Shown piece by piece: positions 1 through 64,000 of a stretch of DNA of 64,000 nt. The first letter of the stretch is position 1. Every line of letters starts with the position of its first letter. A program made the position numbers and the translations under genes. Under the pieces are notes generated by a model, which was not told the origin of the DNA, ran no database searches, and saw nothing but the letters and a program-made list of their open reading frames with translations. The stretch is from an uncultured bacterium (GTDB lineage Bacteria > Krumholzibacteriota > Krumholzibacteriia > Krumholzibacteriales > Krumholzibacteriaceae), in contig CBDUYR010000008.1 of the NCBI GenBank assembly GCA_965371515.1, positions 1 to 64,000 of the forward strand, read 5' to 3'.

Positions 1-9
1 ACGTTAGAC
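1..9 (+). mobile_element. R' end (AC-GTTAGAC) of an attC site truncated by the window start
   Basis: GTTAGAC at 3-9 fits GTTRRRY and is preceded by AC, like the R' boxes at 2679, 3342, 3779 and 4343. It is the exact reverse complement of R'' GTCTAAC (2587-2593), as expected for the two ends of one cassette. Confidence 0.7.
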
Positions 10-67
10 AAACAATATAAAGATTTGAATGACTACCTTTTGCATTATTGCGTAATTATTGATGGTA

Positions 68-96
68 TTGACGCCTGGTGTAAGTCGTGATAAACT
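68..96 (+). promoter_or_regulatory. sigma70-like promoter inside cassette 1
   Basis: TTGACG (68-73), 17 bp, TAAACT (91-96); an overlapping TATAAT lies at 96-101, upstream of the ATG at 123. Confidence 0.5.
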
Positions 97-122
97 ATAA
101 TGAAGGCCGAAAGGGGTAGATC

Positions 123-2459
123 ATGAATACCATATATGGCAAGATGTCTGCGTTAAGGACAATCACTCCTCACTGTCTATGCGTCTTGTTGCTGATTCTG
201 TGCGGATCCTTTTTCGCCATTGATCTTCAAGCCGACACCATCCCGGACGTCGACTTCGTGATACTCAGGCTGGATATTCAGACGTACGCCATAAAAGGCT
301 ACTACGAGTTTTCGCAACCGTATCACAAGTCGTTTCCGGAAGAAGGCTATACCAGGGCGGGCAACGTCTTCTACCGCTTCGTCTATCCGTCAGATATGGG
401 CTTTCTCAGCGTAGACAGCAGGCTCACGGGAGAGCATCTCGTAGACGCATCTACCATATATTGGGGGATGGGCTCTTTCGATTACCCCCCGGATTCACTT
501 CTTCTGACCGACTATGAGGACGGCTTCGTCAATCCGCCGCCGGACTCTCTTACCTATGTTAAGCTCTTCTTGTACTCTCCGGAGTATGCCGATTCGGCTT
601 GGGCCAGCGTGCAGGGGACCGACATTATAAGCAGGCTGGCGGCGCAAGGTGCTTATGAAGTCGTTCTTTTTGATTTTTTCTACAGTGTAGGCCCATATGA
701 TTTTTCCACGGCTGAATGGATAGTGATAGCCTTCACACATCCTCCAGCCCCGGATGATATCGCGCTTCTCAGCCTGGAATGGCCGAAGACGGTGGTCACC
801 GGAAGTATCGATTTTGTCCCGGAGATCGTGGCACACAACTTCAGTGACCGTGCCCTTGAGGTGAAAGCGACGCTGTCTATAACAATAGGCGGGGGGCCAG
901 CGGGAGAGTGGGAGGTGACGCTGGATCCTCTGCCGGCCGATTCTTCGCACACAGTGTATTTCGATACCCTGATGATCGAGGACCTCGGAACGGCCGACAT
1001 GGCATTCGAACTGGTCAATGCCGACGGCTCTCCGATGCTCGATGCTTATCCCGATAACAACAGCATTCTGCGGGATATTGAGGTGATCGAACTGCCCGTA
1101 TTCAGACTCAGGTGCTCGACATCGTCTCCTGGATCGATTCCCTTACAAGGAAAGGCACTTGACTTCGACGACGACGGGGACATCGATATCGTACAGTTCA
1201 GCAGCCCATCCTTCCTGCTGTGGCAGAATGACGGCTCCGGCAATTTTACTGATATCACTGGTCTATCGGATATCTCATATCCGACCTATACCAACGCAAG
1301 CGAGGCGATTGCAGAGGATTTCAGCGGTGACGGACACTGCGACCTTCTGGTCGTTACCAACGGCAGTGCGCCGGGATACTTTCTGGGGGATGGGACAGGC
1401 GTCTTCTCAGACGCGACAGGTGCCAGCGGACTGTCCGGTGTGATCGCCAGCTCCATAATGGCAGCGTTCGATAAGGAAAACGATGGGGATCAAGATCTCA
1501 TCATCCGGTCTTCCGGGGGGGGACTGATACTCGAGAACGACGGTTCCGGATATTTCACCGATGTCACGGGTTCCTCAGGTGTCGTCGATCCGGCTCAGAC
1601 CGAGCATATAACGGCAGGGGATATCAACGGAGACGGATACACGGACCTGGTGTTTGCCAACTGGAATGACCTGTCAACCGCCTTCATCAATAACGGGAGC
1701 GGGATCTTTTCGGAGTTCACCGGCCCATGGTCTTTCGAGCACGCGAGGAGCGTCCTCATCCTGGATTACAACCTGGACGGGGCTAAGGATATCCTGTTCG
1801 CGCGGGCCCTGTACAGTGATCCATCCCTGCTGTACAGGAACGACGGCGGTCTCTCCTTTGTCGAGATATCCATGGCGTGGGGAGGGCTGCCGCCGGCATT
1901 CTCCGCAGCGACCGCGGATTTCGATGAAGACGGCATTCCGGATCTACTCCTGGAGGAACTGGATGAGTTGTCACTCCTGATGTTCGAGGGCGAAGAATAC
2001 GTCGATCATACGGAGCTACTGGTAGACTACAGCGGGCATCTTCCCACGTCTCCCTCGTCGAGGCCTCAGTTCGTCGATCTCGATGGAGACGGCGATCTCG
2101 ATATATACTCACTCTTTATCTATCTCGAGAACCAGGGAGTCACCCGTATATATACGGACGATGAGTATACCCCTCTTCCAGGACCATGCGTGCTGCACCA
2201 GAACTATCCCAATCCATTCAATCCGGCTACGATCATCAGGTTTGACCTGCCGCGTTCGGGACATGTTAAACTGAGCGTTTACAATGTCAACGGCGCGCTG
2301 GTTTCTACCATCACCGATCGTCATATGAAAGAGGGGCGAAAAGAGGTCACCTGGGATGCCAGGGATAGTAGAGGCAATCCTGTTGCCAGCGGAATCTACT
2401 TCTGTCGTCTCGTCGCCGGTGATTTCTCCCAGACCAGAAAGATGGTATTGTTGAGATAA
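123..2459 (+). CDS. Secreted FG-GAP/VCBS-repeat beta-propeller protein with C-terminal T9SS type A/FlgD-Ig sorting domain (gene cassette 1)
   Basis: N-terminal hydrophobic signal; repeated DxDxDGxxD motifs (DFDDDGDIDI, DINGDGYTDL, DYNLDGAKDI, DLDGDGDLDI); C-terminus LHQNYPNPFNP...VASGIYFCRL...TRKMVLLR. Confidence 0.85.
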   Translation: MNTIYGKMSALRTITPHCLCVLLLILCGSFFAIDLQADTIPDVDFVILRLDIQTYAIKGYYEFSQPYHKSFPEEGYTRAGNVFYRFVYPSDMGFLSVDSRLTGEHLVDASTIYWGMGSFDYPPDSLLLTDYEDGFVNPPPDSLTYVKLFLYSPEYADSAWASVQGTDIISRLAAQGAYEVVLFDFFYSVGPYDFSTAEWIVIAFTHPPAPDDIALLSLEWPKTVVTGSIDFVPEIVAHNFSDRALEVKATLSITIGGGPAGEWEVTLDPLPADSSHTVYFDTLMIEDLGTADMAFELVNADGSPMLDAYPDNNSILRDIEVIELPVFRLRCSTSSPGSIPLQGKALDFDDDGDIDIVQFSSPSFLLWQNDGSGNFTDITGLSDISYPTYTNASEAIAEDFSGDGHCDLLVVTNGSAPGYFLGDGTGVFSDATGASGLSGVIASSIMAAFDKENDGDQDLIIRSSGGGLILENDGSGYFTDVTGSSGVVDPAQTEHITAGDINGDGYTDLVFANWNDLSTAFINNGSGIFSEFTGPWSFEHARSVLILDYNLDGAKDILFARALYSDPSLLYRNDGGLSFVEISMAWGGLPPAFSAATADFDEDGIPDLLLEELDELSLLMFEGEEYVDHTELLVDYSGHLPTSPSSRPQFVDLDGDGDLDIYSLFIYLENQGVTRIYTDDEYTPLPGPCVLHQNYPNPFNPATIIRFDLPRSGHVKLSVYNVNGALVSTITDRHMKEGRKEVTWDARDSRGNPVASGIYFCRLVAGDFSQTRKMVLLR

Positions 2460-2586
2460 GGACCTGTTGAAGCAGGTCGATGCGATTCCAATTGTATATC
2501 AAGGGACGGAGCATCCTTAGAACGACACGAATCCCTTGATCCAAATAGTGGTTTATACATGCAATATAGATTGTTATAAATGTGAT

Positions 2587-2685
2587 GTCTAACCATAGCA
2601 TGCAGCTGCCGGACTTCGGCTTCACGGCCCATGCAGAACAAGGGCCGTGAAGCCTGGCGACCGCAGCTGAAGCTGAACGTTAGAC
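2587..2685 (+). mobile_element. attC recombination site 1 (99 bp)
   Basis: R'' GTCTAAC, 5 nt, L'' CATGCAGC ... L' GCTGAAG, 6 nt, R' GTTAGAC. There is a perfect 13-bp inner stem GGCTTCACGGCCC/GGGCCGTGAAGCC (2618-2630/2642-2654) and an extra G in L''. Confidence 0.9.
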
Positions 2686-2698
2686 TCGTTATAAGGGC

Positions 2699-2727
2699 TT
2701 GACAAATAACTACAACGTACATACAAT
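2699..2727 (+). promoter_or_regulatory. sigma70 promoter of the TA cassette
   Basis: TTGACA (2699-2704), 17 bp, TACAAT (2722-2727); the toxin ATG is at 2737. Confidence 0.8.
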
Positions 2728-2736
2728 ACATTTAAC

Positions 2737-3030
2737 ATGGATATAGAGTTCACATAGGATCCTGGTAAAGCACGTTCAAACGAACGCAAGCATGGCGTAT
2801 CATTTGAGGAGGCCGTGACAGTATTCGTTGATGAAAACGCTATCTTGATCCCTGACCCCGATCATTCTGGTAATGAAGATCGGTTTCTTCTCCTTGGTAC
2901 GAGTTTTAAGCTCAAGACCCTGATGGTCTGCCATTGTTATAGGAGACAGAATGAGGTTGTCAGGATCATTTCCGCTCGTAAAGCCTCGAATGCAGAGAGG
3001 AAACAATATGAGCAAAGGTGGAAGAAATGA
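2737..3030 (+). pseudogene. brnT: BrnT-family (DUF497) ribonuclease toxin with in-frame TAG at codon 7
   Basis: Translation from ATG 2737 gives MDIEFT*DPGKARSNERKHGVSFEEAVTVF...EDRFLLLG...VRIISARKA. TAG (2755-2757) sits where the family F-x-W-D motif has Trp (TGG). Confidence 0.8.
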
Positions 3031-3242
3031 GAAAAGAATATGATTTCAGCAAAGGGCAAAAGAACCCGTACGCTGCCAAGCTGAAGAAACAGATTACGAT
3101 TCGTCTGGATGATCTGACTATTAACTATTTCAAGGATATGGCTAAAGAGACAGGGATCAAATACCAGACGCTGATTAATCTGTACCTCAGGGACTGTGCT
3201 TCACATAATCGCAAACTTGCGATGAAGTGGCTCAACAAGTAA
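3027..3242 (+). CDS. brnA: BrnA-family antitoxin (DUF4415-like, RHH)
   Basis: MRKEYDFSKG...KKQITIRLD...YFK...GIKYQTLINLYLR; ATGA overlap with the toxin stop at 3027-3030. Confidence 0.85.
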   Translation: MRKEYDFSKGQKNPYAAKLKKQITIRLDDLTINYFKDMAKETGIKYQTLINLYLRDCASHNRKLAMKWLNK

Positions 3243-3249
3243 GCGGCGA

Positions 3250-3348
3250 GTCTAACGGCCGTTTACAGCTTGCGGTCTGGGCTGTCACGGCTGCTGCGGA
3301 GCACCCGCCGCGCCAGCTTTACGACCGCAGTTGAAGCACACGTTATAC
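3250..3348 (+). mobile_element. attC recombination site 2 (99 bp)
   Basis: R'' GTCTAAC (complement of GTTAGAC at 2679), L'' TTTACAGC, L' GTTGAAG, R' GTTATAC; begins 7 bp after the brnA stop. Confidence 0.85.
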
Positions 3349-3365
3349 AGACATAGGGGAACGAC

Positions 3366-3740
3366 TTGAGTGACAAGACCGGCCTTCTCGAGACATTCGA
3401 TAAATTTCGAGAAGCCTTGTTCGCCAATGACGTGAAAACGCTGAATTTGTTGATGGCAGAGGAATATGTCGGATATGATCCTCTTGGTAATCCACAAGAT
3501 AAAGATATGTCTCTTGATGCATACCAACCTGGTGCTGTAAAGCTTGACAAATACGATGTTGAGAATGTGGAATCAAGAGTGATCGGCGAGGTAGGGATAA
3601 TCACAGGCAAAGGTTACATTCACGGTACATTTGCTGGATCAGAGTTCGAGCATAATTTGCGGTTTCTTGATCTATTTATTCATCGAGAGGGCAGGTGGCA
3701 GTTGTATCTGTCACAAGTGACACCAGTAAGGGCAGTATAA
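3366..3740 (+). CDS. DUF4440/NTF2-like family protein (gene cassette 3)
   Basis: 124 aa with NTF2-like pattern (A...D...L..L.AEEY...G...; RFLDLFIHREGRWQL); the stop codon lies inside R'' of attC3. Confidence 0.8.
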   Translation: MSDKTGLLETFDKFREALFANDVKTLNLLMAEEYVGYDPLGNPQDKDMSLDAYQPGAVKLDKYDVENVESRVIGEVGIITGKGYIHGTFAGSEFEHNLRFLDLFIHREGRWQLYLSQVTPVRAV

Positions 3741-3785
3741 CCGTCGCTTGCAGCTGGCGCCCGCAGCTGAAGCACAACGTTAGGT
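3735..3785 (+). mobile_element. attC recombination site 3 (unusually short, 51 bp)
   Basis: R'' GTATAAC (complement of GTTATAC at 3342), CGTCG, L'' CTTGCAGC, 11 nt, L' GCTGAAG, CACAAC, R' GTTAGGT. Confidence 0.85.
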
Positions 3786-3807
3786 GAAGGATAGAGGAGA
3801 ATATGGG

Positions 3808-4248
3808 ATGAGGTATTTCAACGCCGTGATCTTATTGATGATGGTGGTCTTTCTCACAGCTGCGAACGACGAAATATCACCAAGGGATCTTCCTGTAGAA
3901 TCCTTTGTGCTGGTAGAAACTGCAGATATAAATGCTCGAATCGTAGCTGCCGTTGAATCTGGTGATGATTGGCCCTTTGACCCTGTATCAGTTGCTTTTG
4001 AGTTTCTTGGTTCAATGGAATATAGATACGTCAACATCGAGAAAAACGACGACATAGAATCTCCAAATAACACCATAGTTACGATAATTCGAGGTGGATT
4101 GCTTGATGATTCCGTTTGGGGCACATGGGACCAATTACAGTTGTCAAGAACCCCAAAAGGAATATGGCATGTCGACGAAGCGAGAAGGGCATGGCGATGT
4201 TATCGCGGACATCAGAAAGACTCATTTGGGAAGCGACTGTGCTTATAG
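3808..4248 (+). CDS. Small secreted hypothetical protein (gene cassette 4)
   Basis: RBS GAGGAG upstream; signal peptide MRYFNAVILLMMVVFLTA; GLLDDSV motif and C-terminal Cys pair (WRCYRGH...RLCL). Confidence 0.7.
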   Translation: MRYFNAVILLMMVVFLTAANDEISPRDLPVESFVLVETADINARIVAAVESGDDWPFDPVSVAFEFLGSMEYRYVNIEKNDDIESPNNTIVTIIRGGLLDDSVWGTWDQLQLSRTPKGIWHVDEARRAWRCYRGHQKDSFGKRLCL

Positions 4249-4255
4249 AAAGAAC

Positions 4256-4349
4256 ACCTGACCATCACTTGCAGCTGGCGGTTTTGGCTGCCACGGCTGC
4301 TGCGGAGCACCCGGCGCACCAGGGCCGCCACTGATGCTGCACGCCAGGC
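4256..4349 (+). mobile_element. Degenerate attC site 4
   Basis: R'' ACCTGAC (expected ACCTAAC), L'' CTTGCAGC, L' ACTGATG, R' GCCAGGC (GTT changed to GCC). It shares GGCTG(T/C)CACGGCTGCTGCGGAGCACCC with attC2. Confidence 0.7.
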
Positions 4350-4392
4350 TCGATAGTTTCATGGAACACTCATTTGATGATATGATGATGAA

Positions 4393-5373
4393 ATGAAATA
4401 TCGCAAATTAGGCAATACAGACTTAAGAGTATCAGAAATTGCGGTAGGCTGTTCCGGATTCTGGGGAAACCAAAGATTTTCTGAAAGCAAGGCTGCTGCA
4501 ATAATTCACAAGGCATTTGAACGTGGAGTCAATTTATTTGACACTGGTCATAACTACAGTAATTATTTTGCAGAGCCCCGGTTAGGGCGCATTATCAAGG
4601 AAATACTGTCAAGTCATGATAGATCACGTCTGATTATTTCAACAAAAGCGGGTACAGTTATTCCTTCAGCAAATATCTTTTCTATGCGGAAAGGTGCTTC
4701 CAAGGATTTCTCTCCAGATTATATTGAAAGCTCATGTGCTGCATCAATTCGTAACTTGAATTGCGACTACCTGGATATATTCCAACTCCACGGCATTACC
4801 GAATCACAACTCATTGAGCCACTGATCGAACGATTACTATCCATGAAAGAGATGGGTATGTTTCGCTATCTTGGTGTAAATACACACAGTGAGAGTGATA
4901 TGATGTTTTTATCAAAGCATCCGGAAATATTCGACATGGTTTTACTTGATTACAATGTACTCCAGCTTGACCGTGAACCCATAATCCACAAGCTGCACAT
5001 GTCGGGGATAGGAGTTGTTGCAGGGACCGTTCTTGCGCAAGGTCATTTGGTTAAGGGGAAAATCGGATCGCTTAAAACGGTTGCGGATATCTGGTATTTG
5101 GCACGAGCACTACTTAAACCTACTGGACGCCTTCTGTTGAGGAACTCAAAAGAAATGAAGGAAACACTATCATTAACAAGTGAAATGAATGGTGCACAAG
5201 CAGCATTCGCATATATTCTGGGAAATCCGGATATTTCAAGTTGTGTATTTGGTACCACGAATATTTCACACTTGCATGACATTATCGATGCAACTGATAA
5301 GACTCTTGAAGAGAGTTCCAAGGTTGCGATACAAAAATCATTTGAGGTGCTCAAGGAAAGTATCAGTAACTAG
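4393..5373 (+). CDS. Aldo/keto reductase
   Basis: MKYRKLGNTDLRVSEI, FDTGHNY, IISTKAG, DYLDIFQLHG motifs; visibly AT-rich relative to core genes. Confidence 0.9.
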   Translation: MKYRKLGNTDLRVSEIAVGCSGFWGNQRFSESKAAAIIHKAFERGVNLFDTGHNYSNYFAEPRLGRIIKEILSSHDRSRLIISTKAGTVIPSANIFSMRKGASKDFSPDYIESSCAASIRNLNCDYLDIFQLHGITESQLIEPLIERLLSMKEMGMFRYLGVNTHSESDMMFLSKHPEIFDMVLLDYNVLQLDREPIIHKLHMSGIGVVAGTVLAQGHLVKGKIGSLKTVADIWYLARALLKPTGRLLLRNSKEMKETLSLTSEMNGAQAAFAYILGNPDISSCVFGTTNISHLHDIIDATDKTLEESSKVAIQKSFEVLKESISN

Positions 5374-5405
5374 CCCTTACCTGGAATCCAGACCCGACGT
5401 AGAAT

Positions 5406-6014
5406 ATGGAAAATCATTCCACAAACGAGACATTGAAGACGATCCATCGAAGACGGAGCGTACGCCAGTTTCAGGATACGCCTGTCGAAGACTCGCTAAT
5501 ACAGGCTGTTCTTGACGCTGCCAACCAGGCTCCATCCGCACATAACAAGCAATCGTGGCGGTTCATCGTCATCAGGGATGAGAAGAAACAGCAGTTAGCT
5601 CAACTCGTTTCGCAGAAAGCCTCCGGGTTTCCCAAGCCGTCCTCGGCAATCCTGCGAATGGCGGCACGGACTGTAATCAGCGCACCGGTCGTCGTTGCTG
5701 TCATGAACACAGGAGCGCTTATTCGCCACGGCACCGAATTATTCAATATTGAAAATGATGTGTCCGGAGATTTTTTCCGGACGATGGAAATCCAGAGTTC
5801 AGCCGCCGCGGTTGAGAATCTTCTGCTTGCGGCGAGTTCGCTCGGTCTCGGGAGTGTATGGCTTGGCATCCTGTATTTGATCAAGGATGACGTTTTAGCG
5901 TTTCTGGGAGAAACCAGGGGTGAGTTCATGGCCGTCATTCCTCTTGGCTATCCGCAAAGAGGCCATGATGGGCCCAGAAAAAAAGCGTTGGAGTATGTTG
6001 TCAAGAATATTTAG
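5406..6014 (+). CDS. Nitroreductase family protein
   Basis: RRSVRQF, APSAHNKQSWRF, NLLLAASSLGLGSVW, IPLGYP motifs. Confidence 0.9.
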   Translation: MENHSTNETLKTIHRRRSVRQFQDTPVEDSLIQAVLDAANQAPSAHNKQSWRFIVIRDEKKQQLAQLVSQKASGFPKPSSAILRMAARTVISAPVVVAVMNTGALIRHGTELFNIENDVSGDFFRTMEIQSSAAAVENLLLAASSLGLGSVWLGILYLIKDDVLAFLGETRGEFMAVIPLGYPQRGHDGPRKKALEYVVKNI

Positions 6015-6064
6015 CGTCGGGAGACGGGGCTGCCCCGGCTGATTTAAGGAGGACATTTTCGATT

Positions 6065-6529
6065 ATGGTGGTTAAAATCATCACTCGTTGCGCGATTACA
6101 TTTACAATGCTCATTTTTCTGGCATGTGCTGAAGGTCCAGGAAATGACCGGGAGACCTCAAAGGGAGATGAACTCATGAGTCAGGCAGAACATGACCGGC
6201 GGGTGGACTATATAGAGTTTCCGGCCGAGGACATTGTAGAGACCAAACGGTTTTACTCAGAGGTCTTCGGTTGGGAGTTCACTGACTATGGGCCTGATTA
6301 CATGAGCTTCACCGACGGACGAATAGCCGGCGGATTCAGTACGGCGGCGGAGGTGCCGGCAGGCAATCCATTAGTCGTGATCTATTCCACGAACCTCGAA
6401 GAGATCGAAGCCCTGATCAGAGAGAACGGGGGAAAGATCGTCGTGGAGATATTCGAGTTTCCGGGTGGACGACGCTTTCACTTCACCGATCCGAGTGGAA
6501 ATGAGCTGGCAGTCTGGTCGGATCGATGA
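6065..6529 (+). CDS. VOC/glyoxalase family protein (alternative start 6176)
   Basis: VDYIEF...TKRFYSEVFGWEF...FPGGRRFHFTDPSGNELAVWS. Confidence 0.85.
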   Translation: MVVKIITRCAITFTMLIFLACAEGPGNDRETSKGDELMSQAEHDRRVDYIEFPAEDIVETKRFYSEVFGWEFTDYGPDYMSFTDGRIAGGFSTAAEVPAGNPLVVIYSTNLEEIEALIRENGGKIVVEIFEFPGGRRFHFTDPSGNELAVWSDR

Positions 6530-7041
6530 TTTCCAGACAGAACAATACCGGTGACGGGTCAAGAGCTGAGAATGAAGCTGTAGGACTCTGGGTCTGGCTT
6601 GTGCCCGCGGTGTACATTGTCCACGTCGTGGAAGAGGCATTCGGGGGACATGGTCTCATGGAATGGATGGCTGCCGGAGGAGGAGTCCGGTTGTCACTGT
6701 CGGAGTTTCTCGGCATCAACCTGGTCGGCGCAGGCGCTTTGTGCCTGGCTGCATGGACAGCCCGGAGGTGGAAGGTCTGTCGGTGGCCTCTGGTAAGCGG
6801 AGCAACGATCTTTATCGCAAACGGCATCTGGCACATTGCCATATGTGTGATGACGCGATCGTATGTCCCGGGTGTATTGACGGGACTTCTGCTCTATATT
6901 CCCGTGGGCTGCGTTGTGATGTTCCGGCTGCGGCATCTTGTATCGCCGAGATCTTTTTTTATTGCTGTAGTCATCGGTATGGTGATCCACGGGGCAACGA
7001 TATGGCTCGTGCTGCGGATGCCCGGTTTTGAGATGGGATGA
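6526..7041 (+). CDS. HXXEE-domain membrane protein
   Basis: HVVEE motif, NGIWH, YVPG motif, several TM segments. Confidence 0.8.
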   Translation: MISRQNNTGDGSRAENEAVGLWVWLVPAVYIVHVVEEAFGGHGLMEWMAAGGGVRLSLSEFLGINLVGAGALCLAAWTARRWKVCRWPLVSGATIFIANGIWHIAICVMTRSYVPGVLTGLLLYIPVGCVVMFRLRHLVSPRSFFIAVVIGMVIHGATIWLVLRMPGFEMG

Positions 7042-7445
7042 TCATGGACTGGAAAAACAAAAGAAGACTCCTCGCGACAAACGTGCTCTTGTTCGCGCTG
7101 CTGTTTCTGCTGGTGACATTCAACAAGGAGTATCTGAGGCCGGCATTCAGCCATGTTCCAATCGTGGGGATCATCACCGGAAGCTTGCCCAATTTTTTAG
7201 CTGCCTACATAATAAGTCTTGGTGTTGTTAACGCGGTCGTTTCAAGAAGGCCGGAACATGCACGCCTTTTCGTATACATCTGTTCCTCCCTGGTGTTCCT
7301 GGTATTGACCATTGAAGAATTCAGACCGATGTGGGGTGCCAGTACGCAATATGACCTGTTCGATATACTGGCAAGTGGAGCCGGTTCATTGACAGCAATA
7401 TTAATGTATGAGCTGATTGTCCGGAGTCGTAAAGACAAAGGATGA
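7038..7445 (+). CDS. Hypothetical membrane protein (VanZ-like pattern)
   Basis: Four hydrophobic segments; GSLPNF, IEEF and YDLFDILAS motifs. Confidence 0.6.
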   Translation: MIMDWKNKRRLLATNVLLFALLFLLVTFNKEYLRPAFSHVPIVGIITGSLPNFLAAYIISLGVVNAVVSRRPEHARLFVYICSSLVFLVLTIEEFRPMWGASTQYDLFDILASGAGSLTAILMYELIVRSRKDKG

Positions 7446-7472
7446 GAAGGAATCATACAAGGTTATAATATT

Positions 7473-7502
7473 AAAAGCCGGTCGGCTTATACCGACCGGC
7501 TT
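7473..7502 (-). terminator. Intrinsic terminator between convergent genes
   Basis: Stem AAGCCGGTCGG/CCGACCGGCTT with a 6-nt loop and a T-tract on the minus strand. Confidence 0.75.
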
Positions 7503-7526
7503 CATATTGTCTATTCCTTATAAATT

Positions 7527-9326
7527 TCAGTTCAGCGTCTGTTCGCGCTTGTCGACGATCCTGGCGTCCTTGCGCAGCTTGTCGTACCAGAGGGCGAGGA
7601 AGCGTGACTGGCTCTCCTGCCTGAGCTGCTGGATGAGCGCAACCCTCTGTGCGGCCAGCTCGGACGGCTCTCCGAGCGACCTGTCGATGACCTGCATGAC
7701 GAACCATTCGTTTTGGCCCTTTACGGGAGGTCCGATCCTGCCGGTCTGCAGCTCATACGCGGCCGTGGCAAATCCCGTTCCCATGCCTATCTCGGGGATG
7801 GACGAATCGATTTTGAAGGGGGGCGTCTCGGTAACAACGAGCTCGAACGAATGGGCGGCCGCCTCGAGGTCGCCTCCGGTAACGGCCATGGCGCGGAGCT
7901 CCTTCGCCGTCTCGAGAGCGGTGTTCTCTTTACGTTTCGCCCTGATCCTTTCTACCAGCTGCGGCCTTACCTCTTCGAGCGGCATCGTCGATTCGCTGAT
8001 GATCTGTATGATCTCGACTATGTATATGTCCTGCTCGGTCTCCATCGTACTGCTGATCTTGCCGATATCGTTGTTGAATGCGAAATTCACGAGGCGCGGA
8101 AGATAGCCGTGATCCTTGATGAACGACCCCTGGACGAAAGGTTCCGGCTCGGTGATCTCCAGACCGAAGTCGGCGGCGGCTGTGAGGCCCTTGTCGATGA
8201 TCGCCTCCCGCAGGTCTGTAAGCAGTGTCCTCAGCGAATCGATCGTGTCGTACCCGGGCTCGACCCGCATCAATATGTGGCTCGCCCTGACTTTTTCCTC
8301 GCCTTCCTCGACCGTCTTTTCTTCCGTCCTTACGAGGTGGTATCCGAAAGTCGTCCTGACCGGCTCGCTGATCTCTCCGGGTTCGAGCGCGAAGGCCGTC
8401 TCGGTGAAGAGGGTGTCCATTACGCCGCGGCTGAAGAATCCCAGGTCGCCGCCCTTCTGTGCGGTCATGTGATCGTCAGATTCCTGCCTGGCCGCTTCGG
8501 CGAAATCGAGACCCGCCAGTATCTCGGCGCGAAGCTCGTTCATCCTCTCGAAGACGTCGATCTCATCGAGGTCGGTAGGGGCCTTCTCGATACTGACCAT
8601 CCTGATAGCCCTCTTCTCGGGGGCCTTGAAGTCTTCCCGTTTTTCCTCGTACAGGGCCTGTATCTCGGTGTCGGTCGGCTCGTACGGCGGATCTCCGTCG
8701 ATGAACGGGATCTTTACGTAACGGACTTTTATCCTCGTGTTCTGCCTGTTGAACCTGTCACGGATCTGTCTCTCCGAGACATGCACCTGCGACGAGAGCA
8801 TCGTCTCGAGCTTGAGTTCGGGGAGGACGGAGCGTCCCCATCTCTCCAGTTCTATCCAGTCCGCATCGGGATTCGAAAGGGCCTGCAGGTATGCCTGGTA
8901 GTCGAAGTTGCCCTCTTCGTCGGAGAACATCTGTCTCAGGGTGGGATGGGGATTCCGGCGGAGGAACGAGACGAGTTCGCCGTCGGTGACGGTGATCCCG
9001 AGTCTCTCGATCTCCCTTGCGATGATCGTTTTCTGGATCATCATCTCCCAGGCCTGCTCGCTGAGCATGTATGACTCTGTGCTGCTCAGCCTGAAATCCT
9101 CTCCGCGCTGCATCTTCAGATTCTTGTACAGCTCCTCGAAATTAGAGCGGTACATCTGCCTGCTGAGCTCGATACCGTCGACCGAGCCGAGCACGTTGCT
9201 CACTTCGTCCGGTCTCCTGCCACCGCTTCTCTGGTTCATTCCCCAGACGGCGAATATGGAGACGACGAACGCCACCACGACGACCCACAGGATCGTTTTC
9301 GTGTTTTCCCGCAACTGTTTAAGCAT
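7527..9326 (-). CDS. ppiD: PpiD/SurA-like membrane-anchored parvulin peptidyl-prolyl isomerase
   Basis: N-terminal MLKQLRE + TM anchor; SurA_N region; parvulin motifs FAEAARQES, GGDLGFF, GEISEPVRTTFGYHLV, RASHIL. Confidence 0.85.
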   Translation of the reverse strand: MLKQLRENTKTILWVVVVAFVVSIFAVWGMNQRSGGRRPDEVSNVLGSVDGIELSRQMYRSNFEELYKNLKMQRGEDFRLSSTESYMLSEQAWEMMIQKTIIAREIERLGITVTDGELVSFLRRNPHPTLRQMFSDEEGNFDYQAYLQALSNPDADWIELERWGRSVLPELKLETMLSSQVHVSERQIRDRFNRQNTRIKVRYVKIPFIDGDPPYEPTDTEIQALYEEKREDFKAPEKRAIRMVSIEKAPTDLDEIDVFERMNELRAEILAGLDFAEAARQESDDHMTAQKGGDLGFFSRGVMDTLFTETAFALEPGEISEPVRTTFGYHLVRTEEKTVEEGEEKVRASHILMRVEPGYDTIDSLRTLLTDLREAIIDKGLTAAADFGLEITEPEPFVQGSFIKDHGYLPRLVNFAFNNDIGKISSTMETEQDIYIVEIIQIISESTMPLEEVRPQLVERIRAKRKENTALETAKELRAMAVTGGDLEAAAHSFELVVTETPPFKIDSSIPEIGMGTGFATAAYELQTGRIGPPVKGQNEWFVMQVIDRSLGEPSELAAQRVALIQQLRQESQSRFLALWYDKLRKDARIVDKREQTLN

Positions 9327-9472
9327 CTGGTGCTACCCTGTCCTTTCGAAACATGTCGAATACTCAGAAATCATTCAGTCATAATCCATTAAACTAGCAA
9401 ATAAGATGTCTGCTTGCAAATATTTTAACGGCGTTGACAGCGTTCGCGCGGCGGTGGTAATTTCCACGGGAC

Positions 9473-11737
9473 ATGTCGGAAAAGAGATCCTGGAATAAGT
9501 CCCGCAGCCGGTCATTTGCCCGGCTGTTCGCTGCCGCCGTCCTGGCGGCGCTGCTGCTTCCCGCGGCATCCCCAGGTGCGCGCGGCGAGGTCTACCTGTG
9601 GCCCATGCACGGCAACAGGCGCCTCAGTTCCAGCTTCAGCGAATACAGGGCCGGCCACTATCACGCCGGGATAGACCTGCGCTCGTACGGGGCGGTCGGG
9701 CTCCCGTGTCTCGCCGTGTCGGAAGGACGGGTCGTCAGGGTGAAGGTCGGAGCCGCCGGGTACGGGAAGGCGCTCTACCTAAAGCTCGCCGACGGCCGCA
9801 CGGCGGTCTACGCCCATCTCGACCAGTTCGACAGGAGGGTCGACTCCCTCGCCTGGCATTACAGGGTGCAGAGGGAGACTAACTGGTGCGACTTCCGGCT
9901 GCCGGACGGTGCATACACCTTCGAGGTCGGCGATACGGTGGCCTTCTCCGGCGAGACGGGGACGGTGGCCCCGCACCTGCATTTCGAGCTGCGAGACGAG
10001 GCCGGGAGACCGGTCAATCCCCTCGTCGACATCTATACACTCTCCGACAGTGTGCCGCCGATCGTCTCGGGTCTCGAGATCGTTCCCCTCGGCCGCGGAA
10101 GCGTCACGGAGGAGGGTCCCCTGCCCCTTGTCAGGCAGTTCAGGGCGTCCGGGTCGTCGCGGTTCATAATGCCCGATATCATTCATCTCGACGGGGAATT
10201 CGGTTTCGCGATCTCCACATGGGATGAGCAGGGGTACGGGAGGTACAGGATGGCGCCGGTCTCGATCGAGCTGGCGGTCGATGGACAGATACTCTATACG
10301 GCAAGAAACGAAGGCTATTCATATACACAGTCGGGCGAGATAACGGCCGAGTACGATGTCAGGGGAGAAGGGCCGGCGAACCGTTATCTGAGACTCTGGC
10401 CAGTCCGGGGAGGCACGAGGACCGACAGGTCCGGTCCGGGAATAGTACATACCGGGAAGAGGGAATCCGGGGTCGTCCTCCAGAAGGGGCTCCACGTAGG
10501 GCTCCTGACGGTCAGGGACGCTTCGGGAAATTCCTCGAGCGCAATTTTCCATTTCGCACTACACGATTTTCCCATGATTACAACGGCGCGAAGGCTCGAG
10601 GCCGCGGCGGAGGTCGTCGTGGCGGCCGTGGACCCGGACGGCGGCGATGTGATCGTCAGGCTCTTCGAATCCTTCGACGGGGGGGGTGCCTGGAATGCGC
10701 TCGCAATCGAGCGCGTGGGGGAGTATTTCAGGGCGGCGGTGACCGATCGTGCCGGAGCGGTCTACAGGGTCGACGCGGTCGATGATGAGGGCGCCGTGGT
10801 CAGCCGATGGTTCGCCTCGCCGCAGGTCTCGGCGGAGAGGGACATGGTCTTCGCGTCGCTCCTTCCGGGGACCTTCGATGAGGGAGTCTGCCTCCATGTG
10901 AAAGCCGATGCCGTTCTTGCCTCGATGCCCGGGATAGCGGTGGGGGAGGACAACCCGCTGTCCGTCTATCAGACGGGCCCGGCGGAGTATATAGCGATTG
11001 CCGGAAACGAGGCATTCGGCCGGGGCGACGCGGTCTTCACATTCTCTGGTGTTGATTACAGGGGTTTCCCGGTCTTTGCCGCGAAAGCCTCGAGGATATT
11101 CGCGCTGCGCTCTGGCGACAGCGCCCGGTTTACCCTCTCAGATTCGATCGACGCAAGGATGGAAGCGCCTTCCCTTCGCGGGACCACACCGATCAGGATC
11201 ACCGAGGTCCCGATGCGCGGGCCCGCCCCCGTGGGGCTGACCCCGGTCAGCGGGCCTTTCGACCTCGATTTTCCGATGGAGAACCTTTCAAAACCGATGA
11301 GGCTCCACTGCGAGCTGGACAGGAGAACGGGGCTCTTCATCTGGAAGGAGAAGAAGGGGTGGAAATGCGTTGGTGTCCCGGCCATGGATGGCGGGTACAT
11401 ATCGGTCGGTAAACCGGGCAAGTATATGTTTTTCAGTGACGGTATTCCGCCCGCGATCGAGCATGTAGCGGTGGAGAAGAGTCACGAGGGAAGCGGATTC
11501 TTCAAACCGTATTTCTGTGCAGTCCCCGTTACCGAGGAGGGGACCGGCGTTGATCCGTGGGCCGCCGAGGCCTGGCTCGGGGGAGAGAGGGTAGTCTGCG
11601 AGTGGGACGGGTTCAGAAAGAGGCTCGTCATCCCCGTACCCGCGTCGTTTTCCGCGGGCCATACAGTACTTTCCGTTGAGGTCAGCGACCGCGCAGGAAA
11701 CAGAAGTGTCGGCGAATTTGGATTTGTGTTAGAATAA
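9473..11737 (+). CDS. Secreted M23-family metallopeptidase with long C-terminal extension
   Basis: Signal peptide; HYHAGIDL (HxxxD), YAHL and PHLHFE (HxH) motifs. Confidence 0.85.
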   Translation: MSEKRSWNKSRSRSFARLFAAAVLAALLLPAASPGARGEVYLWPMHGNRRLSSSFSEYRAGHYHAGIDLRSYGAVGLPCLAVSEGRVVRVKVGAAGYGKALYLKLADGRTAVYAHLDQFDRRVDSLAWHYRVQRETNWCDFRLPDGAYTFEVGDTVAFSGETGTVAPHLHFELRDEAGRPVNPLVDIYTLSDSVPPIVSGLEIVPLGRGSVTEEGPLPLVRQFRASGSSRFIMPDIIHLDGEFGFAISTWDEQGYGRYRMAPVSIELAVDGQILYTARNEGYSYTQSGEITAEYDVRGEGPANRYLRLWPVRGGTRTDRSGPGIVHTGKRESGVVLQKGLHVGLLTVRDASGNSSSAIFHFALHDFPMITTARRLEAAAEVVVAAVDPDGGDVIVRLFESFDGGGAWNALAIERVGEYFRAAVTDRAGAVYRVDAVDDEGAVVSRWFASPQVSAERDMVFASLLPGTFDEGVCLHVKADAVLASMPGIAVGEDNPLSVYQTGPAEYIAIAGNEAFGRGDAVFTFSGVDYRGFPVFAAKASRIFALRSGDSARFTLSDSIDARMEAPSLRGTTPIRITEVPMRGPAPVGLTPVSGPFDLDFPMENLSKPMRLHCELDRRTGLFIWKEKKGWKCVGVPAMDGGYISVGKPGKYMFFSDGIPPAIEHVAVEKSHEGSGFFKPYFCAVPVTEEGTGVDPWAAEAWLGGERVVCEWDGFRKRLVIPVPASFSAGHTVLSVEVSDRAGNRSVGEFGFVLE

Positions 11738-11759
11738 GCGGCCGGGAGGTAGAGGCAGA

Positions 11760-14700
11760 ATGGCCGGCGCAGGTTTTCTTCATCTTCACAACCATTCGGA
11801 GTACAGCCTTCTCGATGGAGCGCTTCGTATCAAGGACCTCGTATCCACCTCGGTGGACATGGGGATGAGTGCCGTTGCGCTCACCGACCATGGCAATCTC
11901 TTCGGCGCGATACCTTTCTTCCGCGAGGCGAAGGCGGCGGGGATCAAGCCGATAATCGGCATGGAGGCCTATGTTGCCAGGGGCGGCCATACTCAGAAGA
12001 CGGCCCTCCGGGGCCAGGCGAAGAACGAGCATCTTGTTCTCCTCGTCAAGAATGAGACGGGTTACAGGAACCTGCTCGAGCTTTCGTCGATCGCGTATAC
12101 GGAAGGCTTCTACTATAAACCGAGGATAGATCTCGAGCTCCTCGAGAAGTACGCCGAAGGCCTTATAGGACTTACCGCCTGCCTTCAGGGCTCGATCCCG
12201 AGGCTTCTCAGGGACGGACGCAGGGAGGAGGCGGCCGGACTTGCGAAGAGGCTCGCCTCGATCTTCGCGCCGGGCGACTTCTACATAGAGCTGCAGAATC
12301 ACGGTATTCCGGAGGAGATCGAGCTGATCCCGAAACTCGTCGAACTGGCACGGGAGCTCGACCTCCCGATCGTCGCAACGAACGACTGCCACTTCTGCAT
12401 GGCGGATGACCATGAGGCGCACGATGTCCTGCTCTGCCTGCAGACGGGCAAGGACCTCGATGATCCGGCGAGGGGGATGCGCTCACACCCGGAGACGTAC
12501 TTCAAGTCTCCCGAAGAGATGCAAAGGCTCTTCGCCGATTATCCCGAGGCACTGTCGAACACGCTGGAGATCGCTGAGAAGTGCGATTTCGAGCTGACAG
12601 ACAGGGGGACACAGCTTCCGATCTTCCCGATACCCGAGCCGTATGAGAGTCCCGAGGAGTATCTCGGTCATATCGTTGACGAGTATCTCCCGAAGCGCCT
12701 GCACGAAGTGACAGCAGAGGTCCGGGAGAGGATCCGGTACGAGCTCGATGTGATCAACAAGATGAACTTTGCCGGATATTTCCTCATCGTCTGGGACATC
12801 GTACACGCGGCCAAGAAGATGGGAATTCCCGTCGGGCCGGGAAGGGGATCGGCGGCGGGAAGCCTCGTCTGCTACACCCTCGGCATCACGAATATCAACC
12901 CACTCGAGCACGGCCTTCTCTTCGAAAGATTCTTAAATCCAGAGCGTATCTCAATGCCGGATATAGATATAGACTTCTGCGACGATAAGCGTCAGGAAGT
13001 CATCGATCATGTCGTGGAAAAGTACGGCAAGGAGAACGTCTGCCAGATAATCACATTCGGGAGGATGGCCGCGAGGGCGGTCATAAGGGATGTCGGCAGG
13101 GTGCTGAAGATCCCATACGGCGATGTCGATAAATTCGCCAAGATGATTCCGTCGGTGCCGGGCACTACCCTGACGAAAGCGCTCGAGTCGGTATCAGAGA
13201 TGAGGGAACGCTACGACAGCGATCCACAGATAAAGCGCCTCGTAGACCTTTCACTGCGTCTCGAGGGGCTGGCCCGTCACGCCTCGACTCACGCCGCCGG
13301 GGTCGTCATAACACCTACGAGGCTCGTAGACCACGTCCCCCTCTACCGCTCGACCAAGGGCGAGGTCACCACGCAGTACGAGATGAAGATCCTCGAGAGC
13401 ATCGGCCTGCTGAAGGTAGACATCCTCGGGCTGAAGACACTCTCGCATATCGAGAAGACACAGGCCCTTATTAAGGAGCACGAGGGCATCGAGATCGATA
13501 TCGACAATATACCTGTCGACGACCCGGAAACCTTCAAACTCCTCGGCAAGGGACGCACGGTGGCTCTTTTCCAGCTAGAGTCCTCTGGTATGAGGGATCT
13601 CCTGCGCAGGATCGAACCGACCGTCTTCGGCGATATTACCGCTATCAACGCTCTTTACAGGCCCGGCCCGCTCGGAAGCGGGATGGTGACCGATTTCGTA
13701 GAGCGTAAGCACGGGCGCAAGAAGATCAAGTACGACCACGAGCTGCTCGAGCCGATCCTCAAAGAGACGTACGGCGTGATCCTCTATCAGGAGCAGGTCA
13801 TGCGCATAGCGAGCGATATGGCAGGCTTCACGCTCGGACAGGCCGACATACTGCGGCGCGCGATGGGGAAGAAAAAAGTCAAGGAGATGAAGAAGCAGCG
13901 CCAGGCCTTCATCGAGGGGGCAGTCGATCGCGGCATCCCGCAGAAGTCTGCCAAGAAGGTTTTCAAGCTGATGGAGCATTTCGCCGGGTACGGATTCAAC
14001 AAGTCGCATTCTGCCGCGTACGCTATGGTCTCGATGCAGACGGCCTACCTCAAGACCCATCACATGGCGGCCTTCATGGCCGCGGCGATGACGAGCGACA
14101 TGGGAGACACCAACAGGCTGGTCGTGCTTCTCGACGAATGCAGGAACCTCGATCTGCTTGTTGACCCGCCCGACATCAATTCGGGCGGCACAAGCTTCGG
14201 ACTGGCCGGCGGCGCGATAACATACGGGCTCGCCGCTATCAAGAACGTAGGCGAGAAGGCGATCGGAGGTGTTGTCGAGGAGAGGAAGCAGAACGGTCCG
14301 TTCCGTGACCTGTTCGATTTCTGCGACCGAATAGATCTGAGGCAGATCAACCGCCGCGTCATCGAGAACCTTATTCAGAGCGGGGCGACGGATTGCCTTC
14401 CCGGCAGGAGGTCGCAGAAGATGGCCTCGCTGGAACGGATCATCAAGCACGCGCAGCGGAGACAGGCGGAGAAGGACAATAGGCAGGAGATCCTCGGCTT
14501 CGGCGACGGTTCTCCGGAGTGGGAGACGGTGTCGCTCGACGACGTTCCCGCATGGGATGACAGCGAACGGCTTCACAGGGAGAAGGAATCGCTCGGATTT
14601 TACTTCTCCGGACATCCCCTAGACAGGTATCGGGATTTATTGAGGCCGCTTCTGTCGGTTGACAGCACGACACTGCAGGACAAAAAGGACAAGGAGCAGG

Positions 14701-15191
14701 TCATCCTTGTCGGTATGGTCATCAATCGGAGGGTGATCAACGACCGCAAAGGTCAGGAGATGGCCTTCGTCACGGTGGAGGATTTCAACGGTTCATACGA
14801 GGTGATTGTCTTCGCCAGCTCTTTCCGGACGAGCCGGGAGAGGCTCGAGAAGGACAACCTTGTCGTTATCCCGGGGAAGATTACGATCAGAGAAGGGACC
14901 GAGGCGAAGGTGATCGCCGACAAGGTCTACACGATAGACGAGGCTCTGAGGTACTTGACTCGCGCGGTTCATCTCAGGGTAGAGGGAGAGAAGCTTGGTG
15001 ACGCTGAGCTCGAGAGGCTGAGGAACGCCATATCACGCTACGCGGGAGAGAAACAGGTGGTGCTTCACGTGAAGCTCAACGGAGACGGTGAGAGGAAAGT
15101 CAGGCCGAGGACTATGGGAGTCTCTCCCGGCCTCGAGTTGATAGGAGAACTGAAGAAGATATCGGGGGTGGAACATGTGGAAGTCTCGTAG
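11760..15191 (+). CDS. dnaE: DNA polymerase III alpha subunit
   Basis: PHP HLHNHSEYSLLDG, GPGRGSAAGS, MPDIDIDF, YGFNKSHS, C-terminal OB fold. Confidence 0.98.
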   Translation: MAGAGFLHLHNHSEYSLLDGALRIKDLVSTSVDMGMSAVALTDHGNLFGAIPFFREAKAAGIKPIIGMEAYVARGGHTQKTALRGQAKNEHLVLLVKNETGYRNLLELSSIAYTEGFYYKPRIDLELLEKYAEGLIGLTACLQGSIPRLLRDGRREEAAGLAKRLASIFAPGDFYIELQNHGIPEEIELIPKLVELARELDLPIVATNDCHFCMADDHEAHDVLLCLQTGKDLDDPARGMRSHPETYFKSPEEMQRLFADYPEALSNTLEIAEKCDFELTDRGTQLPIFPIPEPYESPEEYLGHIVDEYLPKRLHEVTAEVRERIRYELDVINKMNFAGYFLIVWDIVHAAKKMGIPVGPGRGSAAGSLVCYTLGITNINPLEHGLLFERFLNPERISMPDIDIDFCDDKRQEVIDHVVEKYGKENVCQIITFGRMAARAVIRDVGRVLKIPYGDVDKFAKMIPSVPGTTLTKALESVSEMRERYDSDPQIKRLVDLSLRLEGLARHASTHAAGVVITPTRLVDHVPLYRSTKGEVTTQYEMKILESIGLLKVDILGLKTLSHIEKTQALIKEHEGIEIDIDNIPVDDPETFKLLGKGRTVALFQLESSGMRDLLRRIEPTVFGDITAINALYRPGPLGSGMVTDFVERKHGRKKIKYDHELLEPILKETYGVILYQEQVMRIASDMAGFTLGQADILRRAMGKKKVKEMKKQRQAFIEGAVDRGIPQKSAKKVFKLMEHFAGYGFNKSHSAAYAMVSMQTAYLKTHHMAAFMAAAMTSDMGDTNRLVVLLDECRNLDLLVDPPDINSGGTSFGLAGGAITYGLAAIKNVGEKAIGGVVEERKQNGPFRDLFDFCDRIDLRQINRRVIENLIQSGATDCLPGRRSQKMASLERIIKHAQRRQAEKDNRQEILGFGDGSPEWETVSLDDVPAWDDSERLHREKESLGFYFSGHPLDRYRDLLRPLLSVDSTTLQDKKDKEQVILVGMVINRRVINDRKGQEMAFVTVEDFNGSYEVIVFASSFRTSRERLEKDNLVVIPGKITIREGTEAKVIADKVYTIDEALRYLTRAVHLRVEGEKLGDAELERLRNAISRYAGEKQVVLHVKLNGDGERKVRPRTMGVSPGLELIGELKKISGVEHVEVS

Positions 15192-15948
15192 GTCGTTTGT
15201 CCTGTCTCTCTCGGTGATCACGGCGGTGATGCTGACCGCGGGCGGTGCGGGAGCGCAGCTGCTCGAGGACCTCAAGGTGGTGTCGACGCCGACGGCGGGG
15301 CTGATCGGGCACGGATCGTATATGTTCGAGGGCAGGATCGGCCCGGGCAACGATCTCCTGTTCGGCATGGGTGTCGGGTTTCACGACAGGCTCATGGTCG
15401 GTATGTCGTTCGGGCTCCAGAACTTCATCGGAAAGGGCCAGATCGAGGCGAACAACCTGCCCGGTTTCCAGCTGAGACTCAGGATGATCGAGGAGGGTCT
15501 CGCCGGGCCCGCGCTCGCCATCGGGATCGACACACAGGGAGAGGGGCGCTATGACGATGACGATGAGAGATACGAGCGGAAATCGCTCGGTGTCTATGCC
15601 GTAGTGAGCAGGAATTTCGACGCCCGCATCAACATAGGCCTGCACGGCGGAATAAACTATTCATTCGAGAACCGGGACGAGGACGGCATCGACCTCTTTG
15701 TCGGCACCTCCTTTACGATCATTCCGGGACTGACGCTGCTGCTCGATTACGACGCGTGTTTCGACGACGACAATGCCCACGTCGCAACAACGCGGACTAA
15801 GGGCAAAGGGTATCTCGACTGCGGGATCAGGTTCGATTACGGAGAGAACCTCAGGATGAGGCTACTGTTCAAGGACCTTCTAGGGAACTATATGCCGGAG
15901 AGCGGCGTGGCCCGTTCGATAGAGATCTTGTATATAAACTGGTTCTAG
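15175..15948 (+). CDS. Outer-membrane beta-barrel protein (YjbH-like)
   Basis: Signal peptide, STPTAG motif, alternating beta pattern, C-terminal aromatic (YINWF). Confidence 0.6.
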   Translation: MWKSRRSFVLSLSVITAVMLTAGGAGAQLLEDLKVVSTPTAGLIGHGSYMFEGRIGPGNDLLFGMGVGFHDRLMVGMSFGLQNFIGKGQIEANNLPGFQLRLRMIEEGLAGPALAIGIDTQGEGRYDDDDERYERKSLGVYAVVSRNFDARINIGLHGGINYSFENRDEDGIDLFVGTSFTIIPGLTLLLDYDACFDDDNAHVATTRTKGKGYLDCGIRFDYGENLRMRLLFKDLLGNYMPESGVARSIEILYINWF

Positions 15949-15988
15949 ATCGGTCCCGCGGTGAAGCGGGCCGGAAAGATGTGATCGG

Positions 15989-16942
15989 ATGGAACAGAGC
16001 GACGCGAGGATCCTCGAATTCGAGAAGCCGGTCTACGAGCTCCAGGGTAGGATCGACCGGCTCAAGAAGGAGGGAAAGGCCTCAGCCGGCGAGATAGCCG
16101 GCCTCGAGCAGCGGCTCGTCGACCTCGAGGGAAAGGTCTACAGGGAACTTTCCGCGTGGGAGCAGGTCCAGCTCGCCAGGCATCCGATGCGGCCGACGGT
16201 CGTCGATTACATCAGAATGATGTGCGAGGAGTTCGAGGAACTCCACGGGGACCGACTTTTCAAGGACGATCCGGCCATGGTCGGCGGGATCGCCTCGATG
16301 GGCGGCCGCAGGATCATGATCGTCGGTCACGAAAAGGGTCGCAGCACGAGGGAGAGGCTGTCACGGAACTTCGGGATGGCCAACCCTGAGGGATTCAGAA
16401 AGGCGCTGCGGCTGATGAAGACCGCCGAGAAGTTCGGAATGCCGATACTCTCGATCGTCGATACCCCCGGCGCATACCCCGGTGTCGAGGCTGAAGAGAG
16501 AGGCCAGCCCAGGGCGATAGCCGACAACCTGCAGCAGGTATTCGATATAGATACGCCCATCGTCGTCGTGATAATCGGCGAGGGGGGCAGCGGGGGAGCG
16601 CTGGCGCTTGCCGTCGGAGACAGAGTGCTGATGCTGGAGCATTCGATATATTCAGTGATCTCTCCCGAAGGGTGCGCCGCGATCCTGTGGAAGAGCAGGG
16701 AGAAAGCTCCCGATGCCGCGGAGGCTCTGCGGCTCACCGCCGGGGACTGCCTCAAGCTGAAGGTGATAGACAGGATAATCGATGAATCCCGCGGGGCGGC
16801 CCACAGGGACCCCGAGGGTACCGCTCAGCGCGTCCGGAGCGAGGTCCTGGCCGAGCTGGAAGGGATCGAAGCCCTCCAGCCCGATCTTCTGCTCGAACGC
16901 CGCAGGCAGAAATTTTCCGAGCTGGGGGTCGTCGAGGAGTGA
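15989..16942 (+). CDS. accA: Acetyl-CoA carboxylase carboxyltransferase alpha
   Basis: LEFEKP, ARHPMRP, ELHGDR, DTPGAYPG, GEGGSGGA, YSVISPEGCAAILW. Confidence 0.97.
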   Translation: MEQSDARILEFEKPVYELQGRIDRLKKEGKASAGEIAGLEQRLVDLEGKVYRELSAWEQVQLARHPMRPTVVDYIRMMCEEFEELHGDRLFKDDPAMVGGIASMGGRRIMIVGHEKGRSTRERLSRNFGMANPEGFRKALRLMKTAEKFGMPILSIVDTPGAYPGVEAEERGQPRAIADNLQQVFDIDTPIVVVIIGEGGSGGALALAVGDRVLMLEHSIYSVISPEGCAAILWKSREKAPDAAEALRLTAGDCLKLKVIDRIIDESRGAAHRDPEGTAQRVRSEVLAELEGIEALQPDLLLERRRQKFSELGVVEE

Positions 16943-16967
16943 CAGGGAGCCCATGATGATTATCGGC

Positions 16968-16997
16968 TTGACCTGAAGGCCTGATATTCCTTATAAT
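16968..16997 (+). promoter_or_regulatory. sigma70-like promoter
   Basis: TTGACC (16968-16973), 18 bp, TATAAT (16992-16997). Confidence 0.6.
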
Positions 16998-17126
16998 TAT
17001 AGAGCCAGCTTAAGGAGCGGGGAGCGATAGTCCCCGCTAAAAAAGTGCTTCTGTGCTGCAGGTCCCTGATGGGAAGTTGGAGATTTCCGTCTTTGTCAGG
17101 GATTTTTCTTTAGGGGGAAAAGGACG

Positions 17127-17297
17127 ATGGTCAGACAGGATCTGCTCGATATTCTTGCCTGTCCCCGCTGCAAGGAAAAGGTCATTCTCAGCGAGGACGG
17201 CGGATGGCTGATCTGCGAGAGCTGCGCAGTGAAATATCCCGTGGAAGAGGATATTCCCATAATGCTCATCGAGCGCGCAAAACCTCTCGATGACTGA
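17127..17297 (+). CDS. Trm112/YcaR (UPF0434) family protein, 56 aa, not in the ORF track
   Basis: Hand translation MVRQDLLDILACPRCKEKVILSEDGGWLICESCAVKYPVEEDIPIMLIERAKPLDD; LLDILACP and YPVxxxIPIML signatures; purine-rich RBS upstream. Confidence 0.9.
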   Translation: MVRQDLLDILACPRCKEKVILSEDGGWLICESCAVKYPVEEDIPIMLIERAKPLDD

Positions 17298-17318
17298 TTC
17301 CCCGCGGAGGCACAGTCC

Positions 17319-17729
17319 GTGAGCGTGTTCACTCATTTTGCCGCCGGAGCACTTGCCGGCGCGCTTATTGCAAATCCGATCGCGGCTCCGTTCGTCGGTC
17401 TGAGCAGTCACCTGCTGCTCGATATGATACCTCACAGGGATTTCGAGGATTACCGTCTGGAGATTGTCCTGTGGGTCATCTCGATGATCGTCCTGTTCGC
17501 CGGCGGGGCGTACAGCATGGCCATAGTTCTGTGCGGACTCTTCGCCGTCCTTCCGGATTTCGAGAACCTTCTCTGGAAGACGGGAAAGATCCGTGACGAC
17601 CAGAAGATATTCCCCGGGCACAGGAAGGGACTTATCAGGCATGGAAGAAAGACCGGAACGTGGAGCATCGTTCTGCAGGTCGCATTCACGGCGGTTGTCA
17701 TCGTGTGGATGATCAGGAGGAACGGATGA
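17319..17729 (+). CDS. Small membrane protein with metal-hydrolase-like His/Asp motifs
   Basis: THF..GA, SHLLLDMIPH, LPD motifs; hydrophobic. Confidence 0.6.
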   Translation: MSVFTHFAAGALAGALIANPIAAPFVGLSSHLLLDMIPHRDFEDYRLEIVLWVISMIVLFAGGAYSMAIVLCGLFAVLPDFENLLWKTGKIRDDQKIFPGHRKGLIRHGRKTGTWSIVLQVAFTAVVIVWMIRRNG

Positions 17730-20700
17730 AGAAACTTCCGATACTGCTTTTGATCGCCATGCTCGTTCCGGCCGCCGCCGGGGCGGGACAGTGGCGTATC
17801 GTTTCAGAGAATGACACTGGAATAACCGTCGAGTTCACCACCGGCCGTTACGCTGTTTCGAGGGCCGGAGGGGAAGATGGCGCAGGCGCGATCGTCCGGA
17901 TATCCGGATTCACGCAGGAGAGGATACCGGGCATGCCCGTGCTGCCCGTCAAAAGATTTCTGATTGAAGTGCCGGCTGATCGAAGAATCAGGCTTCAGGT
18001 GCTGGACAGCCGGATCGTATCGATAGAAGATGTTGTACCTGAAGTCTGGTCCGTCGACGGCGATCCCGCCGTAGGCGCCAGGAGACCGGCCGAGGAGAAC
18101 GTCCCTGCAGCTGCGAGGGATTTCGCCATGCTCGCGTCGGTGGAGATACAGAGGAAGAGAAGGCTGGCGCTCGTCGACATATATCCAGTTCTCACCGATC
18201 AGGAGAACGGGCGCCTGCTCCACGCCGAGAGGATAGTCGTCAGGCTCTCCTGGGCTCCAGCGCGGCCGGCTTCGGGCAAGCGTCCCGCGCCGAGGCCCGA
18301 GGACCGCTACGTCATCGGGGCGGGCAGGTGGACCGTCGTCGAGGACAGGCCGGCGCTCGAGGCCCCCGGTCAGAGGACCCCTTTCGAGTTCGCTCTCTCC
18401 GACAAGTGGCTGAAGCTGACGATGGAGGACACGGGACTTTACAGGATCTCGTATGAGGACATGACCAGAGCCGGTGTCAATCCGCAGGACATCGATCCGG
18501 CGACCGTCCGCATATTCACCGCCGGCCCGCTGCAGCAGCCCGACAGCACGAGACAGGGTGGGAGTTTCGAGGAGGAGTACCATCTCTCCGAGGTCGATCT
18601 TCACTATTCGGGAGCCAATGCGGGCTCGATGATGCCCGGCGAGTATTTCATCTTCTACGGTCTCGGGATACGCGGATGGACCGACTATCTCGATCCTTCG
18701 GCCGAGGAGATCCACTTCTACAAGCACAAGTACTGTGATAACAGCGTATACTGGATGAGCTGGAGCGGTTCGTTCGAAGGACAGCCTGCAAGGGTGCAGA
18801 GCAGGGATGTCTCTCCGACCGGCTCGCCCGACCTCGAGGTCACGACATGCAGTCACCGTATGCACGTCGAGCGGGACGGGCTCTACGATCCGATACACAC
18901 CGACGATTTCTGGTACTGGAGGCGCCTGAACGTGGGCACGACGGTATTCAACGACGAATTCCAGTGCGCAGACGTCGCCGGCGGAGCCGGGATGGTCAGG
19001 ACTCTCGGCTACGGCCCATACATATCCAGCAACAATCTCAACGCCGCCGACTGTTACGTGAACTCCGAGTACGCGGGCCACATGAGCTGGATAGTCTATT
19101 CCGATTTCAGGCCGGACACTATCGAGGCGGCCGTGAGCTCGATCGTGGAAGGGGCGAACAACTTCAGGTTCACCAAGATCTCCGACGACGTGATGTACGT
19201 CCTATGGTACGAGATATTCTACGACAGGCATCTGAGGCCGATCGACGGGCGGCTCGATTTCCTGGCGCCGTCCGATACGCGCATTGCCGCTGTCACTATG
19301 AACGGATTCCCGTCGGCGGAGGAACTCTTCCTGTTCGACGTCACCGACCACACCGGTCCGGTACGGCTGACCGGATGGCAGAACGATCTGGGAGAGGTAG
19401 TCTTCGAGGACATGCTCGAAACGGTCCCGCTCCACTATCACGCTTCCGCCGCGTCGGCCCTGCGCACCCCGTCGATCGCGATCGAGAGCATGTCGCCGGG
19501 AGTGTTCCCCTCGCTGAGGGACGAGACTCCTCCCGACATGATCATAGTCTATCACCGCAATTTCCGGGACGCGGCGAACCGCCTGGCGGCTCATCGCAGG
19601 AACAACCTGCCTTATTCGAGCGATCCGGTCGTGAGGGCGGTCGATATCGAAGACATCTACAACAACTTCTCCGGAGGGATGAAGGATCCGCTGGCAGTCA
19701 GGAACTACCTGAAGTTCCTATACGACAATTTCAGCGTTGGCGGCTCGCCGGTGATCGATTACGCGCTGCTCATCGGAAACTGTACCTACGACGCGAGGGA
19801 TATACTAGGACGGTCGAACGATTTCGTGCCGGTCTTCATCAACGTGAAGTACGGGGGCCAGGGAATCGAAGACGACGATTTCCTCGTCAAGCTCGATACG
19901 GGCTTAGATTGGGCGATCGACGTTGCCATCGGCAGGATGCCCGTGCTCACGCGCAGGGCCGCCGACAACTGGGTCGATCGCGTGATAAGGTACGAATCGG
20001 AAATCGACATGGGGACCTGGAGAAACAGGGTGATCATCGTCGCTGACGACGAACACTCAACACACGGCGACAACGATTTCTATTTTACGGAAGATGCCGA
20101 ATGGATGACGGCCGACGACGGCCCGATCCCGAGATTTGTCGACTACAGCAAGATATACCTGACGCACTATCCGTTCGTCGGGGACCTCAAGCCCGACGCG
20201 ACCAGTGACCTGCTCGAGGATTGGTCGCGCGGCGCTCTCGTAGTCAGCTATGCGGGGCACGGATCGCCTCAGCAGCTCGCCGACGAGAGAGTGATGCAGA
20301 TGTCCGACCTGTATTCCCTGATGAACGGAACAAAGCAGCCCCTCTTTCTCGCTTTCTCCTGCACCGTAGGCGACCTGGAATCTCCATATCACAGGAGCAT
20401 GGGGCAGGAGATCACTGTCCTCGACAACGGCGGGGCCATAGCAGTGATCGCGGGAGTTGCTCCTACGTATCCGATCCCGAACAAGGAACTGAACTACATC
20501 TATTTCGACTATCTTTTCACGGGCGGGGACAGCACCGCGACTGAGCCGATCGGTACCGCCCTGATGATGGCCAAGACCGACAGCAGGACCTACATTACTA
20601 ATGCGAGGAACAACGCAAAATACGTCCTGCTCGGAGATCCAGCGCTCACGCTCACCCTTCCGGGGCACATGGTCGAGCATAATATCGCCGCCATAGACAC

Positions 20701-21697
20701 GATGGGAACGGGGGGCAGGTATACGCTGAGCGGCAACGTGACAGAGGGAGGAGAAATCCTCTCGACCTTCAACGGCACGGCGGAGATCGTGGTCCAGGAA
20801 TCGATGGAGATGGTAAGCAAGGAGTACATCGATTACAGGGATTCCTTGAGGATGCTCGAATACAGGCTCCCGGGCAAGGATCTGTTCAGAGGCTCGGTCG
20901 ACGTTACCGCCGGCAGATTCGATCTCGACTTCGTGATACCGGTAAGGTGCAGGACAGGATCGAGGGCGAGGGTCCGCTCGTATGTCAGCGAGGCGGGGGC
21001 CGACGGTGTCGGCGGCGCCGACACACTGGTAATCGTAACGTCAGGGACCGTTCCGCCGAACGAGGCACCTCCCGACATAGACCTCTACTTCTCCGGCCAG
21101 GCGACGAAAGTGAAGAGGGGGGCTGTCCTTGTAGCCGAGATATCGGACGACGACGGGATCGCCATCCTCGGCACCGAGCCGCAGAGCTCGATCTACTTCG
21201 AGTTCGATCGCAGCGGCTATCCGATATTTGTGACGCAATACTTCGAATATGAACATGGTTCCTCGACGACCGGGCGCGTCGAGTATCCTCTTCACTCCGG
21301 TTTCGAGCCCGGCGAGCACTCCGTGATAGTCAGGGCATTCGACAACCTCGGCGAATCGGCGACCGACACCCTCTTCTTTGAGGTCGTCGAGGAGGGCCTT
21401 TACACGGTGAGCGATGTATTCAACATGCCCAACCCGTTCACGGAATCGACGAATTTCGTGTTTCAGCTGAGCAGCAGGGCCGATGTATTCCTGCGCGTGT
21501 ATAACATCTCCGGCATCGAGATATGGAACGCCGAGCTGGCAGCTGAAGAGGGGTTCAACAGTATTTACTGGGAGGGACGGGATTTCATCGGTGACCGGAT
21601 CGCGAACGGTACGTATATCTACGTTCTCGAAGTATCCTTCAGGGATTCCTTCAACCGCAGCGAGACGGTGACCGGGAAGGCGGTACATCTCAGATAA
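17726..21697 (+). CDS. porU: PorU-like C25 (gingipain-family) sortase with propeptide and C-terminal FlgD-Ig/T9SS tail
   Basis: Start ATG 17726 after AGGAGG; signal peptide; G.P.LPV propeptide; IYNNFSGG..DP.A.RNYLK, IGRMP, YAGHGS (catalytic His), FSCTVG (catalytic Cys), LLGDPA; FNMPNPF...IANGTYIY tail. Confidence 0.88.
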   Translation: MKKLPILLLIAMLVPAAAGAGQWRIVSENDTGITVEFTTGRYAVSRAGGEDGAGAIVRISGFTQERIPGMPVLPVKRFLIEVPADRRIRLQVLDSRIVSIEDVVPEVWSVDGDPAVGARRPAEENVPAAARDFAMLASVEIQRKRRLALVDIYPVLTDQENGRLLHAERIVVRLSWAPARPASGKRPAPRPEDRYVIGAGRWTVVEDRPALEAPGQRTPFEFALSDKWLKLTMEDTGLYRISYEDMTRAGVNPQDIDPATVRIFTAGPLQQPDSTRQGGSFEEEYHLSEVDLHYSGANAGSMMPGEYFIFYGLGIRGWTDYLDPSAEEIHFYKHKYCDNSVYWMSWSGSFEGQPARVQSRDVSPTGSPDLEVTTCSHRMHVERDGLYDPIHTDDFWYWRRLNVGTTVFNDEFQCADVAGGAGMVRTLGYGPYISSNNLNAADCYVNSEYAGHMSWIVYSDFRPDTIEAAVSSIVEGANNFRFTKISDDVMYVLWYEIFYDRHLRPIDGRLDFLAPSDTRIAAVTMNGFPSAEELFLFDVTDHTGPVRLTGWQNDLGEVVFEDMLETVPLHYHASAASALRTPSIAIESMSPGVFPSLRDETPPDMIIVYHRNFRDAANRLAAHRRNNLPYSSDPVVRAVDIEDIYNNFSGGMKDPLAVRNYLKFLYDNFSVGGSPVIDYALLIGNCTYDARDILGRSNDFVPVFINVKYGGQGIEDDDFLVKLDTGLDWAIDVAIGRMPVLTRRAADNWVDRVIRYESEIDMGTWRNRVIIVADDEHSTHGDNDFYFTEDAEWMTADDGPIPRFVDYSKIYLTHYPFVGDLKPDATSDLLEDWSRGALVVSYAGHGSPQQLADERVMQMSDLYSLMNGTKQPLFLAFSCTVGDLESPYHRSMGQEITVLDNGGAIAVIAGVAPTYPIPNKELNYIYFDYLFTGGDSTATEPIGTALMMAKTDSRTYITNARNNAKYVLLGDPALTLTLPGHMVEHNIAAIDTMGTGGRYTLSGNVTEGGEILSTFNGTAEIVVQESMEMVSKEYIDYRDSLRMLEYRLPGKDLFRGSVDVTAGRFDLDFVIPVRCRTGSRARVRSYVSEAGADGVGGADTLVIVTSGTVPPNEAPPDIDLYFSGQATKVKRGAVLVAEISDDDGIAILGTEPQSSIYFEFDRSGYPIFVTQYFEYEHGSSTTGRVEYPLHSGFEPGEHSVIVRAFDNLGESATDTLFFEVVEEGLYTVSDVFNMPNPFTESTNFVFQLSSRADVFLRVYNISGIEIWNAELAAEEGFNSIYWEGRDFIGDRIANGTYIYVLEVSFRDSFNRSETVTGKAVHLR

Positions 21698-21822
21698 CCG
21701 TTTGTCAGAAAAATGCTTATCACTGCGGGGAAGCATTTCCCGATAGAGGCAAAATGCTTGACCCGGAAGTTTTCAGATACTTAATTTACTTATAGAAGAC
21801 CAACAAAAAGGAGAACCGGAAT

Positions 21823-22818
21823 ATGGCAAGAACGAGAAAGCTGATCATAATCTCATTGTTCATCATCGCAGCCGCATCTTCAGCGGCGTTCGCACAGGGA
21901 GAATCAGGAGCGGGCAGCCTCATAATCCCTCCTGGGGCGAGAGCCAACGGGATGGGCCAGAGTTTCGGGGCGATCGCCGATGACGCGACCGCTATGTGGT
22001 GGAACCCCGCCGGGATGGCGTTCATCGACCATCACGCCATTGACCTGATGCATTCGCAGCTCGTCCCCGATCTTGCCTCAGACGTCTTTTTTGAATATAT
22101 AGGCGGTATTTACAAGATAGAGGGCTTAGGAACGATCGGATTCGCAATACAGTACCTGACGTACGGCGAGTATACCGTGACCGGTACTACCCCCGAGGAG
22201 CTGGGAACCGCGTCGGCGTGGGAGATCTCCCCGATGATCGGCGGTGCGGTGAAACTGGGCGACCAGATCTCTCTCGGAATGAATCTGAAGTTCGTATACA
22301 TAAGCCTCGCGCCGGCATGGGCCACGATTGAGGGCACTTCGGGAACGGGAAGCTCCGTCGCCGTCGATTTCGGCGCATTGTGGAAGATCCCCGATTTCGG
22401 CGTGAGCAGCGCCCGGATCAGGAGGCTGAACCTCGGCCTCGCCGTCTCGAACCTCGGACCGTCGATCACATACATAAACAGAGACCAGGCGGCTCCCCTG
22501 CCGAGAAATCTCAGGGGAAGCGTAGCATGGGCTCCGGTATGGAGTGAAGTGAGCAAGTGGTACATCACGGGAGAAGTCAACAGGCCGATGGTCGACTTCG
22601 ATCGCTCCAACACGTACCATTTCGGGACAGAATTCATTTACTCGAACCTGATCGCCTTGCGTCTAGGGTATGTCTACGACAAGGATGGAAATGTCGAATC
22701 AGTGACCTACGGTCTCGGATTCGTATTCAATGACAAGGTAAGGATAGATTGGGCCAGCGTTCCGCAGGACAAGGACCTCGCGAGGGTCCACCGCTGGTCT
22801 CTAGGCGTCAACTTCTGA
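21823..22818 (+). CDS. porV: PorV/PorQ-family outer-membrane shuttle barrel
   Basis: L.IPPGARANGMG....A.ADDATAMWWNPAG signature; NLGP.I.Y......PLP; LRLGY; C-terminal F. Confidence 0.85.
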   Translation: MARTRKLIIISLFIIAAASSAAFAQGESGAGSLIIPPGARANGMGQSFGAIADDATAMWWNPAGMAFIDHHAIDLMHSQLVPDLASDVFFEYIGGIYKIEGLGTIGFAIQYLTYGEYTVTGTTPEELGTASAWEISPMIGGAVKLGDQISLGMNLKFVYISLAPAWATIEGTSGTGSSVAVDFGALWKIPDFGVSSARIRRLNLGLAVSNLGPSITYINRDQAAPLPRNLRGSVAWAPVWSEVSKWYITGEVNRPMVDFDRSNTYHFGTEFIYSNLIALRLGYVYDKDGNVESVTYGLGFVFNDKVRIDWASVPQDKDLARVHRWSLGVNF

Positions 22819-22848
22819 TACCTCTGGGAAAGGCACTTCGTCCAACAG

Positions 22849-25800
22849 ATGGCTTACCGCATTCGCAAGCCTGCCGGTGTAATCATATTCTTTTTGCTCG
22901 CCGTCCTTCAGACGGGCGTGTTCGCAGCAGAAGGACGTCCCGTCCCTGTTCTCGAGAGACGGGCGGGGGGACTGTACTACACCGGACGCGAAGCTCCCAT
23001 ACCCGACGGAGCCATGACGGGAGCGAGGATATTCGGCTTCGACAGGCCCTCGTCAAGGGGACTGCGCAGAACGCTGGAGGCCTCCTCGAGAAGGATGCTC
23101 CAGGGTCCCGCTGCCCCGGCCGACACATGGAACGTCATCCTCGTGCGGATATCTTTCCAGTCTGACAAGTCGGGCAGCCTGACGAGCATAAGGACTGGAG
23201 GCGATTTCGACTTCGCCCCGGACGGAACATCTGTGATCGACCCGACTCCTCACAACAGATCCTATTTTGATTCACATATGGAAGCAATGGCCCGGTTTTT
23301 CGATTTCCAGTCGTGCGGCGCCGTCGAGATAACGTGTGATGTTCTTCCCGCCGGGGAGAACGGAAGTTACAAACTCACCGACCTGGCCGACTACGGTCCG
23401 GGAAAATCGGGACAGTGGACGACAGAGATGCTGGTGAAGTTCGTGCAGGACGCGGTAACCGCCTGCGACGACTCGCTTCAGTCGGACGGATACCCCGTCA
23501 GGCTGAGCGACTACGATGCGATAGTGCTGGCGCACGCCGGGGCAAATCTGCAGTCCGACGTGCTTGGCAACAGCCCCAACGACATCCCTTCGTTCTACGC
23601 GAGGCTCGGCGACGGCGACGAGATCGTGGTGGAGGGTGGGTACGTGGTCACCGAGCTCTCGGTAATACCCGAGACATCGATTCAGGACGGCTACAACGGC
23701 GGGATCGCCGCCGTCCTGGCGCACGAGTTCGGACACCAGCTCGGACTCCCCGATCTCTACGACATCTACACGAACTCTTCAGCAATAGGCGTATTCGACA
23801 ATATGGACAGCGGGGGACAGCTCGGTGCGATCCTCGTCGACGAGGATGGAGACCAGCATTACGCTGAAGGCTTCATACCCGGCGGGCTATGCGCCTGGTC
23901 GAAGTATTTCCTCGGGTGGATGGAAGCCGATACAATCGGCACCTTCGAGGATGCCCTGGCCCTCTCCGCCTCGGGGAAGTGCCCCTGCAGGGGCGTGAGG
24001 GTAGAGATGTCGGCAGATGAGTACTGGCTGATCGAGAACAGGGCGGCCGAGCTCGACGGACTTATCACCGGCTTCGTGACCGACGAGGTCACCGGCGTGA
24101 TACTCGGGCCGGGCAACTGCATGAACTGCGGGAGCGGGATACCCGATATCATCGACTGGGAATTTACCAATGGATACGACTACCTGCTTCCCACCGAATC
24201 ACCGTGGCCGGGACCGGACTGGGGACCGGGCCTTCTCGTGTGGCACGTCGACGAGTTCTTTATAGAGCGCAGGTGGGAGGCGAACGAAGTCAATTCGCGC
24301 TGGCCCTTCGGCGTCTCGCTCATCGAGGCGAACGGCGTCGTCGATCTCGGCGATCCCACATCGAGGTTCGGGCTGGGATGGTATGACGACGCGTTCTACG
24401 ACGGGAATGCCGTCGAGATGAACGATTCGACACTCCCGCCGGCCTGGAGCAACTGGCAGGTCCAGAGCGGCCTTCGTCTCGAGAACGTCTCGGGCAGGGA
24501 TACGCTCATGACATTCGGCGTTGGTTGCAGGGCGCGGGTCGAGACGAAGATGATCCCCGGGGGCGTTTCACCCTCAAGATTCGGGGTGCTTCCCCTCCCC
24601 GGACAGGATAACTCACTGATCATCGATGACACGGGGAAGGGCTGGATGCCCGGTAATCCGTCACCGGTGTTCGACATCGGCGGGCCTGCGCTGACACCTG
24701 CCGCCTTTATCTCCGGCTTCCCCGGATGCGGGGGCACGGTAGCCGACGCGGTAATGGTTGCCAGGAATGACGGGTCTCTTTGCGACATCCACATCTTCAA
24801 CATCGATGACTGGACCGAATGCGGCACCTGGCCCTCCATGGTCAATTCTCTGGTCACATTCCCTGTACCGGTGCACACTCCTGAGGGAATCTTTATCATA
24901 GCGGCCGGGGATGAAGGTTTTCTTATCATGCTGGGACCTGATGGAGATCAGCTTGTCAGCGAGATCCCTCCGCAGTCAGAAAATTACACAAGTGGCAACC
25001 TGGTCATAGAAAAGAACGGGAGCGGGGAAGCGACCGCCGTATACGCGCTCACCGTCCCATATAATCAAGACAGTGGCGGGATCCTCGAAAGATGCACGAT
25101 CACTTCAGGCGAACTTGTATATGACGGAACATTTGCCGTCGATGTTTCACTCTCGGCATCCAACCTCTCCGGAGATCTGTTTCTCGCCGGTGGGGATATC
25201 GTTCCGGAACTGCCCGGAACCGAGATATGGATAACAGCGGCTGCTACAGGAAGGATCCTTCTTTACGGCAGCAACGGCAGGATAAGCGACAGGAATACAG
25301 GACTGGCGATACCTTTCCCTCCGGCTCTGCAGGACATGAACGGCGACGGACGGCTCGACCTGGTCTATACGGACGGCGGAAAGATATACGTGATCGATCC
25401 ATCGGGAGCGAATATCACTGGGTGGCCGAGGGACATCAACAACGGCTTGTACCTGCTTCCTGTAGAGGTCAGGATCACTGTACCACTCGTTACCGCCTCC
25501 AATGCGGATGGGGCCTGGGTTCTGGCAGGGACAGACGCCGGCATTCTCTACATGTTCGATCACGCCGGCGATCTCGTGCCCGGATGGCCGAGGAAGGCAG
25601 CCGGTAGATTCATCGAACCGATCGACCTTACCACCGTTGCCGCTGATGGATACTATTCATGGATCGATCTCATATTCAATTCGGAAGAGAGCGGGTTCGG
25701 GGATTGGCGGCCTGAAAGCGGCAGGGCGAGATGGCACACGACACCATTCGGGGAGTTCGACATGCCGGGTTCGTGGACATCGGTATACGGCGGGGCCGAC

Positions 25801-26133
25801 AGGGATTCCTGGGTCCAGCCTTCGTCCGGATTCGTCGTCGAGCAGCCGCAATGGGCCGATCTCGAACAGAACCTGGTGATATACCCAAATCCCTCGAACG
25901 GCGTCAGGGTGGCCTTCCATTTCACCGCGCCTGACGATGGAGAGGCGAATCTCGACATATTCACACTCGAAGGGGAGAGGGTCCTCGAGAAATCGATGCA
26001 CCTGTCCGGGGGACAGGCTGAGTTCACCGTCGAGATGAGCGAACAGGCGTCGGGGGTCTATCTCTGCCGTATCGTCGTCAAGTCCGGCGGCACGACGGTG
26101 GAGACGACCAGGAAATTTGCTATTGTCAATTAG
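22849..26133 (+). CDS. M6 (immune inhibitor A-like) metalloprotease with FG-GAP-like region and T9SS type A sorting domain
   Basis: AHEFGHQLGLPDLYD, EYWLIENR, GLLVWHVDE; GWP repeats; IYPNPS...ASGVYLCRI...TRKFAIVN. Confidence 0.85.
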   Translation: MAYRIRKPAGVIIFFLLAVLQTGVFAAEGRPVPVLERRAGGLYYTGREAPIPDGAMTGARIFGFDRPSSRGLRRTLEASSRRMLQGPAAPADTWNVILVRISFQSDKSGSLTSIRTGGDFDFAPDGTSVIDPTPHNRSYFDSHMEAMARFFDFQSCGAVEITCDVLPAGENGSYKLTDLADYGPGKSGQWTTEMLVKFVQDAVTACDDSLQSDGYPVRLSDYDAIVLAHAGANLQSDVLGNSPNDIPSFYARLGDGDEIVVEGGYVVTELSVIPETSIQDGYNGGIAAVLAHEFGHQLGLPDLYDIYTNSSAIGVFDNMDSGGQLGAILVDEDGDQHYAEGFIPGGLCAWSKYFLGWMEADTIGTFEDALALSASGKCPCRGVRVEMSADEYWLIENRAAELDGLITGFVTDEVTGVILGPGNCMNCGSGIPDIIDWEFTNGYDYLLPTESPWPGPDWGPGLLVWHVDEFFIERRWEANEVNSRWPFGVSLIEANGVVDLGDPTSRFGLGWYDDAFYDGNAVEMNDSTLPPAWSNWQVQSGLRLENVSGRDTLMTFGVGCRARVETKMIPGGVSPSRFGVLPLPGQDNSLIIDDTGKGWMPGNPSPVFDIGGPALTPAAFISGFPGCGGTVADAVMVARNDGSLCDIHIFNIDDWTECGTWPSMVNSLVTFPVPVHTPEGIFIIAAGDEGFLIMLGPDGDQLVSEIPPQSENYTSGNLVIEKNGSGEATAVYALTVPYNQDSGGILERCTITSGELVYDGTFAVDVSLSASNLSGDLFLAGGDIVPELPGTEIWITAAATGRILLYGSNGRISDRNTGLAIPFPPALQDMNGDGRLDLVYTDGGKIYVIDPSGANITGWPRDINNGLYLLPVEVRITVPLVTASNADGAWVLAGTDAGILYMFDHAGDLVPGWPRKAAGRFIEPIDLTTVAADGYYSWIDLIFNSEESGFGDWRPESGRARWHTTPFGEFDMPGSWTSVYGGADRDSWVQPSSGFVVEQPQWADLEQNLVIYPNPSNGVRVAFHFTAPDDGEANLDIFTLEGERVLEKSMHLSGGQAEFTVEMSEQASGVYLCRIVVKSGGTTVETTRKFAIVN

Positions 26134-26149
26134 CAACCGGAGGATATCG

Positions 26150-27067
26150 ATGCGTTTTGTCGTCAGCTGCTTGCTTGCACTGCTCCTCGCAGGCCTCTCT
26201 ATAGAGACCTCAGCCGCTCCATCCGCGCATGCAGCCGCCGCAAAGGAGACCGGCGGCAGGACATTTGATCTCGAGGGTTACAGGCTGAACGAGACGCTGA
26301 GGTTCACCGGCAGGAAGCTCGAGACGCCGATTGTCACACGCGAGGAGCTCGAGGCGCAGAGGTCCGGTTTCCAGGAAACGGGCTCGGCAGTATCGGCGAG
26401 GCCGAAGAGAAACATCGCCGCGGCGATAATCGCCTCGGCTGTCCTTCCCGGAATGGGAGAGCTCTACGTGGCGACAGGTACGAAGAAGGTCTCCCACTAC
26501 ATCAGGGTCCCGGTCTTCCTCGCGCTCGACGTATACTTCTGGTACTCTTACCGGGATAACTACGACAAGGGCAAGGAAGTGAAGGCCGAATACGAGATGT
26601 TCGGCGACGAACACTGGAGCGAGGAGAGGTTCCTCCTGCAGCATCCGTACTGCGACGGGATCGGCGGCTGCGACAGCTGGGAGCAGTACAACGAGGATGC
26701 GAAGGGCGACTATTATTACTTTGTATACATACCGAAACATCTCGATCACGAGGAATATTACGAGAACATGGGCAAATACGATGCCTTCGCCTTCGGATGG
26801 GACGACTGGAACGGGGACTATAACGATGTCGAGGCGTGGACTCCGAACAGGACCACATACTGGGCGATGCGCACGGAGAGCGACGACTATCTTCTCAGGG
26901 GGGACCGATACGTGATGGCCCTGATCATCAACCGTGTCGTCTCTATGCTCGACGCCGGCTGGCTGGCTTACCGTTACAACAGGGGCGACTACGACGACGC
27001 CGGGTGGACGCTCGACCTCAGGCCGGGCATGGAATCTTCGTCGATCGGGTTGAGTTATCGTTTCTAG
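26150..27067 (+). CDS. Exported/membrane hypothetical protein (DUF5683-like), paralog A
   Basis: Signal peptide; SAVLPGMGELY motif; EYYENMGKY; NRVVSMLDA; C-terminal SYRF. Confidence 0.65.
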   Translation: MRFVVSCLLALLLAGLSIETSAAPSAHAAAAKETGGRTFDLEGYRLNETLRFTGRKLETPIVTREELEAQRSGFQETGSAVSARPKRNIAAAIIASAVLPGMGELYVATGTKKVSHYIRVPVFLALDVYFWYSYRDNYDKGKEVKAEYEMFGDEHWSEERFLLQHPYCDGIGGCDSWEQYNEDAKGDYYYFVYIPKHLDHEEYYENMGKYDAFAFGWDDWNGDYNDVEAWTPNRTTYWAMRTESDDYLLRGDRYVMALIINRVVSMLDAGWLAYRYNRGDYDDAGWTLDLRPGMESSSIGLSYRF

Positions 27068-27077
27068 GGGGAGGATC

Positions 27078-27869
27078 ATGAGAAAGCTGACAATATTCCT
27101 GCTCGTAATCGTGACAGCCTCCCATGGAGCGATGGCAGCGAAGCCGTTCTCGACCCGGCTTCCGTCGGACGCGCCCGCGGGCGGATACGCCTGGCACCTC
27201 GCGTCGGAGGGATTCGCGCAGGAAGATGCGGGAAGCATCGCGGTAGGCACCTATTCTCCCGCGAAGGAGGGCGGCCTGAGCCTCCTGCTCCCCGGCCTCG
27301 GCCAGTACCGCATGGGCAGGAAGACGAGGGCATACGTCTACTGGACTCTCGAAGCCGCCGGGTGGATAACCCTCGGGACGTCTCTCTGGAGGTCTAGCTC
27401 GAAAGAGAATGCGTACGAGGAGTACGCGGCGGCATACGCCGGAGTCAGCCAGGCGGGGACCGAAGAGAGCTATTACGAGAACGTGGGCAGATGGGTCAGC
27501 AGCGATGGTCCCGGCGGATACAACGAGTACGTCAGGCGCGAGGCCCGCGACCTGTACTACCCCGACCAGGCCGCGATGGACGCCTACTACCTCGAGAACT
27601 ACGTCTCGTCGGAGATGGCATGGCGGTGGACGTCGACCGACGCCCAGCACAATTTTAACATTCTCAGGGGCGAAAGCGAGGATGCCGGTCGCTACGCCCT
27701 CTACGCGGCCTTTTATCTCTTCGCGCTCAGGGTCGTCAGCTCCGTCGACGCGGTATATATCGCCCGGAAGACGACGAATGATGTCGATACCTCATCGAAC
27801 ATTCCCGTAAGATTCGAGGCGGGACCGAGGTCGGGCGGATTCTACTTTGCGGTCAACAGGTCGTTCTGA
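27078..27869 (+). CDS. Exported/membrane hypothetical protein (DUF5683-like), paralog B
   Basis: SLLLPGLGQY; YYENVGRW; RVVSSVDA; C-terminal RSF; motifs shared with the upstream gene. Confidence 0.65.
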   Translation: MRKLTIFLLVIVTASHGAMAAKPFSTRLPSDAPAGGYAWHLASEGFAQEDAGSIAVGTYSPAKEGGLSLLLPGLGQYRMGRKTRAYVYWTLEAAGWITLGTSLWRSSSKENAYEEYAAAYAGVSQAGTEESYYENVGRWVSSDGPGGYNEYVRREARDLYYPDQAAMDAYYLENYVSSEMAWRWTSTDAQHNFNILRGESEDAGRYALYAAFYLFALRVVSSVDAVYIARKTTNDVDTSSNIPVRFEAGPRSGGFYFAVNRSF

Positions 27870-27900
27870 CGATTCATCGGCTCTGCGAAACGGACGGCAG

Positions 27901-28821
27901 ATGAAAATTCCATCTATTCTCGCACGTATTCTGCTGTGCATGGCCGTCTTCCCTGCGGTTCTGCATGCGCAGGAGGATTCCACCTCGATCGTCACTGAAG
28001 ATGTTCTCCGGGCCGAACGGCTCGATATCGTCCTTGGCGCCGATGAACTGAGAGAACCTCTCGGGCTTGCCGTTGACGACAGGGGATTTGTCCTCGTCGC
28101 CGATGCGATGGCGGGAAAGATATACAGGTATTCGCAGGACGGCACATCTCTCGAGTTCGAGGTGCCCCATCTCGACGCGGGGTTCTACCCGATAGACGTG
28201 GCAGCGCACGGCACGTTCGTGTATGTCCTGGATTACGCGGGAAACAGGATATTGCGGTACGAATACAAGGGGGCCTGGCTCGACGTGCTCCTCGACTTCT
28301 CGCTCTTCGAGCGGATGAAACCCGCATCCCTCACGAGCAGCACTGGCGGGAGGCTGCTGACGACCGACCTCGAAAATCACGATATCACGATATGGTCGCC
28401 ACTTCTCGATGTGGAGATAAGGACGGGCGAGTACGGCTGGGCCGACGGAAGTTTCGAGAAACCGGTGAAGGCGGCCCTTTTCGGCGACGAGAGGATCGCG
28501 GTGGCCGAGTTCGGGAACTCGCGCGTACAGATCCTCGGTGGCGCGGGAGGCTTCGAGGGTTATGCAGTCCTCGCGGACGGCATGGAGATTAAATCCCCGC
28601 GCTATGTGTGCGGCGGGCTCGACGGCTATCTGTTCATCGCCGATCCGGGAGCGGGTCTCGTCTACGCTTTTACGCCCTCTCTCGATCATGTGCTGACGAT
28701 AGGCGGGGGAGAAGGGATCAGGCCCTCCGCTGTGGCGGCCTCGTGGGACTACCGCCTCTACGTCGCCGACCTGAATACGAGGTCGATTATCGTGTACCGC
28801 CTCGACTACCCCGGTAAATGA
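27901..28821 (+). CDS. Exported NHL-repeat beta-propeller protein
   Basis: Signal peptide; repeats EPLGLAVD..G.VLVAD, PIDVAA, GSFEKP...IAVAEFGNSRVQI, LYVAD. Confidence 0.8.
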   Translation: MKIPSILARILLCMAVFPAVLHAQEDSTSIVTEDVLRAERLDIVLGADELREPLGLAVDDRGFVLVADAMAGKIYRYSQDGTSLEFEVPHLDAGFYPIDVAAHGTFVYVLDYAGNRILRYEYKGAWLDVLLDFSLFERMKPASLTSSTGGRLLTTDLENHDITIWSPLLDVEIRTGEYGWADGSFEKPVKAALFGDERIAVAEFGNSRVQILGGAGGFEGYAVLADGMEIKSPRYVCGGLDGYLFIADPGAGLVYAFTPSLDHVLTIGGGEGIRPSAVAASWDYRLYVADLNTRSIIVYRLDYPGK

Positions 28822-31800
28822 TCATGATCTCCTTTCGACTCCAGGCAGCCGTTCTTCTGACTATCCTGGCCGCAGGACCGCTCGCGGCTGAGGAGGGAGG
28901 GAACCTCCGCGTGATGGCTCCCGTACGGGACCATTACGTCGAGTCGAGGAGGATCGCGCTCTCGGAGGGAGAGACCCGTATCGATCTCGGCGTGTCGTTC
29001 ATCATAGCCGGGAGCGACTCGGTCGCCATGGACGGATTGCCCCTTCAGAGGGGAACCGGTTACAGGATCAATATTCTCAAGGGAACGCTGATACTCGTCG
29101 AGCCACCCGTCGGTGGTGAGATACTGGAGGTCCGGTGGAAGAGGTATCCGTTCGCCTTCGCCCCCGTCTTTGCCTCGAGATTCCCCGGGGAGAGGCCTCA
29201 GCATGAGGTCACCATGCCCGCTCTGTCCGCAGCGGAGCCGGTGAAGGAAAAGGCGGTCAATCCGTACAAGCTGAGGCTGTCGGGCAACAAGACGGTCGGA
29301 TTCTCGGTCGGCTCGGGGAAGGATCTCGGGATAGACCAGAGCCTCAAGATAACGATGATGGGGAAGCTGGCGAAGGACCTCGAGGTGAGGGCGTACCTTA
29401 CCGATGACAACCTTCCCGTCCAGCCGCAGGGGAACACGGAAGAGCTGAAGCATCTCGACAAGATCGCCGTGCAGGTCAGGAGCAGGCATACCGAGACGAA
29501 CTTCGGTGATTTCACCAGCGGTCAGGACTGGTCGAGTTTCTCGAGATTCGAACGGGAGTTGAGAGGTGCCTCGGTCAAGGTGAACGCCTGGAACCAGGAG
29601 CTCTTCGCCGGCAGCGGTATCACGAAGGGCAGGTTCCAGACGGCGAGATTCTTCGGGACCGAAGGGGTCCAGGGGCCGTACGAGCTCCTCGACGCAAGGC
29701 GCTTCAACGGAGTCATCATCCTGCCGGGCACCGAGGTCGTCTATCTCGACGGCCGCCGGATGCGGCGCGGTGCGGAGAACAACTACGTCATAGATTACGG
29801 CAGGGGGACGATCACATTCACGGAGCGTGTGACGATAACATCCGACTCGGAGATCGTCGTCGATTACCAGAGCGGCGAGGACGGATACGGCAGGACGACA
29901 CTGACAGGCGGCTGGACGTCGCCCTTCGCCGGAGGCGCGGCGACGCTGAAGGGATTCTACTTCAGGGAGTCGGACGATCCCGACGATCCGGTCCGCGGCG
30001 TGATAACAGACGATGACAAGGAGATCCTCGCCGGGGCAGGAGATGATCCTTCGGAGGCGGTGGCCCCCGGCATCACGCCGGTCGAGGACGCGCTCGACGC
30101 CTACATCCTTGTTCCCGCCGACACGGTCCCCGAGCATTTCGAGTTTGTCGAGGAGGGAGGCGATTTCCTCGTCGACTTCTTCGATGCTGGAGAGGGGAAG
30201 GGCGACTATATCACCAACGGATTCACGAGGCGCGGCGCGGTCAAGTATATATACGCCGGCGCAAGTAAGGGAAACTACCTCGTGGGGAGGCCGCTTCCTC
30301 TGCCCGAGCGCAATGAGGTCTTCTCCCTCGGATTCGACGCGGCGAAGGGAAGCCTCTTTCTCTCGGCCGAGGGAAACCTGTCGCTCTTCGACGCCAACGT
30401 CCTCTCGAGCGTCGGTGACGAGGACAATCGGGGCGGAGCGCTGCGATTCAGCGGCGGGCTGAAGAACCAGGCGGTCGGCGCGAGCAAATTGTCGCTGCTT
30501 GCCGCGTATTCCGCGCTCGAGGAGAGGTTTCGCGCGCCCGACAGGGCGAGGGAAGCCTATTTCTACAGGAACTGGAACCTCACCGATGTGCCGCTCGAGG
30601 GGACGGAGAAAATCTCGGGTCTCACCCTGACCTGGGAAGGGGAGAAGCTCTGGAAGCTCGGAGGAAGTTACAACAGGCTGCAGAGGACGGGCGGCCCGGG
30701 GGCGCGGAAGACCGAGGCGTCCCTCGCGCTCGGGGACAAGGCCGACCGCGGGATCGAGGCGGCCGGGTACGATTCGAAGAACGACCTCGGGCGCGACAGG
30801 CGATATCTGCACACCGAGGGTGCGTTCGGCTTCTGGGAGCTCCTGCCGAGGGTCGTCTTCGACACCGAGAGGTACAGGTCGTTCAACGTGGATGCCCCCG
30901 ATACGGGCAGGTTCTACTACCAGAACATCTTCTCGCTCTCGAAGAGGAAGGCGGGAAGCTTCAGGGGGACGCTGTCGTACACGATGAGGAACACCGACAA
31001 GATGGAGACCGAGGGGGGGGGATGGTTCAGGGCGAGGGAGAACGATGAGATAAGGCTCGATGGAGGATACAGCTCGGGCGAGGCGATAGTAGAGGTGATT
31101 GCGAGCAGGAGGAACACGACGTACAGGGATACGGGCGCCTCGGGGAGACACGATCTCGGAAGGTTGAGGTACAGGGACGCCTGGTGGGCCGGCGCCGTAA
31201 CGAACGACGTGAGCTACAGGATCAGCTCGGGAGTCGACAGGAGGCTCGAGAAGGCGGTCGTATACGTCGGCGAGAATAAGGGAGACTACGACGAGGAGGG
31301 AAACGAGGTCGGGCAGAACAGGGGCGATTACATGGTCATCTTTCTTCCCGCCGAGGACGCGGTTCCCGTCCGCACGGTCGAACTTTCATGGAGGCTCAGC
31401 ATCGGCAGCGGCGTCCGCGGCCTGTCGCTCAGCCCGTCGTCCGATACCGGCAGGTGGCAGTGGATCAGGAAGAATGTCTCGGTCGACAACTTCTTCTCGG
31501 TCGTAGAGAGGTCGCGTACCGATGAACTGGCGAGGCTCTATCTGCTCGACCCGTCCCTCCTGCAGAGCGACGATTGGACGCTCTACGGGAAGAACAGTTT
31601 CAGGACCGAGTGGGGATTCCTCGGGGACGTGAAGGGGTACAACCTCAGGCTGATCTTCTTCAGGGAGGACGAGGAGGACAACCGGAGCGAGGACGTCTCG
31701 ATCGAGAGATATACGAGGGAGATACAGGGGAGGTTCGAGATGATCCCCGCAAGGACTATCACGCTGACCTTCCAGGGACAGACCTCGCTGAGTTCGCGCA

Positions 31801-32228
31801 TGGTGTCGGGTGCGGCGGGCCAGATGTACAGGGTCGAGAGCATTCAGGGCTCGACGAAACTCGCGTGGAGGCTGAGGCCGTCGGTCAAACTCGCCATCGA
31901 GGGTGGAGCGGAGGACAGAAAGGACGCCGTCTCGCTGGCCGAACAGGTCTCGATATTTGGCACACCGTCGCTCGACGCTTCAATAGGGACGAAGATCCAT
32001 ATTAACGCCCTGCTCAAACTCACCTGGACAGACGAGAAGTCGAGCGAGGGCAAACCCCTCTTTTTCCTCGAGCAGGGGCTGAGGGAGGACTGGACCGTCG
32101 TGGGGCAGTACAGGTTCACGAAGTTCATCAGCTTCGGAATAAATTACAACGGGCACAGGGAGAAGGATTTTACCGGAGAGGTAAGGACAGTCCATGCTTT
32201 CAAGCTGGAAAGCCGCGCTTACTTCTAG
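28818..32228 (+). CDS. Large outer-membrane beta-barrel protein with SprA/Sov-like modules
   Basis: Signal peptide; two GS/T-x-x-V-x-x-DG...RG...Y-x-I-D/N...G-x-I/L modules; DQSL.I...GKL segment; extended amphipathic beta pattern; C-terminal RAYF. Confidence 0.55.
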   Translation: MIMISFRLQAAVLLTILAAGPLAAEEGGNLRVMAPVRDHYVESRRIALSEGETRIDLGVSFIIAGSDSVAMDGLPLQRGTGYRINILKGTLILVEPPVGGEILEVRWKRYPFAFAPVFASRFPGERPQHEVTMPALSAAEPVKEKAVNPYKLRLSGNKTVGFSVGSGKDLGIDQSLKITMMGKLAKDLEVRAYLTDDNLPVQPQGNTEELKHLDKIAVQVRSRHTETNFGDFTSGQDWSSFSRFERELRGASVKVNAWNQELFAGSGITKGRFQTARFFGTEGVQGPYELLDARRFNGVIILPGTEVVYLDGRRMRRGAENNYVIDYGRGTITFTERVTITSDSEIVVDYQSGEDGYGRTTLTGGWTSPFAGGAATLKGFYFRESDDPDDPVRGVITDDDKEILAGAGDDPSEAVAPGITPVEDALDAYILVPADTVPEHFEFVEEGGDFLVDFFDAGEGKGDYITNGFTRRGAVKYIYAGASKGNYLVGRPLPLPERNEVFSLGFDAAKGSLFLSAEGNLSLFDANVLSSVGDEDNRGGALRFSGGLKNQAVGASKLSLLAAYSALEERFRAPDRAREAYFYRNWNLTDVPLEGTEKISGLTLTWEGEKLWKLGGSYNRLQRTGGPGARKTEASLALGDKADRGIEAAGYDSKNDLGRDRRYLHTEGAFGFWELLPRVVFDTERYRSFNVDAPDTGRFYYQNIFSLSKRKAGSFRGTLSYTMRNTDKMETEGGGWFRARENDEIRLDGGYSSGEAIVEVIASRRNTTYRDTGASGRHDLGRLRYRDAWWAGAVTNDVSYRISSGVDRRLEKAVVYVGENKGDYDEEGNEVGQNRGDYMVIFLPAEDAVPVRTVELSWRLSIGSGVRGLSLSPSSDTGRWQWIRKNVSVDNFFSVVERSRTDELARLYLLDPSLLQSDDWTLYGKNSFRTEWGFLGDVKGYNLRLIFFREDEEDNRSEDVSIERYTREIQGRFEMIPARTITLTFQGQTSLSSRMVSGAAGQMYRVESIQGSTKLAWRLRPSVKLAIEGGAEDRKDAVSLAEQVSIFGTPSLDASIGTKIHINALLKLTWTDEKSSEGKPLFFLEQGLREDWTVVGQYRFTKFISFGINYNGHREKDFTGEVRTVHAFKLESRAYF

Positions 32229-33954
32229 AGCGGCCCTGTCGGGCGCGCTGATCGTCACGGCGGTCCTCTCCGCCCCGTGGGGAGGTGTGTCCGCGGCTGG
32301 GAAGCCCGCTTCCGCCCAGGAGGTCGGCGATACCCTCAAGACGGTCCGTCCCTGGATATCGAAGGTGCGCTGGGAGGGGCTGGACCTTCTCGATGCCGTC
32401 GCCGTCGAACGCGGCAGCTACCTCCGTGCGGGCGAACAACTGAGCGATTCATCCGTTGATCTGGAGCTTGGGCGGATAGATTCCCTCTGCTTCACCGCCG
32501 GTCTTCTCGGCGCGCGTGCTGCCGTAGACACGACGATGAGGGGAGAGGTGGTGGAGATCACGATGCGGATCTCAGAGGGGAGCCGGGCGAAGACGGGCGA
32601 AGTCACCGTCAGCGGGTCGGAAGTCATTCCCGGGGAGGAGCTCGCCGGCAGGCTCGGTGTCTCTGCCGGGGCATGGTTCGACCCGGTGGCTCTCGAGAGT
32701 TCGATGACAGGTCTTCTCGAGGAGCTGAACCGTTCGGGATACCCCTACGCCCAGGTCTGGATGACCGGGTTCGAATACAACGCGGAGACGAATACCGTGG
32801 ACCTGACCTTCGCCGTATACGGGGGAGAGGAGTCGATCGTCGAGGCAGTCGTCTTCGACGGCCTTACGAAGACAGACACGTCGCTCGCGCTGAGGACATC
32901 GCGGCTAGTTAAGGGGGAGCGTTTCGACGAGGAAAAACTGTCGCGCGCACGGCGTTACCTTTCCGCCTCGGACCTCTTCGTTGAAGTGGGGCAGGCCGAG
33001 GTACGCAGGCTCGGCCCCGGAATGATCGATGTGAGGATCCCTGTCGAGGAGATCAAACGGGGTAATTCGATACAGGGGATCTTCGGCTTTGCGAAGAAGG
33101 AAGATGAAGGGTATATCAGCAACGGATCGGTCGATATCACGCTGAGGAACATAGGCGGCAGCGGCAGGGACGTCGATTTCCGGTGGCTCAACGACGGCCT
33201 CAGCTTCCAGACGCTGTTTTTCAGGTACTCGGAGGATTTCTTCTTCTCGCTGCCCACGGGATTCGAAGCGGAGCTGAGGCAGGATGTATACGACACCCTG
33301 TACGATTATACGCTGGTCGGCTTCGACATGAGTCTCGACGCCGGGCCGGGCAGCGAGCTGCTCGCCGGCTACACCTGGGACAACAACGTTCCGCAGAACG
33401 AATCGCTTTTCGACAGGAGCGTAAGGCACAGGTTCCGGGCAGGCTTCAGGACTCTCTGGCCGGAGAGGGCCAGTCTCGCTCTAAGAGTCGAGGGCGCCCT
33501 GAGGAAGGAATACGCCGACGGCGGTACAGACAGCGACAGTCAGCTGCTCTACCGCTTCGAGGGAGATGCCGAGATACCTGTATTCACGAGACAGTCGGTC
33601 TATATGAGGCTCGTCTCGGAGGGTGTCTTCTCGGTCGGCGATGTCAAACCGGCCGAGACCTACCCGCTGGGTGGGGCGAGGAGTTTGAGGGGCTACAGGG
33701 AGAACCAGTTCCGCGGCGAGAAGATAGCCTGGGCCAACCTCGAGTACAGGTTCGGCGGCGCGTCGAGGATATTCCTCTTCTACGACGCGGGAGCGTACTA
33801 CAGGAGGGATACCGGATGGGACTTCCGGGACGGGTTCGGATTCGGCCTGATGTCTTCCTCGAAGCTCGGCACTGTGGCGCTGAGTTTCGGCATGGGGGAC
33901 AGTATCGCCCTCGATGGTATGCTCATCCACATCTCGCTCATCGAGAACTTCTGA
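32194..33954 (+). CDS. Omp85 (BamA/TamA-family) protein with POTRA domains
   Basis: POTRA-like segments (GYPYA, F.GL.KT); LGGARSLRGYRENQFRG lid-loop motif; NLEYRF; FYDAG; C-terminal F. Confidence 0.85.
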   Translation: MLSSWKAALTSRAALSGALIVTAVLSAPWGGVSAAGKPASAQEVGDTLKTVRPWISKVRWEGLDLLDAVAVERGSYLRAGEQLSDSSVDLELGRIDSLCFTAGLLGARAAVDTTMRGEVVEITMRISEGSRAKTGEVTVSGSEVIPGEELAGRLGVSAGAWFDPVALESSMTGLLEELNRSGYPYAQVWMTGFEYNAETNTVDLTFAVYGGEESIVEAVVFDGLTKTDTSLALRTSRLVKGERFDEEKLSRARRYLSASDLFVEVGQAEVRRLGPGMIDVRIPVEEIKRGNSIQGIFGFAKKEDEGYISNGSVDITLRNIGGSGRDVDFRWLNDGLSFQTLFFRYSEDFFFSLPTGFEAELRQDVYDTLYDYTLVGFDMSLDAGPGSELLAGYTWDNNVPQNESLFDRSVRHRFRAGFRTLWPERASLALRVEGALRKEYADGGTDSDSQLLYRFEGDAEIPVFTRQSVYMRLVSEGVFSVGDVKPAETYPLGGARSLRGYRENQFRGEKIAWANLEYRFGGASRIFLFYDAGAYYRRDTGWDFRDGFGFGLMSSSKLGTVALSFGMGDSIALDGMLIHISLIENF

Positions 33955-34038
33955 CAATCTGTAAAATCGGAGTAGCAAGGGCGGGACCTGTGGATTATAA
34001 TTGAACGCGCTTGAACGGATAGAGAGAGGAGGTTCCGC

Positions 34039-35313
34039 TTGACGGAAGTCGAAAAGGCCAGGGCGGGCGAGACAAGTTCCGCGCTGAAGGAAGTCGCGCA
34101 GTTCGAAGGGATCGATTCCGAAAGACTCAGGGTCCTCGTCGCCGACGGCAAGGTCGTGATCACCGGGTACGCGCGTGCTCAAAGCCGGGTGATAGGGATC
34201 GGGGAAGGCTTGAGCACGAAGGTCAACGCCAATATCGGAACGAGTCCCGACCACAGCGATCCGGAGGTCGAGCTGCAGAAGCTCAACGCTGCTATCGACG
34301 CGGGGGCCGATGCGCTGATGGATCTCTCGATCGGTGGAGACATCGACGCGATGAGACGATCCATACTCGACAGATGCACAGTGCCCGTGGGGACTGTACC
34401 GATATACCAGTCGGTCGTGGAGGTAACAAGGAGGGGCGGGGAGATCGCCGACTGCACGAAGGAGGATTTTCTCGGCGTTGTCGAACGGCAGGCGAAAGAC
34501 GGCGTCGATTTCATGACGATCCACTGCGGGCTCGTGCGCAGGCTCGCCGAAGAGGTTGCCGGGAGCAGGACGGCCGGGGTCGTCAGCCGCGGAGGATGCT
34601 TCCTTCTCCAGTGGATCGTGAAGAACAGAAGAGAAAACCCATACTACGAATATTACGACGAGCTCCTCGAGATCGCCCATAAGTACGATTTCGCTCTGAG
34701 CCTGGGCGACGCGCTGCGTCCAGGTGCGATAGCCGACTCGACCGACCGGCCGCAGATCGGCGAACTCCTCGTCATAGGGGAGCTTGTAGAGAGGGCGAGG
34801 AAGGCCGGAGTCAGCGTCTTCGTAGAGGGCCCGGGCCACGTACCGATACACGAGATCCCATCGAACATGATACTGCAGAAGAAGGTATGCGGGGGTGCGC
34901 CGTTCTACGTCCTAGGCCCGCTCGTGACGGACGTCGCGCCGGGGTACGATCACATAACCGCCGCGATCGGCGGGGCTGTGGCCGCCTGGTACGGCGCGGA
35001 CTTTCTCTGCTACGTCACACCGGCCGAGCACCTCAGGCTCCCATCGGTCGAAGATGTCCGCGACGGTGTGATAGGCACAAGGATAGCCGCCCACGCCGGT
35101 GACATCGCCAAGGGTGTGCGGGGGGCGAGCGACTGGGACAGGAAGATATCCCGCGCGAGGGCGGAGCTCGACTGGAAGACGGCGCTCGATTCGAGCATCG
35201 ATCCGGCAAGGGCGAGGGAGATGTTCGACGCGAGCCCGACCGGTGCGGAAGACCTCTGTACGATGTGCGGGGAGTTCTGCGCGATAAGAGGTACGAGGCG
35301 CAGCAGGGAATAG
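34039..35313 (+). CDS. thiC: Phosphomethylpyrimidine synthase (short-form ThiC; Bza paralog not excluded)
   Basis: TKVNANIGTS, GTVPIYQ, GVDFMTIH, VSRGG, SLGD.LRPG, VEGPGHVP, APFYVLGPL, CYVTPAEHL, CTMCGEFC. Confidence 0.9.
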   Translation: MTEVEKARAGETSSALKEVAQFEGIDSERLRVLVADGKVVITGYARAQSRVIGIGEGLSTKVNANIGTSPDHSDPEVELQKLNAAIDAGADALMDLSIGGDIDAMRRSILDRCTVPVGTVPIYQSVVEVTRRGGEIADCTKEDFLGVVERQAKDGVDFMTIHCGLVRRLAEEVAGSRTAGVVSRGGCFLLQWIVKNRRENPYYEYYDELLEIAHKYDFALSLGDALRPGAIADSTDRPQIGELLVIGELVERARKAGVSVFVEGPGHVPIHEIPSNMILQKKVCGGAPFYVLGPLVTDVAPGYDHITAAIGGAVAAWYGADFLCYVTPAEHLRLPSVEDVRDGVIGTRIAAHAGDIAKGVRGASDWDRKISRARAELDWKTALDSSIDPARAREMFDASPTGAEDLCTMCGEFCAIRGTRRSRE

Positions 35314-35316
35314 GAA

Positions 35317-37692
35317 GTGTGGAGGAGGATCTCGATGCCCGCCGGTAATGGATATGATAAGCCCGACGTCGGCGTCGGTGCATTTCTCGATCTGGTTCCT
35401 CACAATGACAGGGAATCGCTGAAAGAGCCGGGGGCCGCCGGGCGTCTCTGCGGCGCTATTGCGGCCGGTCCCGTTCCTCCCGCTCTTCTACTGCGCTTCG
35501 CTCGCGGTACCGGATTCCCCGGGATCCCGATCATCGAAATGGCCGTCGCCCCTGCCTCTGGAAAGGGCGATCTTTTCGAAGGCTCCGTGAAAGAAGCCTC
35601 TGCTGAAGAGAGATCCCGGCCCGTGTCCCCGCGTGAAGAGGTCGAGGCCGGTGCCCTCGAACAGGCCGTCGAACGCGACATCGCGCGGATACAGGAAGCC
35701 CTCGGCGAGAGGCGCGAGGGCCAGGCAGCGATGGCGAGGACCGTGATGACGGCGCTGGCTCGCGACGAGATCTCTTTCGTGGAGGCGGGAACCGGGACCG
35801 GGAAATCGCTAGCCTATCTTATTCCGTCGGCGATCTTTGCCTCCGCCACGGGGGAGCGGGTAGTAGTCTCCACACACACGAGAAACCTCCAGCAGCAGCT
35901 GCGCGAGAAGGAACTCCCTGTGCTTCGTGCTCTCACCGGGTACGACCTGCCCGTCGAGAGACTTATGGGGAGGGAGAACTATATCTGCTCGAGAAAGCTG
36001 GTCTCGTGGACGGTCAGGCTCTCGGGCGACGATCCGGATGCGGCGCTGCGTCTCGGGCTTGCCGCGGCCCTCGCATCCGAGGGAACGGCCGAGTCGATCC
36101 CCTCCGCAGTCAGGCCCTCTCCCCTTCGATCGATCTGCGCACCTCCGAGGTGCCTGATGAAGGCATGCTCCCATGCCGGCGGCTGCCCTCTGCTGCAGGC
36201 GAGGAAGAGAGCTGCGGAAGCGTCCATCCTCTTCGTGAACCACGCCCTGCTGATGACCGACCACAGGCAGGGAGGGACAGTGCTCGGGCCGTACAGCCGT
36301 GTCATCTTCGACGAGGCGCACCATCTCGAGCGGTGCGTGATGGACAACCTCTCGATAACAATCTCGAAAAAGACGCTCGAGAGAATATTCGACCAGGTCG
36401 AGCCGGTATCCCCGCTTGCCGAGAGATGGAAGCTTTTCTCGCACGAACTCGAGTCGGCCGGACGCGGAATCGGGAGGGACAGCTGGGCCGGGAAGGTGCA
36501 GATGCTAGCGGCGAAGAAGACCGGGCTCGAGGCAGCCTTCGCCTCGCTCTTCACGGCGGCGGCCTCGAAATCCAAAGGCGAAGCAGCCGGGACAAGGACC
36601 CGCTACGATGAAGCAAGGTTCTTCGAAGCCGAAGATGCGTTCAACCGCTTTTATCTTATTAACATTGAATTACGAGAGATGCTTAAACTGTTTTATGAAG
36701 CCAGGGCGCCCAAGTCGATGACCGTCGTTCAGAACGAACTGCGTTTCGTCGATGAGGAACTCGAGGCACTCTCCGAGTCTGTGAGGTACCTCCAGGATGC
36801 GGACGATCCAGACGGAGTCTTCTGGATCGAATGGACCGGGGGTGGAGAGGTCGCTGCGATCTGCGGCTCGCCCCTCGAGATCGACAGGCGCTTCGCCGAT
36901 TATCTCGAGGAGCGGACAGTGTCGGCCGTCTTCACATCGGCCACACTCGCCGAAAACGGATCGTTCGACTACGTTATGGAGCGGCTCGGGATCGGTCTGA
37001 CGGGGAAGGACCCGGTCAATCTCCTCGCAGGCTCGCCTTTCGATTACGAAAAGAACCTGCTGATAATCAGGACCGAGGAGAGGACGGACCCGAACGACGA
37101 GTCGTTCGCCGGCCATGTCGGCCGTATGATATACAGTCTCTCCACCTTGACGGAGAGGAGGATCATGGCGCTCTTCACCTCATACAGGATGTGCCTCGCC
37201 ACAGGGGCAGAGCTCGAACGCCTCGAGTTCGGCGGCACCCTCCTCATGCAGGGAGGTAAAAGGAGCAGGGAAGAGCTGGCCTCGATCTTCAGGTCGACCC
37301 GTGGAGCGGTCCTGCTCGGGGTCGCCTCGTTCTGGGAGGGAGTGGACTTTCCCGGGGGAGAGCTCGAGATCCTGGTTATCCCGAAACTCCCGTTCCCCGT
37401 TCCCACCGAGCCGGTGATCGAGGCGAGGTCGGAGAGGATGCAGGCCGAGGGAGGCAATCCCTTCGCCCGGCTCTCCCTGCCTGAAGCGATCCTGAGACTG
37501 AGGCAGGGGGTAGGGAGGCTGATCCGGAGGAAGGACGACCGTGGCGTGGTGGTCCTGATGGATCCACGCCTCGGGACGAAGTCGTATGCCCGGGCCATTC
37601 TGTCGTCGCTGCCCGTTATGGCGAGGCATGTATCTTCGGCCGACGATGCGGCGGGATCCGCGGCCGACTGGTTCGAGACGGGCAGTATGTAA
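35317..37692 (+). CDS. DinG/YoaA-family ATP-dependent DNA helicase
   Basis: EAGTGTGKSLAYL, NHALL, FDEAHHLE, TSATL, FWEGVDFPG, KLPF, QGVGRLIR; Cys cluster for Fe-S. Confidence 0.9.
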   Translation: MWRRISMPAGNGYDKPDVGVGAFLDLVPHNDRESLKEPGAAGRLCGAIAAGPVPPALLLRFARGTGFPGIPIIEMAVAPASGKGDLFEGSVKEASAEERSRPVSPREEVEAGALEQAVERDIARIQEALGERREGQAAMARTVMTALARDEISFVEAGTGTGKSLAYLIPSAIFASATGERVVVSTHTRNLQQQLREKELPVLRALTGYDLPVERLMGRENYICSRKLVSWTVRLSGDDPDAALRLGLAAALASEGTAESIPSAVRPSPLRSICAPPRCLMKACSHAGGCPLLQARKRAAEASILFVNHALLMTDHRQGGTVLGPYSRVIFDEAHHLERCVMDNLSITISKKTLERIFDQVEPVSPLAERWKLFSHELESAGRGIGRDSWAGKVQMLAAKKTGLEAAFASLFTAAASKSKGEAAGTRTRYDEARFFEAEDAFNRFYLINIELREMLKLFYEARAPKSMTVVQNELRFVDEELEALSESVRYLQDADDPDGVFWIEWTGGGEVAAICGSPLEIDRRFADYLEERTVSAVFTSATLAENGSFDYVMERLGIGLTGKDPVNLLAGSPFDYEKNLLIIRTEERTDPNDESFAGHVGRMIYSLSTLTERRIMALFTSYRMCLATGAELERLEFGGTLLMQGGKRSREELASIFRSTRGAVLLGVASFWEGVDFPGGELEILVIPKLPFPVPTEPVIEARSERMQAEGGNPFARLSLPEAILRLRQGVGRLIRRKDDRGVVVLMDPRLGTKSYARAILSSLPVMARHVSSADDAAGSAADWFETGSM

Positions 37693-37849
37693 ATAGGGGT
37701 TTACAGTCTCAGGCGCCCTTTGCGGTTGCCAGTGGGCCTCGGATGGTGTAGAGTCTAATTCGTTCCGATACACAGAGCGATGCGACTTAAAACATATTAT
37801 AACAGCATGTTATGTGAATAGCTGAACCCTTGTTCGGAGGTGGCTGGAA

Positions 37850-39505
37850 ATGAGTCCGGATGTAATCAGAGCTCCTCGCGGCAGCGAGATCACCTGTCGG
37901 GGATGGTTCCAGGAAGCGGCGATGAGGATGCTGATGAACAACCTCGATCCCGAGAACGCGGAGAATCCAGCCGAGCTGGTCGTGTACGGTGGGACGGGGA
38001 AGGCGGCGAGGAACTGGGACTGCTACCACGCCATCATCGATACCCTCAAGCGTCTCGGTAACGACGAGACCCTTCTCGTCCAGTCGGGCAAACCGGTCGC
38101 AGTTTTCCCGACCCACGAGGGAGCGCCGCGTGTTCTGATCGCCAACTCCCTTCTTGTTCCAAAGTGGGCCACGTGGGAGCACTTCTGGGAGCTCGAATCG
38201 AAGGATCTGATGATGTACGGCCAGATGACGGCCGGCTCCTGGATGTACATCGGTACGCAGGGGATCCTGCAGGGAACCTATGAGACTTTGGCGGAATGCG
38301 CCAATCAGCATTTTGCTGGAAGCCTCAAGGGGAGGTTCGTCCTCTCCGGAGGACTCGGCGGTATGAGCGGCGCTCAGCCCCTGGCCGTTACGATGAACGG
38401 CGGCGTCTGCCTCATAGTCGAGGTCGACCCCGAACGGATCAGGAAGCGCCTCGATACGAAGTATTGCGATGTGATGGAGACCGATCTCGATCGCGCGCTC
38501 GAGAAGGTGGCCGAAGCGGTGAAGGCGAAAAAACCCCTATCCATAGGGCTTGTCGGCAATGCTGCCGACGTCTTCCCTGAGCTGGCCAGGCGGGATGTCG
38601 TCATCGACGTGGTCACCGATCAGACCTCCGCGCACGATCCTCTCAACGGGTATATACCGAGAGGCTACACCCTTGAGGAGGCCGCTGCGCTGAGGAAGAG
38701 CGATCCGGACAGGTACATCAAGGAAGCGACAGAATCGATCGTCCTGCATGTCCAGGCGATGCTCGACCTCCAGAAAAAGGGCTCGATCGTATTCGATTAC
38801 GGCAACAACATCCGGGGCCAGGCGGAGAAGGGTGGCCTGAAGAACGCCTTCGATTTCCCGGGTTTCGTTCCAGCGTTCATCCGTCCGATGTTCTGTATCG
38901 GCAAGGGGCCGTTCCGCTGGATCGCCCTTTCGGGGAAGAAGGAGGATATCTGGAGGACCGACGACCTCGTGCTCGAGATGTTCCCCGAGAACGAGTCGCT
39001 CTGCAGGTGGATCAGGATGGCACGTGAGCAGGTCGCATTCCAGGGCCTGCCGTCGAGGATCTGCTGGCTTTCGTACGGCGAGAGGGAGAGATTCGGCCTG
39101 GCGATTCATGACCTCGTGGCCAGAGGTGAGATCAGTGCGCCGATCGTGATCGGGCGCGATCACCTCGACAGCGGGTCGGTCGCTTCACCCTACAGGGAGA
39201 CCGAGAGTATGAAGGACGGCAGCGACGCAGTGGCCGACTGGCCGATCCTCAACGCTCTGCTCAACACGGCGGGCGGGGCGGCATGGGTATCGGTCCATCA
39301 CGGGGGCGGCGTGGGCATGGGACTGTCCATCCACGCGGGCATCTCGGTCGTGGCCGACGGAACGCCGGAAGGCCGTGAAAAATTAGCGCGTTGCCTCAAT
39401 AATGACCCTGGCACAGGAGTTGCAAGACACGCCGATGCCGGCTATGCGATAGCCGTTGAAAAAGCGAAAGATGCAGGGCTCGACATCCCGATGCTGGGGA
39501 AATAA
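37850..39505 (+). CDS. hutU: Urocanate hydratase
   Basis: [58 protein letters not shown]. Confidence 0.98.
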
Positions 39506-39628
39506 CTATCTTTCCGCGTCTGGAAATCCGGAACGATTCGAAACTGCGCACTTCTTTCGCGACGCACGAGTTATGCATTTTGCCCGCGTAATGGCGGGAT
39601 TGTGGTTCGATTACGCAAGGAGTGGTGC

Positions 39629-40927
39629 TTGCCTGAGACCGTCGATCTGATGCTCCTCGGCGCCGGACAGCTCGTTACCTGTCGAAGTGGCGAAAAGGGA
39701 CCACGCAGGGGAAAATATCTTGCCCATCCCGGTCTGGTGAAGGGTGGTGCGCTGGCAGTGTCCGCCGGGAGGATAGTAGCGGCTGGCACCGAGGACGAGG
39801 TGCGGAAGGCGGTCGGCGGATCCGAGGTCGTATCGACGATCTACGCGGACGGCCGGGTTGTCATGCCCGGATGGGTCGATCCTCACACCCACGCCGTCTT
39901 CGCGGGGTACAGGGCCGACGAGTACGAGGCCAGGATAAGGGGAGACAGTTATCTCGAGATAGACAGTCGAGGCGGCGGGATAAAGCGCTCCGTCAGAGAG
40001 TTGAGGGAGACGGATGAGGACCGGCTGTTTGAGATAAACAGGCGTCGCATCCTGAAGATGCTCGAGCAGGGAGTAACTACGATAGAGATCAAGAGCGGGT
40101 ACGGGCTCGATCTCGAAAACGAAATGAAACAGCTGAGAGTGATCGGGCGCCTCGCGGCCGGGACGCCTCTCGATGTCGTAGCTACATTCATGGGCGCGCA
40201 TCACAAGCCGCCCGGCGAGAAGGACGGCGGAAAGTATGTCGATATTCTGATTGACGAGATGATGCCGGCTGTGGCCGATGCGGGGCTGGCCAGGTACATC
40301 GATGTCTTCTGCGAGAAGGGCGTTTTTGACGTGAACGAGACGAGGCGCATACTCGAGGCGGGTGCACGGCACGGCTTCGGTCTCAAGGTCCACTCGGACG
40401 AGATATATGCCCTGGGCGGGACTGAACTTGCCGTTGAGATGGGCGCCGTATCGGTGGAGCACCTGACGAAGGTGACTCCGGCCGGGATAGCCGCCCTCTC
40501 GGGAAGCCCGACTATAGCTGTGCTCCTGCCGTCGACATCGTTCGGACTCGCTTCGAAGCATTACGCGCCCGCCAGGAAGATGATCGATTCCGGCGTCGCA
40601 GTCGCTCTGTCGACAGATTTTAATCCGGGGAGCGCGCCGTCGCATTCGATGCCGCTCGCCGTTTCGATAGCCTGTTCACAGATGGGGATGGTGCCGGCCG
40701 AGGCGATAGTCGCGGCGACGTTCAATGCCGCCTGCGCTGTCGGCATGGAAAACGAGGTCGGATCGCTGGAAGAGGGCAAGAAGGCTGATTTCGTGATATA
40801 CGACGTCGAGGACTACCGCGAGATTCCATCTCGCGCCGGTGAGAACCACGCAGTCGTCGTCGTCAAGGAAGGTTCCGTGGTCTGGGAACTCCAGGGGTAC
40901 AGGGAGAGAAGCGAGGTCGGGCTGTGA
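39629..40927 (+). CDS. hutI: Imidazolonepropionase
   Basis: TTG start after AAGGAG; VDPHTH, GVTTIEIKSGYGL, DVFCEKG, STDFNPGS, GKKAD. Confidence 0.95.
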   Translation: MPETVDLMLLGAGQLVTCRSGEKGPRRGKYLAHPGLVKGGALAVSAGRIVAAGTEDEVRKAVGGSEVVSTIYADGRVVMPGWVDPHTHAVFAGYRADEYEARIRGDSYLEIDSRGGGIKRSVRELRETDEDRLFEINRRRILKMLEQGVTTIEIKSGYGLDLENEMKQLRVIGRLAAGTPLDVVATFMGAHHKPPGEKDGGKYVDILIDEMMPAVADAGLARYIDVFCEKGVFDVNETRRILEAGARHGFGLKVHSDEIYALGGTELAVEMGAVSVEHLTKVTPAGIAALSGSPTIAVLLPSTSFGLASKHYAPARKMIDSGVAVALSTDFNPGSAPSHSMPLAVSIACSQMGMVPAEAIVAATFNAACAVGMENEVGSLEEGKKADFVIYDVEDYREIPSRAGENHAVVVVKEGSVVWELQGYRERSEVGL

Positions 40928-42465
40928 GCAGGGCCAGTCAGCTCAGACATAAGGCTCAGAATCATCTCAAGAGTGGGAAGCTCGCCGAAGCCATAGATAC
41001 GTACAAAAAGCTCCTCCAGATAGAGTCGCATAATCCCAACCTTTACAACGAGCTCGGCGATATATATCTCAGGGCGGAGGACCGGATGCAGGCCATCTTG
41101 TCTTTCGGCAAGGCCGTCGATCACTATGAAAAGGTCGCTCTCTACAACAACGCCGTAGCGGTATGCAAAAAGATACTGAGGGTCGTTCCCAACAGACTCG
41201 AATCGATATTTAAACTCGGAGAGCTGAAGGCCAAACAGAAGTTCAACTGCGAGGCCTCGAGGATGTTCATACAGTATCTCGAATTGGCATCCGCCGACGA
41301 GATGAACTCGTCGCGGGATAATATCATTCCAAAGGTGGAGTCCATCCTCGAGCTCGTGCCGGAAGACGACGAGCTTCACGCCAGGGTTGCCGAGGTGCTC
41401 ACGCAGATCGGTCTGAAGATCGCTTCGGCGGAGGTCTTCGCAAAACTGATCATACGGAGCGTCGAGAACGATGACAATGAGAAGACCGACATCTATCGGG
41501 GCAAGCTCGATCTCCTCCGGGAATCTCTTTCCGCCGAGGAGCAGGCCAGTATAGAGGAGATCCTTGCCGGAAGCCTCGAGCTGGAGGATGATGGAGAGGA
41601 ATTGGACGAAGAGCCGGATCTCACCGTCGAGGAGATCGATACCAAGGCAGCGGCGGAGTCGGCCGGAAGCGATCCGGTGGAGGCGGAACCCGTGGTCGAG
41701 GAAGAGCCGGCTGTAGAGGAATGCGCTGAGGAACCTGCTCCAGCCCGGGAGGACGAGACACAGCCCGAGCCCGCGGCCGAAACGGCCCGGGAATACGAGA
41801 TACCCTCAGAGCCCGAGCCCGAACCTGAGCCCGAAACCGGGACAGGACAGGAATATGAGATTCCAGTAGAGCCTGCAGCCGAAGAGAAACAGGAAGCCCC
41901 GACAGCGCCAGAGGTCGCAGAGGAATATGTCATCGACGAAGCTCCTGCGGACGATTCCACAGTAGAGTCCGATGCGGGCGCCACTATCGCGAAAGACGGT
42001 CTCTCCGACATACTCGAAGCCGAGGATGCCTCCAACGAGGCGACCTTCATCGACACGGAGAAGCTCGCGGAGGAGATAACGAGCGATGTGGCGGAGGACG
42101 ATTTCAGGAGCCACTACGATCTCGGAATGGCATACATCGAGATGGCTCTCTACAACGAGGCGATCAGGGAGCTGCAGATATCTGCGAGATCCGAGCAGCT
42201 CCAGCTGCGCGGTCTCGAGATGATCGGGCACTGCTTCCTGATGCTCGACAATCCGCGCCTGGCCGTAAAGCAGCTCATTCGAGGGCTCGAGATAGCGATG
42301 ACGACAGGCGGAGACAACCTCGGTATCCATTATAACCTCGGCCTGGCCTACGAGGGACTGAACGAAGTCGAGAAGGCGAGGGAGCATTTCGAGGAAGTCT
42401 ATATAGTCGACGTGGCTTTCCGTGATATATCACAAAAGATGAAGCAGTACAGTACCGTAAGCTGA
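40924..42465 (+). CDS. TPR protein with acidic linker (SgmX-like architecture)
   Basis: N-terminal TPRs; Glu/Pro-rich spacer; C-terminal SHYDLGMAYIEMALY..AI.E and HYNLGLAYE TPRs. Confidence 0.7.
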   Translation: MSRASQLRHKAQNHLKSGKLAEAIDTYKKLLQIESHNPNLYNELGDIYLRAEDRMQAILSFGKAVDHYEKVALYNNAVAVCKKILRVVPNRLESIFKLGELKAKQKFNCEASRMFIQYLELASADEMNSSRDNIIPKVESILELVPEDDELHARVAEVLTQIGLKIASAEVFAKLIIRSVENDDNEKTDIYRGKLDLLRESLSAEEQASIEEILAGSLELEDDGEELDEEPDLTVEEIDTKAAAESAGSDPVEAEPVVEEEPAVEECAEEPAPAREDETQPEPAAETAREYEIPSEPEPEPEPETGTGQEYEIPVEPAAEEKQEAPTAPEVAEEYVIDEAPADDSTVESDAGATIAKDGLSDILEAEDASNEATFIDTEKLAEEITSDVAEDDFRSHYDLGMAYIEMALYNEAIRELQISARSEQLQLRGLEMIGHCFLMLDNPRLAVKQLIRGLEIAMTTGGDNLGIHYNLGLAYEGLNEVEKAREHFEEVYIVDVAFRDISQKMKQYSTVS

Positions 42466-42474
42466 AAGAACTGG

Positions 42475-43314
42475 ATGAATCCCATTTCTTCCTGCGACCT
42501 TCACATACATTCATATTATTCCGACGGGATGATGTCGCCTGCCGGGATAGTTCGTGCCGGCGCAGAGGCCGGCCTTTCCGCGATATCGATCGCTGATCAT
42601 GACACGGCCGCGGGACAGGCCGAAGCGATCGAGGCCGGCGACGTCTCAGGGATCGAGATACTCACTGGGATAGAGTTCAGCGTTATGGAAGATGAACTCG
42701 ATATCCATATCCTCGGATATTGCTTCGATCTTTCGGCCGGAAGGCTGTCCGATGTGCTCGAGGTTCTCGAGAGAGGAAGAGCCGAGCGGGCAGAGAAGAT
42801 CGCCGACAAGCTGCAGGACCTGGGAGTGCCCGTGACTTTCGACGAGATAATGGCCGTCGCCGGTGCGGGAACGGTCGGAAGGCCGCATGTGGCGAGGATC
42901 CTCCTGAGGAAGGGGATCGTCGCCGAATTCCAGGAAGCGTTCGACAGGTTCCTGGGATACGGCGCATCGTGCTACGTCCCGAAGATGGTCCTTCCGCTCG
43001 AGGAGGTCGTCTCCATCACAAGGGAATCGGGGGGTGTCGCAGTATGGGCCCATCCCGGAGCGAACATCAGGAAGCGCAGGCTGGTGGACCGGATCTTCAG
43101 TTGCGGGGTCGAAGGCATAGAGGCCTGGCACCCCAACCACACCGAGGAGATAACCAGGCTTGCCGTCCGCGAGGCAGACAGACGCGGGCTCGTATGCACG
43201 GGCGGCTCCGATTACCATTTCGACGAGGCAAAGAAGGCCGGCATCGGGGAAATCGATGTGCCGTACGACTCAGTGACAGCGCTCCGCAACCGCGCCTCTG
43301 GACTTTCGGCTTGA
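42475..43314 (+). CDS. PHP-domain phosphoesterase (TrpH/YciV-like)
   Basis: DLHIHSYYSDG, DHDT, GIEFS, HILGY, GRPHVA, AHP, TGGSDYH. Confidence 0.9.
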   Translation: MNPISSCDLHIHSYYSDGMMSPAGIVRAGAEAGLSAISIADHDTAAGQAEAIEAGDVSGIEILTGIEFSVMEDELDIHILGYCFDLSAGRLSDVLEVLERGRAERAEKIADKLQDLGVPVTFDEIMAVAGAGTVGRPHVARILLRKGIVAEFQEAFDRFLGYGASCYVPKMVLPLEEVVSITRESGGVAVWAHPGANIRKRRLVDRIFSCGVEGIEAWHPNHTEEITRLAVREADRRGLVCTGGSDYHFDEAKKAGIGEIDVPYDSVTALRNRASGLSA

Positions 43315-43346
43315 CCGACGGGCGTACTGCCCCACAATATCCCTCT

Positions 43347-45200
43347 ATGACACGTCTGAACAATCCGTTGCCGGTCATATTGCTCATATTGACTGCCGCT
43401 ATCGCGGCTATTCCCGCTGCCGAATGCAGGGGGGAGGCGTCCCGCTACGGGGGTGCCTACCTGTCCGCGGCGGGCGATACCCTCGCCCTTCCCGGTGAAG
43501 TCTTCGTAGTGACCGCCGAGGAGCTTGCCCGGTTCGATATTAACACTATCGAGGATATCATAGAGCACCTTCCCGGGATCAGCGTCCTGCAGGGCGGGCC
43601 GCCTGGATCGAAGACCCTCTATACAATAGACGGCAGGACGGTCAAGGGGATGACGCTGCTGGTCAACGGCGTACCATATAACGATCCGTACAACGAGGAC
43701 CCGCTGGCGAGGTTCCTGACGCTCTCGAGGGTCCGCCGGGTGGAGGTCATATACAGTGCTTCGCCGTCACTCACCGGCAGGGCTTCATCAGGCGGAGTGA
43801 TAAACATCGTCGTGGAGGAAGGGGGTCGGAAGCCGCCTGTTGCCGCCGGCGATTTTACATGGGGCGGGAACGGCCGCAAGTCGCGCAAGGCGTGGTTCTC
43901 GTCGCCCGATGCATTTATCAACGGAACGATCACATACGACGAGTACATGCAGGATTATTTCGAATCTGTCGTCGATGAACCGTCGGCACGCGTCGGCGAG
44001 TACAACTCGAGATCGGTCATGCTCGAGCTGACCCTAAGGGGAAAGGCAGATGACAGGGTGCTCATCCGGCTCCGAAGGTTTGAGGATTCGTACAACGGTA
44101 CTCGTAACTGGCCCGAGCGCCGCGATCTGCTGAGGCCCCCCGAGAATGTCAGGTACAGCGGACTCGATTCGGAGGTCAGGTATGTGAGGGGTGGCGCCGA
44201 GGTATCGCTGAGGCAGCGGTTCGTCGAGATGAAGAGAAAGGCGGGATGGACCTCGGGACTGGTGTTCGGGGGAGCGGTCACCTGGCACGGCCTTGCGGGC
44301 TCGACCGCCGTGAAGGGATTTGTCACGGCAGAGAGGGCGGCGTTCGAGAACCGTCTCTGGGGCGAGCCTTTCTCACCCGATGTCGACCGTGCGGAGGGCG
44401 GCCTGACCGTCGGCGGCGACACAGGACACCTGCGCTGGAGGGGAGGGATCTCGGCCGGTTCGATGACGGGATCGGGATTCTTCGCCGGCGGCGAGGCGGC
44501 GCTCTCACGGGGAAACGAGAAGGGGTTATATCAGACCCTGATAGTGGCAAGGCGTGTCCGGACACCGACTGCCGAGGAGCTCTACCAGCCTGACTTCGAG
44601 TATCTTCCGAACGGTGATTCGCTGAACACAGCCGGTAATCCCGGCCTCGGCCACGAGACCTCCGACGAGATCTCGCTCGGTCTCGGGTACGGGACTGCCG
44701 TGACTACCGATATCTTCGTGAGGTTCGAGCGAAGCAGGATATCTCTCGAGGGCTCCGATCCCGCCGTCTACATGTCCAACAGCAGTGACGATGTGATCGG
44801 ACTGCGTGCGTCGCTGAGGGGCGGGGGATCGACAGGTATCGCCTCTTTCAGTTACAACTGGCAGCTGAGAGGCTACTGGTTCGCCGACAGGGCCGAGATC
44901 ACACCGGGTGTCCCTGAGTATTACGCAAGGGCCGGGCTATGGCTGAGCCGCCCTTCATTTAAAAAGACAGAGCAATTTATCATCGGGGTCTACGCATCCG
45001 AGACGGGGAGCCGGCTCTTTTACGGAGTCGAGCTGGGCCGCTACACGCTCCTCGATCTCTCCGTTTCGCTCACCGTGCTCGGGGCTGTGGCGAAGTTCGA
45101 GATGAAGAATATCCTCGACGAGAAGTACGAGACGGTGCCGGGAATGTACATGCCCGGCAAGCACTACCGTTTCGGGATCAACTGGCGACTCTTCGACTGA
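43347..45200 (+). CDS. TonB-dependent-receptor-like outer-membrane protein with plug domain
   Basis: Likely start ATG 43347 (signal peptide); VVTAEEL, LPGI, LLVNGVP, RRVEVI, GGVINIV plug motifs; KNILDEKY; GINWRLFD. Confidence 0.75.
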   Translation: MTRLNNPLPVILLILTAAIAAIPAAECRGEASRYGGAYLSAAGDTLALPGEVFVVTAEELARFDINTIEDIIEHLPGISVLQGGPPGSKTLYTIDGRTVKGMTLLVNGVPYNDPYNEDPLARFLTLSRVRRVEVIYSASPSLTGRASSGGVINIVVEEGGRKPPVAAGDFTWGGNGRKSRKAWFSSPDAFINGTITYDEYMQDYFESVVDEPSARVGEYNSRSVMLELTLRGKADDRVLIRLRRFEDSYNGTRNWPERRDLLRPPENVRYSGLDSEVRYVRGGAEVSLRQRFVEMKRKAGWTSGLVFGGAVTWHGLAGSTAVKGFVTAERAAFENRLWGEPFSPDVDRAEGGLTVGGDTGHLRWRGGISAGSMTGSGFFAGGEAALSRGNEKGLYQTLIVARRVRTPTAEELYQPDFEYLPNGDSLNTAGNPGLGHETSDEISLGLGYGTAVTTDIFVRFERSRISLEGSDPAVYMSNSSDDVIGLRASLRGGGSTGIASFSYNWQLRGYWFADRAEITPGVPEYYARAGLWLSRPSFKKTEQFIIGVYASETGSRLFYGVELGRYTLLDLSVSLTVLGAVAKFEMKNILDEKYETVPGMYMPGKHYRFGINWRLFD

Positions 45201-45514
45201 CGCCGCTCGATCACACCCGCAACTTCTTTCGCTGGCAGAAAATCCGACAGAAGGTAAACGATTCTGGACACCGGCGCGGGAATTTTGTGCCGTCGTCCGG
45301 CCTTGCATTGTGCGAATCCGCTTGCAAGCTGCACCCGGCCCGTCAGTCCACGAGGATGTGCCGCCGCGTCGGCGGATTTTCCGATAATCCCATGTAGACA
45401 GGCCTTTTCCTTAAGTCAGGGTTCTGGCCGTTCGACGCTTCCAGGTGGTCCACGGGCCCCGATATTTTCCTGAAAGCTGTTGACCCTTATCCCGTTATCC
45501 GGCCGTCCGACCCA

Positions 45515-45529
45515 TGGCATGCTTATTGC
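45515..45529 (+). promoter_or_regulatory. sigma54 -24/-12 promoter upstream of pilB
   Basis: TGGCATGCTTATTGC, exact GG-N10-GC spacing. Confidence 0.75.
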
Positions 45530-45627
45530 GGTCGGGGGGATGAAATTAAGGGCAGGAGTGTTTATAAGGCAGAATAACGCTCACGACTGCTTCAGGTGGA
45601 TACGGATTTGCATCAGGTTCGTGAGGA

Positions 45628-47334
45628 TTGATATCCGGGCGGAGGAAGTCCTTGAGTGACAATATAGCCAACCAGCTGATCGAGTCGAGTCTTATCAGCC
45701 AGGACCAGCTTGAACTTGCTCTGACCGAGCAGGGGCAGTCCGGCGGCAGTCTCGGCTACAACCTGGTGAAGACGGGAGCGATCTCGGAGAAGGCCTTTTC
45801 CGAGTTTCTCTCGCAGCAGTACCAGGTACCCGCGGTCGATCTCGACGAGCTCGAGGCGGAGGAGCACTCCGTCGAGCTGATACCGTCAGAGGTCGCGACC
45901 AAGTTCCAGGTCGTACCCATCTCCAGAGAGGGCAGGGTTCTTACTCTGGCGATGGCTAACCCCGACAACATTTTCGCTATCGACGACATCAAGTTCATCA
46001 CGGGTCTCGAAGTGCGTCCGGTAGTCGCCACTGAGACGGCGATCAAGAGGGCGATCGACCGGTTCTACGATTCGGCCGATTCGCTCGCCGAGGTGATGCG
46101 CGACATCGAGGAGGATGACTTCGAGGTTGTCGAGGACATGGAAGAAGATCTCGGGCTTGCCGAGGCGCAGAGCGAGGACGCTCCAGTCGTCAAGCTCGTC
46201 AACTCCCTCATATCAGATGCGGTGAACAAGGGCGCGAGCGATATCCACATCGAGCCGTTCGAGAGATCGATGAGGGTCCGCTTCAGGATCGACGGGCAGC
46301 TGCACGAGATGATGTCGCCCCCGATCAAGATGAGAAGCGCCATAACCTCGCGAATAAAGATCATGGCCGAACTGGATATCGCGGAGAAGAGGGTGCCGCA
46401 GGACGGGCGCATCAAGATCAGGATCGGCAGTAAGAAGATCGATCTCCGTGTCAGCAGTCTGCCTACGATATTCGGCGAGAAGATCGTGATGCGAATCCTC
46501 GACAAGAGTAACCTCGAGATAGACCTGACCAGGCTGGGATTCCAGACTGAGGCTCTCGATAAGTTCCTGAAGGCGATCGAATCGCCCTACGGCATGGTGA
46601 TCGTGACCGGTCCGACTGGTAGCGGAAAGACGACCACTCTTTACTCAGCACTTCACAAGATCAACCTTCCGCACCACAATATAATGACCGCAGAGGACCC
46701 GGTCGAGTACAACCTCGAAGGGATCAACCAGGTCAACGTGCATGAGGAGATAGGCCTGACCTTTGCCTCGTCGCTCAAGGCCTTCCTCCGTCAGGACCCG
46801 AACATAATAATGGTTGGCGAGATCCGTGACCTCGAGACGGGATCGATCGCCGTCAAGGCGGCGCTTACAGGCCACCTTGTGCTCAGCACCCTTCATACGA
46901 ACGATGCTGCGAGTACGATCAACAGGATGATCGATATGGGTATCGAGCCGTTCCTCGTGGCGAGCTCCACGAACCTCATCCAGGCGCAGAGGCTTATCCG
47001 CCGGCTTTGTGAGAGCTGCAAGGAGAAGGAAATGATCCATCCCGAGGTGCTGCGCGAGCTCAACATACCTGACGAGACTCCATTCGAGATCTTCGAGCCC
47101 GTCGGCTGTCCGAAATGCAGCAACACGGGCTACAAGGGCAGGACGGGACTGTACGAGGTCATGCCGATATCCCCGGAAATCAGAGACATGATACTGAACA
47201 GATGTTCGTCGACGGAGATCGGCGAGCAGGCCGTAAAGGAAGGCATGCTCACGCTCAGGGCCGACGGTGTACAGAAACTGAAAACCGGCTGGACCTCGGT
47301 CGAAGAGGTGCTCAGAGAGACGACCGACCAGTAA
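45628..47334 (+). CDS. pilB: Type IVa pilus assembly ATPase
   Basis: MshEN-like N-terminus, ASDIHIEP, GPTGSGKTTTLY, TAEDPVEY, LRQDPN, tetracysteine motif. Confidence 0.96.
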   Translation: MISGRRKSLSDNIANQLIESSLISQDQLELALTEQGQSGGSLGYNLVKTGAISEKAFSEFLSQQYQVPAVDLDELEAEEHSVELIPSEVATKFQVVPISREGRVLTLAMANPDNIFAIDDIKFITGLEVRPVVATETAIKRAIDRFYDSADSLAEVMRDIEEDDFEVVEDMEEDLGLAEAQSEDAPVVKLVNSLISDAVNKGASDIHIEPFERSMRVRFRIDGQLHEMMSPPIKMRSAITSRIKIMAELDIAEKRVPQDGRIKIRIGSKKIDLRVSSLPTIFGEKIVMRILDKSNLEIDLTRLGFQTEALDKFLKAIESPYGMVIVTGPTGSGKTTTLYSALHKINLPHHNIMTAEDPVEYNLEGINQVNVHEEIGLTFASSLKAFLRQDPNIIMVGEIRDLETGSIAVKAALTGHLVLSTLHTNDAASTINRMIDMGIEPFLVASSTNLIQAQRLIRRLCESCKEKEMIHPEVLRELNIPDETPFEIFEPVGCPKCSNTGYKGRTGLYEVMPISPEIRDMILNRCSSTEIGEQAVKEGMLTLRADGVQKLKTGWTSVEEVLRETTDQ

Positions 47335-47377
47335 CAATCATCGGTCGTGTATCACATAGGAGAGAAGAAGGAAAAAT

Positions 47378-48487
47378 ATGCTGAATCTCAGAGAATTGCT
47401 GCAGGAAATGATAGAGAAGAGGGCGAGTGATCTGCACATCACAGCGGGCATCCCGCCGATGCTGAGAGTGGATGGCCTCCTGCACCCTACCTCGCATCCC
47501 GTCGTCACCCCCGAGTTCAGCAAACAGATCGCTTACAGCGTTCTTACAGAGGAACAGCAGAAGAGATTCGAGAACGAGAAGGAGCTCGATTTCTCGTTCG
47601 GGGTACAGGGCCTGTCGAGGTTCCGCGCGAACGTTTTCCAGCAGAGGGGCGTCACGAGCATGGCGATCAGACAGATCCCGTTCGAGATTCTCAGCTTCGA
47701 TGAGCTCGGCCTGCCTCCCGTCGTGAAGGCATTCGCCGAGAAGCAGAAGGGGCTAGTGCTGGTCACCGGGCCTACGGGCTCGGGTAAATCGACGACGCTT
47801 GCCAGCCTGATCGACAAGATCAACAGGGAACGCCAGGCGCACGTGATCACGATCGAGGACCCGATCGAGTACATCCACCAGCACAAGCAGTGCATCGTGA
47901 ACCAGCGGGAGGTCAAGGCCGATACGAATAACTTCGCAACGGCCCTGAAGCACGTTCTGAGACAGGATCCCGACATCATCCTCATCGGTGAGATGCGCGA
48001 TCTCGAGACGATGTCTGCGGCGCTTACGATAGCGGAGACCGGTCATCTCGCGCTCGCGACTCTTCATACCAACTCGACATTCGAGTCGATCAACAGGATA
48101 GTCGACACTTTTCCCTCGACCCAGCAGGGGCAGGTCCGCGCCCAGCTCGCATTTGTCCTGGAGGGCGTCGTGACCCAGCAGCTCATACCGCACGCTTCGG
48201 GGAAGGGCCGGGTCATGGTCTGCGAGGTGATGGTGTGCACGCCCGCGATCCGGGCGACGATACGAGACGATAAAGTCCACCAGATATACGGCTTGATGCA
48301 GGCCGGTCATAAATTCGGAATGCAGACGATGAACCAGGGCCTCTTCCAGGCCTTCTGCGACAGGAAGATAACGAAGGAAGAGGCTGTGAGAAGGAGCAGC
48401 GATCCTGTCGAGCTGCAGCAGATGCTCGGCGAGGATCCTAGTAGCGGCAACGATTACCGCACGCGCGACTACCAATTCAAGAAGTGA
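47378..48487 (+). CDS. pilT: Type IV pilus retraction ATPase
   Basis: ASDLHI, GPTGSGKSTTLA, LRQDPD, AETGHL, AIRATIRD (AIRNLIRE-like), GMQTM. Confidence 0.96.
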   Translation: MLNLRELLQEMIEKRASDLHITAGIPPMLRVDGLLHPTSHPVVTPEFSKQIAYSVLTEEQQKRFENEKELDFSFGVQGLSRFRANVFQQRGVTSMAIRQIPFEILSFDELGLPPVVKAFAEKQKGLVLVTGPTGSGKSTTLASLIDKINRERQAHVITIEDPIEYIHQHKQCIVNQREVKADTNNFATALKHVLRQDPDIILIGEMRDLETMSAALTIAETGHLALATLHTNSTFESINRIVDTFPSTQQGQVRAQLAFVLEGVVTQQLIPHASGKGRVMVCEVMVCTPAIRATIRDDKVHQIYGLMQAGHKFGMQTMNQGLFQAFCDRKITKEEAVRRSSDPVELQQMLGEDPSSGNDYRTRDYQFKK

Positions 48488-48506
48488 TTCTGTAAGGGGG
48501 AAACCG

Positions 48507-49715
48507 ATGGCGACTACATTCCTTTGGAAGGGAAGAACGCCGACGGGCGAAGTTCTTTCCGGTGACTTCAAGTGTGAAAACAAGCAGGAACTGATCAATC
48601 ACCTGCGTAAACGTAAGATCATAATTACGTCGATCCGTAGCAAGCCGAAGGATATCCGGATCAATTTCGGCATGAGTAACAGGGTCACGGTAAAGGAAAT
48701 GGGGATCTTCACGAGGCAGTTCGCGACGATGATCAATGCCGGACTGCCGATGGTCCAGTGCCTCGACATCCTCTCGAGTCAGATCGAGAAACCCTTCTTC
48801 AAGAAGGTCGTATCCGATGTGATGTCGGACGTCGAGTCGGGGTTGACCCTGGCTGAGTCGCTGCGCAAGCACAAGTGCTTCGGCGATCTGTTTGTCAACA
48901 TGATCGACGCCGGAGAGGCCGGAGGTATCCTCGACGTGATCCTTAACCGTCTGGCCGTATATCTCGAGAAGGCAGACGCGCTGAGGCGCAAGGTCAAGGG
49001 CGCCCTGACCTATCCGACGATCGTGTTCTGTGTCGCCACCGGAGCGACGATCTTCATGCTGATGTTCATTATCCCGACCTTCGCCAAGATGTTCAGCGAT
49101 TTCGGCGGTGAGCTCCCGCTCCCGACGTTGATCGTCATGATGCTCAGCAACTTTCTGCGGGCGAACTGGTGGCTGCTCCTCGGAGTCATTATTGGAAGCG
49201 GCGTCGCACTGAAGAGGTACTACACGACCGAAAGCGGGCAGTACAGGCTGGACATGATCCTGCTCAACTTCCCCATCCTCGGTAACGTCGTCCGCAAGGG
49301 CGCTGTTGCGAGATTTACCCGTACGCTCGGCACTCTGATCGCCAGTGGTGTGCCGATCCTCAACGGTCTCGAGATCACGGCCCGCACGGCCGGCAACAAG
49401 GTCCTCGAGAGGGCCATCATGGAGACGAGGCAGAGCATCAGCGAAGGTAACACGATCGCCGAGCCGCTCAAGGCCTGCGGTGTGTTCCCGCCCATGGTAG
49501 TTCAGATGATCTCCGTAGGAGAACAGACGGGCGCTCTGGACGAGATGCTCGACAAAATAGCGGATTTCTATGATGACGAGGTCGATGCGGCCGTCGAGGC
49601 GCTTACAGCCGCTATCGAGCCGATAATGATCGTCGTGATGGGTGCGGTCGTCGGAGGGATGCTCGTAGCGATGTATCTTCCGATGTTCAAGCTCGTTACC
49701 GTCGTCGCCGGCTAG
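48507..49715 (+). CDS. pilC: Type IV pilus platform protein
   Basis: FTRQFATMI.AGLP, AGEAGG.LD, ALTYP, VGEQTGALD.ML, AMYLPMF. Confidence 0.96.
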   Translation: MATTFLWKGRTPTGEVLSGDFKCENKQELINHLRKRKIIITSIRSKPKDIRINFGMSNRVTVKEMGIFTRQFATMINAGLPMVQCLDILSSQIEKPFFKKVVSDVMSDVESGLTLAESLRKHKCFGDLFVNMIDAGEAGGILDVILNRLAVYLEKADALRRKVKGALTYPTIVFCVATGATIFMLMFIIPTFAKMFSDFGGELPLPTLIVMMLSNFLRANWWLLLGVIIGSGVALKRYYTTESGQYRLDMILLNFPILGNVVRKGAVARFTRTLGTLIASGVPILNGLEITARTAGNKVLERAIMETRQSISEGNTIAEPLKACGVFPPMVVQMISVGEQTGALDEMLDKIADFYDDEVDAAVEALTAAIEPIMIVVMGAVVGGMLVAMYLPMFKLVTVVAG

Positions 49716-49747
49716 AATCCGGCGACGTCAGGATCCAGAGGGAGAAG

Positions 49748-51496
49748 ATGTTTACACCGCGTGCTCTCTCACATTCTGACGAGTCCAGTGCCAGGAGGCT
49801 GGTCTACCTGCGGCTTGTCGTTTCGACCCTGATGGTCGGTGCGGCGATCATGGTGCTGCAGATGGAGGACCGGGCTCTCTCGGTGGCCGCGATGTACGGG
49901 CTCCTCGGGGTGATCTATCTCAGCGCCGGCGCCGTATACCTGACCTTCAGGGTGGGCGTCGAGCTGAAGGTCATCGTCCGTATTCTCGTCGCCGTGGACA
50001 TAGTAGTACTCACGATGCTTGCCCACTTCAGCGGCGGTTCGGGTTCGTTCTTTTCCATTCTCTATATCCTGCCGATAATCGTAGGCGGCGAGTATTTCAA
50101 GGTCTCCGGCGGGCTGGTAACGGCCCTCGTGGCGACCTCGGCCTACATCACATACATACTTCTCGAGATCGGCGGCTACGTCGTTCCGGAGAGCGGGGGA
50201 TGGGTCGTCGACGTCTCATCGCGGGGCGTCGCCAGGATGATCCTGCGAGGCTACCTCCACATGGCGGTCTTCATCTTTACCGGCCTGGTGAGCGGGTACG
50301 TATCGTACCGCCTCCAGAACAAACACGAGGAGATCGCCGACAAGGAGAAGGAGATAAGGCAGATCAGGCTCGACACGGACAGCATCCTGAAGAACATGAG
50401 CAGCGGACTGATCGTGACTGATCCGGATGGTTGCGTACTGACGGTAAATCCGGCAGCGGAATCGATACTCGGACTGGACAGAAGCATGGGATTCGAGGGG
50501 GTGCCGGTCACCGACGCCTTTCCACATATGTCTGTTCTGGCCGGAGAACTTTCGTTCGCGCTGAGGAGCGGGGTGCCGAGGCAGCGCCACGAGATCGATG
50601 TTGTGAGGGAGGACGGGACTCTGCTGCAGCTCGGGATAAGCATATCGCTCCTGAAGGACGAACAGGGCGAGATAAAAGGGGTAATCGCGATCTTCCAGGA
50701 TCTCTCGGAGGTCAAGGAGATGCGCGAGAGGATCCGGCAGGCTGACCGGATGGCCGCCGTTGGTGAGCTGTCCGCAGCTATCGCTCACGAGGTCCGGGCT
50801 CCGCTGGCGTCTATCAGTGGATCGATCGAGATGCTCAAGGGAGATATAGAGGGACTTTCCGGCGACAACGCCGAACTGATGGATCTCATCATAAGGGAAT
50901 CGGAGAGGCTCGACAGGATCATATCCGATTTCCTCGAGTATGCGAGACTCCGCAAGCCGTCGTTCTCGTCGTCGGATATCGACAGGTGTATCGGCGAGAT
51001 CGCGCTGCTTCTGAGGAACGCGACTCTTTCGGGGGAAGGCGTGGAGATCACAATCGACAGCGATTCGGAGGGTTCGAGGATATATGTCGACGAGGAACAG
51101 ATTCGCCAGGTATTCCTCAATCTCGGCATCAATGCATGCGAGGCGATGAGCTCCGGCGGAAAGCTGACGCTCTCGGTGAGCAGGGTGCAGCGCCTGCTTT
51201 CCGAGGACAGAACCGACGAGGAATGTATCGAGGTCCGATTCCACAACGATGGGCCGGCTATTCCGGAAGAAGTACTTCCGCATGTCTTCGAACCGTTCTT
51301 TACAACGAGAGAGGGAGGAACCGGGCTGGGCCTCGCGATCGCCGCGCGTATCGTAGAGAGCCATTCCGGTCTGATAGATGTCCGCAGTTCGGACGACGGG
51401 GGGACGGAGTTCATCGTAATCCTGCCCGTCCGGCGCTGCGTGGCCGAAGAAACTGAAGAAGAAATGATAATCGAGGATGAGTTCGCAATGGTCTGA
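49748..51496 (+). CDS. pilS: PilS-like PAS sensor histidine kinase
   Basis: Multi-TM N-terminus, PAS, AHEVRAPL H-box, FEPFFTT, GTGLGL; position between pilC and pilR. Confidence 0.85.
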   Translation: MFTPRALSHSDESSARRLVYLRLVVSTLMVGAAIMVLQMEDRALSVAAMYGLLGVIYLSAGAVYLTFRVGVELKVIVRILVAVDIVVLTMLAHFSGGSGSFFSILYILPIIVGGEYFKVSGGLVTALVATSAYITYILLEIGGYVVPESGGWVVDVSSRGVARMILRGYLHMAVFIFTGLVSGYVSYRLQNKHEEIADKEKEIRQIRLDTDSILKNMSSGLIVTDPDGCVLTVNPAAESILGLDRSMGFEGVPVTDAFPHMSVLAGELSFALRSGVPRQRHEIDVVREDGTLLQLGISISLLKDEQGEIKGVIAIFQDLSEVKEMRERIRQADRMAAVGELSAAIAHEVRAPLASISGSIEMLKGDIEGLSGDNAELMDLIIRESERLDRIISDFLEYARLRKPSFSSSDIDRCIGEIALLLRNATLSGEGVEITIDSDSEGSRIYVDEEQIRQVFLNLGINACEAMSSGGKLTLSVSRVQRLLSEDRTDEECIEVRFHNDGPAIPEEVLPHVFEPFFTTREGGTGLGLAIAARIVESHSGLIDVRSSDDGGTEFIVILPVRRCVAEETEEEMIIEDEFAMV

Positions 51497-51545
51497 TCCG
51501 CCGCCGGCGGAGGACCATTTCGCTAAAATGGAGGATTATTGATAA

Positions 51546-52919
51546 ATGGCGGGTGAAAAGATACTGATAGTCGACGACGAGAAGAGTATGTGCCAGTACC
51601 TTTCGATCATGCTCAAGAAGGAGGGGTACAAGGTGAAGACTGCCTCGAGCGGCAACAAGGCCGTCAGCGAGGTGAAGAGCTCGAATTTCGACGTCGTGAT
51701 CACGGATATCCGGATGGAGGGGATGGACGGGATAGAACTCCTCTCCGCGGTCAAGGAGCTCGATCCGAGTCTCCCGGTTATAATCATGACAGCCTACGCT
51801 TCGCAGAAGACGGCTATCGAGGCCCTCAACAGGGGAGCCTTCCACTACCTGATAAAGCGGGCAGCGAAGAACGACCAGATAAAGATGGTCATTCGCAATG
51901 CCCTCGATGTCCGTCGTGTGAGGAGCGAAAACACCTTCCTCAAGAAACAGCTCAGGAACAAGGACGATTTCAAGGAGATCATCGGTAAGAGCGAGGAGAT
52001 CCAGAAGGTCTTTACACTCGTCGACAAGGTGGCCGATACCGACAGCACGATCCTCGTATGCGGGGAGAGCGGAACGGGGAAGGAGCTCATCGCGAGGGCG
52101 ATACATTACAGGTCGGTGCGGGCAGAAAGTCCGTTTGTCTCGATCAACTGCGGTGCCCTTCCGGAAAACCTTCTCGAGAGCGAACTCTTCGGGCACGTCA
52201 AGGGGAGCTTTACGGGAGCGATCAGGGACAAGGACGGTCTCTTCAAGGTGGCCAGCGGCGGGACCTTCTTCCTCGACGAGGTCGGCGAGACCTCGCCTGC
52301 GATCCAGGTCAAACTTCTCAGGGTCCTGCAGGAACGCGAGATCATCCCCGTCGGCGGGACCGCACCGATAAAGGTCAACGCACGGCTGATCGCTGCCACA
52401 AATGCCGATCTGGAGAGAGCGGTCCAGGAGGACAACTTCAGGGCCGATCTCTTTTACAGGCTCAACGTGATCCCTATAGTTATCCCGCCGCTGCGCCAGA
52501 GGCGTGACGATATCCCCCTTCTCGTCGAGCATTTCCTCGAGAAGGCTCACATCAAGACCGGCGAGAAGAAGACGATATCAAAGGAGGCGATGAACCTCCT
52601 GACCGAATACGATTTTCCCGGCAATGTCCGCGAGCTCGAGAACATCATGGAAAGGGCAGTCATCTTGAAGGATGGCGAACAGGTCGAGGTCGAAGACCTT
52701 ACCGATAACGTCAGGTCCAGGATCGGCAACAGACGCTGTCTCAACATGGATACAGCGCAGATGACTCTCGAGGAACTTGAGAAGGAGTACCTGATCTCGG
52801 TCCTCGAGGAGACGAACTGGCAGAAGAAGAAGGCCAGCGCGATACTCGGGATTAATGCTTCGACTCTTTACAGGAAGATTCAGAGATACGGCCTCGAACG
52901 CGAGATGATGAAGGTCTGA
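51546..52919 (+). CDS. pilR: PilR-like sigma54-dependent response regulator
   Basis: REC domain, GESGTGKE, ESELFGH..GSFTGA, FPGNVREL, Fis-type HTH. Confidence 0.88.
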   Translation: MAGEKILIVDDEKSMCQYLSIMLKKEGYKVKTASSGNKAVSEVKSSNFDVVITDIRMEGMDGIELLSAVKELDPSLPVIIMTAYASQKTAIEALNRGAFHYLIKRAAKNDQIKMVIRNALDVRRVRSENTFLKKQLRNKDDFKEIIGKSEEIQKVFTLVDKVADTDSTILVCGESGTGKELIARAIHYRSVRAESPFVSINCGALPENLLESELFGHVKGSFTGAIRDKDGLFKVASGGTFFLDEVGETSPAIQVKLLRVLQEREIIPVGGTAPIKVNARLIAATNADLERAVQEDNFRADLFYRLNVIPIVIPPLRQRRDDIPLLVEHFLEKAHIKTGEKKTISKEAMNLLTEYDFPGNVRELENIMERAVILKDGEQVEVEDLTDNVRSRIGNRRCLNMDTAQMTLEELEKEYLISVLEETNWQKKKASAILGINASTLYRKIQRYGLEREMMKV

Positions 52920-53039
52920 TTTTGCAAACTGAAACGGAACCGGGCAATTATACACGTCAAAGACCGATTGCAGGGCGAGGGAGGAGGCCGTAATTCCCTG
53001 TAAAACAACCGATTGGGCAAGAAGGATCTTCTCCAACGG

Positions 53040-53056
53040 TTGGCACAGAAGATGCA
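53040..53056 (+). promoter_or_regulatory. sigma54 -24/-12 promoter of pilA
   Basis: TTGGCACAGAAGATGCA (GG-N10-GC); IHF-like AAACAA-CCGA-TTG at 53003-53015. Confidence 0.8.
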
Positions 53057-53178
53057 TTAAAAGTCTCGAGCCCCGAATCCGATGGCGGGGCACCAGGACG
53101 AGATCAACGGCTTTCGGGCCGTAAGACCGATGGACTGAAGCCCAAAAGGCTTCAACAGATTGTACCAGGAGGTGCAAG

Positions 53179-53613
53179 ATGAATAACAAGGGTTTCACCC
53201 TTATCGAGCTGATGATCGTTGTGGTCATCATCGGTATCCTCGCTGCTATCGCTATCCCGAACTTCATCAACATGCAGGCCAGGGCCAAGGAAGCCTCCGT
53301 CAAGTCGAACTGCCACACTGTGCAGCTCGCTGCCGAGGACTTCGCGGTCCAGAACGATGGCGTTTATGCGGCTAACGTCGGTGTCGACGCCGCTCCGAAC
53401 GGTGACTCGATCAGTGATATGCTCCCTGGTGGAATACTTCTCGAGAACCCTTTCACCAAGGGCGTTACTGAGCCGGTCGACGTTACTGCTGCGACTTCCG
53501 GTCAGACGGGCTACGTGCCTGTCGTCCTGAACCTCGTCAACATTGGCTATACGATTACCGGTTGCGGTAAGGACGCTGGCTTCCTGGTCATCACGCTGAC
53601 GAGTGGTCAGTAG
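53179..53613 (+). CDS. pilA: Type IVa major pilin
   Basis: MNNKG/FTLIELMIVVVIIGILAAIAIPNF prepilin motif; AGGAGG RBS; own promoter and terminator. Confidence 0.93.
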   Translation: MNNKGFTLIELMIVVVIIGILAAIAIPNFINMQARAKEASVKSNCHTVQLAAEDFAVQNDGVYAANVGVDAAPNGDSISDMLPGGILLENPFTKGVTEPVDVTAATSGQTGYVPVVLNLVNIGYTITGCGKDAGFLVITLTSGQ

Positions 53614-53637
53614 AGCTCGATAGACATCAAGTCGATC

Positions 53638-53670
53638 AAGGGGCGGCTCACGCGGGCCGCCCCTTTCTTT
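53638..53670 (+). terminator. Intrinsic terminator after pilA
   Basis: AAGGGGCGGC...GCCGCCCCTT followed by TCTTT. Confidence 0.85.
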
Positions 53671-53679
53671 ATGCCCGGT

Positions 53680-53766
53680 CGGTACGGAATCTGCAACCTC
53701 TTACAGAAGAAGGATATTCAGGGTCCGGGTGTCCGGATACAGGGCGGCCGGTGGTACGTTTTCTGC
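53680..53766 (+). promoter_or_regulatory. Two tandem sigma54-like motifs before the ABC genes
   Basis: CGGTACGGAATCTGC (53680-53694) and TGGTACGTTTTCTGC (53752-53766), both GG-N10-GC. Confidence 0.5.
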
Positions 53767-53793
53767 CGGTTAAGGCAGTAAAGGGGCAGGAAT

Positions 53794-54786
53794 ATGGAAG
53801 TTCTACAGGTCGACGGGGTGAAGAAATCGTTCCGGGGGGACATGTCGTTTACCTCGCGCGAGATCCTTCACGGCGTCTCATTCTCGGCGGGCACAGGCGA
53901 GATACTCGGATTTCTCGGCCCGAACGGCGCGGGCAAGACGACCACTATAAAGATAATCCTCAACCTTCTCAGGCCTGATTCAGGCTCGGTTCAGATATTC
54001 GGAAAAACTCTCGGAAACAGGTCGGTCATGAAGAAGGTCGGATATCTTCCCGAGAATCCCTATATCTATCCTCACCTGACACTGAGTGAATTCCTCCGCT
54101 TCTGCGCCGATCTCAGCGATGTACCGGTGAAAGAGGTCGCATCGAGGGTCAGGAAGGCCATCTCGCTCCTCGGGCTCGAGGAGCACGCGAACAGGAGGAC
54201 GAAGGGATTCTCGAAGGGGATGCTCCAGAGGGCCGGGATCGCGCAGGCGATCCTCCACGACCCCGATCTCCTGATCCTCGACGAGCCTTTCTCCGGTCTC
54301 GATCCGATCGGCAGGAAGACAGTGAAGGATATCCTTATCGATCTGAAGGGCAGGGGAAAGACGATCTTCTTCTCATCGCATATTCTTCCCGATATGGAGG
54401 CTCTCTGTGACAGGGCATGCATCATCAAGGACGGAATAGTGATCAGGACAGTCGGCCTGGCCGACGTCTTTCGGATGGGCGAAGGGATGGTGGAGATAAC
54501 CGCCAGGGGATGCCTCGTCTCCGAGCTTGAGCCAGTATCCAGGTACATGGATACGGTTGCCGTCAACGGTGAGGAGATATTCCTCGTCGTGAAGAAACGG
54601 GAACTTGTCCGCACCGTCGTTCAGCATCTCTACAACCGCGGCGCGGAAGTGCTCAATGTCTCAAACCATCATCCGTCGCTCGAGGACGTGTTCCTGGACG
54701 AGATTAACGAAAAAAGAACGGAAGAGAGGAAAGGCGCGGAGAAGAAGCATTACGCCGGCCACGCGACAGGGGGTGGCAAGCAGTGA
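53794..54786 (+). CDS. Pilus-associated ABC transporter ATPase (Myxococcus PilH/Geobacter XapD-like)
   Basis: GPNGAGKTT, FSKGM signature, LDEPFSGLDP, SSH. Confidence 0.85.
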   Translation: MEVLQVDGVKKSFRGDMSFTSREILHGVSFSAGTGEILGFLGPNGAGKTTTIKIILNLLRPDSGSVQIFGKTLGNRSVMKKVGYLPENPYIYPHLTLSEFLRFCADLSDVPVKEVASRVRKAISLLGLEEHANRRTKGFSKGMLQRAGIAQAILHDPDLLILDEPFSGLDPIGRKTVKDILIDLKGRGKTIFFSSHILPDMEALCDRACIIKDGIVIRTVGLADVFRMGEGMVEITARGCLVSELEPVSRYMDTVAVNGEEIFLVVKKRELVRTVVQHLYNRGAEVLNVSNHHPSLEDVFLDEINEKRTEERKGAEKKHYAGHATGGGKQ

Positions 54787-55553
54787 GAAGGATATACAGC
54801 GTCGCGCTGAATACGTTCAGGGAATCTGTAAGGGAGAAGCTGCTCTACCTTGTTATCATATACGCGATGATCCTGCTCGTCAGCGTCTTCATCCTGTCGC
54901 CCCTCTCGGTCGGAGTGGCGAAGGGGAAGATCGTGACCGATGTCGGGCTGGCCGGAATCTCGATACTGGGGATCCTGACGGCAATAATCGTAGGCAGCAA
55001 TCTAGTTCACAAGGAAGTGGACAAGAAGGCCGTCCTGATGGTGCTTGCCAGACCGGTGTCGCGTGCCGAGTATGTCATCGGAAAATTCGCCGGCGTCTCG
55101 CTGTCTCTGGCGGTCCTCATCGGGCTCATGACGGCCGTGCTCGTCGTGATGATGCTTCTCGGGGGTGCCGCGCTGACTCCGGCGGTATTCCTGGCAGTCG
55201 GCCTGTCCATCGTCGAGATAGGGCTGATAATAGCCGTGATGATATTCTTCAGCACCTTCACGACGCCCATTCTGACGTCTTTTTTCACTATCTGCATATT
55301 TGTCGCCGGTACGTTGAGCGGCGACCTGAGGCTCTTTGCGCAGAAGTTCGGCGGGAAAGCGATGAACTATGTGATGGACATATTGTATTTCACGCTTCCG
55401 AACCTGAAGGTTTTCAATCTCCGTCATGAAGCGGTACACGGGCTGAGGTACTCGGCATCCGAGATCCTTCTGCCTGCGGCGTATGGAATAGTATATACGT
55501 GCGCCATGCTCTATTTCGCCTGGCTGGTATTCAGGCGGAGGGAGTTCAGCTGA
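54783..55553 (+). CDS. Pilus-associated ABC permease (Myxococcus PilI-like)
   Basis: A.NTFRESVR.K, EVDKK.....LARPVSR.EY..GKF.G, six TM segments, F.RREF end. Confidence 0.8.
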   Translation: MRRIYSVALNTFRESVREKLLYLVIIYAMILLVSVFILSPLSVGVAKGKIVTDVGLAGISILGILTAIIVGSNLVHKEVDKKAVLMVLARPVSRAEYVIGKFAGVSLSLAVLIGLMTAVLVVMMLLGGAALTPAVFLAVGLSIVEIGLIIAVMIFFSTFTTPILTSFFTICIFVAGTLSGDLRLFAQKFGGKAMNYVMDILYFTLPNLKVFNLRHEAVHGLRYSASEILLPAAYGIVYTCAMLYFAWLVFRRREFS

Positions 55554-55554
55554 G

Positions 55555-56235
55555 ATGATCCGGATGCTTGCCAGGATATTCTTTTTTGCAGTCGCTATCT
55601 CCGCGATCGTCGGAACCGCGATGATGGTCGAGCCTGTTCTGGATGGCAAAGCCGAGATCGAAGTCTCCTACCTGCCCACGAGCGATTTCATGAAAATGGC
55701 CTCTCTCGGTTACAGGGAACTTGCCGCCGATCTCTACTGGTTCAGGGCGGTGCAGTACTACGGTGGTTACAGGCTCAACCAGAACGACATCCACCTGTTC
55801 AATCATCTTGCCGAGATGATAACCGATCTTGATCCTCATTTCATCGGCGCCTACAAGCTCAGTGCCCTGGTGATCACGGAGGACCTGGGGAATTTCGCCG
55901 CGGCAAAAAATCTTATGGATAAGGGACTTAAGCACAACCCCTATGATTACTGGCTCACTTTCGAGATGGGATTGCTCCACTACCTCGAGGGCAGGGATTA
56001 CAGCGAGGCGGAGAAGTATTTCCGCGTCGCCGCCACGCTGCCCAATTCTGACGGTAACAGGGCGGCCAGGTTCGCCGCCGAAGCGGCTTCGAAGGGCGGA
56101 AACGTCGAGGCGAGCATCATCCTGTGGAAAGAGATGGCGGAGAACTCGGACAACAGATACATACGCGAGCTGGCGGAAAAATATATCGCCAGACTCGAGG
56201 CGAGAAGGCAGCAGCAGGACAGGGGCAGCGTATGA
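55555..56235 (+). CDS. Membrane-anchored TPR protein (Myxococcus PilG-like)
   Basis: N-terminal TM; LGY..LAADLYW.RAVQY.G; TDLDPHF; TPR helices. Confidence 0.65.
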   Translation: MIRMLARIFFFAVAISAIVGTAMMVEPVLDGKAEIEVSYLPTSDFMKMASLGYRELAADLYWFRAVQYYGGYRLNQNDIHLFNHLAEMITDLDPHFIGAYKLSALVITEDLGNFAAAKNLMDKGLKHNPYDYWLTFEMGLLHYLEGRDYSEAEKYFRVAATLPNSDGNRAARFAAEAASKGGNVEASIILWKEMAENSDNRYIRELAEKYIARLEARRQQQDRGSV

Positions 56236-56996
56236 ATTGGATAGTGGACATACCAGTCTTCATATTCGGCCTTATGGCAGGGAGCTTTCTCAACGTGGTC
56301 ATCTATCGGCTGCCGCTGGGCAGATCTGTGGTCAGGCCCAGGTCGTTCTGCCCCGGATGTGGAAAGACGATCTCCTGGTACGAGAACATCCCCGTTCTCA
56401 GTTATGTCATTCTGCGCGGCAATTGCCGCCGCTGCGGCGTTTCGATCTCTCCGCGCTATCCGGTGGTCGAAGTGCTCGGGGGCCTGCTCGCCGTTCTGGC
56501 CGTGTATCTCCACGGCGACTGGATCAATGTCGCTTTCACTTACGCGTTCCTGATGGCGCTGCTCGCGATAACGATGATCGACTGGGACCACAGGATCATT
56601 CCCGACCAGATCAGCCTCTCCTTTATTGTGGTCGGGCTCGCATGGAGCTTTTTCAATCCGGGTCTCAGCCTGATCTCGTCGGTGGCGGGAGCGCTCGCCG
56701 GCGGCGGCAGCCTCTGGCTCGTTGGTATCCTCTACAGGAAGATGAGGAAAGCCGAGGGGATGGGTGGAGGCGACGTCAAACTGATGGCGATGATCGGGGC
56801 CTTTCTCGGAATCAGCCTGGTTCTGCCCGTGATAGTGATCGCCTCTTTCTTCGGTTCGGTATACGGCATCTCCCTGATGCGCAGGGGCGGTGACGGCCGG
56901 ATGGCTGTCGCCTTCGGCTCGTTTCTGGCACCGGCAGCCGCATTTTGCATGATATTCGGCTCGACTCTGCTTGCCTGGTATTTCGGACGGTTCTGA
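56232..56996 (+). CDS. pilD: Prepilin peptidase/methyltransferase
   Basis: GSFLNVVIYRLP, CxxC...ENIP..S...LRG.CxxC, GMGGGDVKL, FG.FLA; start ATG 56232. Confidence 0.95.
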   Translation: MNWIVDIPVFIFGLMAGSFLNVVIYRLPLGRSVVRPRSFCPGCGKTISWYENIPVLSYVILRGNCRRCGVSISPRYPVVEVLGGLLAVLAVYLHGDWINVAFTYAFLMALLAITMIDWDHRIIPDQISLSFIVVGLAWSFFNPGLSLISSVAGALAGGGSLWLVGILYRKMRKAEGMGGGDVKLMAMIGAFLGISLVLPVIVIASFFGSVYGISLMRRGGDGRMAVAFGSFLAPAAAFCMIFGSTLLAWYFGRF

Positions 56997-57237
56997 TTCC
57001 ATAATACATTTTCAGCGACTTTTTTTAACGTCTCCAGAAGTGCCTTTCCTTCCGGATTGGAGTGCTTCATGGCCGTTAATGACTCCACGTCCATTAAAGT
57101 TGACAGGAATATCCCCTGATTCTGGCGAATTGCATGGATTTATTGCAGATACTGTGGGCGCAGCCGTCAGCGTCCGGGATATCGGTTTGTAAGCACGTAG
57201 TAATACTGGAGTTGAATGATGCCGGGGTATCGATACG

Positions 57238-57253
57238 TTGGCACATTTGTTGC
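57238..57253 (+). promoter_or_regulatory. sigma54 -24/-12 promoter upstream of pilM
   Basis: TTGGCACATTTGTTGC, near-consensus. Confidence 0.8.
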
Positions 57254-57386
57254 GTTATCGAGCTCTCGAGGAAGGAATTATTGAATTATCTCAATCGGTT
57301 ACGGCGCTTCAAATGCGTCGGCAAGGGGTGACAGGCGCGGTCCTGGACCACTCCATTGAGAGGAATTTTAAAAGGCTGGTGCGAGA

Positions 57387-58508
57387 ATGATCTCATTACC
57401 ATTTCTGAGCAAGAAATCCTCGACTGTCGGACTCGACATCGGGTCGAGCCTGATCAAGATCGTCGAGATCGATTACTCCGGCGGCTCGCCGAAGATCGTC
57501 AATTTCGGCTGCACGAGGCTCCTGCCCGAGGCAATCGTCGAGGGCGAGATCATGGACAGGGGGCTGGTGATCGACGGGATCAGGGAGTGCGTCGAACAGT
57601 CGGGGATAACGACCGACAATGTCGTGTCGGCTGTTTCGGGCCGTGCGGTCATCGTCAAGAAGGTCGTCATGGACAAGATGACCCCGGAGGACGCGCAGGA
57701 GGCGATCTACTGGGAAGCCGAGCAGCACGTGCCGTTCGATATCGACGACGTCTGCCTCGATTTCCAGATTCTAAATGACGACATCGGGGCTAACCAGATG
57801 GAGGTCCTGCTGGTCGCTGCCAAGAAGGACATGGTAACTGTCCACGCCAGCCTGATAAGGGACGCCGGTCTATCCCCGACGATTATCGACGTCGATTCGT
57901 TTGCCGTCCAGAACTGCTTCGAGGCGAGCAGGAATGCCGGCAGCTTCGGCGATTCGGACGGGGACGATGATTTCGACGATCGTCATTCTGGCGGCAGCCG
58001 GAAGGCGATCGGCCTGATCAACATCGGAAGCGATGTTACCAACATCAACATTATACAGGGAGACAGTCCCCAGTTCACGAGGGACATCAGTGTCGGCACG
58101 GACCAGTTCGTCGAATCCATGCAGAAGGAACTCGGTCTTGATTACGAGGCGGCCCAGAATGTAGTCCACGGGGAGATCGGGGAACTGGACGGTTCGAAGA
58201 TAAGGGAGATCATAAAGAAGCGCTCCGACGACCTCTCACTCGGCATCGAGCGCAGCCTTTCTTTCCTGAAGGCTGCAGGAGACGCCGATACTATAGACGA
58301 GGTTGCTCTGAGTGGAGGAGGGGCGCACATACCTTACCTCAAGGAGATCCTTTCGGAAAGGCACGGAATGGAATTCTCCATACACAATCCTCTCGACGGC
58401 GTCGAATGGGATGAAGGCGTATTCGGCGAATACGAAGAAGACCTCGACAGCCTGGCGCCGCTGCTGACTGTCGGCATCGGTCTCGCTCTTAGAAAGGCGG
58501 GCAAGTAA
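57387..58508 (+). CDS. pilM: Type IV pilus alignment protein PilM
   Basis: VGLDIGSS.IK, EAEQHVPF, VLLVAAKK, LSGGGA, GLALR. Confidence 0.95.
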   Translation: MISLPFLSKKSSTVGLDIGSSLIKIVEIDYSGGSPKIVNFGCTRLLPEAIVEGEIMDRGLVIDGIRECVEQSGITTDNVVSAVSGRAVIVKKVVMDKMTPEDAQEAIYWEAEQHVPFDIDDVCLDFQILNDDIGANQMEVLLVAAKKDMVTVHASLIRDAGLSPTIIDVDSFAVQNCFEASRNAGSFGDSDGDDDFDDRHSGGSRKAIGLINIGSDVTNINIIQGDSPQFTRDISVGTDQFVESMQKELGLDYEAAQNVVHGEIGELDGSKIREIIKKRSDDLSLGIERSLSFLKAAGDADTIDEVALSGGGAHIPYLKEILSERHGMEFSIHNPLDGVEWDEGVFGEYEEDLDSLAPLLTVGIGLALRKAGK

Positions 58509-59062
58509 TGATACGGATAAATCTTCTTCCAGCGGAAGACAGGACCAAGAAGAAGGAACTGCATCTTCCCGAGATGTCGACTGTGTACCTGGTTGTGGCG
58601 ATTGTGGTTTTTGTCGCCTCGATAGCCGTGAGCAGCACTATTCAGCGGCACAGGGTCAGGAGTCTCGAAAAGAAGATCGAGGTGGCGAAGGAGGAGGCCA
58701 GAAAGCTTGCTCCTCAGCTGGCCAAGATCAAGCAGATAACTAAGGAGCGTGAGGAAGTCAACAAGAGACTCAACCTTATCACTTCGCTCGACAGACACAG
58801 GTATTACAGGGTGAAGCTTCTCAACGATATCAGCTACAAGCTGCCGGCAAACTGCTGGCTGACCGATATCGTCGAGCTTTCCCCGAACAATTTCACCATA
58901 GATGGAATAACGTTTTCCAATTTCACCGTCGCCGACATGATCTCCAATCTGGAGAATTCGCCGCTCGTGACTAGCGTCGATCTCAAGATCGCGGAGCGGG
59001 GGCAGATCAAGAAGCGTGAAGTGATGAAATTCAGCATGAGCGCTAACGTCATGCCTCAGTAG
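58508..59062 (+). CDS. pilN: Type IV pilus alignment protein PilN
   Basis: MIRINLLP motif, TM, coiled coil, LP...WL. Confidence 0.92.
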   Translation: MIRINLLPAEDRTKKKELHLPEMSTVYLVVAIVVFVASIAVSSTIQRHRVRSLEKKIEVAKEEARKLAPQLAKIKQITKEREEVNKRLNLITSLDRHRYYRVKLLNDISYKLPANCWLTDIVELSPNNFTIDGITFSNFTVADMISNLENSPLVTSVDLKIAERGQIKKREVMKFSMSANVMPQ

Positions 59063-59079
59063 GGAAGAGAGGAAATGGA

Positions 59080-59688
59080 ATGGATTTCAAGGATCCCAAT
59101 GTACAGAAGACGATTGTTGTGGGGATACTCCTCGTCATAGTCGGCTACGTATACTTTTTCACGTCTTTCATGCCTTTCTTCTTCCAGCCGCTGAAGGCGC
59201 ACGTCAACACGCTCGATTCGGAGTATGACAAGATAAGCGCAGAGCTGGAGAAGGCCAGGAAGACCGTGAACAGTCTGGCCAGACTCGAGGAGGAGTACGA
59301 GCGGCTTCACGATAAGTGGATGGCCGCCCAGAGCCTCCTGCCCCAGGAGAATGAAGTAGCGCAGCTGCTCCGCAAGGTGACTCGTGCGGGAAGCCAGTCC
59401 GGCGTCCAGTTCGATCTCTTCGAGCCGCAGATCCCTGTCACGGGAGAATTCATAACCGAGAATCCCGTGAAGGTGAAGATCCGGGGTGAGTATCACGAGG
59501 TCGGCGTATTCCTGTCGAAGGTGGCGAACCTCGACAGGATCATCAACGTGACCGGCCTGAAGGTCAGGCCTTACAAGGACAAGGAAAATGCAGGCGGATT
59601 TACCGTCGAAGCAGAGATGATTATGACCGCGTTCACGATGAACAAAAGTGGGGAGGTGACAGATGAGAGCGTCAAGAAGAGTTCATAA
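59080..59688 (+). CDS. pilO: Type IV pilus alignment protein PilO
   Basis: TM, coiled coil, LP...EV..LL, G.YH....F...VA.L.RII. Confidence 0.92.
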   Translation: MDFKDPNVQKTIVVGILLVIVGYVYFFTSFMPFFFQPLKAHVNTLDSEYDKISAELEKARKTVNSLARLEEEYERLHDKWMAAQSLLPQENEVAQLLRKVTRAGSQSGVQFDLFEPQIPVTGEFITENPVKVKIRGEYHEVGVFLSKVANLDRIINVTGLKVRPYKDKENAGGFTVEAEMIMTAFTMNKSGEVTDESVKKSS

Positions 59689-60130
59689 GAAAGCCTGGAA
59701 AGCAATCTGGGCGTTTACGGGCGCCGCTCTTCTCCTTTCCGCTTTACCGCTTTACCCGGTCCTCGCACAGGACGGAAAGACGGTGGAAGGCAAGATCATC
59801 CGCGAGAAGAGGTATTATTACCAGGCGTTCAACCGGAGAGATCCCTTCCAGAGCCTCATCGTCGGAGAATATGAGCAGTCCGAATTCGAGCTCGTCGATA
59901 TCAACGGAGTGAGACTCGTCGGAGTCCTTTCCGGCGGTATGGAAAAGTTCGCGATGCTCGAGGACAGCAATGGATTTGCTTACATCCTCAAGGCCGGCGA
60001 TCCGGTCCGTAACGGAAGCGTTGTTTCCGTTGGCAACCGGACGCTGGTGGCGAGGATCTCGATGTTCGGACAGACGACCAGTGTAACCCTCAATATAGAG
60101 GGCAGCAGTAAGAACAAAGGAGAATCATGA
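59663..60130 (+). CDS. pilP: PilP-like protein
   Basis: Y....RRDPF motif, L.GV, A...D..G..Y....GD; between pilO and pilQ. Confidence 0.8.
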   Translation: MRASRRVHKKAWKAIWAFTGAALLLSALPLYPVLAQDGKTVEGKIIREKRYYYQAFNRRDPFQSLIVGEYEQSEFELVDINGVRLVGVLSGGMEKFAMLEDSNGFAYILKAGDPVRNGSVVSVGNRTLVARISMFGQTTSVTLNIEGSSKNKGES

Positions 60131-62052
60131 TGATGAGCATCCGCAGATTCGCCCTGGTAATCATCGCGGGTCTTGTCCTGCCCGGTCTCGGTCTCGCCGC
60201 TGTGTCGGAGATCAACGGCGTTAAGGTCGTTCCCGAGGGTGAAAAGGTCAGGCTCGAGATAAGTAAGGTCGGGGACATTCAGTTCAAGGCCTTCACTATG
60301 AGCGATCCTGACAGGCTCGTAGTGGATTGCTTCGGTGCAATGTACGACGTGCGAAGCGTCAACGACTATCCCGAGAATGGAATAGTCCGCAATGTCAGAA
60401 CGAGTCAGTATCAGAACGAACCCACGCTGATCAGCCGGGTCGTTGTCGACCTGAAGACTAAGGTCGACTGGAAGATATACGAAAACGGCGACTACCAGAT
60501 CGTGGAGATGTCGCCCCGGGGTACGGTCAGGACCGCTTCGGCCGATGCCGCCCCGATCCTCGAGGTAAAGCCGGTCGCAAAACCGGAACCTGCCGAGCCG
60601 AAACACATCCCGGTCGCCGCGGCCGAGATGGGTCCGGTACTGCCGATGACAATTCCGGAGAAGAAAACGGACACCGTGCAGCAGCCGGTCACCGTGCAGC
60701 AGCCGGTCATCGTGCAGCAGACCGAGGAAAAACAGGAAGAGCCCGAGGAAGATGATCCCTGGGTGAAGGTCGAGCCGGTCGAGATCAAGAACGAGATCAA
60801 CTCGGCTCCAGCCAGGGCTGCCAGGATGACAACCGACTGGACACAGAACTACGTGCGCGGCGCTCCCGCCGCTGGCGGCGGCCTGGCCATGGGTAAGCGC
60901 AAGATCACGCTGGACGCGCAGGGCGCTGACATCAAGACGGTACTCCGCACCATCTCGGACTTTGCAGGCGTAAACATCGTCTCGGGCAAGGACGTCGAGG
61001 GCGATGTATACGTCCATATCAAGGACACACCGTGGGAAGAGGCGCTCGACATCCTTCTGAAGGCGTATGGTTACGGCTTCCGCGAGGAGTTCGGCATGAT
61101 CAGGGTTGCCGAGAAGCAGTCCCTGATGAAAGAGGAGCTTGACGAGAAGACGGCCGAGAGGAAGAAGGACGAACTTCTGCCCCTCGTCACCAAGATCATC
61201 TTTGTCAACAACTCGAATGCCGAGGAGATGCGTATAGCGCTGGAGAATATCGTGAGCCAGCGCGGAATGATCGCTGTCGACGAGGGAAGCAACTCGCTGA
61301 TCGTCAACGACATCGAGAAGAATATCGTGAAGATCGAGGGAATGGTACGCGAGCTCGACAAGAAGACCTACCAGGTCGATATCAACGCCAAGCTAGTCGA
61401 GATCGACGTCGAGGCTTCCAGGGAGCTCGGTATCGACTGGGCCGTCATGAACCTCGCATCGTCCACTCTGGACGGAACGGGAAGCGCCGAAGTCACGGCG
61501 AATATCCCGATGTCGGCCGCCAAGCTGACATACGGGACCGTTCAGTCCTGGGGTGAGTTCGCCGCCATCTTCAAGGCTCTCGAGAAGGAAAACAAGGCGC
61601 ACCTGATTTCCAACCCGCGGATCACCACAATGGACAACCGCGAGGCGAGCATTCTGGTCGGTAAGGAGATTCCACTCATCGTAGCGGATGAGGCTGGAAA
61701 CCCGATCACAGAGCTCACCAAGATCGGTATCATGCTGAGGGTCACCCCTCACGTGAATTCCGACAGGACCATCACTCTCGATCTGCATCCCGAAGTCAGT
61801 GACCTCCAGTCCGAGGCTACCGCCCAGGGCGGAGTTATCATTACCACCTCCGAGGCCGATACCAGGGTTATAGTCGACAACGGAGCGACGGCTGTGATCG
61901 GTGGACTGATGAAGGAGATCGAAAGCGAGTACGTGAGTGGAGTTCCCATTCTCAAGGACATTCCGGGGATCGGCTGGTTCTTCTCTTCGAAGTCGAAGGT
62001 AAGCAAGCAGCAGGAACTCGTGATATTTGTGACACCGACGATAGTGGAATAA
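60127..62052 (+). CDS. pilQ: Type IV pilus secretin with AMIN domain
   Basis: AMIN (PDRLVVD, RVVVDL), ITLD.Q.ADI..VL, PWEEALD, L.VTPH, GVP.LKDIP.IG..F, ELVIFVTP. Confidence 0.95.
   Translation: MMMSIRRFALVIIAGLVLPGLGLAAVSEINGVKVVPEGEKVRLEISKVGDIQFKAFTMSDPDRLVVDCFGAMYDVRSVNDYPENGIVRNVRTSQYQNEPTLISRVVVDLKTKVDWKIYENGDYQIVEMSPRGTVRTASADAAPILEVKPVAKPEPAEPKHIPVAAAEMGPVLPMTIPEKKTDTVQQPVTVQQPVIVQQTEEKQEEPEEDDPWVKVEPVEIKNEINSAPARAARMTTDWTQNYVRGAPAAGGGLAMGKRKITLDAQGADIKTVLRTISDFAGVNIVSGKDVEGDVYVHIKDTPWEEALDILLKAYGYGFREEFGMIRVAEKQSLMKEELDEKTAERKKDELLPLVTKIIFVNNSNAEEMRIALENIVSQRGMIAVDEGSNSLIVNDIEKNIVKIEGMVRELDKKTYQVDINAKLVEIDVEASRELGIDWAVMNLASSTLDGTGSAEVTANIPMSAAKLTYGTVQSWGEFAAIFKALEKENKAHLISNPRITTMDNREASILVGKEIPLIVADEAGNPITELTKIGIMLRVTPHVNSDRTITLDLHPEVSDLQSEATAQGGVIITTSEADTRVIVDNGATAVIGGLMKEIESEYVSGVPILKDIPGIGWFFSSKSKVSKQQELVIFVTPTIVE
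60672..60720 (+). repeat. 18-bp tandem repeat (about 2.7 copies) encoding TVQQPV in the PilQ linker
   Basis: CACCGTGCAGCAGCCGGT CACCGTGCAGCAGCCGGT CATCGTGCAGCAG. Confidence 0.85.
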
Positions 62053-62076
62053 TCTTGCCCCTCCACTGGACGTCGC

Positions 62077-62113
62077 GCCCCCGGGTGATTCCCTGACCCC
62101 GGGGGCTTTTTTT
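62077..62113 (+). terminator. Intrinsic terminator after pilQ
   Basis: GCCCCCGGG...CCCGGGGGC followed by TTTTTTT. Confidence 0.85.
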
Positions 62114-62181
62114 ATGCCGGACGGACTTGAAGCCCTTTTCGCTTGCCGCACGCCCGTTGATTATTTATCCTGAAATGCCTA

Positions 62182-62766
62182 ATGAGAGTAATAGCGGGAA
62201 GAAGCAGGGGCCTTGCCTTGAGGGGCGGACATGGACCCCAGTTCAGACCTACGGCCCAGATCGTCAAGGGATCGGTATTCGATACCCTGTACGGCACGGT
62301 CCAGGATGCCGTGGTGCTCGACCTCTTCGCCGGCTCCGGTTCCATGGGGATCGAGGCCCTGAGCAGGGGGGCGTCGAGGGCGGTATTCGTCGAGCAGGAC
62401 CAGAAGATCCTCAGGGCCCTGAGGACCAACCTCGACAGGTGCGGGGTGGCCGATCAGGCCGAAGTAGTGCGCGGAGACGCCATGAAGTACCTCGAGCGCC
62501 TCATCAGATCGAAGAAATCATTCGACATAATCTTCGCAGATCCACCCTACGCCTCGAAGCTCTCGCAGAAGATCGCCGTGACGATCAACTCGGTGAAGAG
62601 GAAGGTCTGCGGTCTGCTGATCACCGAGAGCGGCGAGGAGTACGATATCCCCTCCGGCGGCTCGCTCGAGAAGAAAAGGACGAGGAAATTCGGACAGACG
62701 ATAGTGACGTATCTCGAATATAGAGAGGACGGGCCGCAGGGCCCAGGCACGGAGGGACAGGAGTGA
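62182..62766 (+). CDS. rsmD: 16S rRNA m2G966 methyltransferase
   Basis: MRVIAG, RPT, LDLFAGSGSMGIEALSRGA, FADPPY. Confidence 0.95.
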   Translation: MRVIAGRSRGLALRGGHGPQFRPTAQIVKGSVFDTLYGTVQDAVVLDLFAGSGSMGIEALSRGASRAVFVEQDQKILRALRTNLDRCGVADQAEVVRGDAMKYLERLIRSKKSFDIIFADPPYASKLSQKIAVTINSVKRKVCGLLITESGEEYDIPSGGSLEKKRTRKFGQTIVTYLEYREDGPQGPGTEGQE

Positions 62767-63257
62767 AAGGCAGGACAGCCCTTTATCCGGGCACTTTCGA
62801 CCCGATCACGAACGGCCACGTGGATCTCGTGGAGCGGATCTCGGGCCTGTTCGACAATGTCATCGTGGCGGTGGCCGCGGGTTACCACAAGGGGCCGCTT
62901 CTCACGCTCGAGCAGCGCGAGACGCTCGTGAGGGAAAGCCTCACCGGAATCGACCGGGTAGAGGTAGTCACCTTTGAAGGGCTGCTCGTCGATGAGTTCA
63001 GGGACAGGGAGGTCGATGTGGTCATCAGGGGCCTCAGGGCCGTTTCGGACTTCGAGTACGAGCTGATGATCGCGCTTATGAACAGAAAATTACATCCGGA
63101 ATTCGAGACGGTATTCCTCATGCCGAGCGAGAAGTACATCTACCTTCACAGCTCCCTGGTGAAGGAGATATACAGGCTCGGCGGGGATATCGCTTGTCTC
63201 GTTCCGGAAGCTGTTGTGAAAAAGCTCGAAGAGTGGAAACCACTGCAGGGCGGATAA
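62763..63257 (+). CDS. coaD: Phosphopantetheine adenylyltransferase
   Basis: YPGTFDPITNGH, RGLRAVSDFEYE, SSLVKE. Confidence 0.97.
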   Translation: MKGRTALYPGTFDPITNGHVDLVERISGLFDNVIVAVAAGYHKGPLLTLEQRETLVRESLTGIDRVEVVTFEGLLVDEFRDREVDVVIRGLRAVSDFEYELMIALMNRKLHPEFETVFLMPSEKYIYLHSSLVKEIYRLGGDIACLVPEAVVKKLEEWKPLQGG

Positions 63258-63273
63258 CCCCGGGAGGGACGAA

Positions 63274-64000
63274 TTGTCAGGATTCATCAGCAGGAGGGCG
63301 GCAGGAATCGAGCCGTCCGTGACCCTCAGCCTCAACACGAGGGCCAACGCCCTCAAGGAAGCGGGCGAGGATGTCGTGGGACTCGCCGCCGGCGAGCCCG
63401 ATTTCGAGACGCCTGATATCATCAAAGAGGCGGGTATAAAAGCGATTAGAGAGGGAAAGACGCGCTACACCCCGGCAGCCGGGATCAGGCAGCTCCGCGA
63501 GGCGGTGGCCGAGGAGTACACGGTGTTCCTCGGCGTCGATTACGGCTGGAAAGAGGTCGTCATCTCTCACGGGGCGAAGCACTCCATATTCAACTCTCTC
63601 TACGCCCTCACCGATCTGGGCGACGAGGTGATGTTCGTAACGCCGTACTGGGTCAGCTATCCGGAGATGGTCAAGCTCGTCGGGGCGGTGCCGAGGATCG
63701 TCGAGACGGGGGCGGAGACGGGGTACAAGATGACCGTCGAGATGCTCAGGGAGGAGATCGGCAGGAAGAAACCTAAGGTACTGCTCTTTAACTCGCCGAA
63801 CAACCCTGCGGGGATCGTCTACACGCGAGAAGAGCTTACGGCTATCGGAAATGTCCTCCTCGAAGAGGGAATAGCGCTCATAAGCGACGAGATATACGAG
63901 TTCCTCACATTCGACGGGGTCGAGCATTACTCTCCCGTCACGCTTCTACCCGAGCTCAAGGACCAGTCGGTCGTGGTCACCGGTGTATCGAAGAGCTATG
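63274..64000 (+). CDS. Class I PLP-dependent (aspartate-type) aminotransferase, 3'-truncated by the window
   Basis: Hand translation from TTG 63274: SRRAAGIEPSVTL...GEPDFETP...YTPAAGI..LR...GAKHS...PYWVSY...NSPNNPAG...SDEIYE...GVSKSY. Confidence 0.92.
   Translation, partial: MSGFISRRAAGIEPSVTLSLNTRANALKEAGEDVVGLAAGEPDFETPDIIKEAGIKAIREGKTRYTPAAGIRQLREAVAEEYTVFLGVDYGWKEVVISHGAKHSIFNSLYALTDLGDEVMFVTPYWVSYPEMVKLVGAVPRIVETGAETGYKMTVEMLREEIGRKKPKVLLFNSPNNPAGIVYTREELTAIGNVLLEEGIALISDEIYEFLTFDGVEHYSPVTLLPELKDQSVVVTGVSKSY

Follow-up and report, generated by a model that had tools for sequence, protein, structure and literature searches.

Copying of mRNA into an integron cassette predicts loss of a gene's promoter, whereas capture of the gene as DNA retains it. 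The window analysed here, 64,000 nucleotides that open contig C8 of an uncultured Krumholzibacteriota genome, begins with a cassette that carries a long gene for a predicted surface protein together with a candidate promoter of its own. How did such a gene become a cassette? The origin of new cassettes is described as largely unknown in the cited part of PMC5371416.

Cassette boundaries and integron context

Positions 4–2679 of the forward strand are a genuine one-gene cassette (2,676 bp) of a sedentary chromosomal integron, with crossovers between G3 and T4 in GTTAGAC (3–9) and between G2679 and T2680, and an inverse core GTCTAAC at 2587 that matches the core GTTAGAC. The sequence-only reading had placed a 778-aa gene between these boxes; its coordinates are exact, and an attC site lies on either side (Table 1). 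The bottom strand of the cassette's own attC folds at −31.8 kcal/mol (z −7.1), which none of 200 shuffles equalled. The upstream attC is incomplete in the window because the window opens the contig, and the expectation that sequence beyond position 1 would complete it was borne out. A contig from run X1 extends the start by 20 nt that form the attC right arm, and a contig from another assembly (L061), 100% identical to window 1–2457, carries the entire site at 750–848, scoring 94.9 bits with a model that was trained on 14 sites of the same class, L061 excluded, and that divergent sites may escape. Read by eye, a toxin-antitoxin-like cassette precedes this attC in L061.

L061 is binned in genome G208, which shares only 27% SprA identity with the present genome (G000). 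We considered a transfer to another phylum and do not claim it, mis-binning being simpler: the contig is 3.3 kb long with a host-type attC, and the cassette has the sequencing depth of the host in runs X1–X3.

The integrase gene intI lies on contig C31 of the same genome (TIGR02249 470, cut-off 265), is free of stops and is oriented toward the contig end. In G006, of the same genus, a single contig reads groEL-panB-HIT-intI-array-nitroreductase-glyoxalase-surA-dnaE-porU-porV and unites the flanks of C31 and C8, so that the array is linked to intI by G006 synteny, not by one contig in this genome. At 5 of 27 intI loci, attC sites come after the integrase gene on the same strand; no attC match was obtained for the remaining 22, many of them short stretches at contig ends. 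The median attC interval in relatives is 787 bp. No excised-circle joint of the FG-GAP cassette was seen in the contigs, and a candidate circle joining position 1 was rejected as the upstream attC, its spacer being that of the neighbour's attC and not the cassette's own. A different cassette start is preceded both by the attI region and by an attC tail. The host is a sediment bacterium.

Table 1. Coordinates of features in the window
Feature	Position	Strand	Details or evidence
R' core GTTAGAC, 3' end of upstream attC	1..9	+	remainder beyond contig start
Predicted sigma-70 promoter, TTGACG-N17-TAAACT	68..96	+	homologous to L054 promoter
Predicted 5' UTR with purine-rich ribosome site	97..122	+	homologous to L054, 0/2000 shuffles
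FG-GAP/T9SS-tail gene	123..2459	+	778 aa, ORF 2,337 bp
T9SS type-A sorting domain, YPNPFNP ... KMVLLR	2190..2456	+	TIGR04183, PF13860, PF18962
Insertion point of group II intron (part of population), between T and AA of stop	2457..2458	+	broken contig and free ends in X2 and X3
Inverted repeat without U-tract	2498..2540	+	shuffle test against L054, weak
attC of FG-GAP cassette	2587..2685	+	R''/R' cores, bottom-strand hairpin
Next cassette, BrnT/BrnA toxin-antitoxin	2680..3348	+	own promoter 2699–2727, attC 3250–3348
DUF4440 gene and short attC 3735–3785	3366..3785	+	profile and attC matches
One gene and eroded attC 4256–4349, last site of array	3784..4349	+	ORF and attC model
Host porU and porV-family gene	17660..22818	+	NF033707 559 > 420; NF033709 204 > 90

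A predicted surface protein with an intron in its stop codon

The 778-aa product is predicted to be a secreted or surface protein. Domain limits taken from an AlphaFold model (pLDDT 85.6) give the order signal peptide (~1–38), alpha/beta domain (~39–208), beta-sandwich (~209–324), propeller (~325–672), linker and tail (~690–778). The signal peptide is predicted from hydrophobicity, which peaks at aa 19–33; the model and hydropathy show a single hydrophobic helix at aa 11–33. FG-GAP_3 matches five stretches of the protein, and Foldseek places CRTAC1 and fungal GlcNAc lectins as the nearest solved structures, with low whole-chain TM values (0.28–0.38). The N-terminal domain drew no Pfam or PDB-sequence match and Atlas matches of at most 0.80; its single-sequence fold has a pLDDT of 32.5.

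As had been proposed, the C-terminus matches T9SS/FlgD-Ig models, with TIGR04183 (35.1, cut-off 23), FlgD_ig (36.5, cut-off 27) and Por_Secre_tail (28.1, cut-off 27) all above threshold. A claimed likeness to two other tails in the window holds for the M6 protease (TIGR04183 27.9) and fails for PorU, which reaches 16.7 of 23 and, with FlgD_ig, 21.4 of 27. Besides PorU, the host encodes SprA (468.6, cut-off 200; above cut-off in all 10 genomes examined) and a PorV-family protein that passes the PorV/PorQ family model and scores 132 with the PorV equivalog, below its cut-off of 250. Searches run without a positive control returned no GldL, GldM or GldN (0/5; GldM also 0/208 and 0/41) and no GldK above cut-off in 5, and the uncultured phylum possibly has a T9SS-like system without the motor. 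We infer that the protein is routed through PorV/PorU: Sec would export it, the tail would pass it to SprA/PorV, and PorU would cut the tail and then anchor or release the protein, whose propeller might bind a glycan or protein surface.

In about half of the population in runs X2 and X3, an element of 1,981 nt interrupts the stop codon of this gene; its ends match contig C148 of the same genome, and its first two bases restore a TGA stop. By its ribozyme domains (Rfam RF02005 79.8, cut-off 49; RF00029 50.8, cut-off 40) and reverse transcriptase/maturase (TIGR04416 409.6, cut-off 300) it is a group II intron. EBS1, in a hairpin loop, pairs with the 5' exon at six of six positions, and the intron copy in G009 has one EBS1 change, which matches its own exon. 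In all, the genome encodes three group II reverse transcriptases. Among nine intron-RT loci in relatives, a tail domain flanks only L120; the other eight (40–50% identity, several with incomplete sequence) lack one, and no intron relatives were found in viral contigs.

Origin of the cassette

The gene, which has 28 near-full-length relatives, is a member of a family found in this lineage, and the other members with DNA are ordinary chromosomal genes; this agrees with the earlier suggestion that cassettes are formed from genes native to the lineage. With filters off, the attC model found no site in the seven distinct homologues with DNA, a count that leaves out P0002, P0006, P0003, P0004, P0007 and P0008; no core site stands at the matching place in the same seven, all of which carry a promoter-like site with a score of 8–11 of 12. 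Several of the six left out, which include the nearest relatives P0002 (79%) and P0006 (83% over part), lie on 2.4–3.8-kb contigs and could be cassettes. In a quick tree (SH-aLRT 98–100) the cassette protein is nested in clades whose known-context members are the non-cassette P0005, then P0009, then L055, the last with a sequence that lacks its 3' end. The family is patchy, present in 5 of 208 phylum genomes and 0 of 6 in the genus; its neighbourhood differs each time, and two members, judged by eye, adjoin apparent transposase or integrase genes. The cassette gene has a GC3 of 0.63, similar to the 0.59 of the non-cassette copy L054, and falls nearer to host core genes (0.70–0.76) than to the adjacent cassette genes (0.37–0.41).

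L054 aligns at 76% identity over window 67–2470, from the −35 box to just beyond the stop codon. The gene upstream of it is divergently oriented, and a terminator hairpin comes right after its stop; its sequence ends 62 nt past the stop codon, short of the 128 nt at which the attC starts in the cassette. With differences at 49% of four-fold sites, the cassette gene did not come directly from L054. The best candidate donor in the cassette's own genome, a propeller-plus-tail protein on C12, lacks the N-terminal domains and was set aside.

The promoter that the sequence-only reading put forward scores 9/12 and is weak by itself, because a scan turned up 11 sites of this kind where shuffles gave 5.9 ± 2.3; the call gains support from conservation in the homologues. 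It is identical to L054 at 20 of 29 nt, a match as good as none of 2000 shuffles gave. Homology to L054 ends at the −35 box, the stretch upstream being matched by 101 of 2000 shuffles. On the 3' side, 11 of 2000 shuffles reached the similarity seen for 2460–2551, and 160 of 2000 did so when the entire tail was compared; the inverted repeat in this stretch is, weakly, a possible remnant of a terminator like the one after L054. A short-word search of 125 loci and the genome found no match to the leader (3–67) or tail (2460–2586), and is insensitive, since the L054 promoter, a known match, escaped it as well.

The best explanation, to which we give a probability of roughly 0.6, is that DNA capture, promoter included, turned an ordinary gene from a chromosome of this lineage into a cassette. 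Promoter DNA is absent from mRNA, so capture was likely at the DNA level; similar promoters precede the relatives with DNA, which are ordinary chromosomal genes in other genomes, and a resident gene was therefore likely turned into a cassette. Its own promoter would free expression from array position, and IntI could excise and reinsert the cassette. More tentatively, and at slightly less than even odds, this may be a traceable case of cassette formation: the resident gene's whole transcription unit, promoter to terminator, would have been excised as DNA and linked to an attC. This would speak against an mRNA template for the cassette and give it a function that plugs into a host machine, a SprA-PorV-PorU secretion system that may run without the GldLM motor.

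The main rival to capture is escape in the opposite direction, from cassette to chromosome. The family would be an old cassette family whose copies IntI dropped at secondary attG-like sites, where their own promoters kept them expressed and the attC was lost. Its patchy spread and changing neighbourhoods agree with this, as do the presence of attC sites in 101 of 150 related genomes, the erosion visible at the far end of the array (attC 4256–4349) and cassette insertion outside att sites, described in the cited portion of bioRxiv 10.1101/2022.09.11.507474. We nonetheless consider it unlikely: it requires separate escape and complete attC loss in seven lineages, yet none of the seven keeps a core site at the matching distance, the L054 terminator directly follows the stop, and the GC3 of the gene differs from that of the array's other cassettes. 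A chromosomal gene could also have been captured by way of RNA, copied from a transcript long enough to begin upstream of the promoter and so to include it. The genome's three group II reverse transcriptases, one of whose introns targets this very gene, and the 64 nt upstream of the −35 box, which have no traced origin, speak for such a route. It appears quite improbable, however, as the upstream gene is divergent in L054 and L055, so that read-through is not expected, the intron inserts into the stop codon and not at a cassette boundary, and 46 nt separate the possible terminator remnant from attC.

The sequence-only reading had gone further and seen a plug-in surface-proteome system, an integron that stocks interchangeable T9SS cargo for the cell surface. 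G064 does contain another, unrelated cassette with a tail (L085, 1,299 bp, TIGR04183 24.1, cut-off 23), and signal peptides are enriched in cassettes (16.1% against 6.8%, according to an extract of PMC10661359). The counts nevertheless make the proposal very improbable: among 232 attC intervals from 30 other genomes just one contains a tail gene, and here only 1 of 77 tail-bearing ORFs is in a cassette. Tail genes make up an estimated 2–3% of the genome's genes (77 ORFs in 3.08 Mb), so arrays show no enrichment. A lipoprotein cassette (L038) was rejected as a further tail carrier and left uncounted, with a weak own-model score of 23.8 bits and no NCBIfam match. A cassette with a T9SS-tail gene is thus a rare case and not part of a general surface-cargo library.

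Comparison with known systems

The intron resembles the stop-codon introns Avi.groEL and EcKTE56.groEL, which, as the cited part of PMC12584367 describes, also insert in a stop codon that is rebuilt. It differs in inserting between the first and second stop bases, where the IIB1 start/stop-codon clade of Avi.groEL uses the second and third, in starting with GAGUG, and in residing in T9SS-tail genes instead of groEL. Judged by eye, it also lacks the large 5'-subterminal insertion of that clade; RF02005 begins ~40 nt into the intron, so a 300–700-nt 5' insertion cannot fit.

The propeller shares repeat type and fold with the FG-GAP beta-propellers of CRTAC1, the Psathyrella lectins PVL/PAL and integrin alpha heads, at 15–19% identity and with an extra N-terminal domain in the cassette protein. 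Like T9SS type-A cargo of Bacteroidota, the protein combines a predicted signal peptide with a C-terminal Ig-like tail (TIGR04183) in a host with SprA, PorU and a PorV-family protein; here, however, the host is a member of the Krumholzibacteriota, the gene is on a cassette, and GldL/M/N went undetected in searches without a positive control.

With sedentary chromosomal integrons the locus shares intI, attC hairpins with matching cores, toxin-antitoxin cassettes and a fixed chromosomal place. Its gene is 2,337 bp long against a median of 362 bp (from the cited part of PMC5371416), and its intI points toward the array. The V. cholerae array is functionally isolated, in the wording of a section of PMC11551772, whereas the product here would depend on the host secretion machine, which makes the FG-GAP cassette a counter-example to the view of cassettes as small, self-contained add-ons.

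Promoters are also borne by the cmlA and toxin-antitoxin cassettes and in the V. rotiferianus array (PMC8876359, in part). Our literature search, within the portions of the sources it covered, found no earlier tracing of a cassette promoter to chromosomal homologues. Unlike those promoters, the one described here is traceable to non-cassette chromosomal homologues, and this bears on the way in which the cassette arose. Models of cassette formation can be tested wherever a cassette and a closely related non-cassette gene have flanks that align; the pair formed with L054 keeps its promoter and indicates the kind of search that could be made at scale.

A large cassette and its array

The window begins where its contig does, in a 3.08-Mb, 99.6% complete genome (G000), and its DNA is contained in marine sediment metagenome runs, which may be the source of that genome. 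The integron cassette proposed in the sequence-only reading is real and its coordinates are exact, with attC sites on both sides. The downstream site folds with a z-score of −7.1; three further attC sites follow, each ending a cassette with a core that matches the inverse core, and the last is eroded. The upstream site, cut by the contig start, was recovered through run X1, which adds 20 nt forming the attC right arm, and through L061, which is identical to window positions 1–2457 and carries the entire site. The cassette is unusually large, bears a predicted promoter, and carries a T9SS-type cargo gene. Toxin–antitoxin cassettes on both sides may stabilise it.

An intact integron integrase (intI; 470 bits, cut-off 265) lies on contig C31, 240 nt from the contig end and facing it. 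In G006, of the same genus, a single contig holds in order groEL, panB, HIT, intI, the array, nitroreductase, glyoxalase, HXXEE, surA, M23, dnaE, porU and porV. Because this contig has the flanks of both C31 and the window's contig, C8, the two belong to one sedentary integron with intI facing the array; the present cassette is not in G006's array. An integrase match at E 1e-60 was obtained for 27 of 61 genomes, and 101 of 150 contained attC sites. One cassette start occurs in two settings: at an attI-like point (C31:29206) it adjoins the intI side, in contigs of depth 11.1, 19.1 and 17.8 against 19.5, 49.1 and 39.1 for the host, and elsewhere it follows an attC tail. These joints, seen in short contigs of one study with depths blurred by a second attI-like copy on C9, are compatible with rearrangement inside the population. 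The C9 copy belongs to a small satellite array without an integrase. The site-free genes beyond the window's last attC, four of which occupy the same place in G006, are perhaps old fixed cassettes.

Locations of the cassette, its array and associated features
Feature	Location	Strand	Remark
Cassette	window 4-2679		GTTAGAC at 3-9, GTCTAAC at 2587, GTTAGAC at 2679
778-aa ORF	window 123-2459
Downstream attC	window 2587-2685
Toxin-antitoxin cassette, upstream	L061:160-750		read by eye
Toxin-antitoxin cassette, downstream	window 2699-3242
Site-free genes	window 4393-7445		aldo-keto reductase, nitroreductase, glyoxalase, HXXEE, membrane protein
porU and porV-family gene	window 17660-22818		profile match
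1,136-aa protein	window 28818-32228		no Pfam match; faint SprA-like stretch (17 bits); adjoins Omp85/POTRA gene
Type IV pilus genes	window 45628-62052		PilB/T/C-like, PilS/R-like, PilMNO, secretin
sprA	G000:C1 (L117 5835-12368)		profile match
intI side of array	C31:29020-29259 (L001)		intI faces array; first cassette start on attI side in only part of contig depth
attI-like copy	C9:58931-59768	-	89% copy of intI-attI intervening region, directly after tRNA-like gene (by eye), then ORF and worn attC
Group II intron	G000:C148 (L113); G009:C7 (L120)		1,981 nt; starts GAGUG; polymorphic here
Two more group II introns	G000:C125, C153 (L114, L115)		with RT genes
Tail-bearing cassette, G064	L085:11728-13139	-	1,299 bp
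Cassette, G007	L038:8700-9271	+	163-aa lipoprotein-like product, a single degenerate tail-like domain
Very large cassette candidate, G034	L082:1148-3954	+	2.8-kb interval; 677-aa and 144-aa ORFs

The cargo and its predicted secretion

Pfam models over cut-off on the cassette protein comprise five FG-GAP stretches, FlgD_ig and Por_Secre_tail, and TIGR04183 scores 35.1 on the tail (cut-off 23). In the predicted structure (26 aligned sequences, pLDDT 85.6) a signal-like helix precedes an alpha/beta domain and a beta-sandwich, after which come a propeller, a loose linker and the tail. Its nearest structures, CRTAC1 and fungal GlcNAc lectins (15–19% identity), suggest a surface-binding role; the N-terminal domain had no match in the searches run.

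G000 encodes SprA (468.6 bits), PorU (559) and a PorV/PorQ-family protein (204, with the PorV equivalog cut-off not reached), and in all 10 genomes tested a SprA match exceeded the cut-off. GldL, GldM and GldN were detected in none of five genomes, GldM in none of 208 phylum genomes or of 41 around G208 (the genome holding L061), and GldK was never over cut-off in the genomes searched; as no positive control responded, GldL/M/N are described as not detected rather than absent. A T9SS with 77 tail-bearing ORFs but GldL/M/N not detected is possibly reduced or divergent. Weak SprA-like matches resembling that of the 1,136-aa window protein occur in four relatives.

A model built from 42 tails of G000 matched 77 ORFs in that genome (fragments counted), one of them in a cassette. 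Our array survey covered 50 loci in 30 genomes (29 of the phylum, picked by intI matches and best attC matches, plus L061) and yielded 283 attC sites and 232 same-strand intervals of up to 4.5 kb, with a median of 787 bp. Cores matched in 151 intervals; 16 exceeded 2.5 kb, mostly with several ORFs or IS-like inserts. A single interval held a tail gene, the G064 cassette, whose 343-aa protein has a LamG-like domain (by eye) and a TIGR04183 score of 24.1, and whose start codon lies ~60 nt past the crossover. Entry of T9SS cargo into cassettes thus took place at least twice but was rare, and these counts speak against the proposal that the integron is a plug-in surface-proteome system. Among the surveyed intervals the present cassette would rank with the long ones.

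Origin of the cassette

Scoring 7,999 candidates gave 28 near-full-length relatives (37–83% identity, E 6e-140 or better), beyond which scores fall to shared-domain matches. Names attached to them are Candidatus Krumholzibacteriota/Krumholzibacteria, Latescibacterota and Eisenbacteria, and the genome with the locus of one, P0009, shares its family with G000; the host is on these grounds probably a member of Krumholzibacteriota. Five of the 208 phylum genomes contain the N-terminal part, and none of the six genomes of the genus does. DNA was available for seven distinct homologues (L054; L050/L118; L055/L057; L062; L063; L064; L065), none of which matched the attC model with filters off, the downstream DNA amounting to 62 nt in L054 and none in L055, and the upstream DNA to 172 nt in L062. 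Since all relatives of known context are non-cassette, the cassette is by parsimony the derived state, and GC3 agrees (0.63, versus 0.37–0.41 in neighbouring cassette genes and 0.70–0.76 in five host genes). A quick tree (33 rows, being 29 proteins and four locus translations; SH-aLRT only, midpoint root) nests the cassette protein with P0002 and P0006, then P0003–P0005, then P0007–P0009, then P0010/L055.

Each of the seven homologues has a promoter-like site. The alignment with L054 (72% amino acid identity; 76% in DNA over window positions 67–2470) starts at the −35 box, which also aligned in L050 and L055. The −35/−10 stretch and the 5' UTR each scored better than 2000 of 2000 shuffles, whereas similarity in the 65 nt upstream of the −35 box was not beyond chance (101 of 2000 as good). 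The 3' tail was borderline, with 11 of 2000 shuffles as good over its first 92 nt and 160 of 2000 over its whole length; the inverted repeat in it may represent the L054 terminator in worn form. In the mRNA-copy model of cassette genesis, a promoter, lying upstream of the transcription start, would not be in the copied mRNA; judged on this, and leaving the context of the nearest relatives aside, a DNA template for the cassette is likely.

Escape of the cassette to secondary sites, a process with a counterpart in cassette insertion outside att sites (bioRxiv 2022.09.11.507474), could also explain the non-cassette copies. We consider this less likely and favour a native lineage gene as the source, as the sequence-only reading suggested: non-cassette homologues share the promoter and 5' UTR, the cassette is nested among them, and GC3 concurs. 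The remark on native origin is the most valuable part of that reading.

Contigs of runs X2 and X3 are broken at window 2457|2458, and those of X1 are unbroken; bridging contigs account for 23.8 of 46.4 and 17.7 of 38.7 of the depth there (X2, X3). The two ends of C148, a group II intron carrying an RT, are matched by the loose contig ends; the intron is inserted T|AA in the stop codon, and its first bases, GA, re-create a stop. A 93% identical copy in G009 occupies the same place in another T9SS-tail gene, and the single base that sets its EBS1 loop apart pairs with the exon of that gene, a compensatory change. Ends of 11 of 74 tail genes in G000 fit EBS1 plus the next base, but the short pattern fits 718 sites genome-wide, so the choice of site needs more than EBS1. 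C148's own 7-nt flank indicates another insertion site. The insertion lies away from any cassette boundary, and the intron is not linked here to cassette formation.

Comparison with described cassettes

Searches on integron cassettes with T9SS or cassette creation, and on Krumholzibacteria with type IX secretion, which left most subscription journals outside, returned no report of such a T9SS-cargo cassette or of the latter pairing. Related work covers a V. cholerae array (PMC11551772), cassette-borne promoters (PMC8876359), signal peptides in cassettes (PMC10661359) and stop-codon group II introns (PMC12584367), with PMC11205867 and bioRxiv 2025.06.18.660453 as further sources. De novo cassette formation is described as largely unknown in PMC5371416, and an intron-based, DNA-level model is given second hand in PMC7923331. 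Sedentary-integron cassettes have a median CDS of 362 bp, and excision drops under some conditions for cassettes of at least 1.5 kb (PMC5371416).
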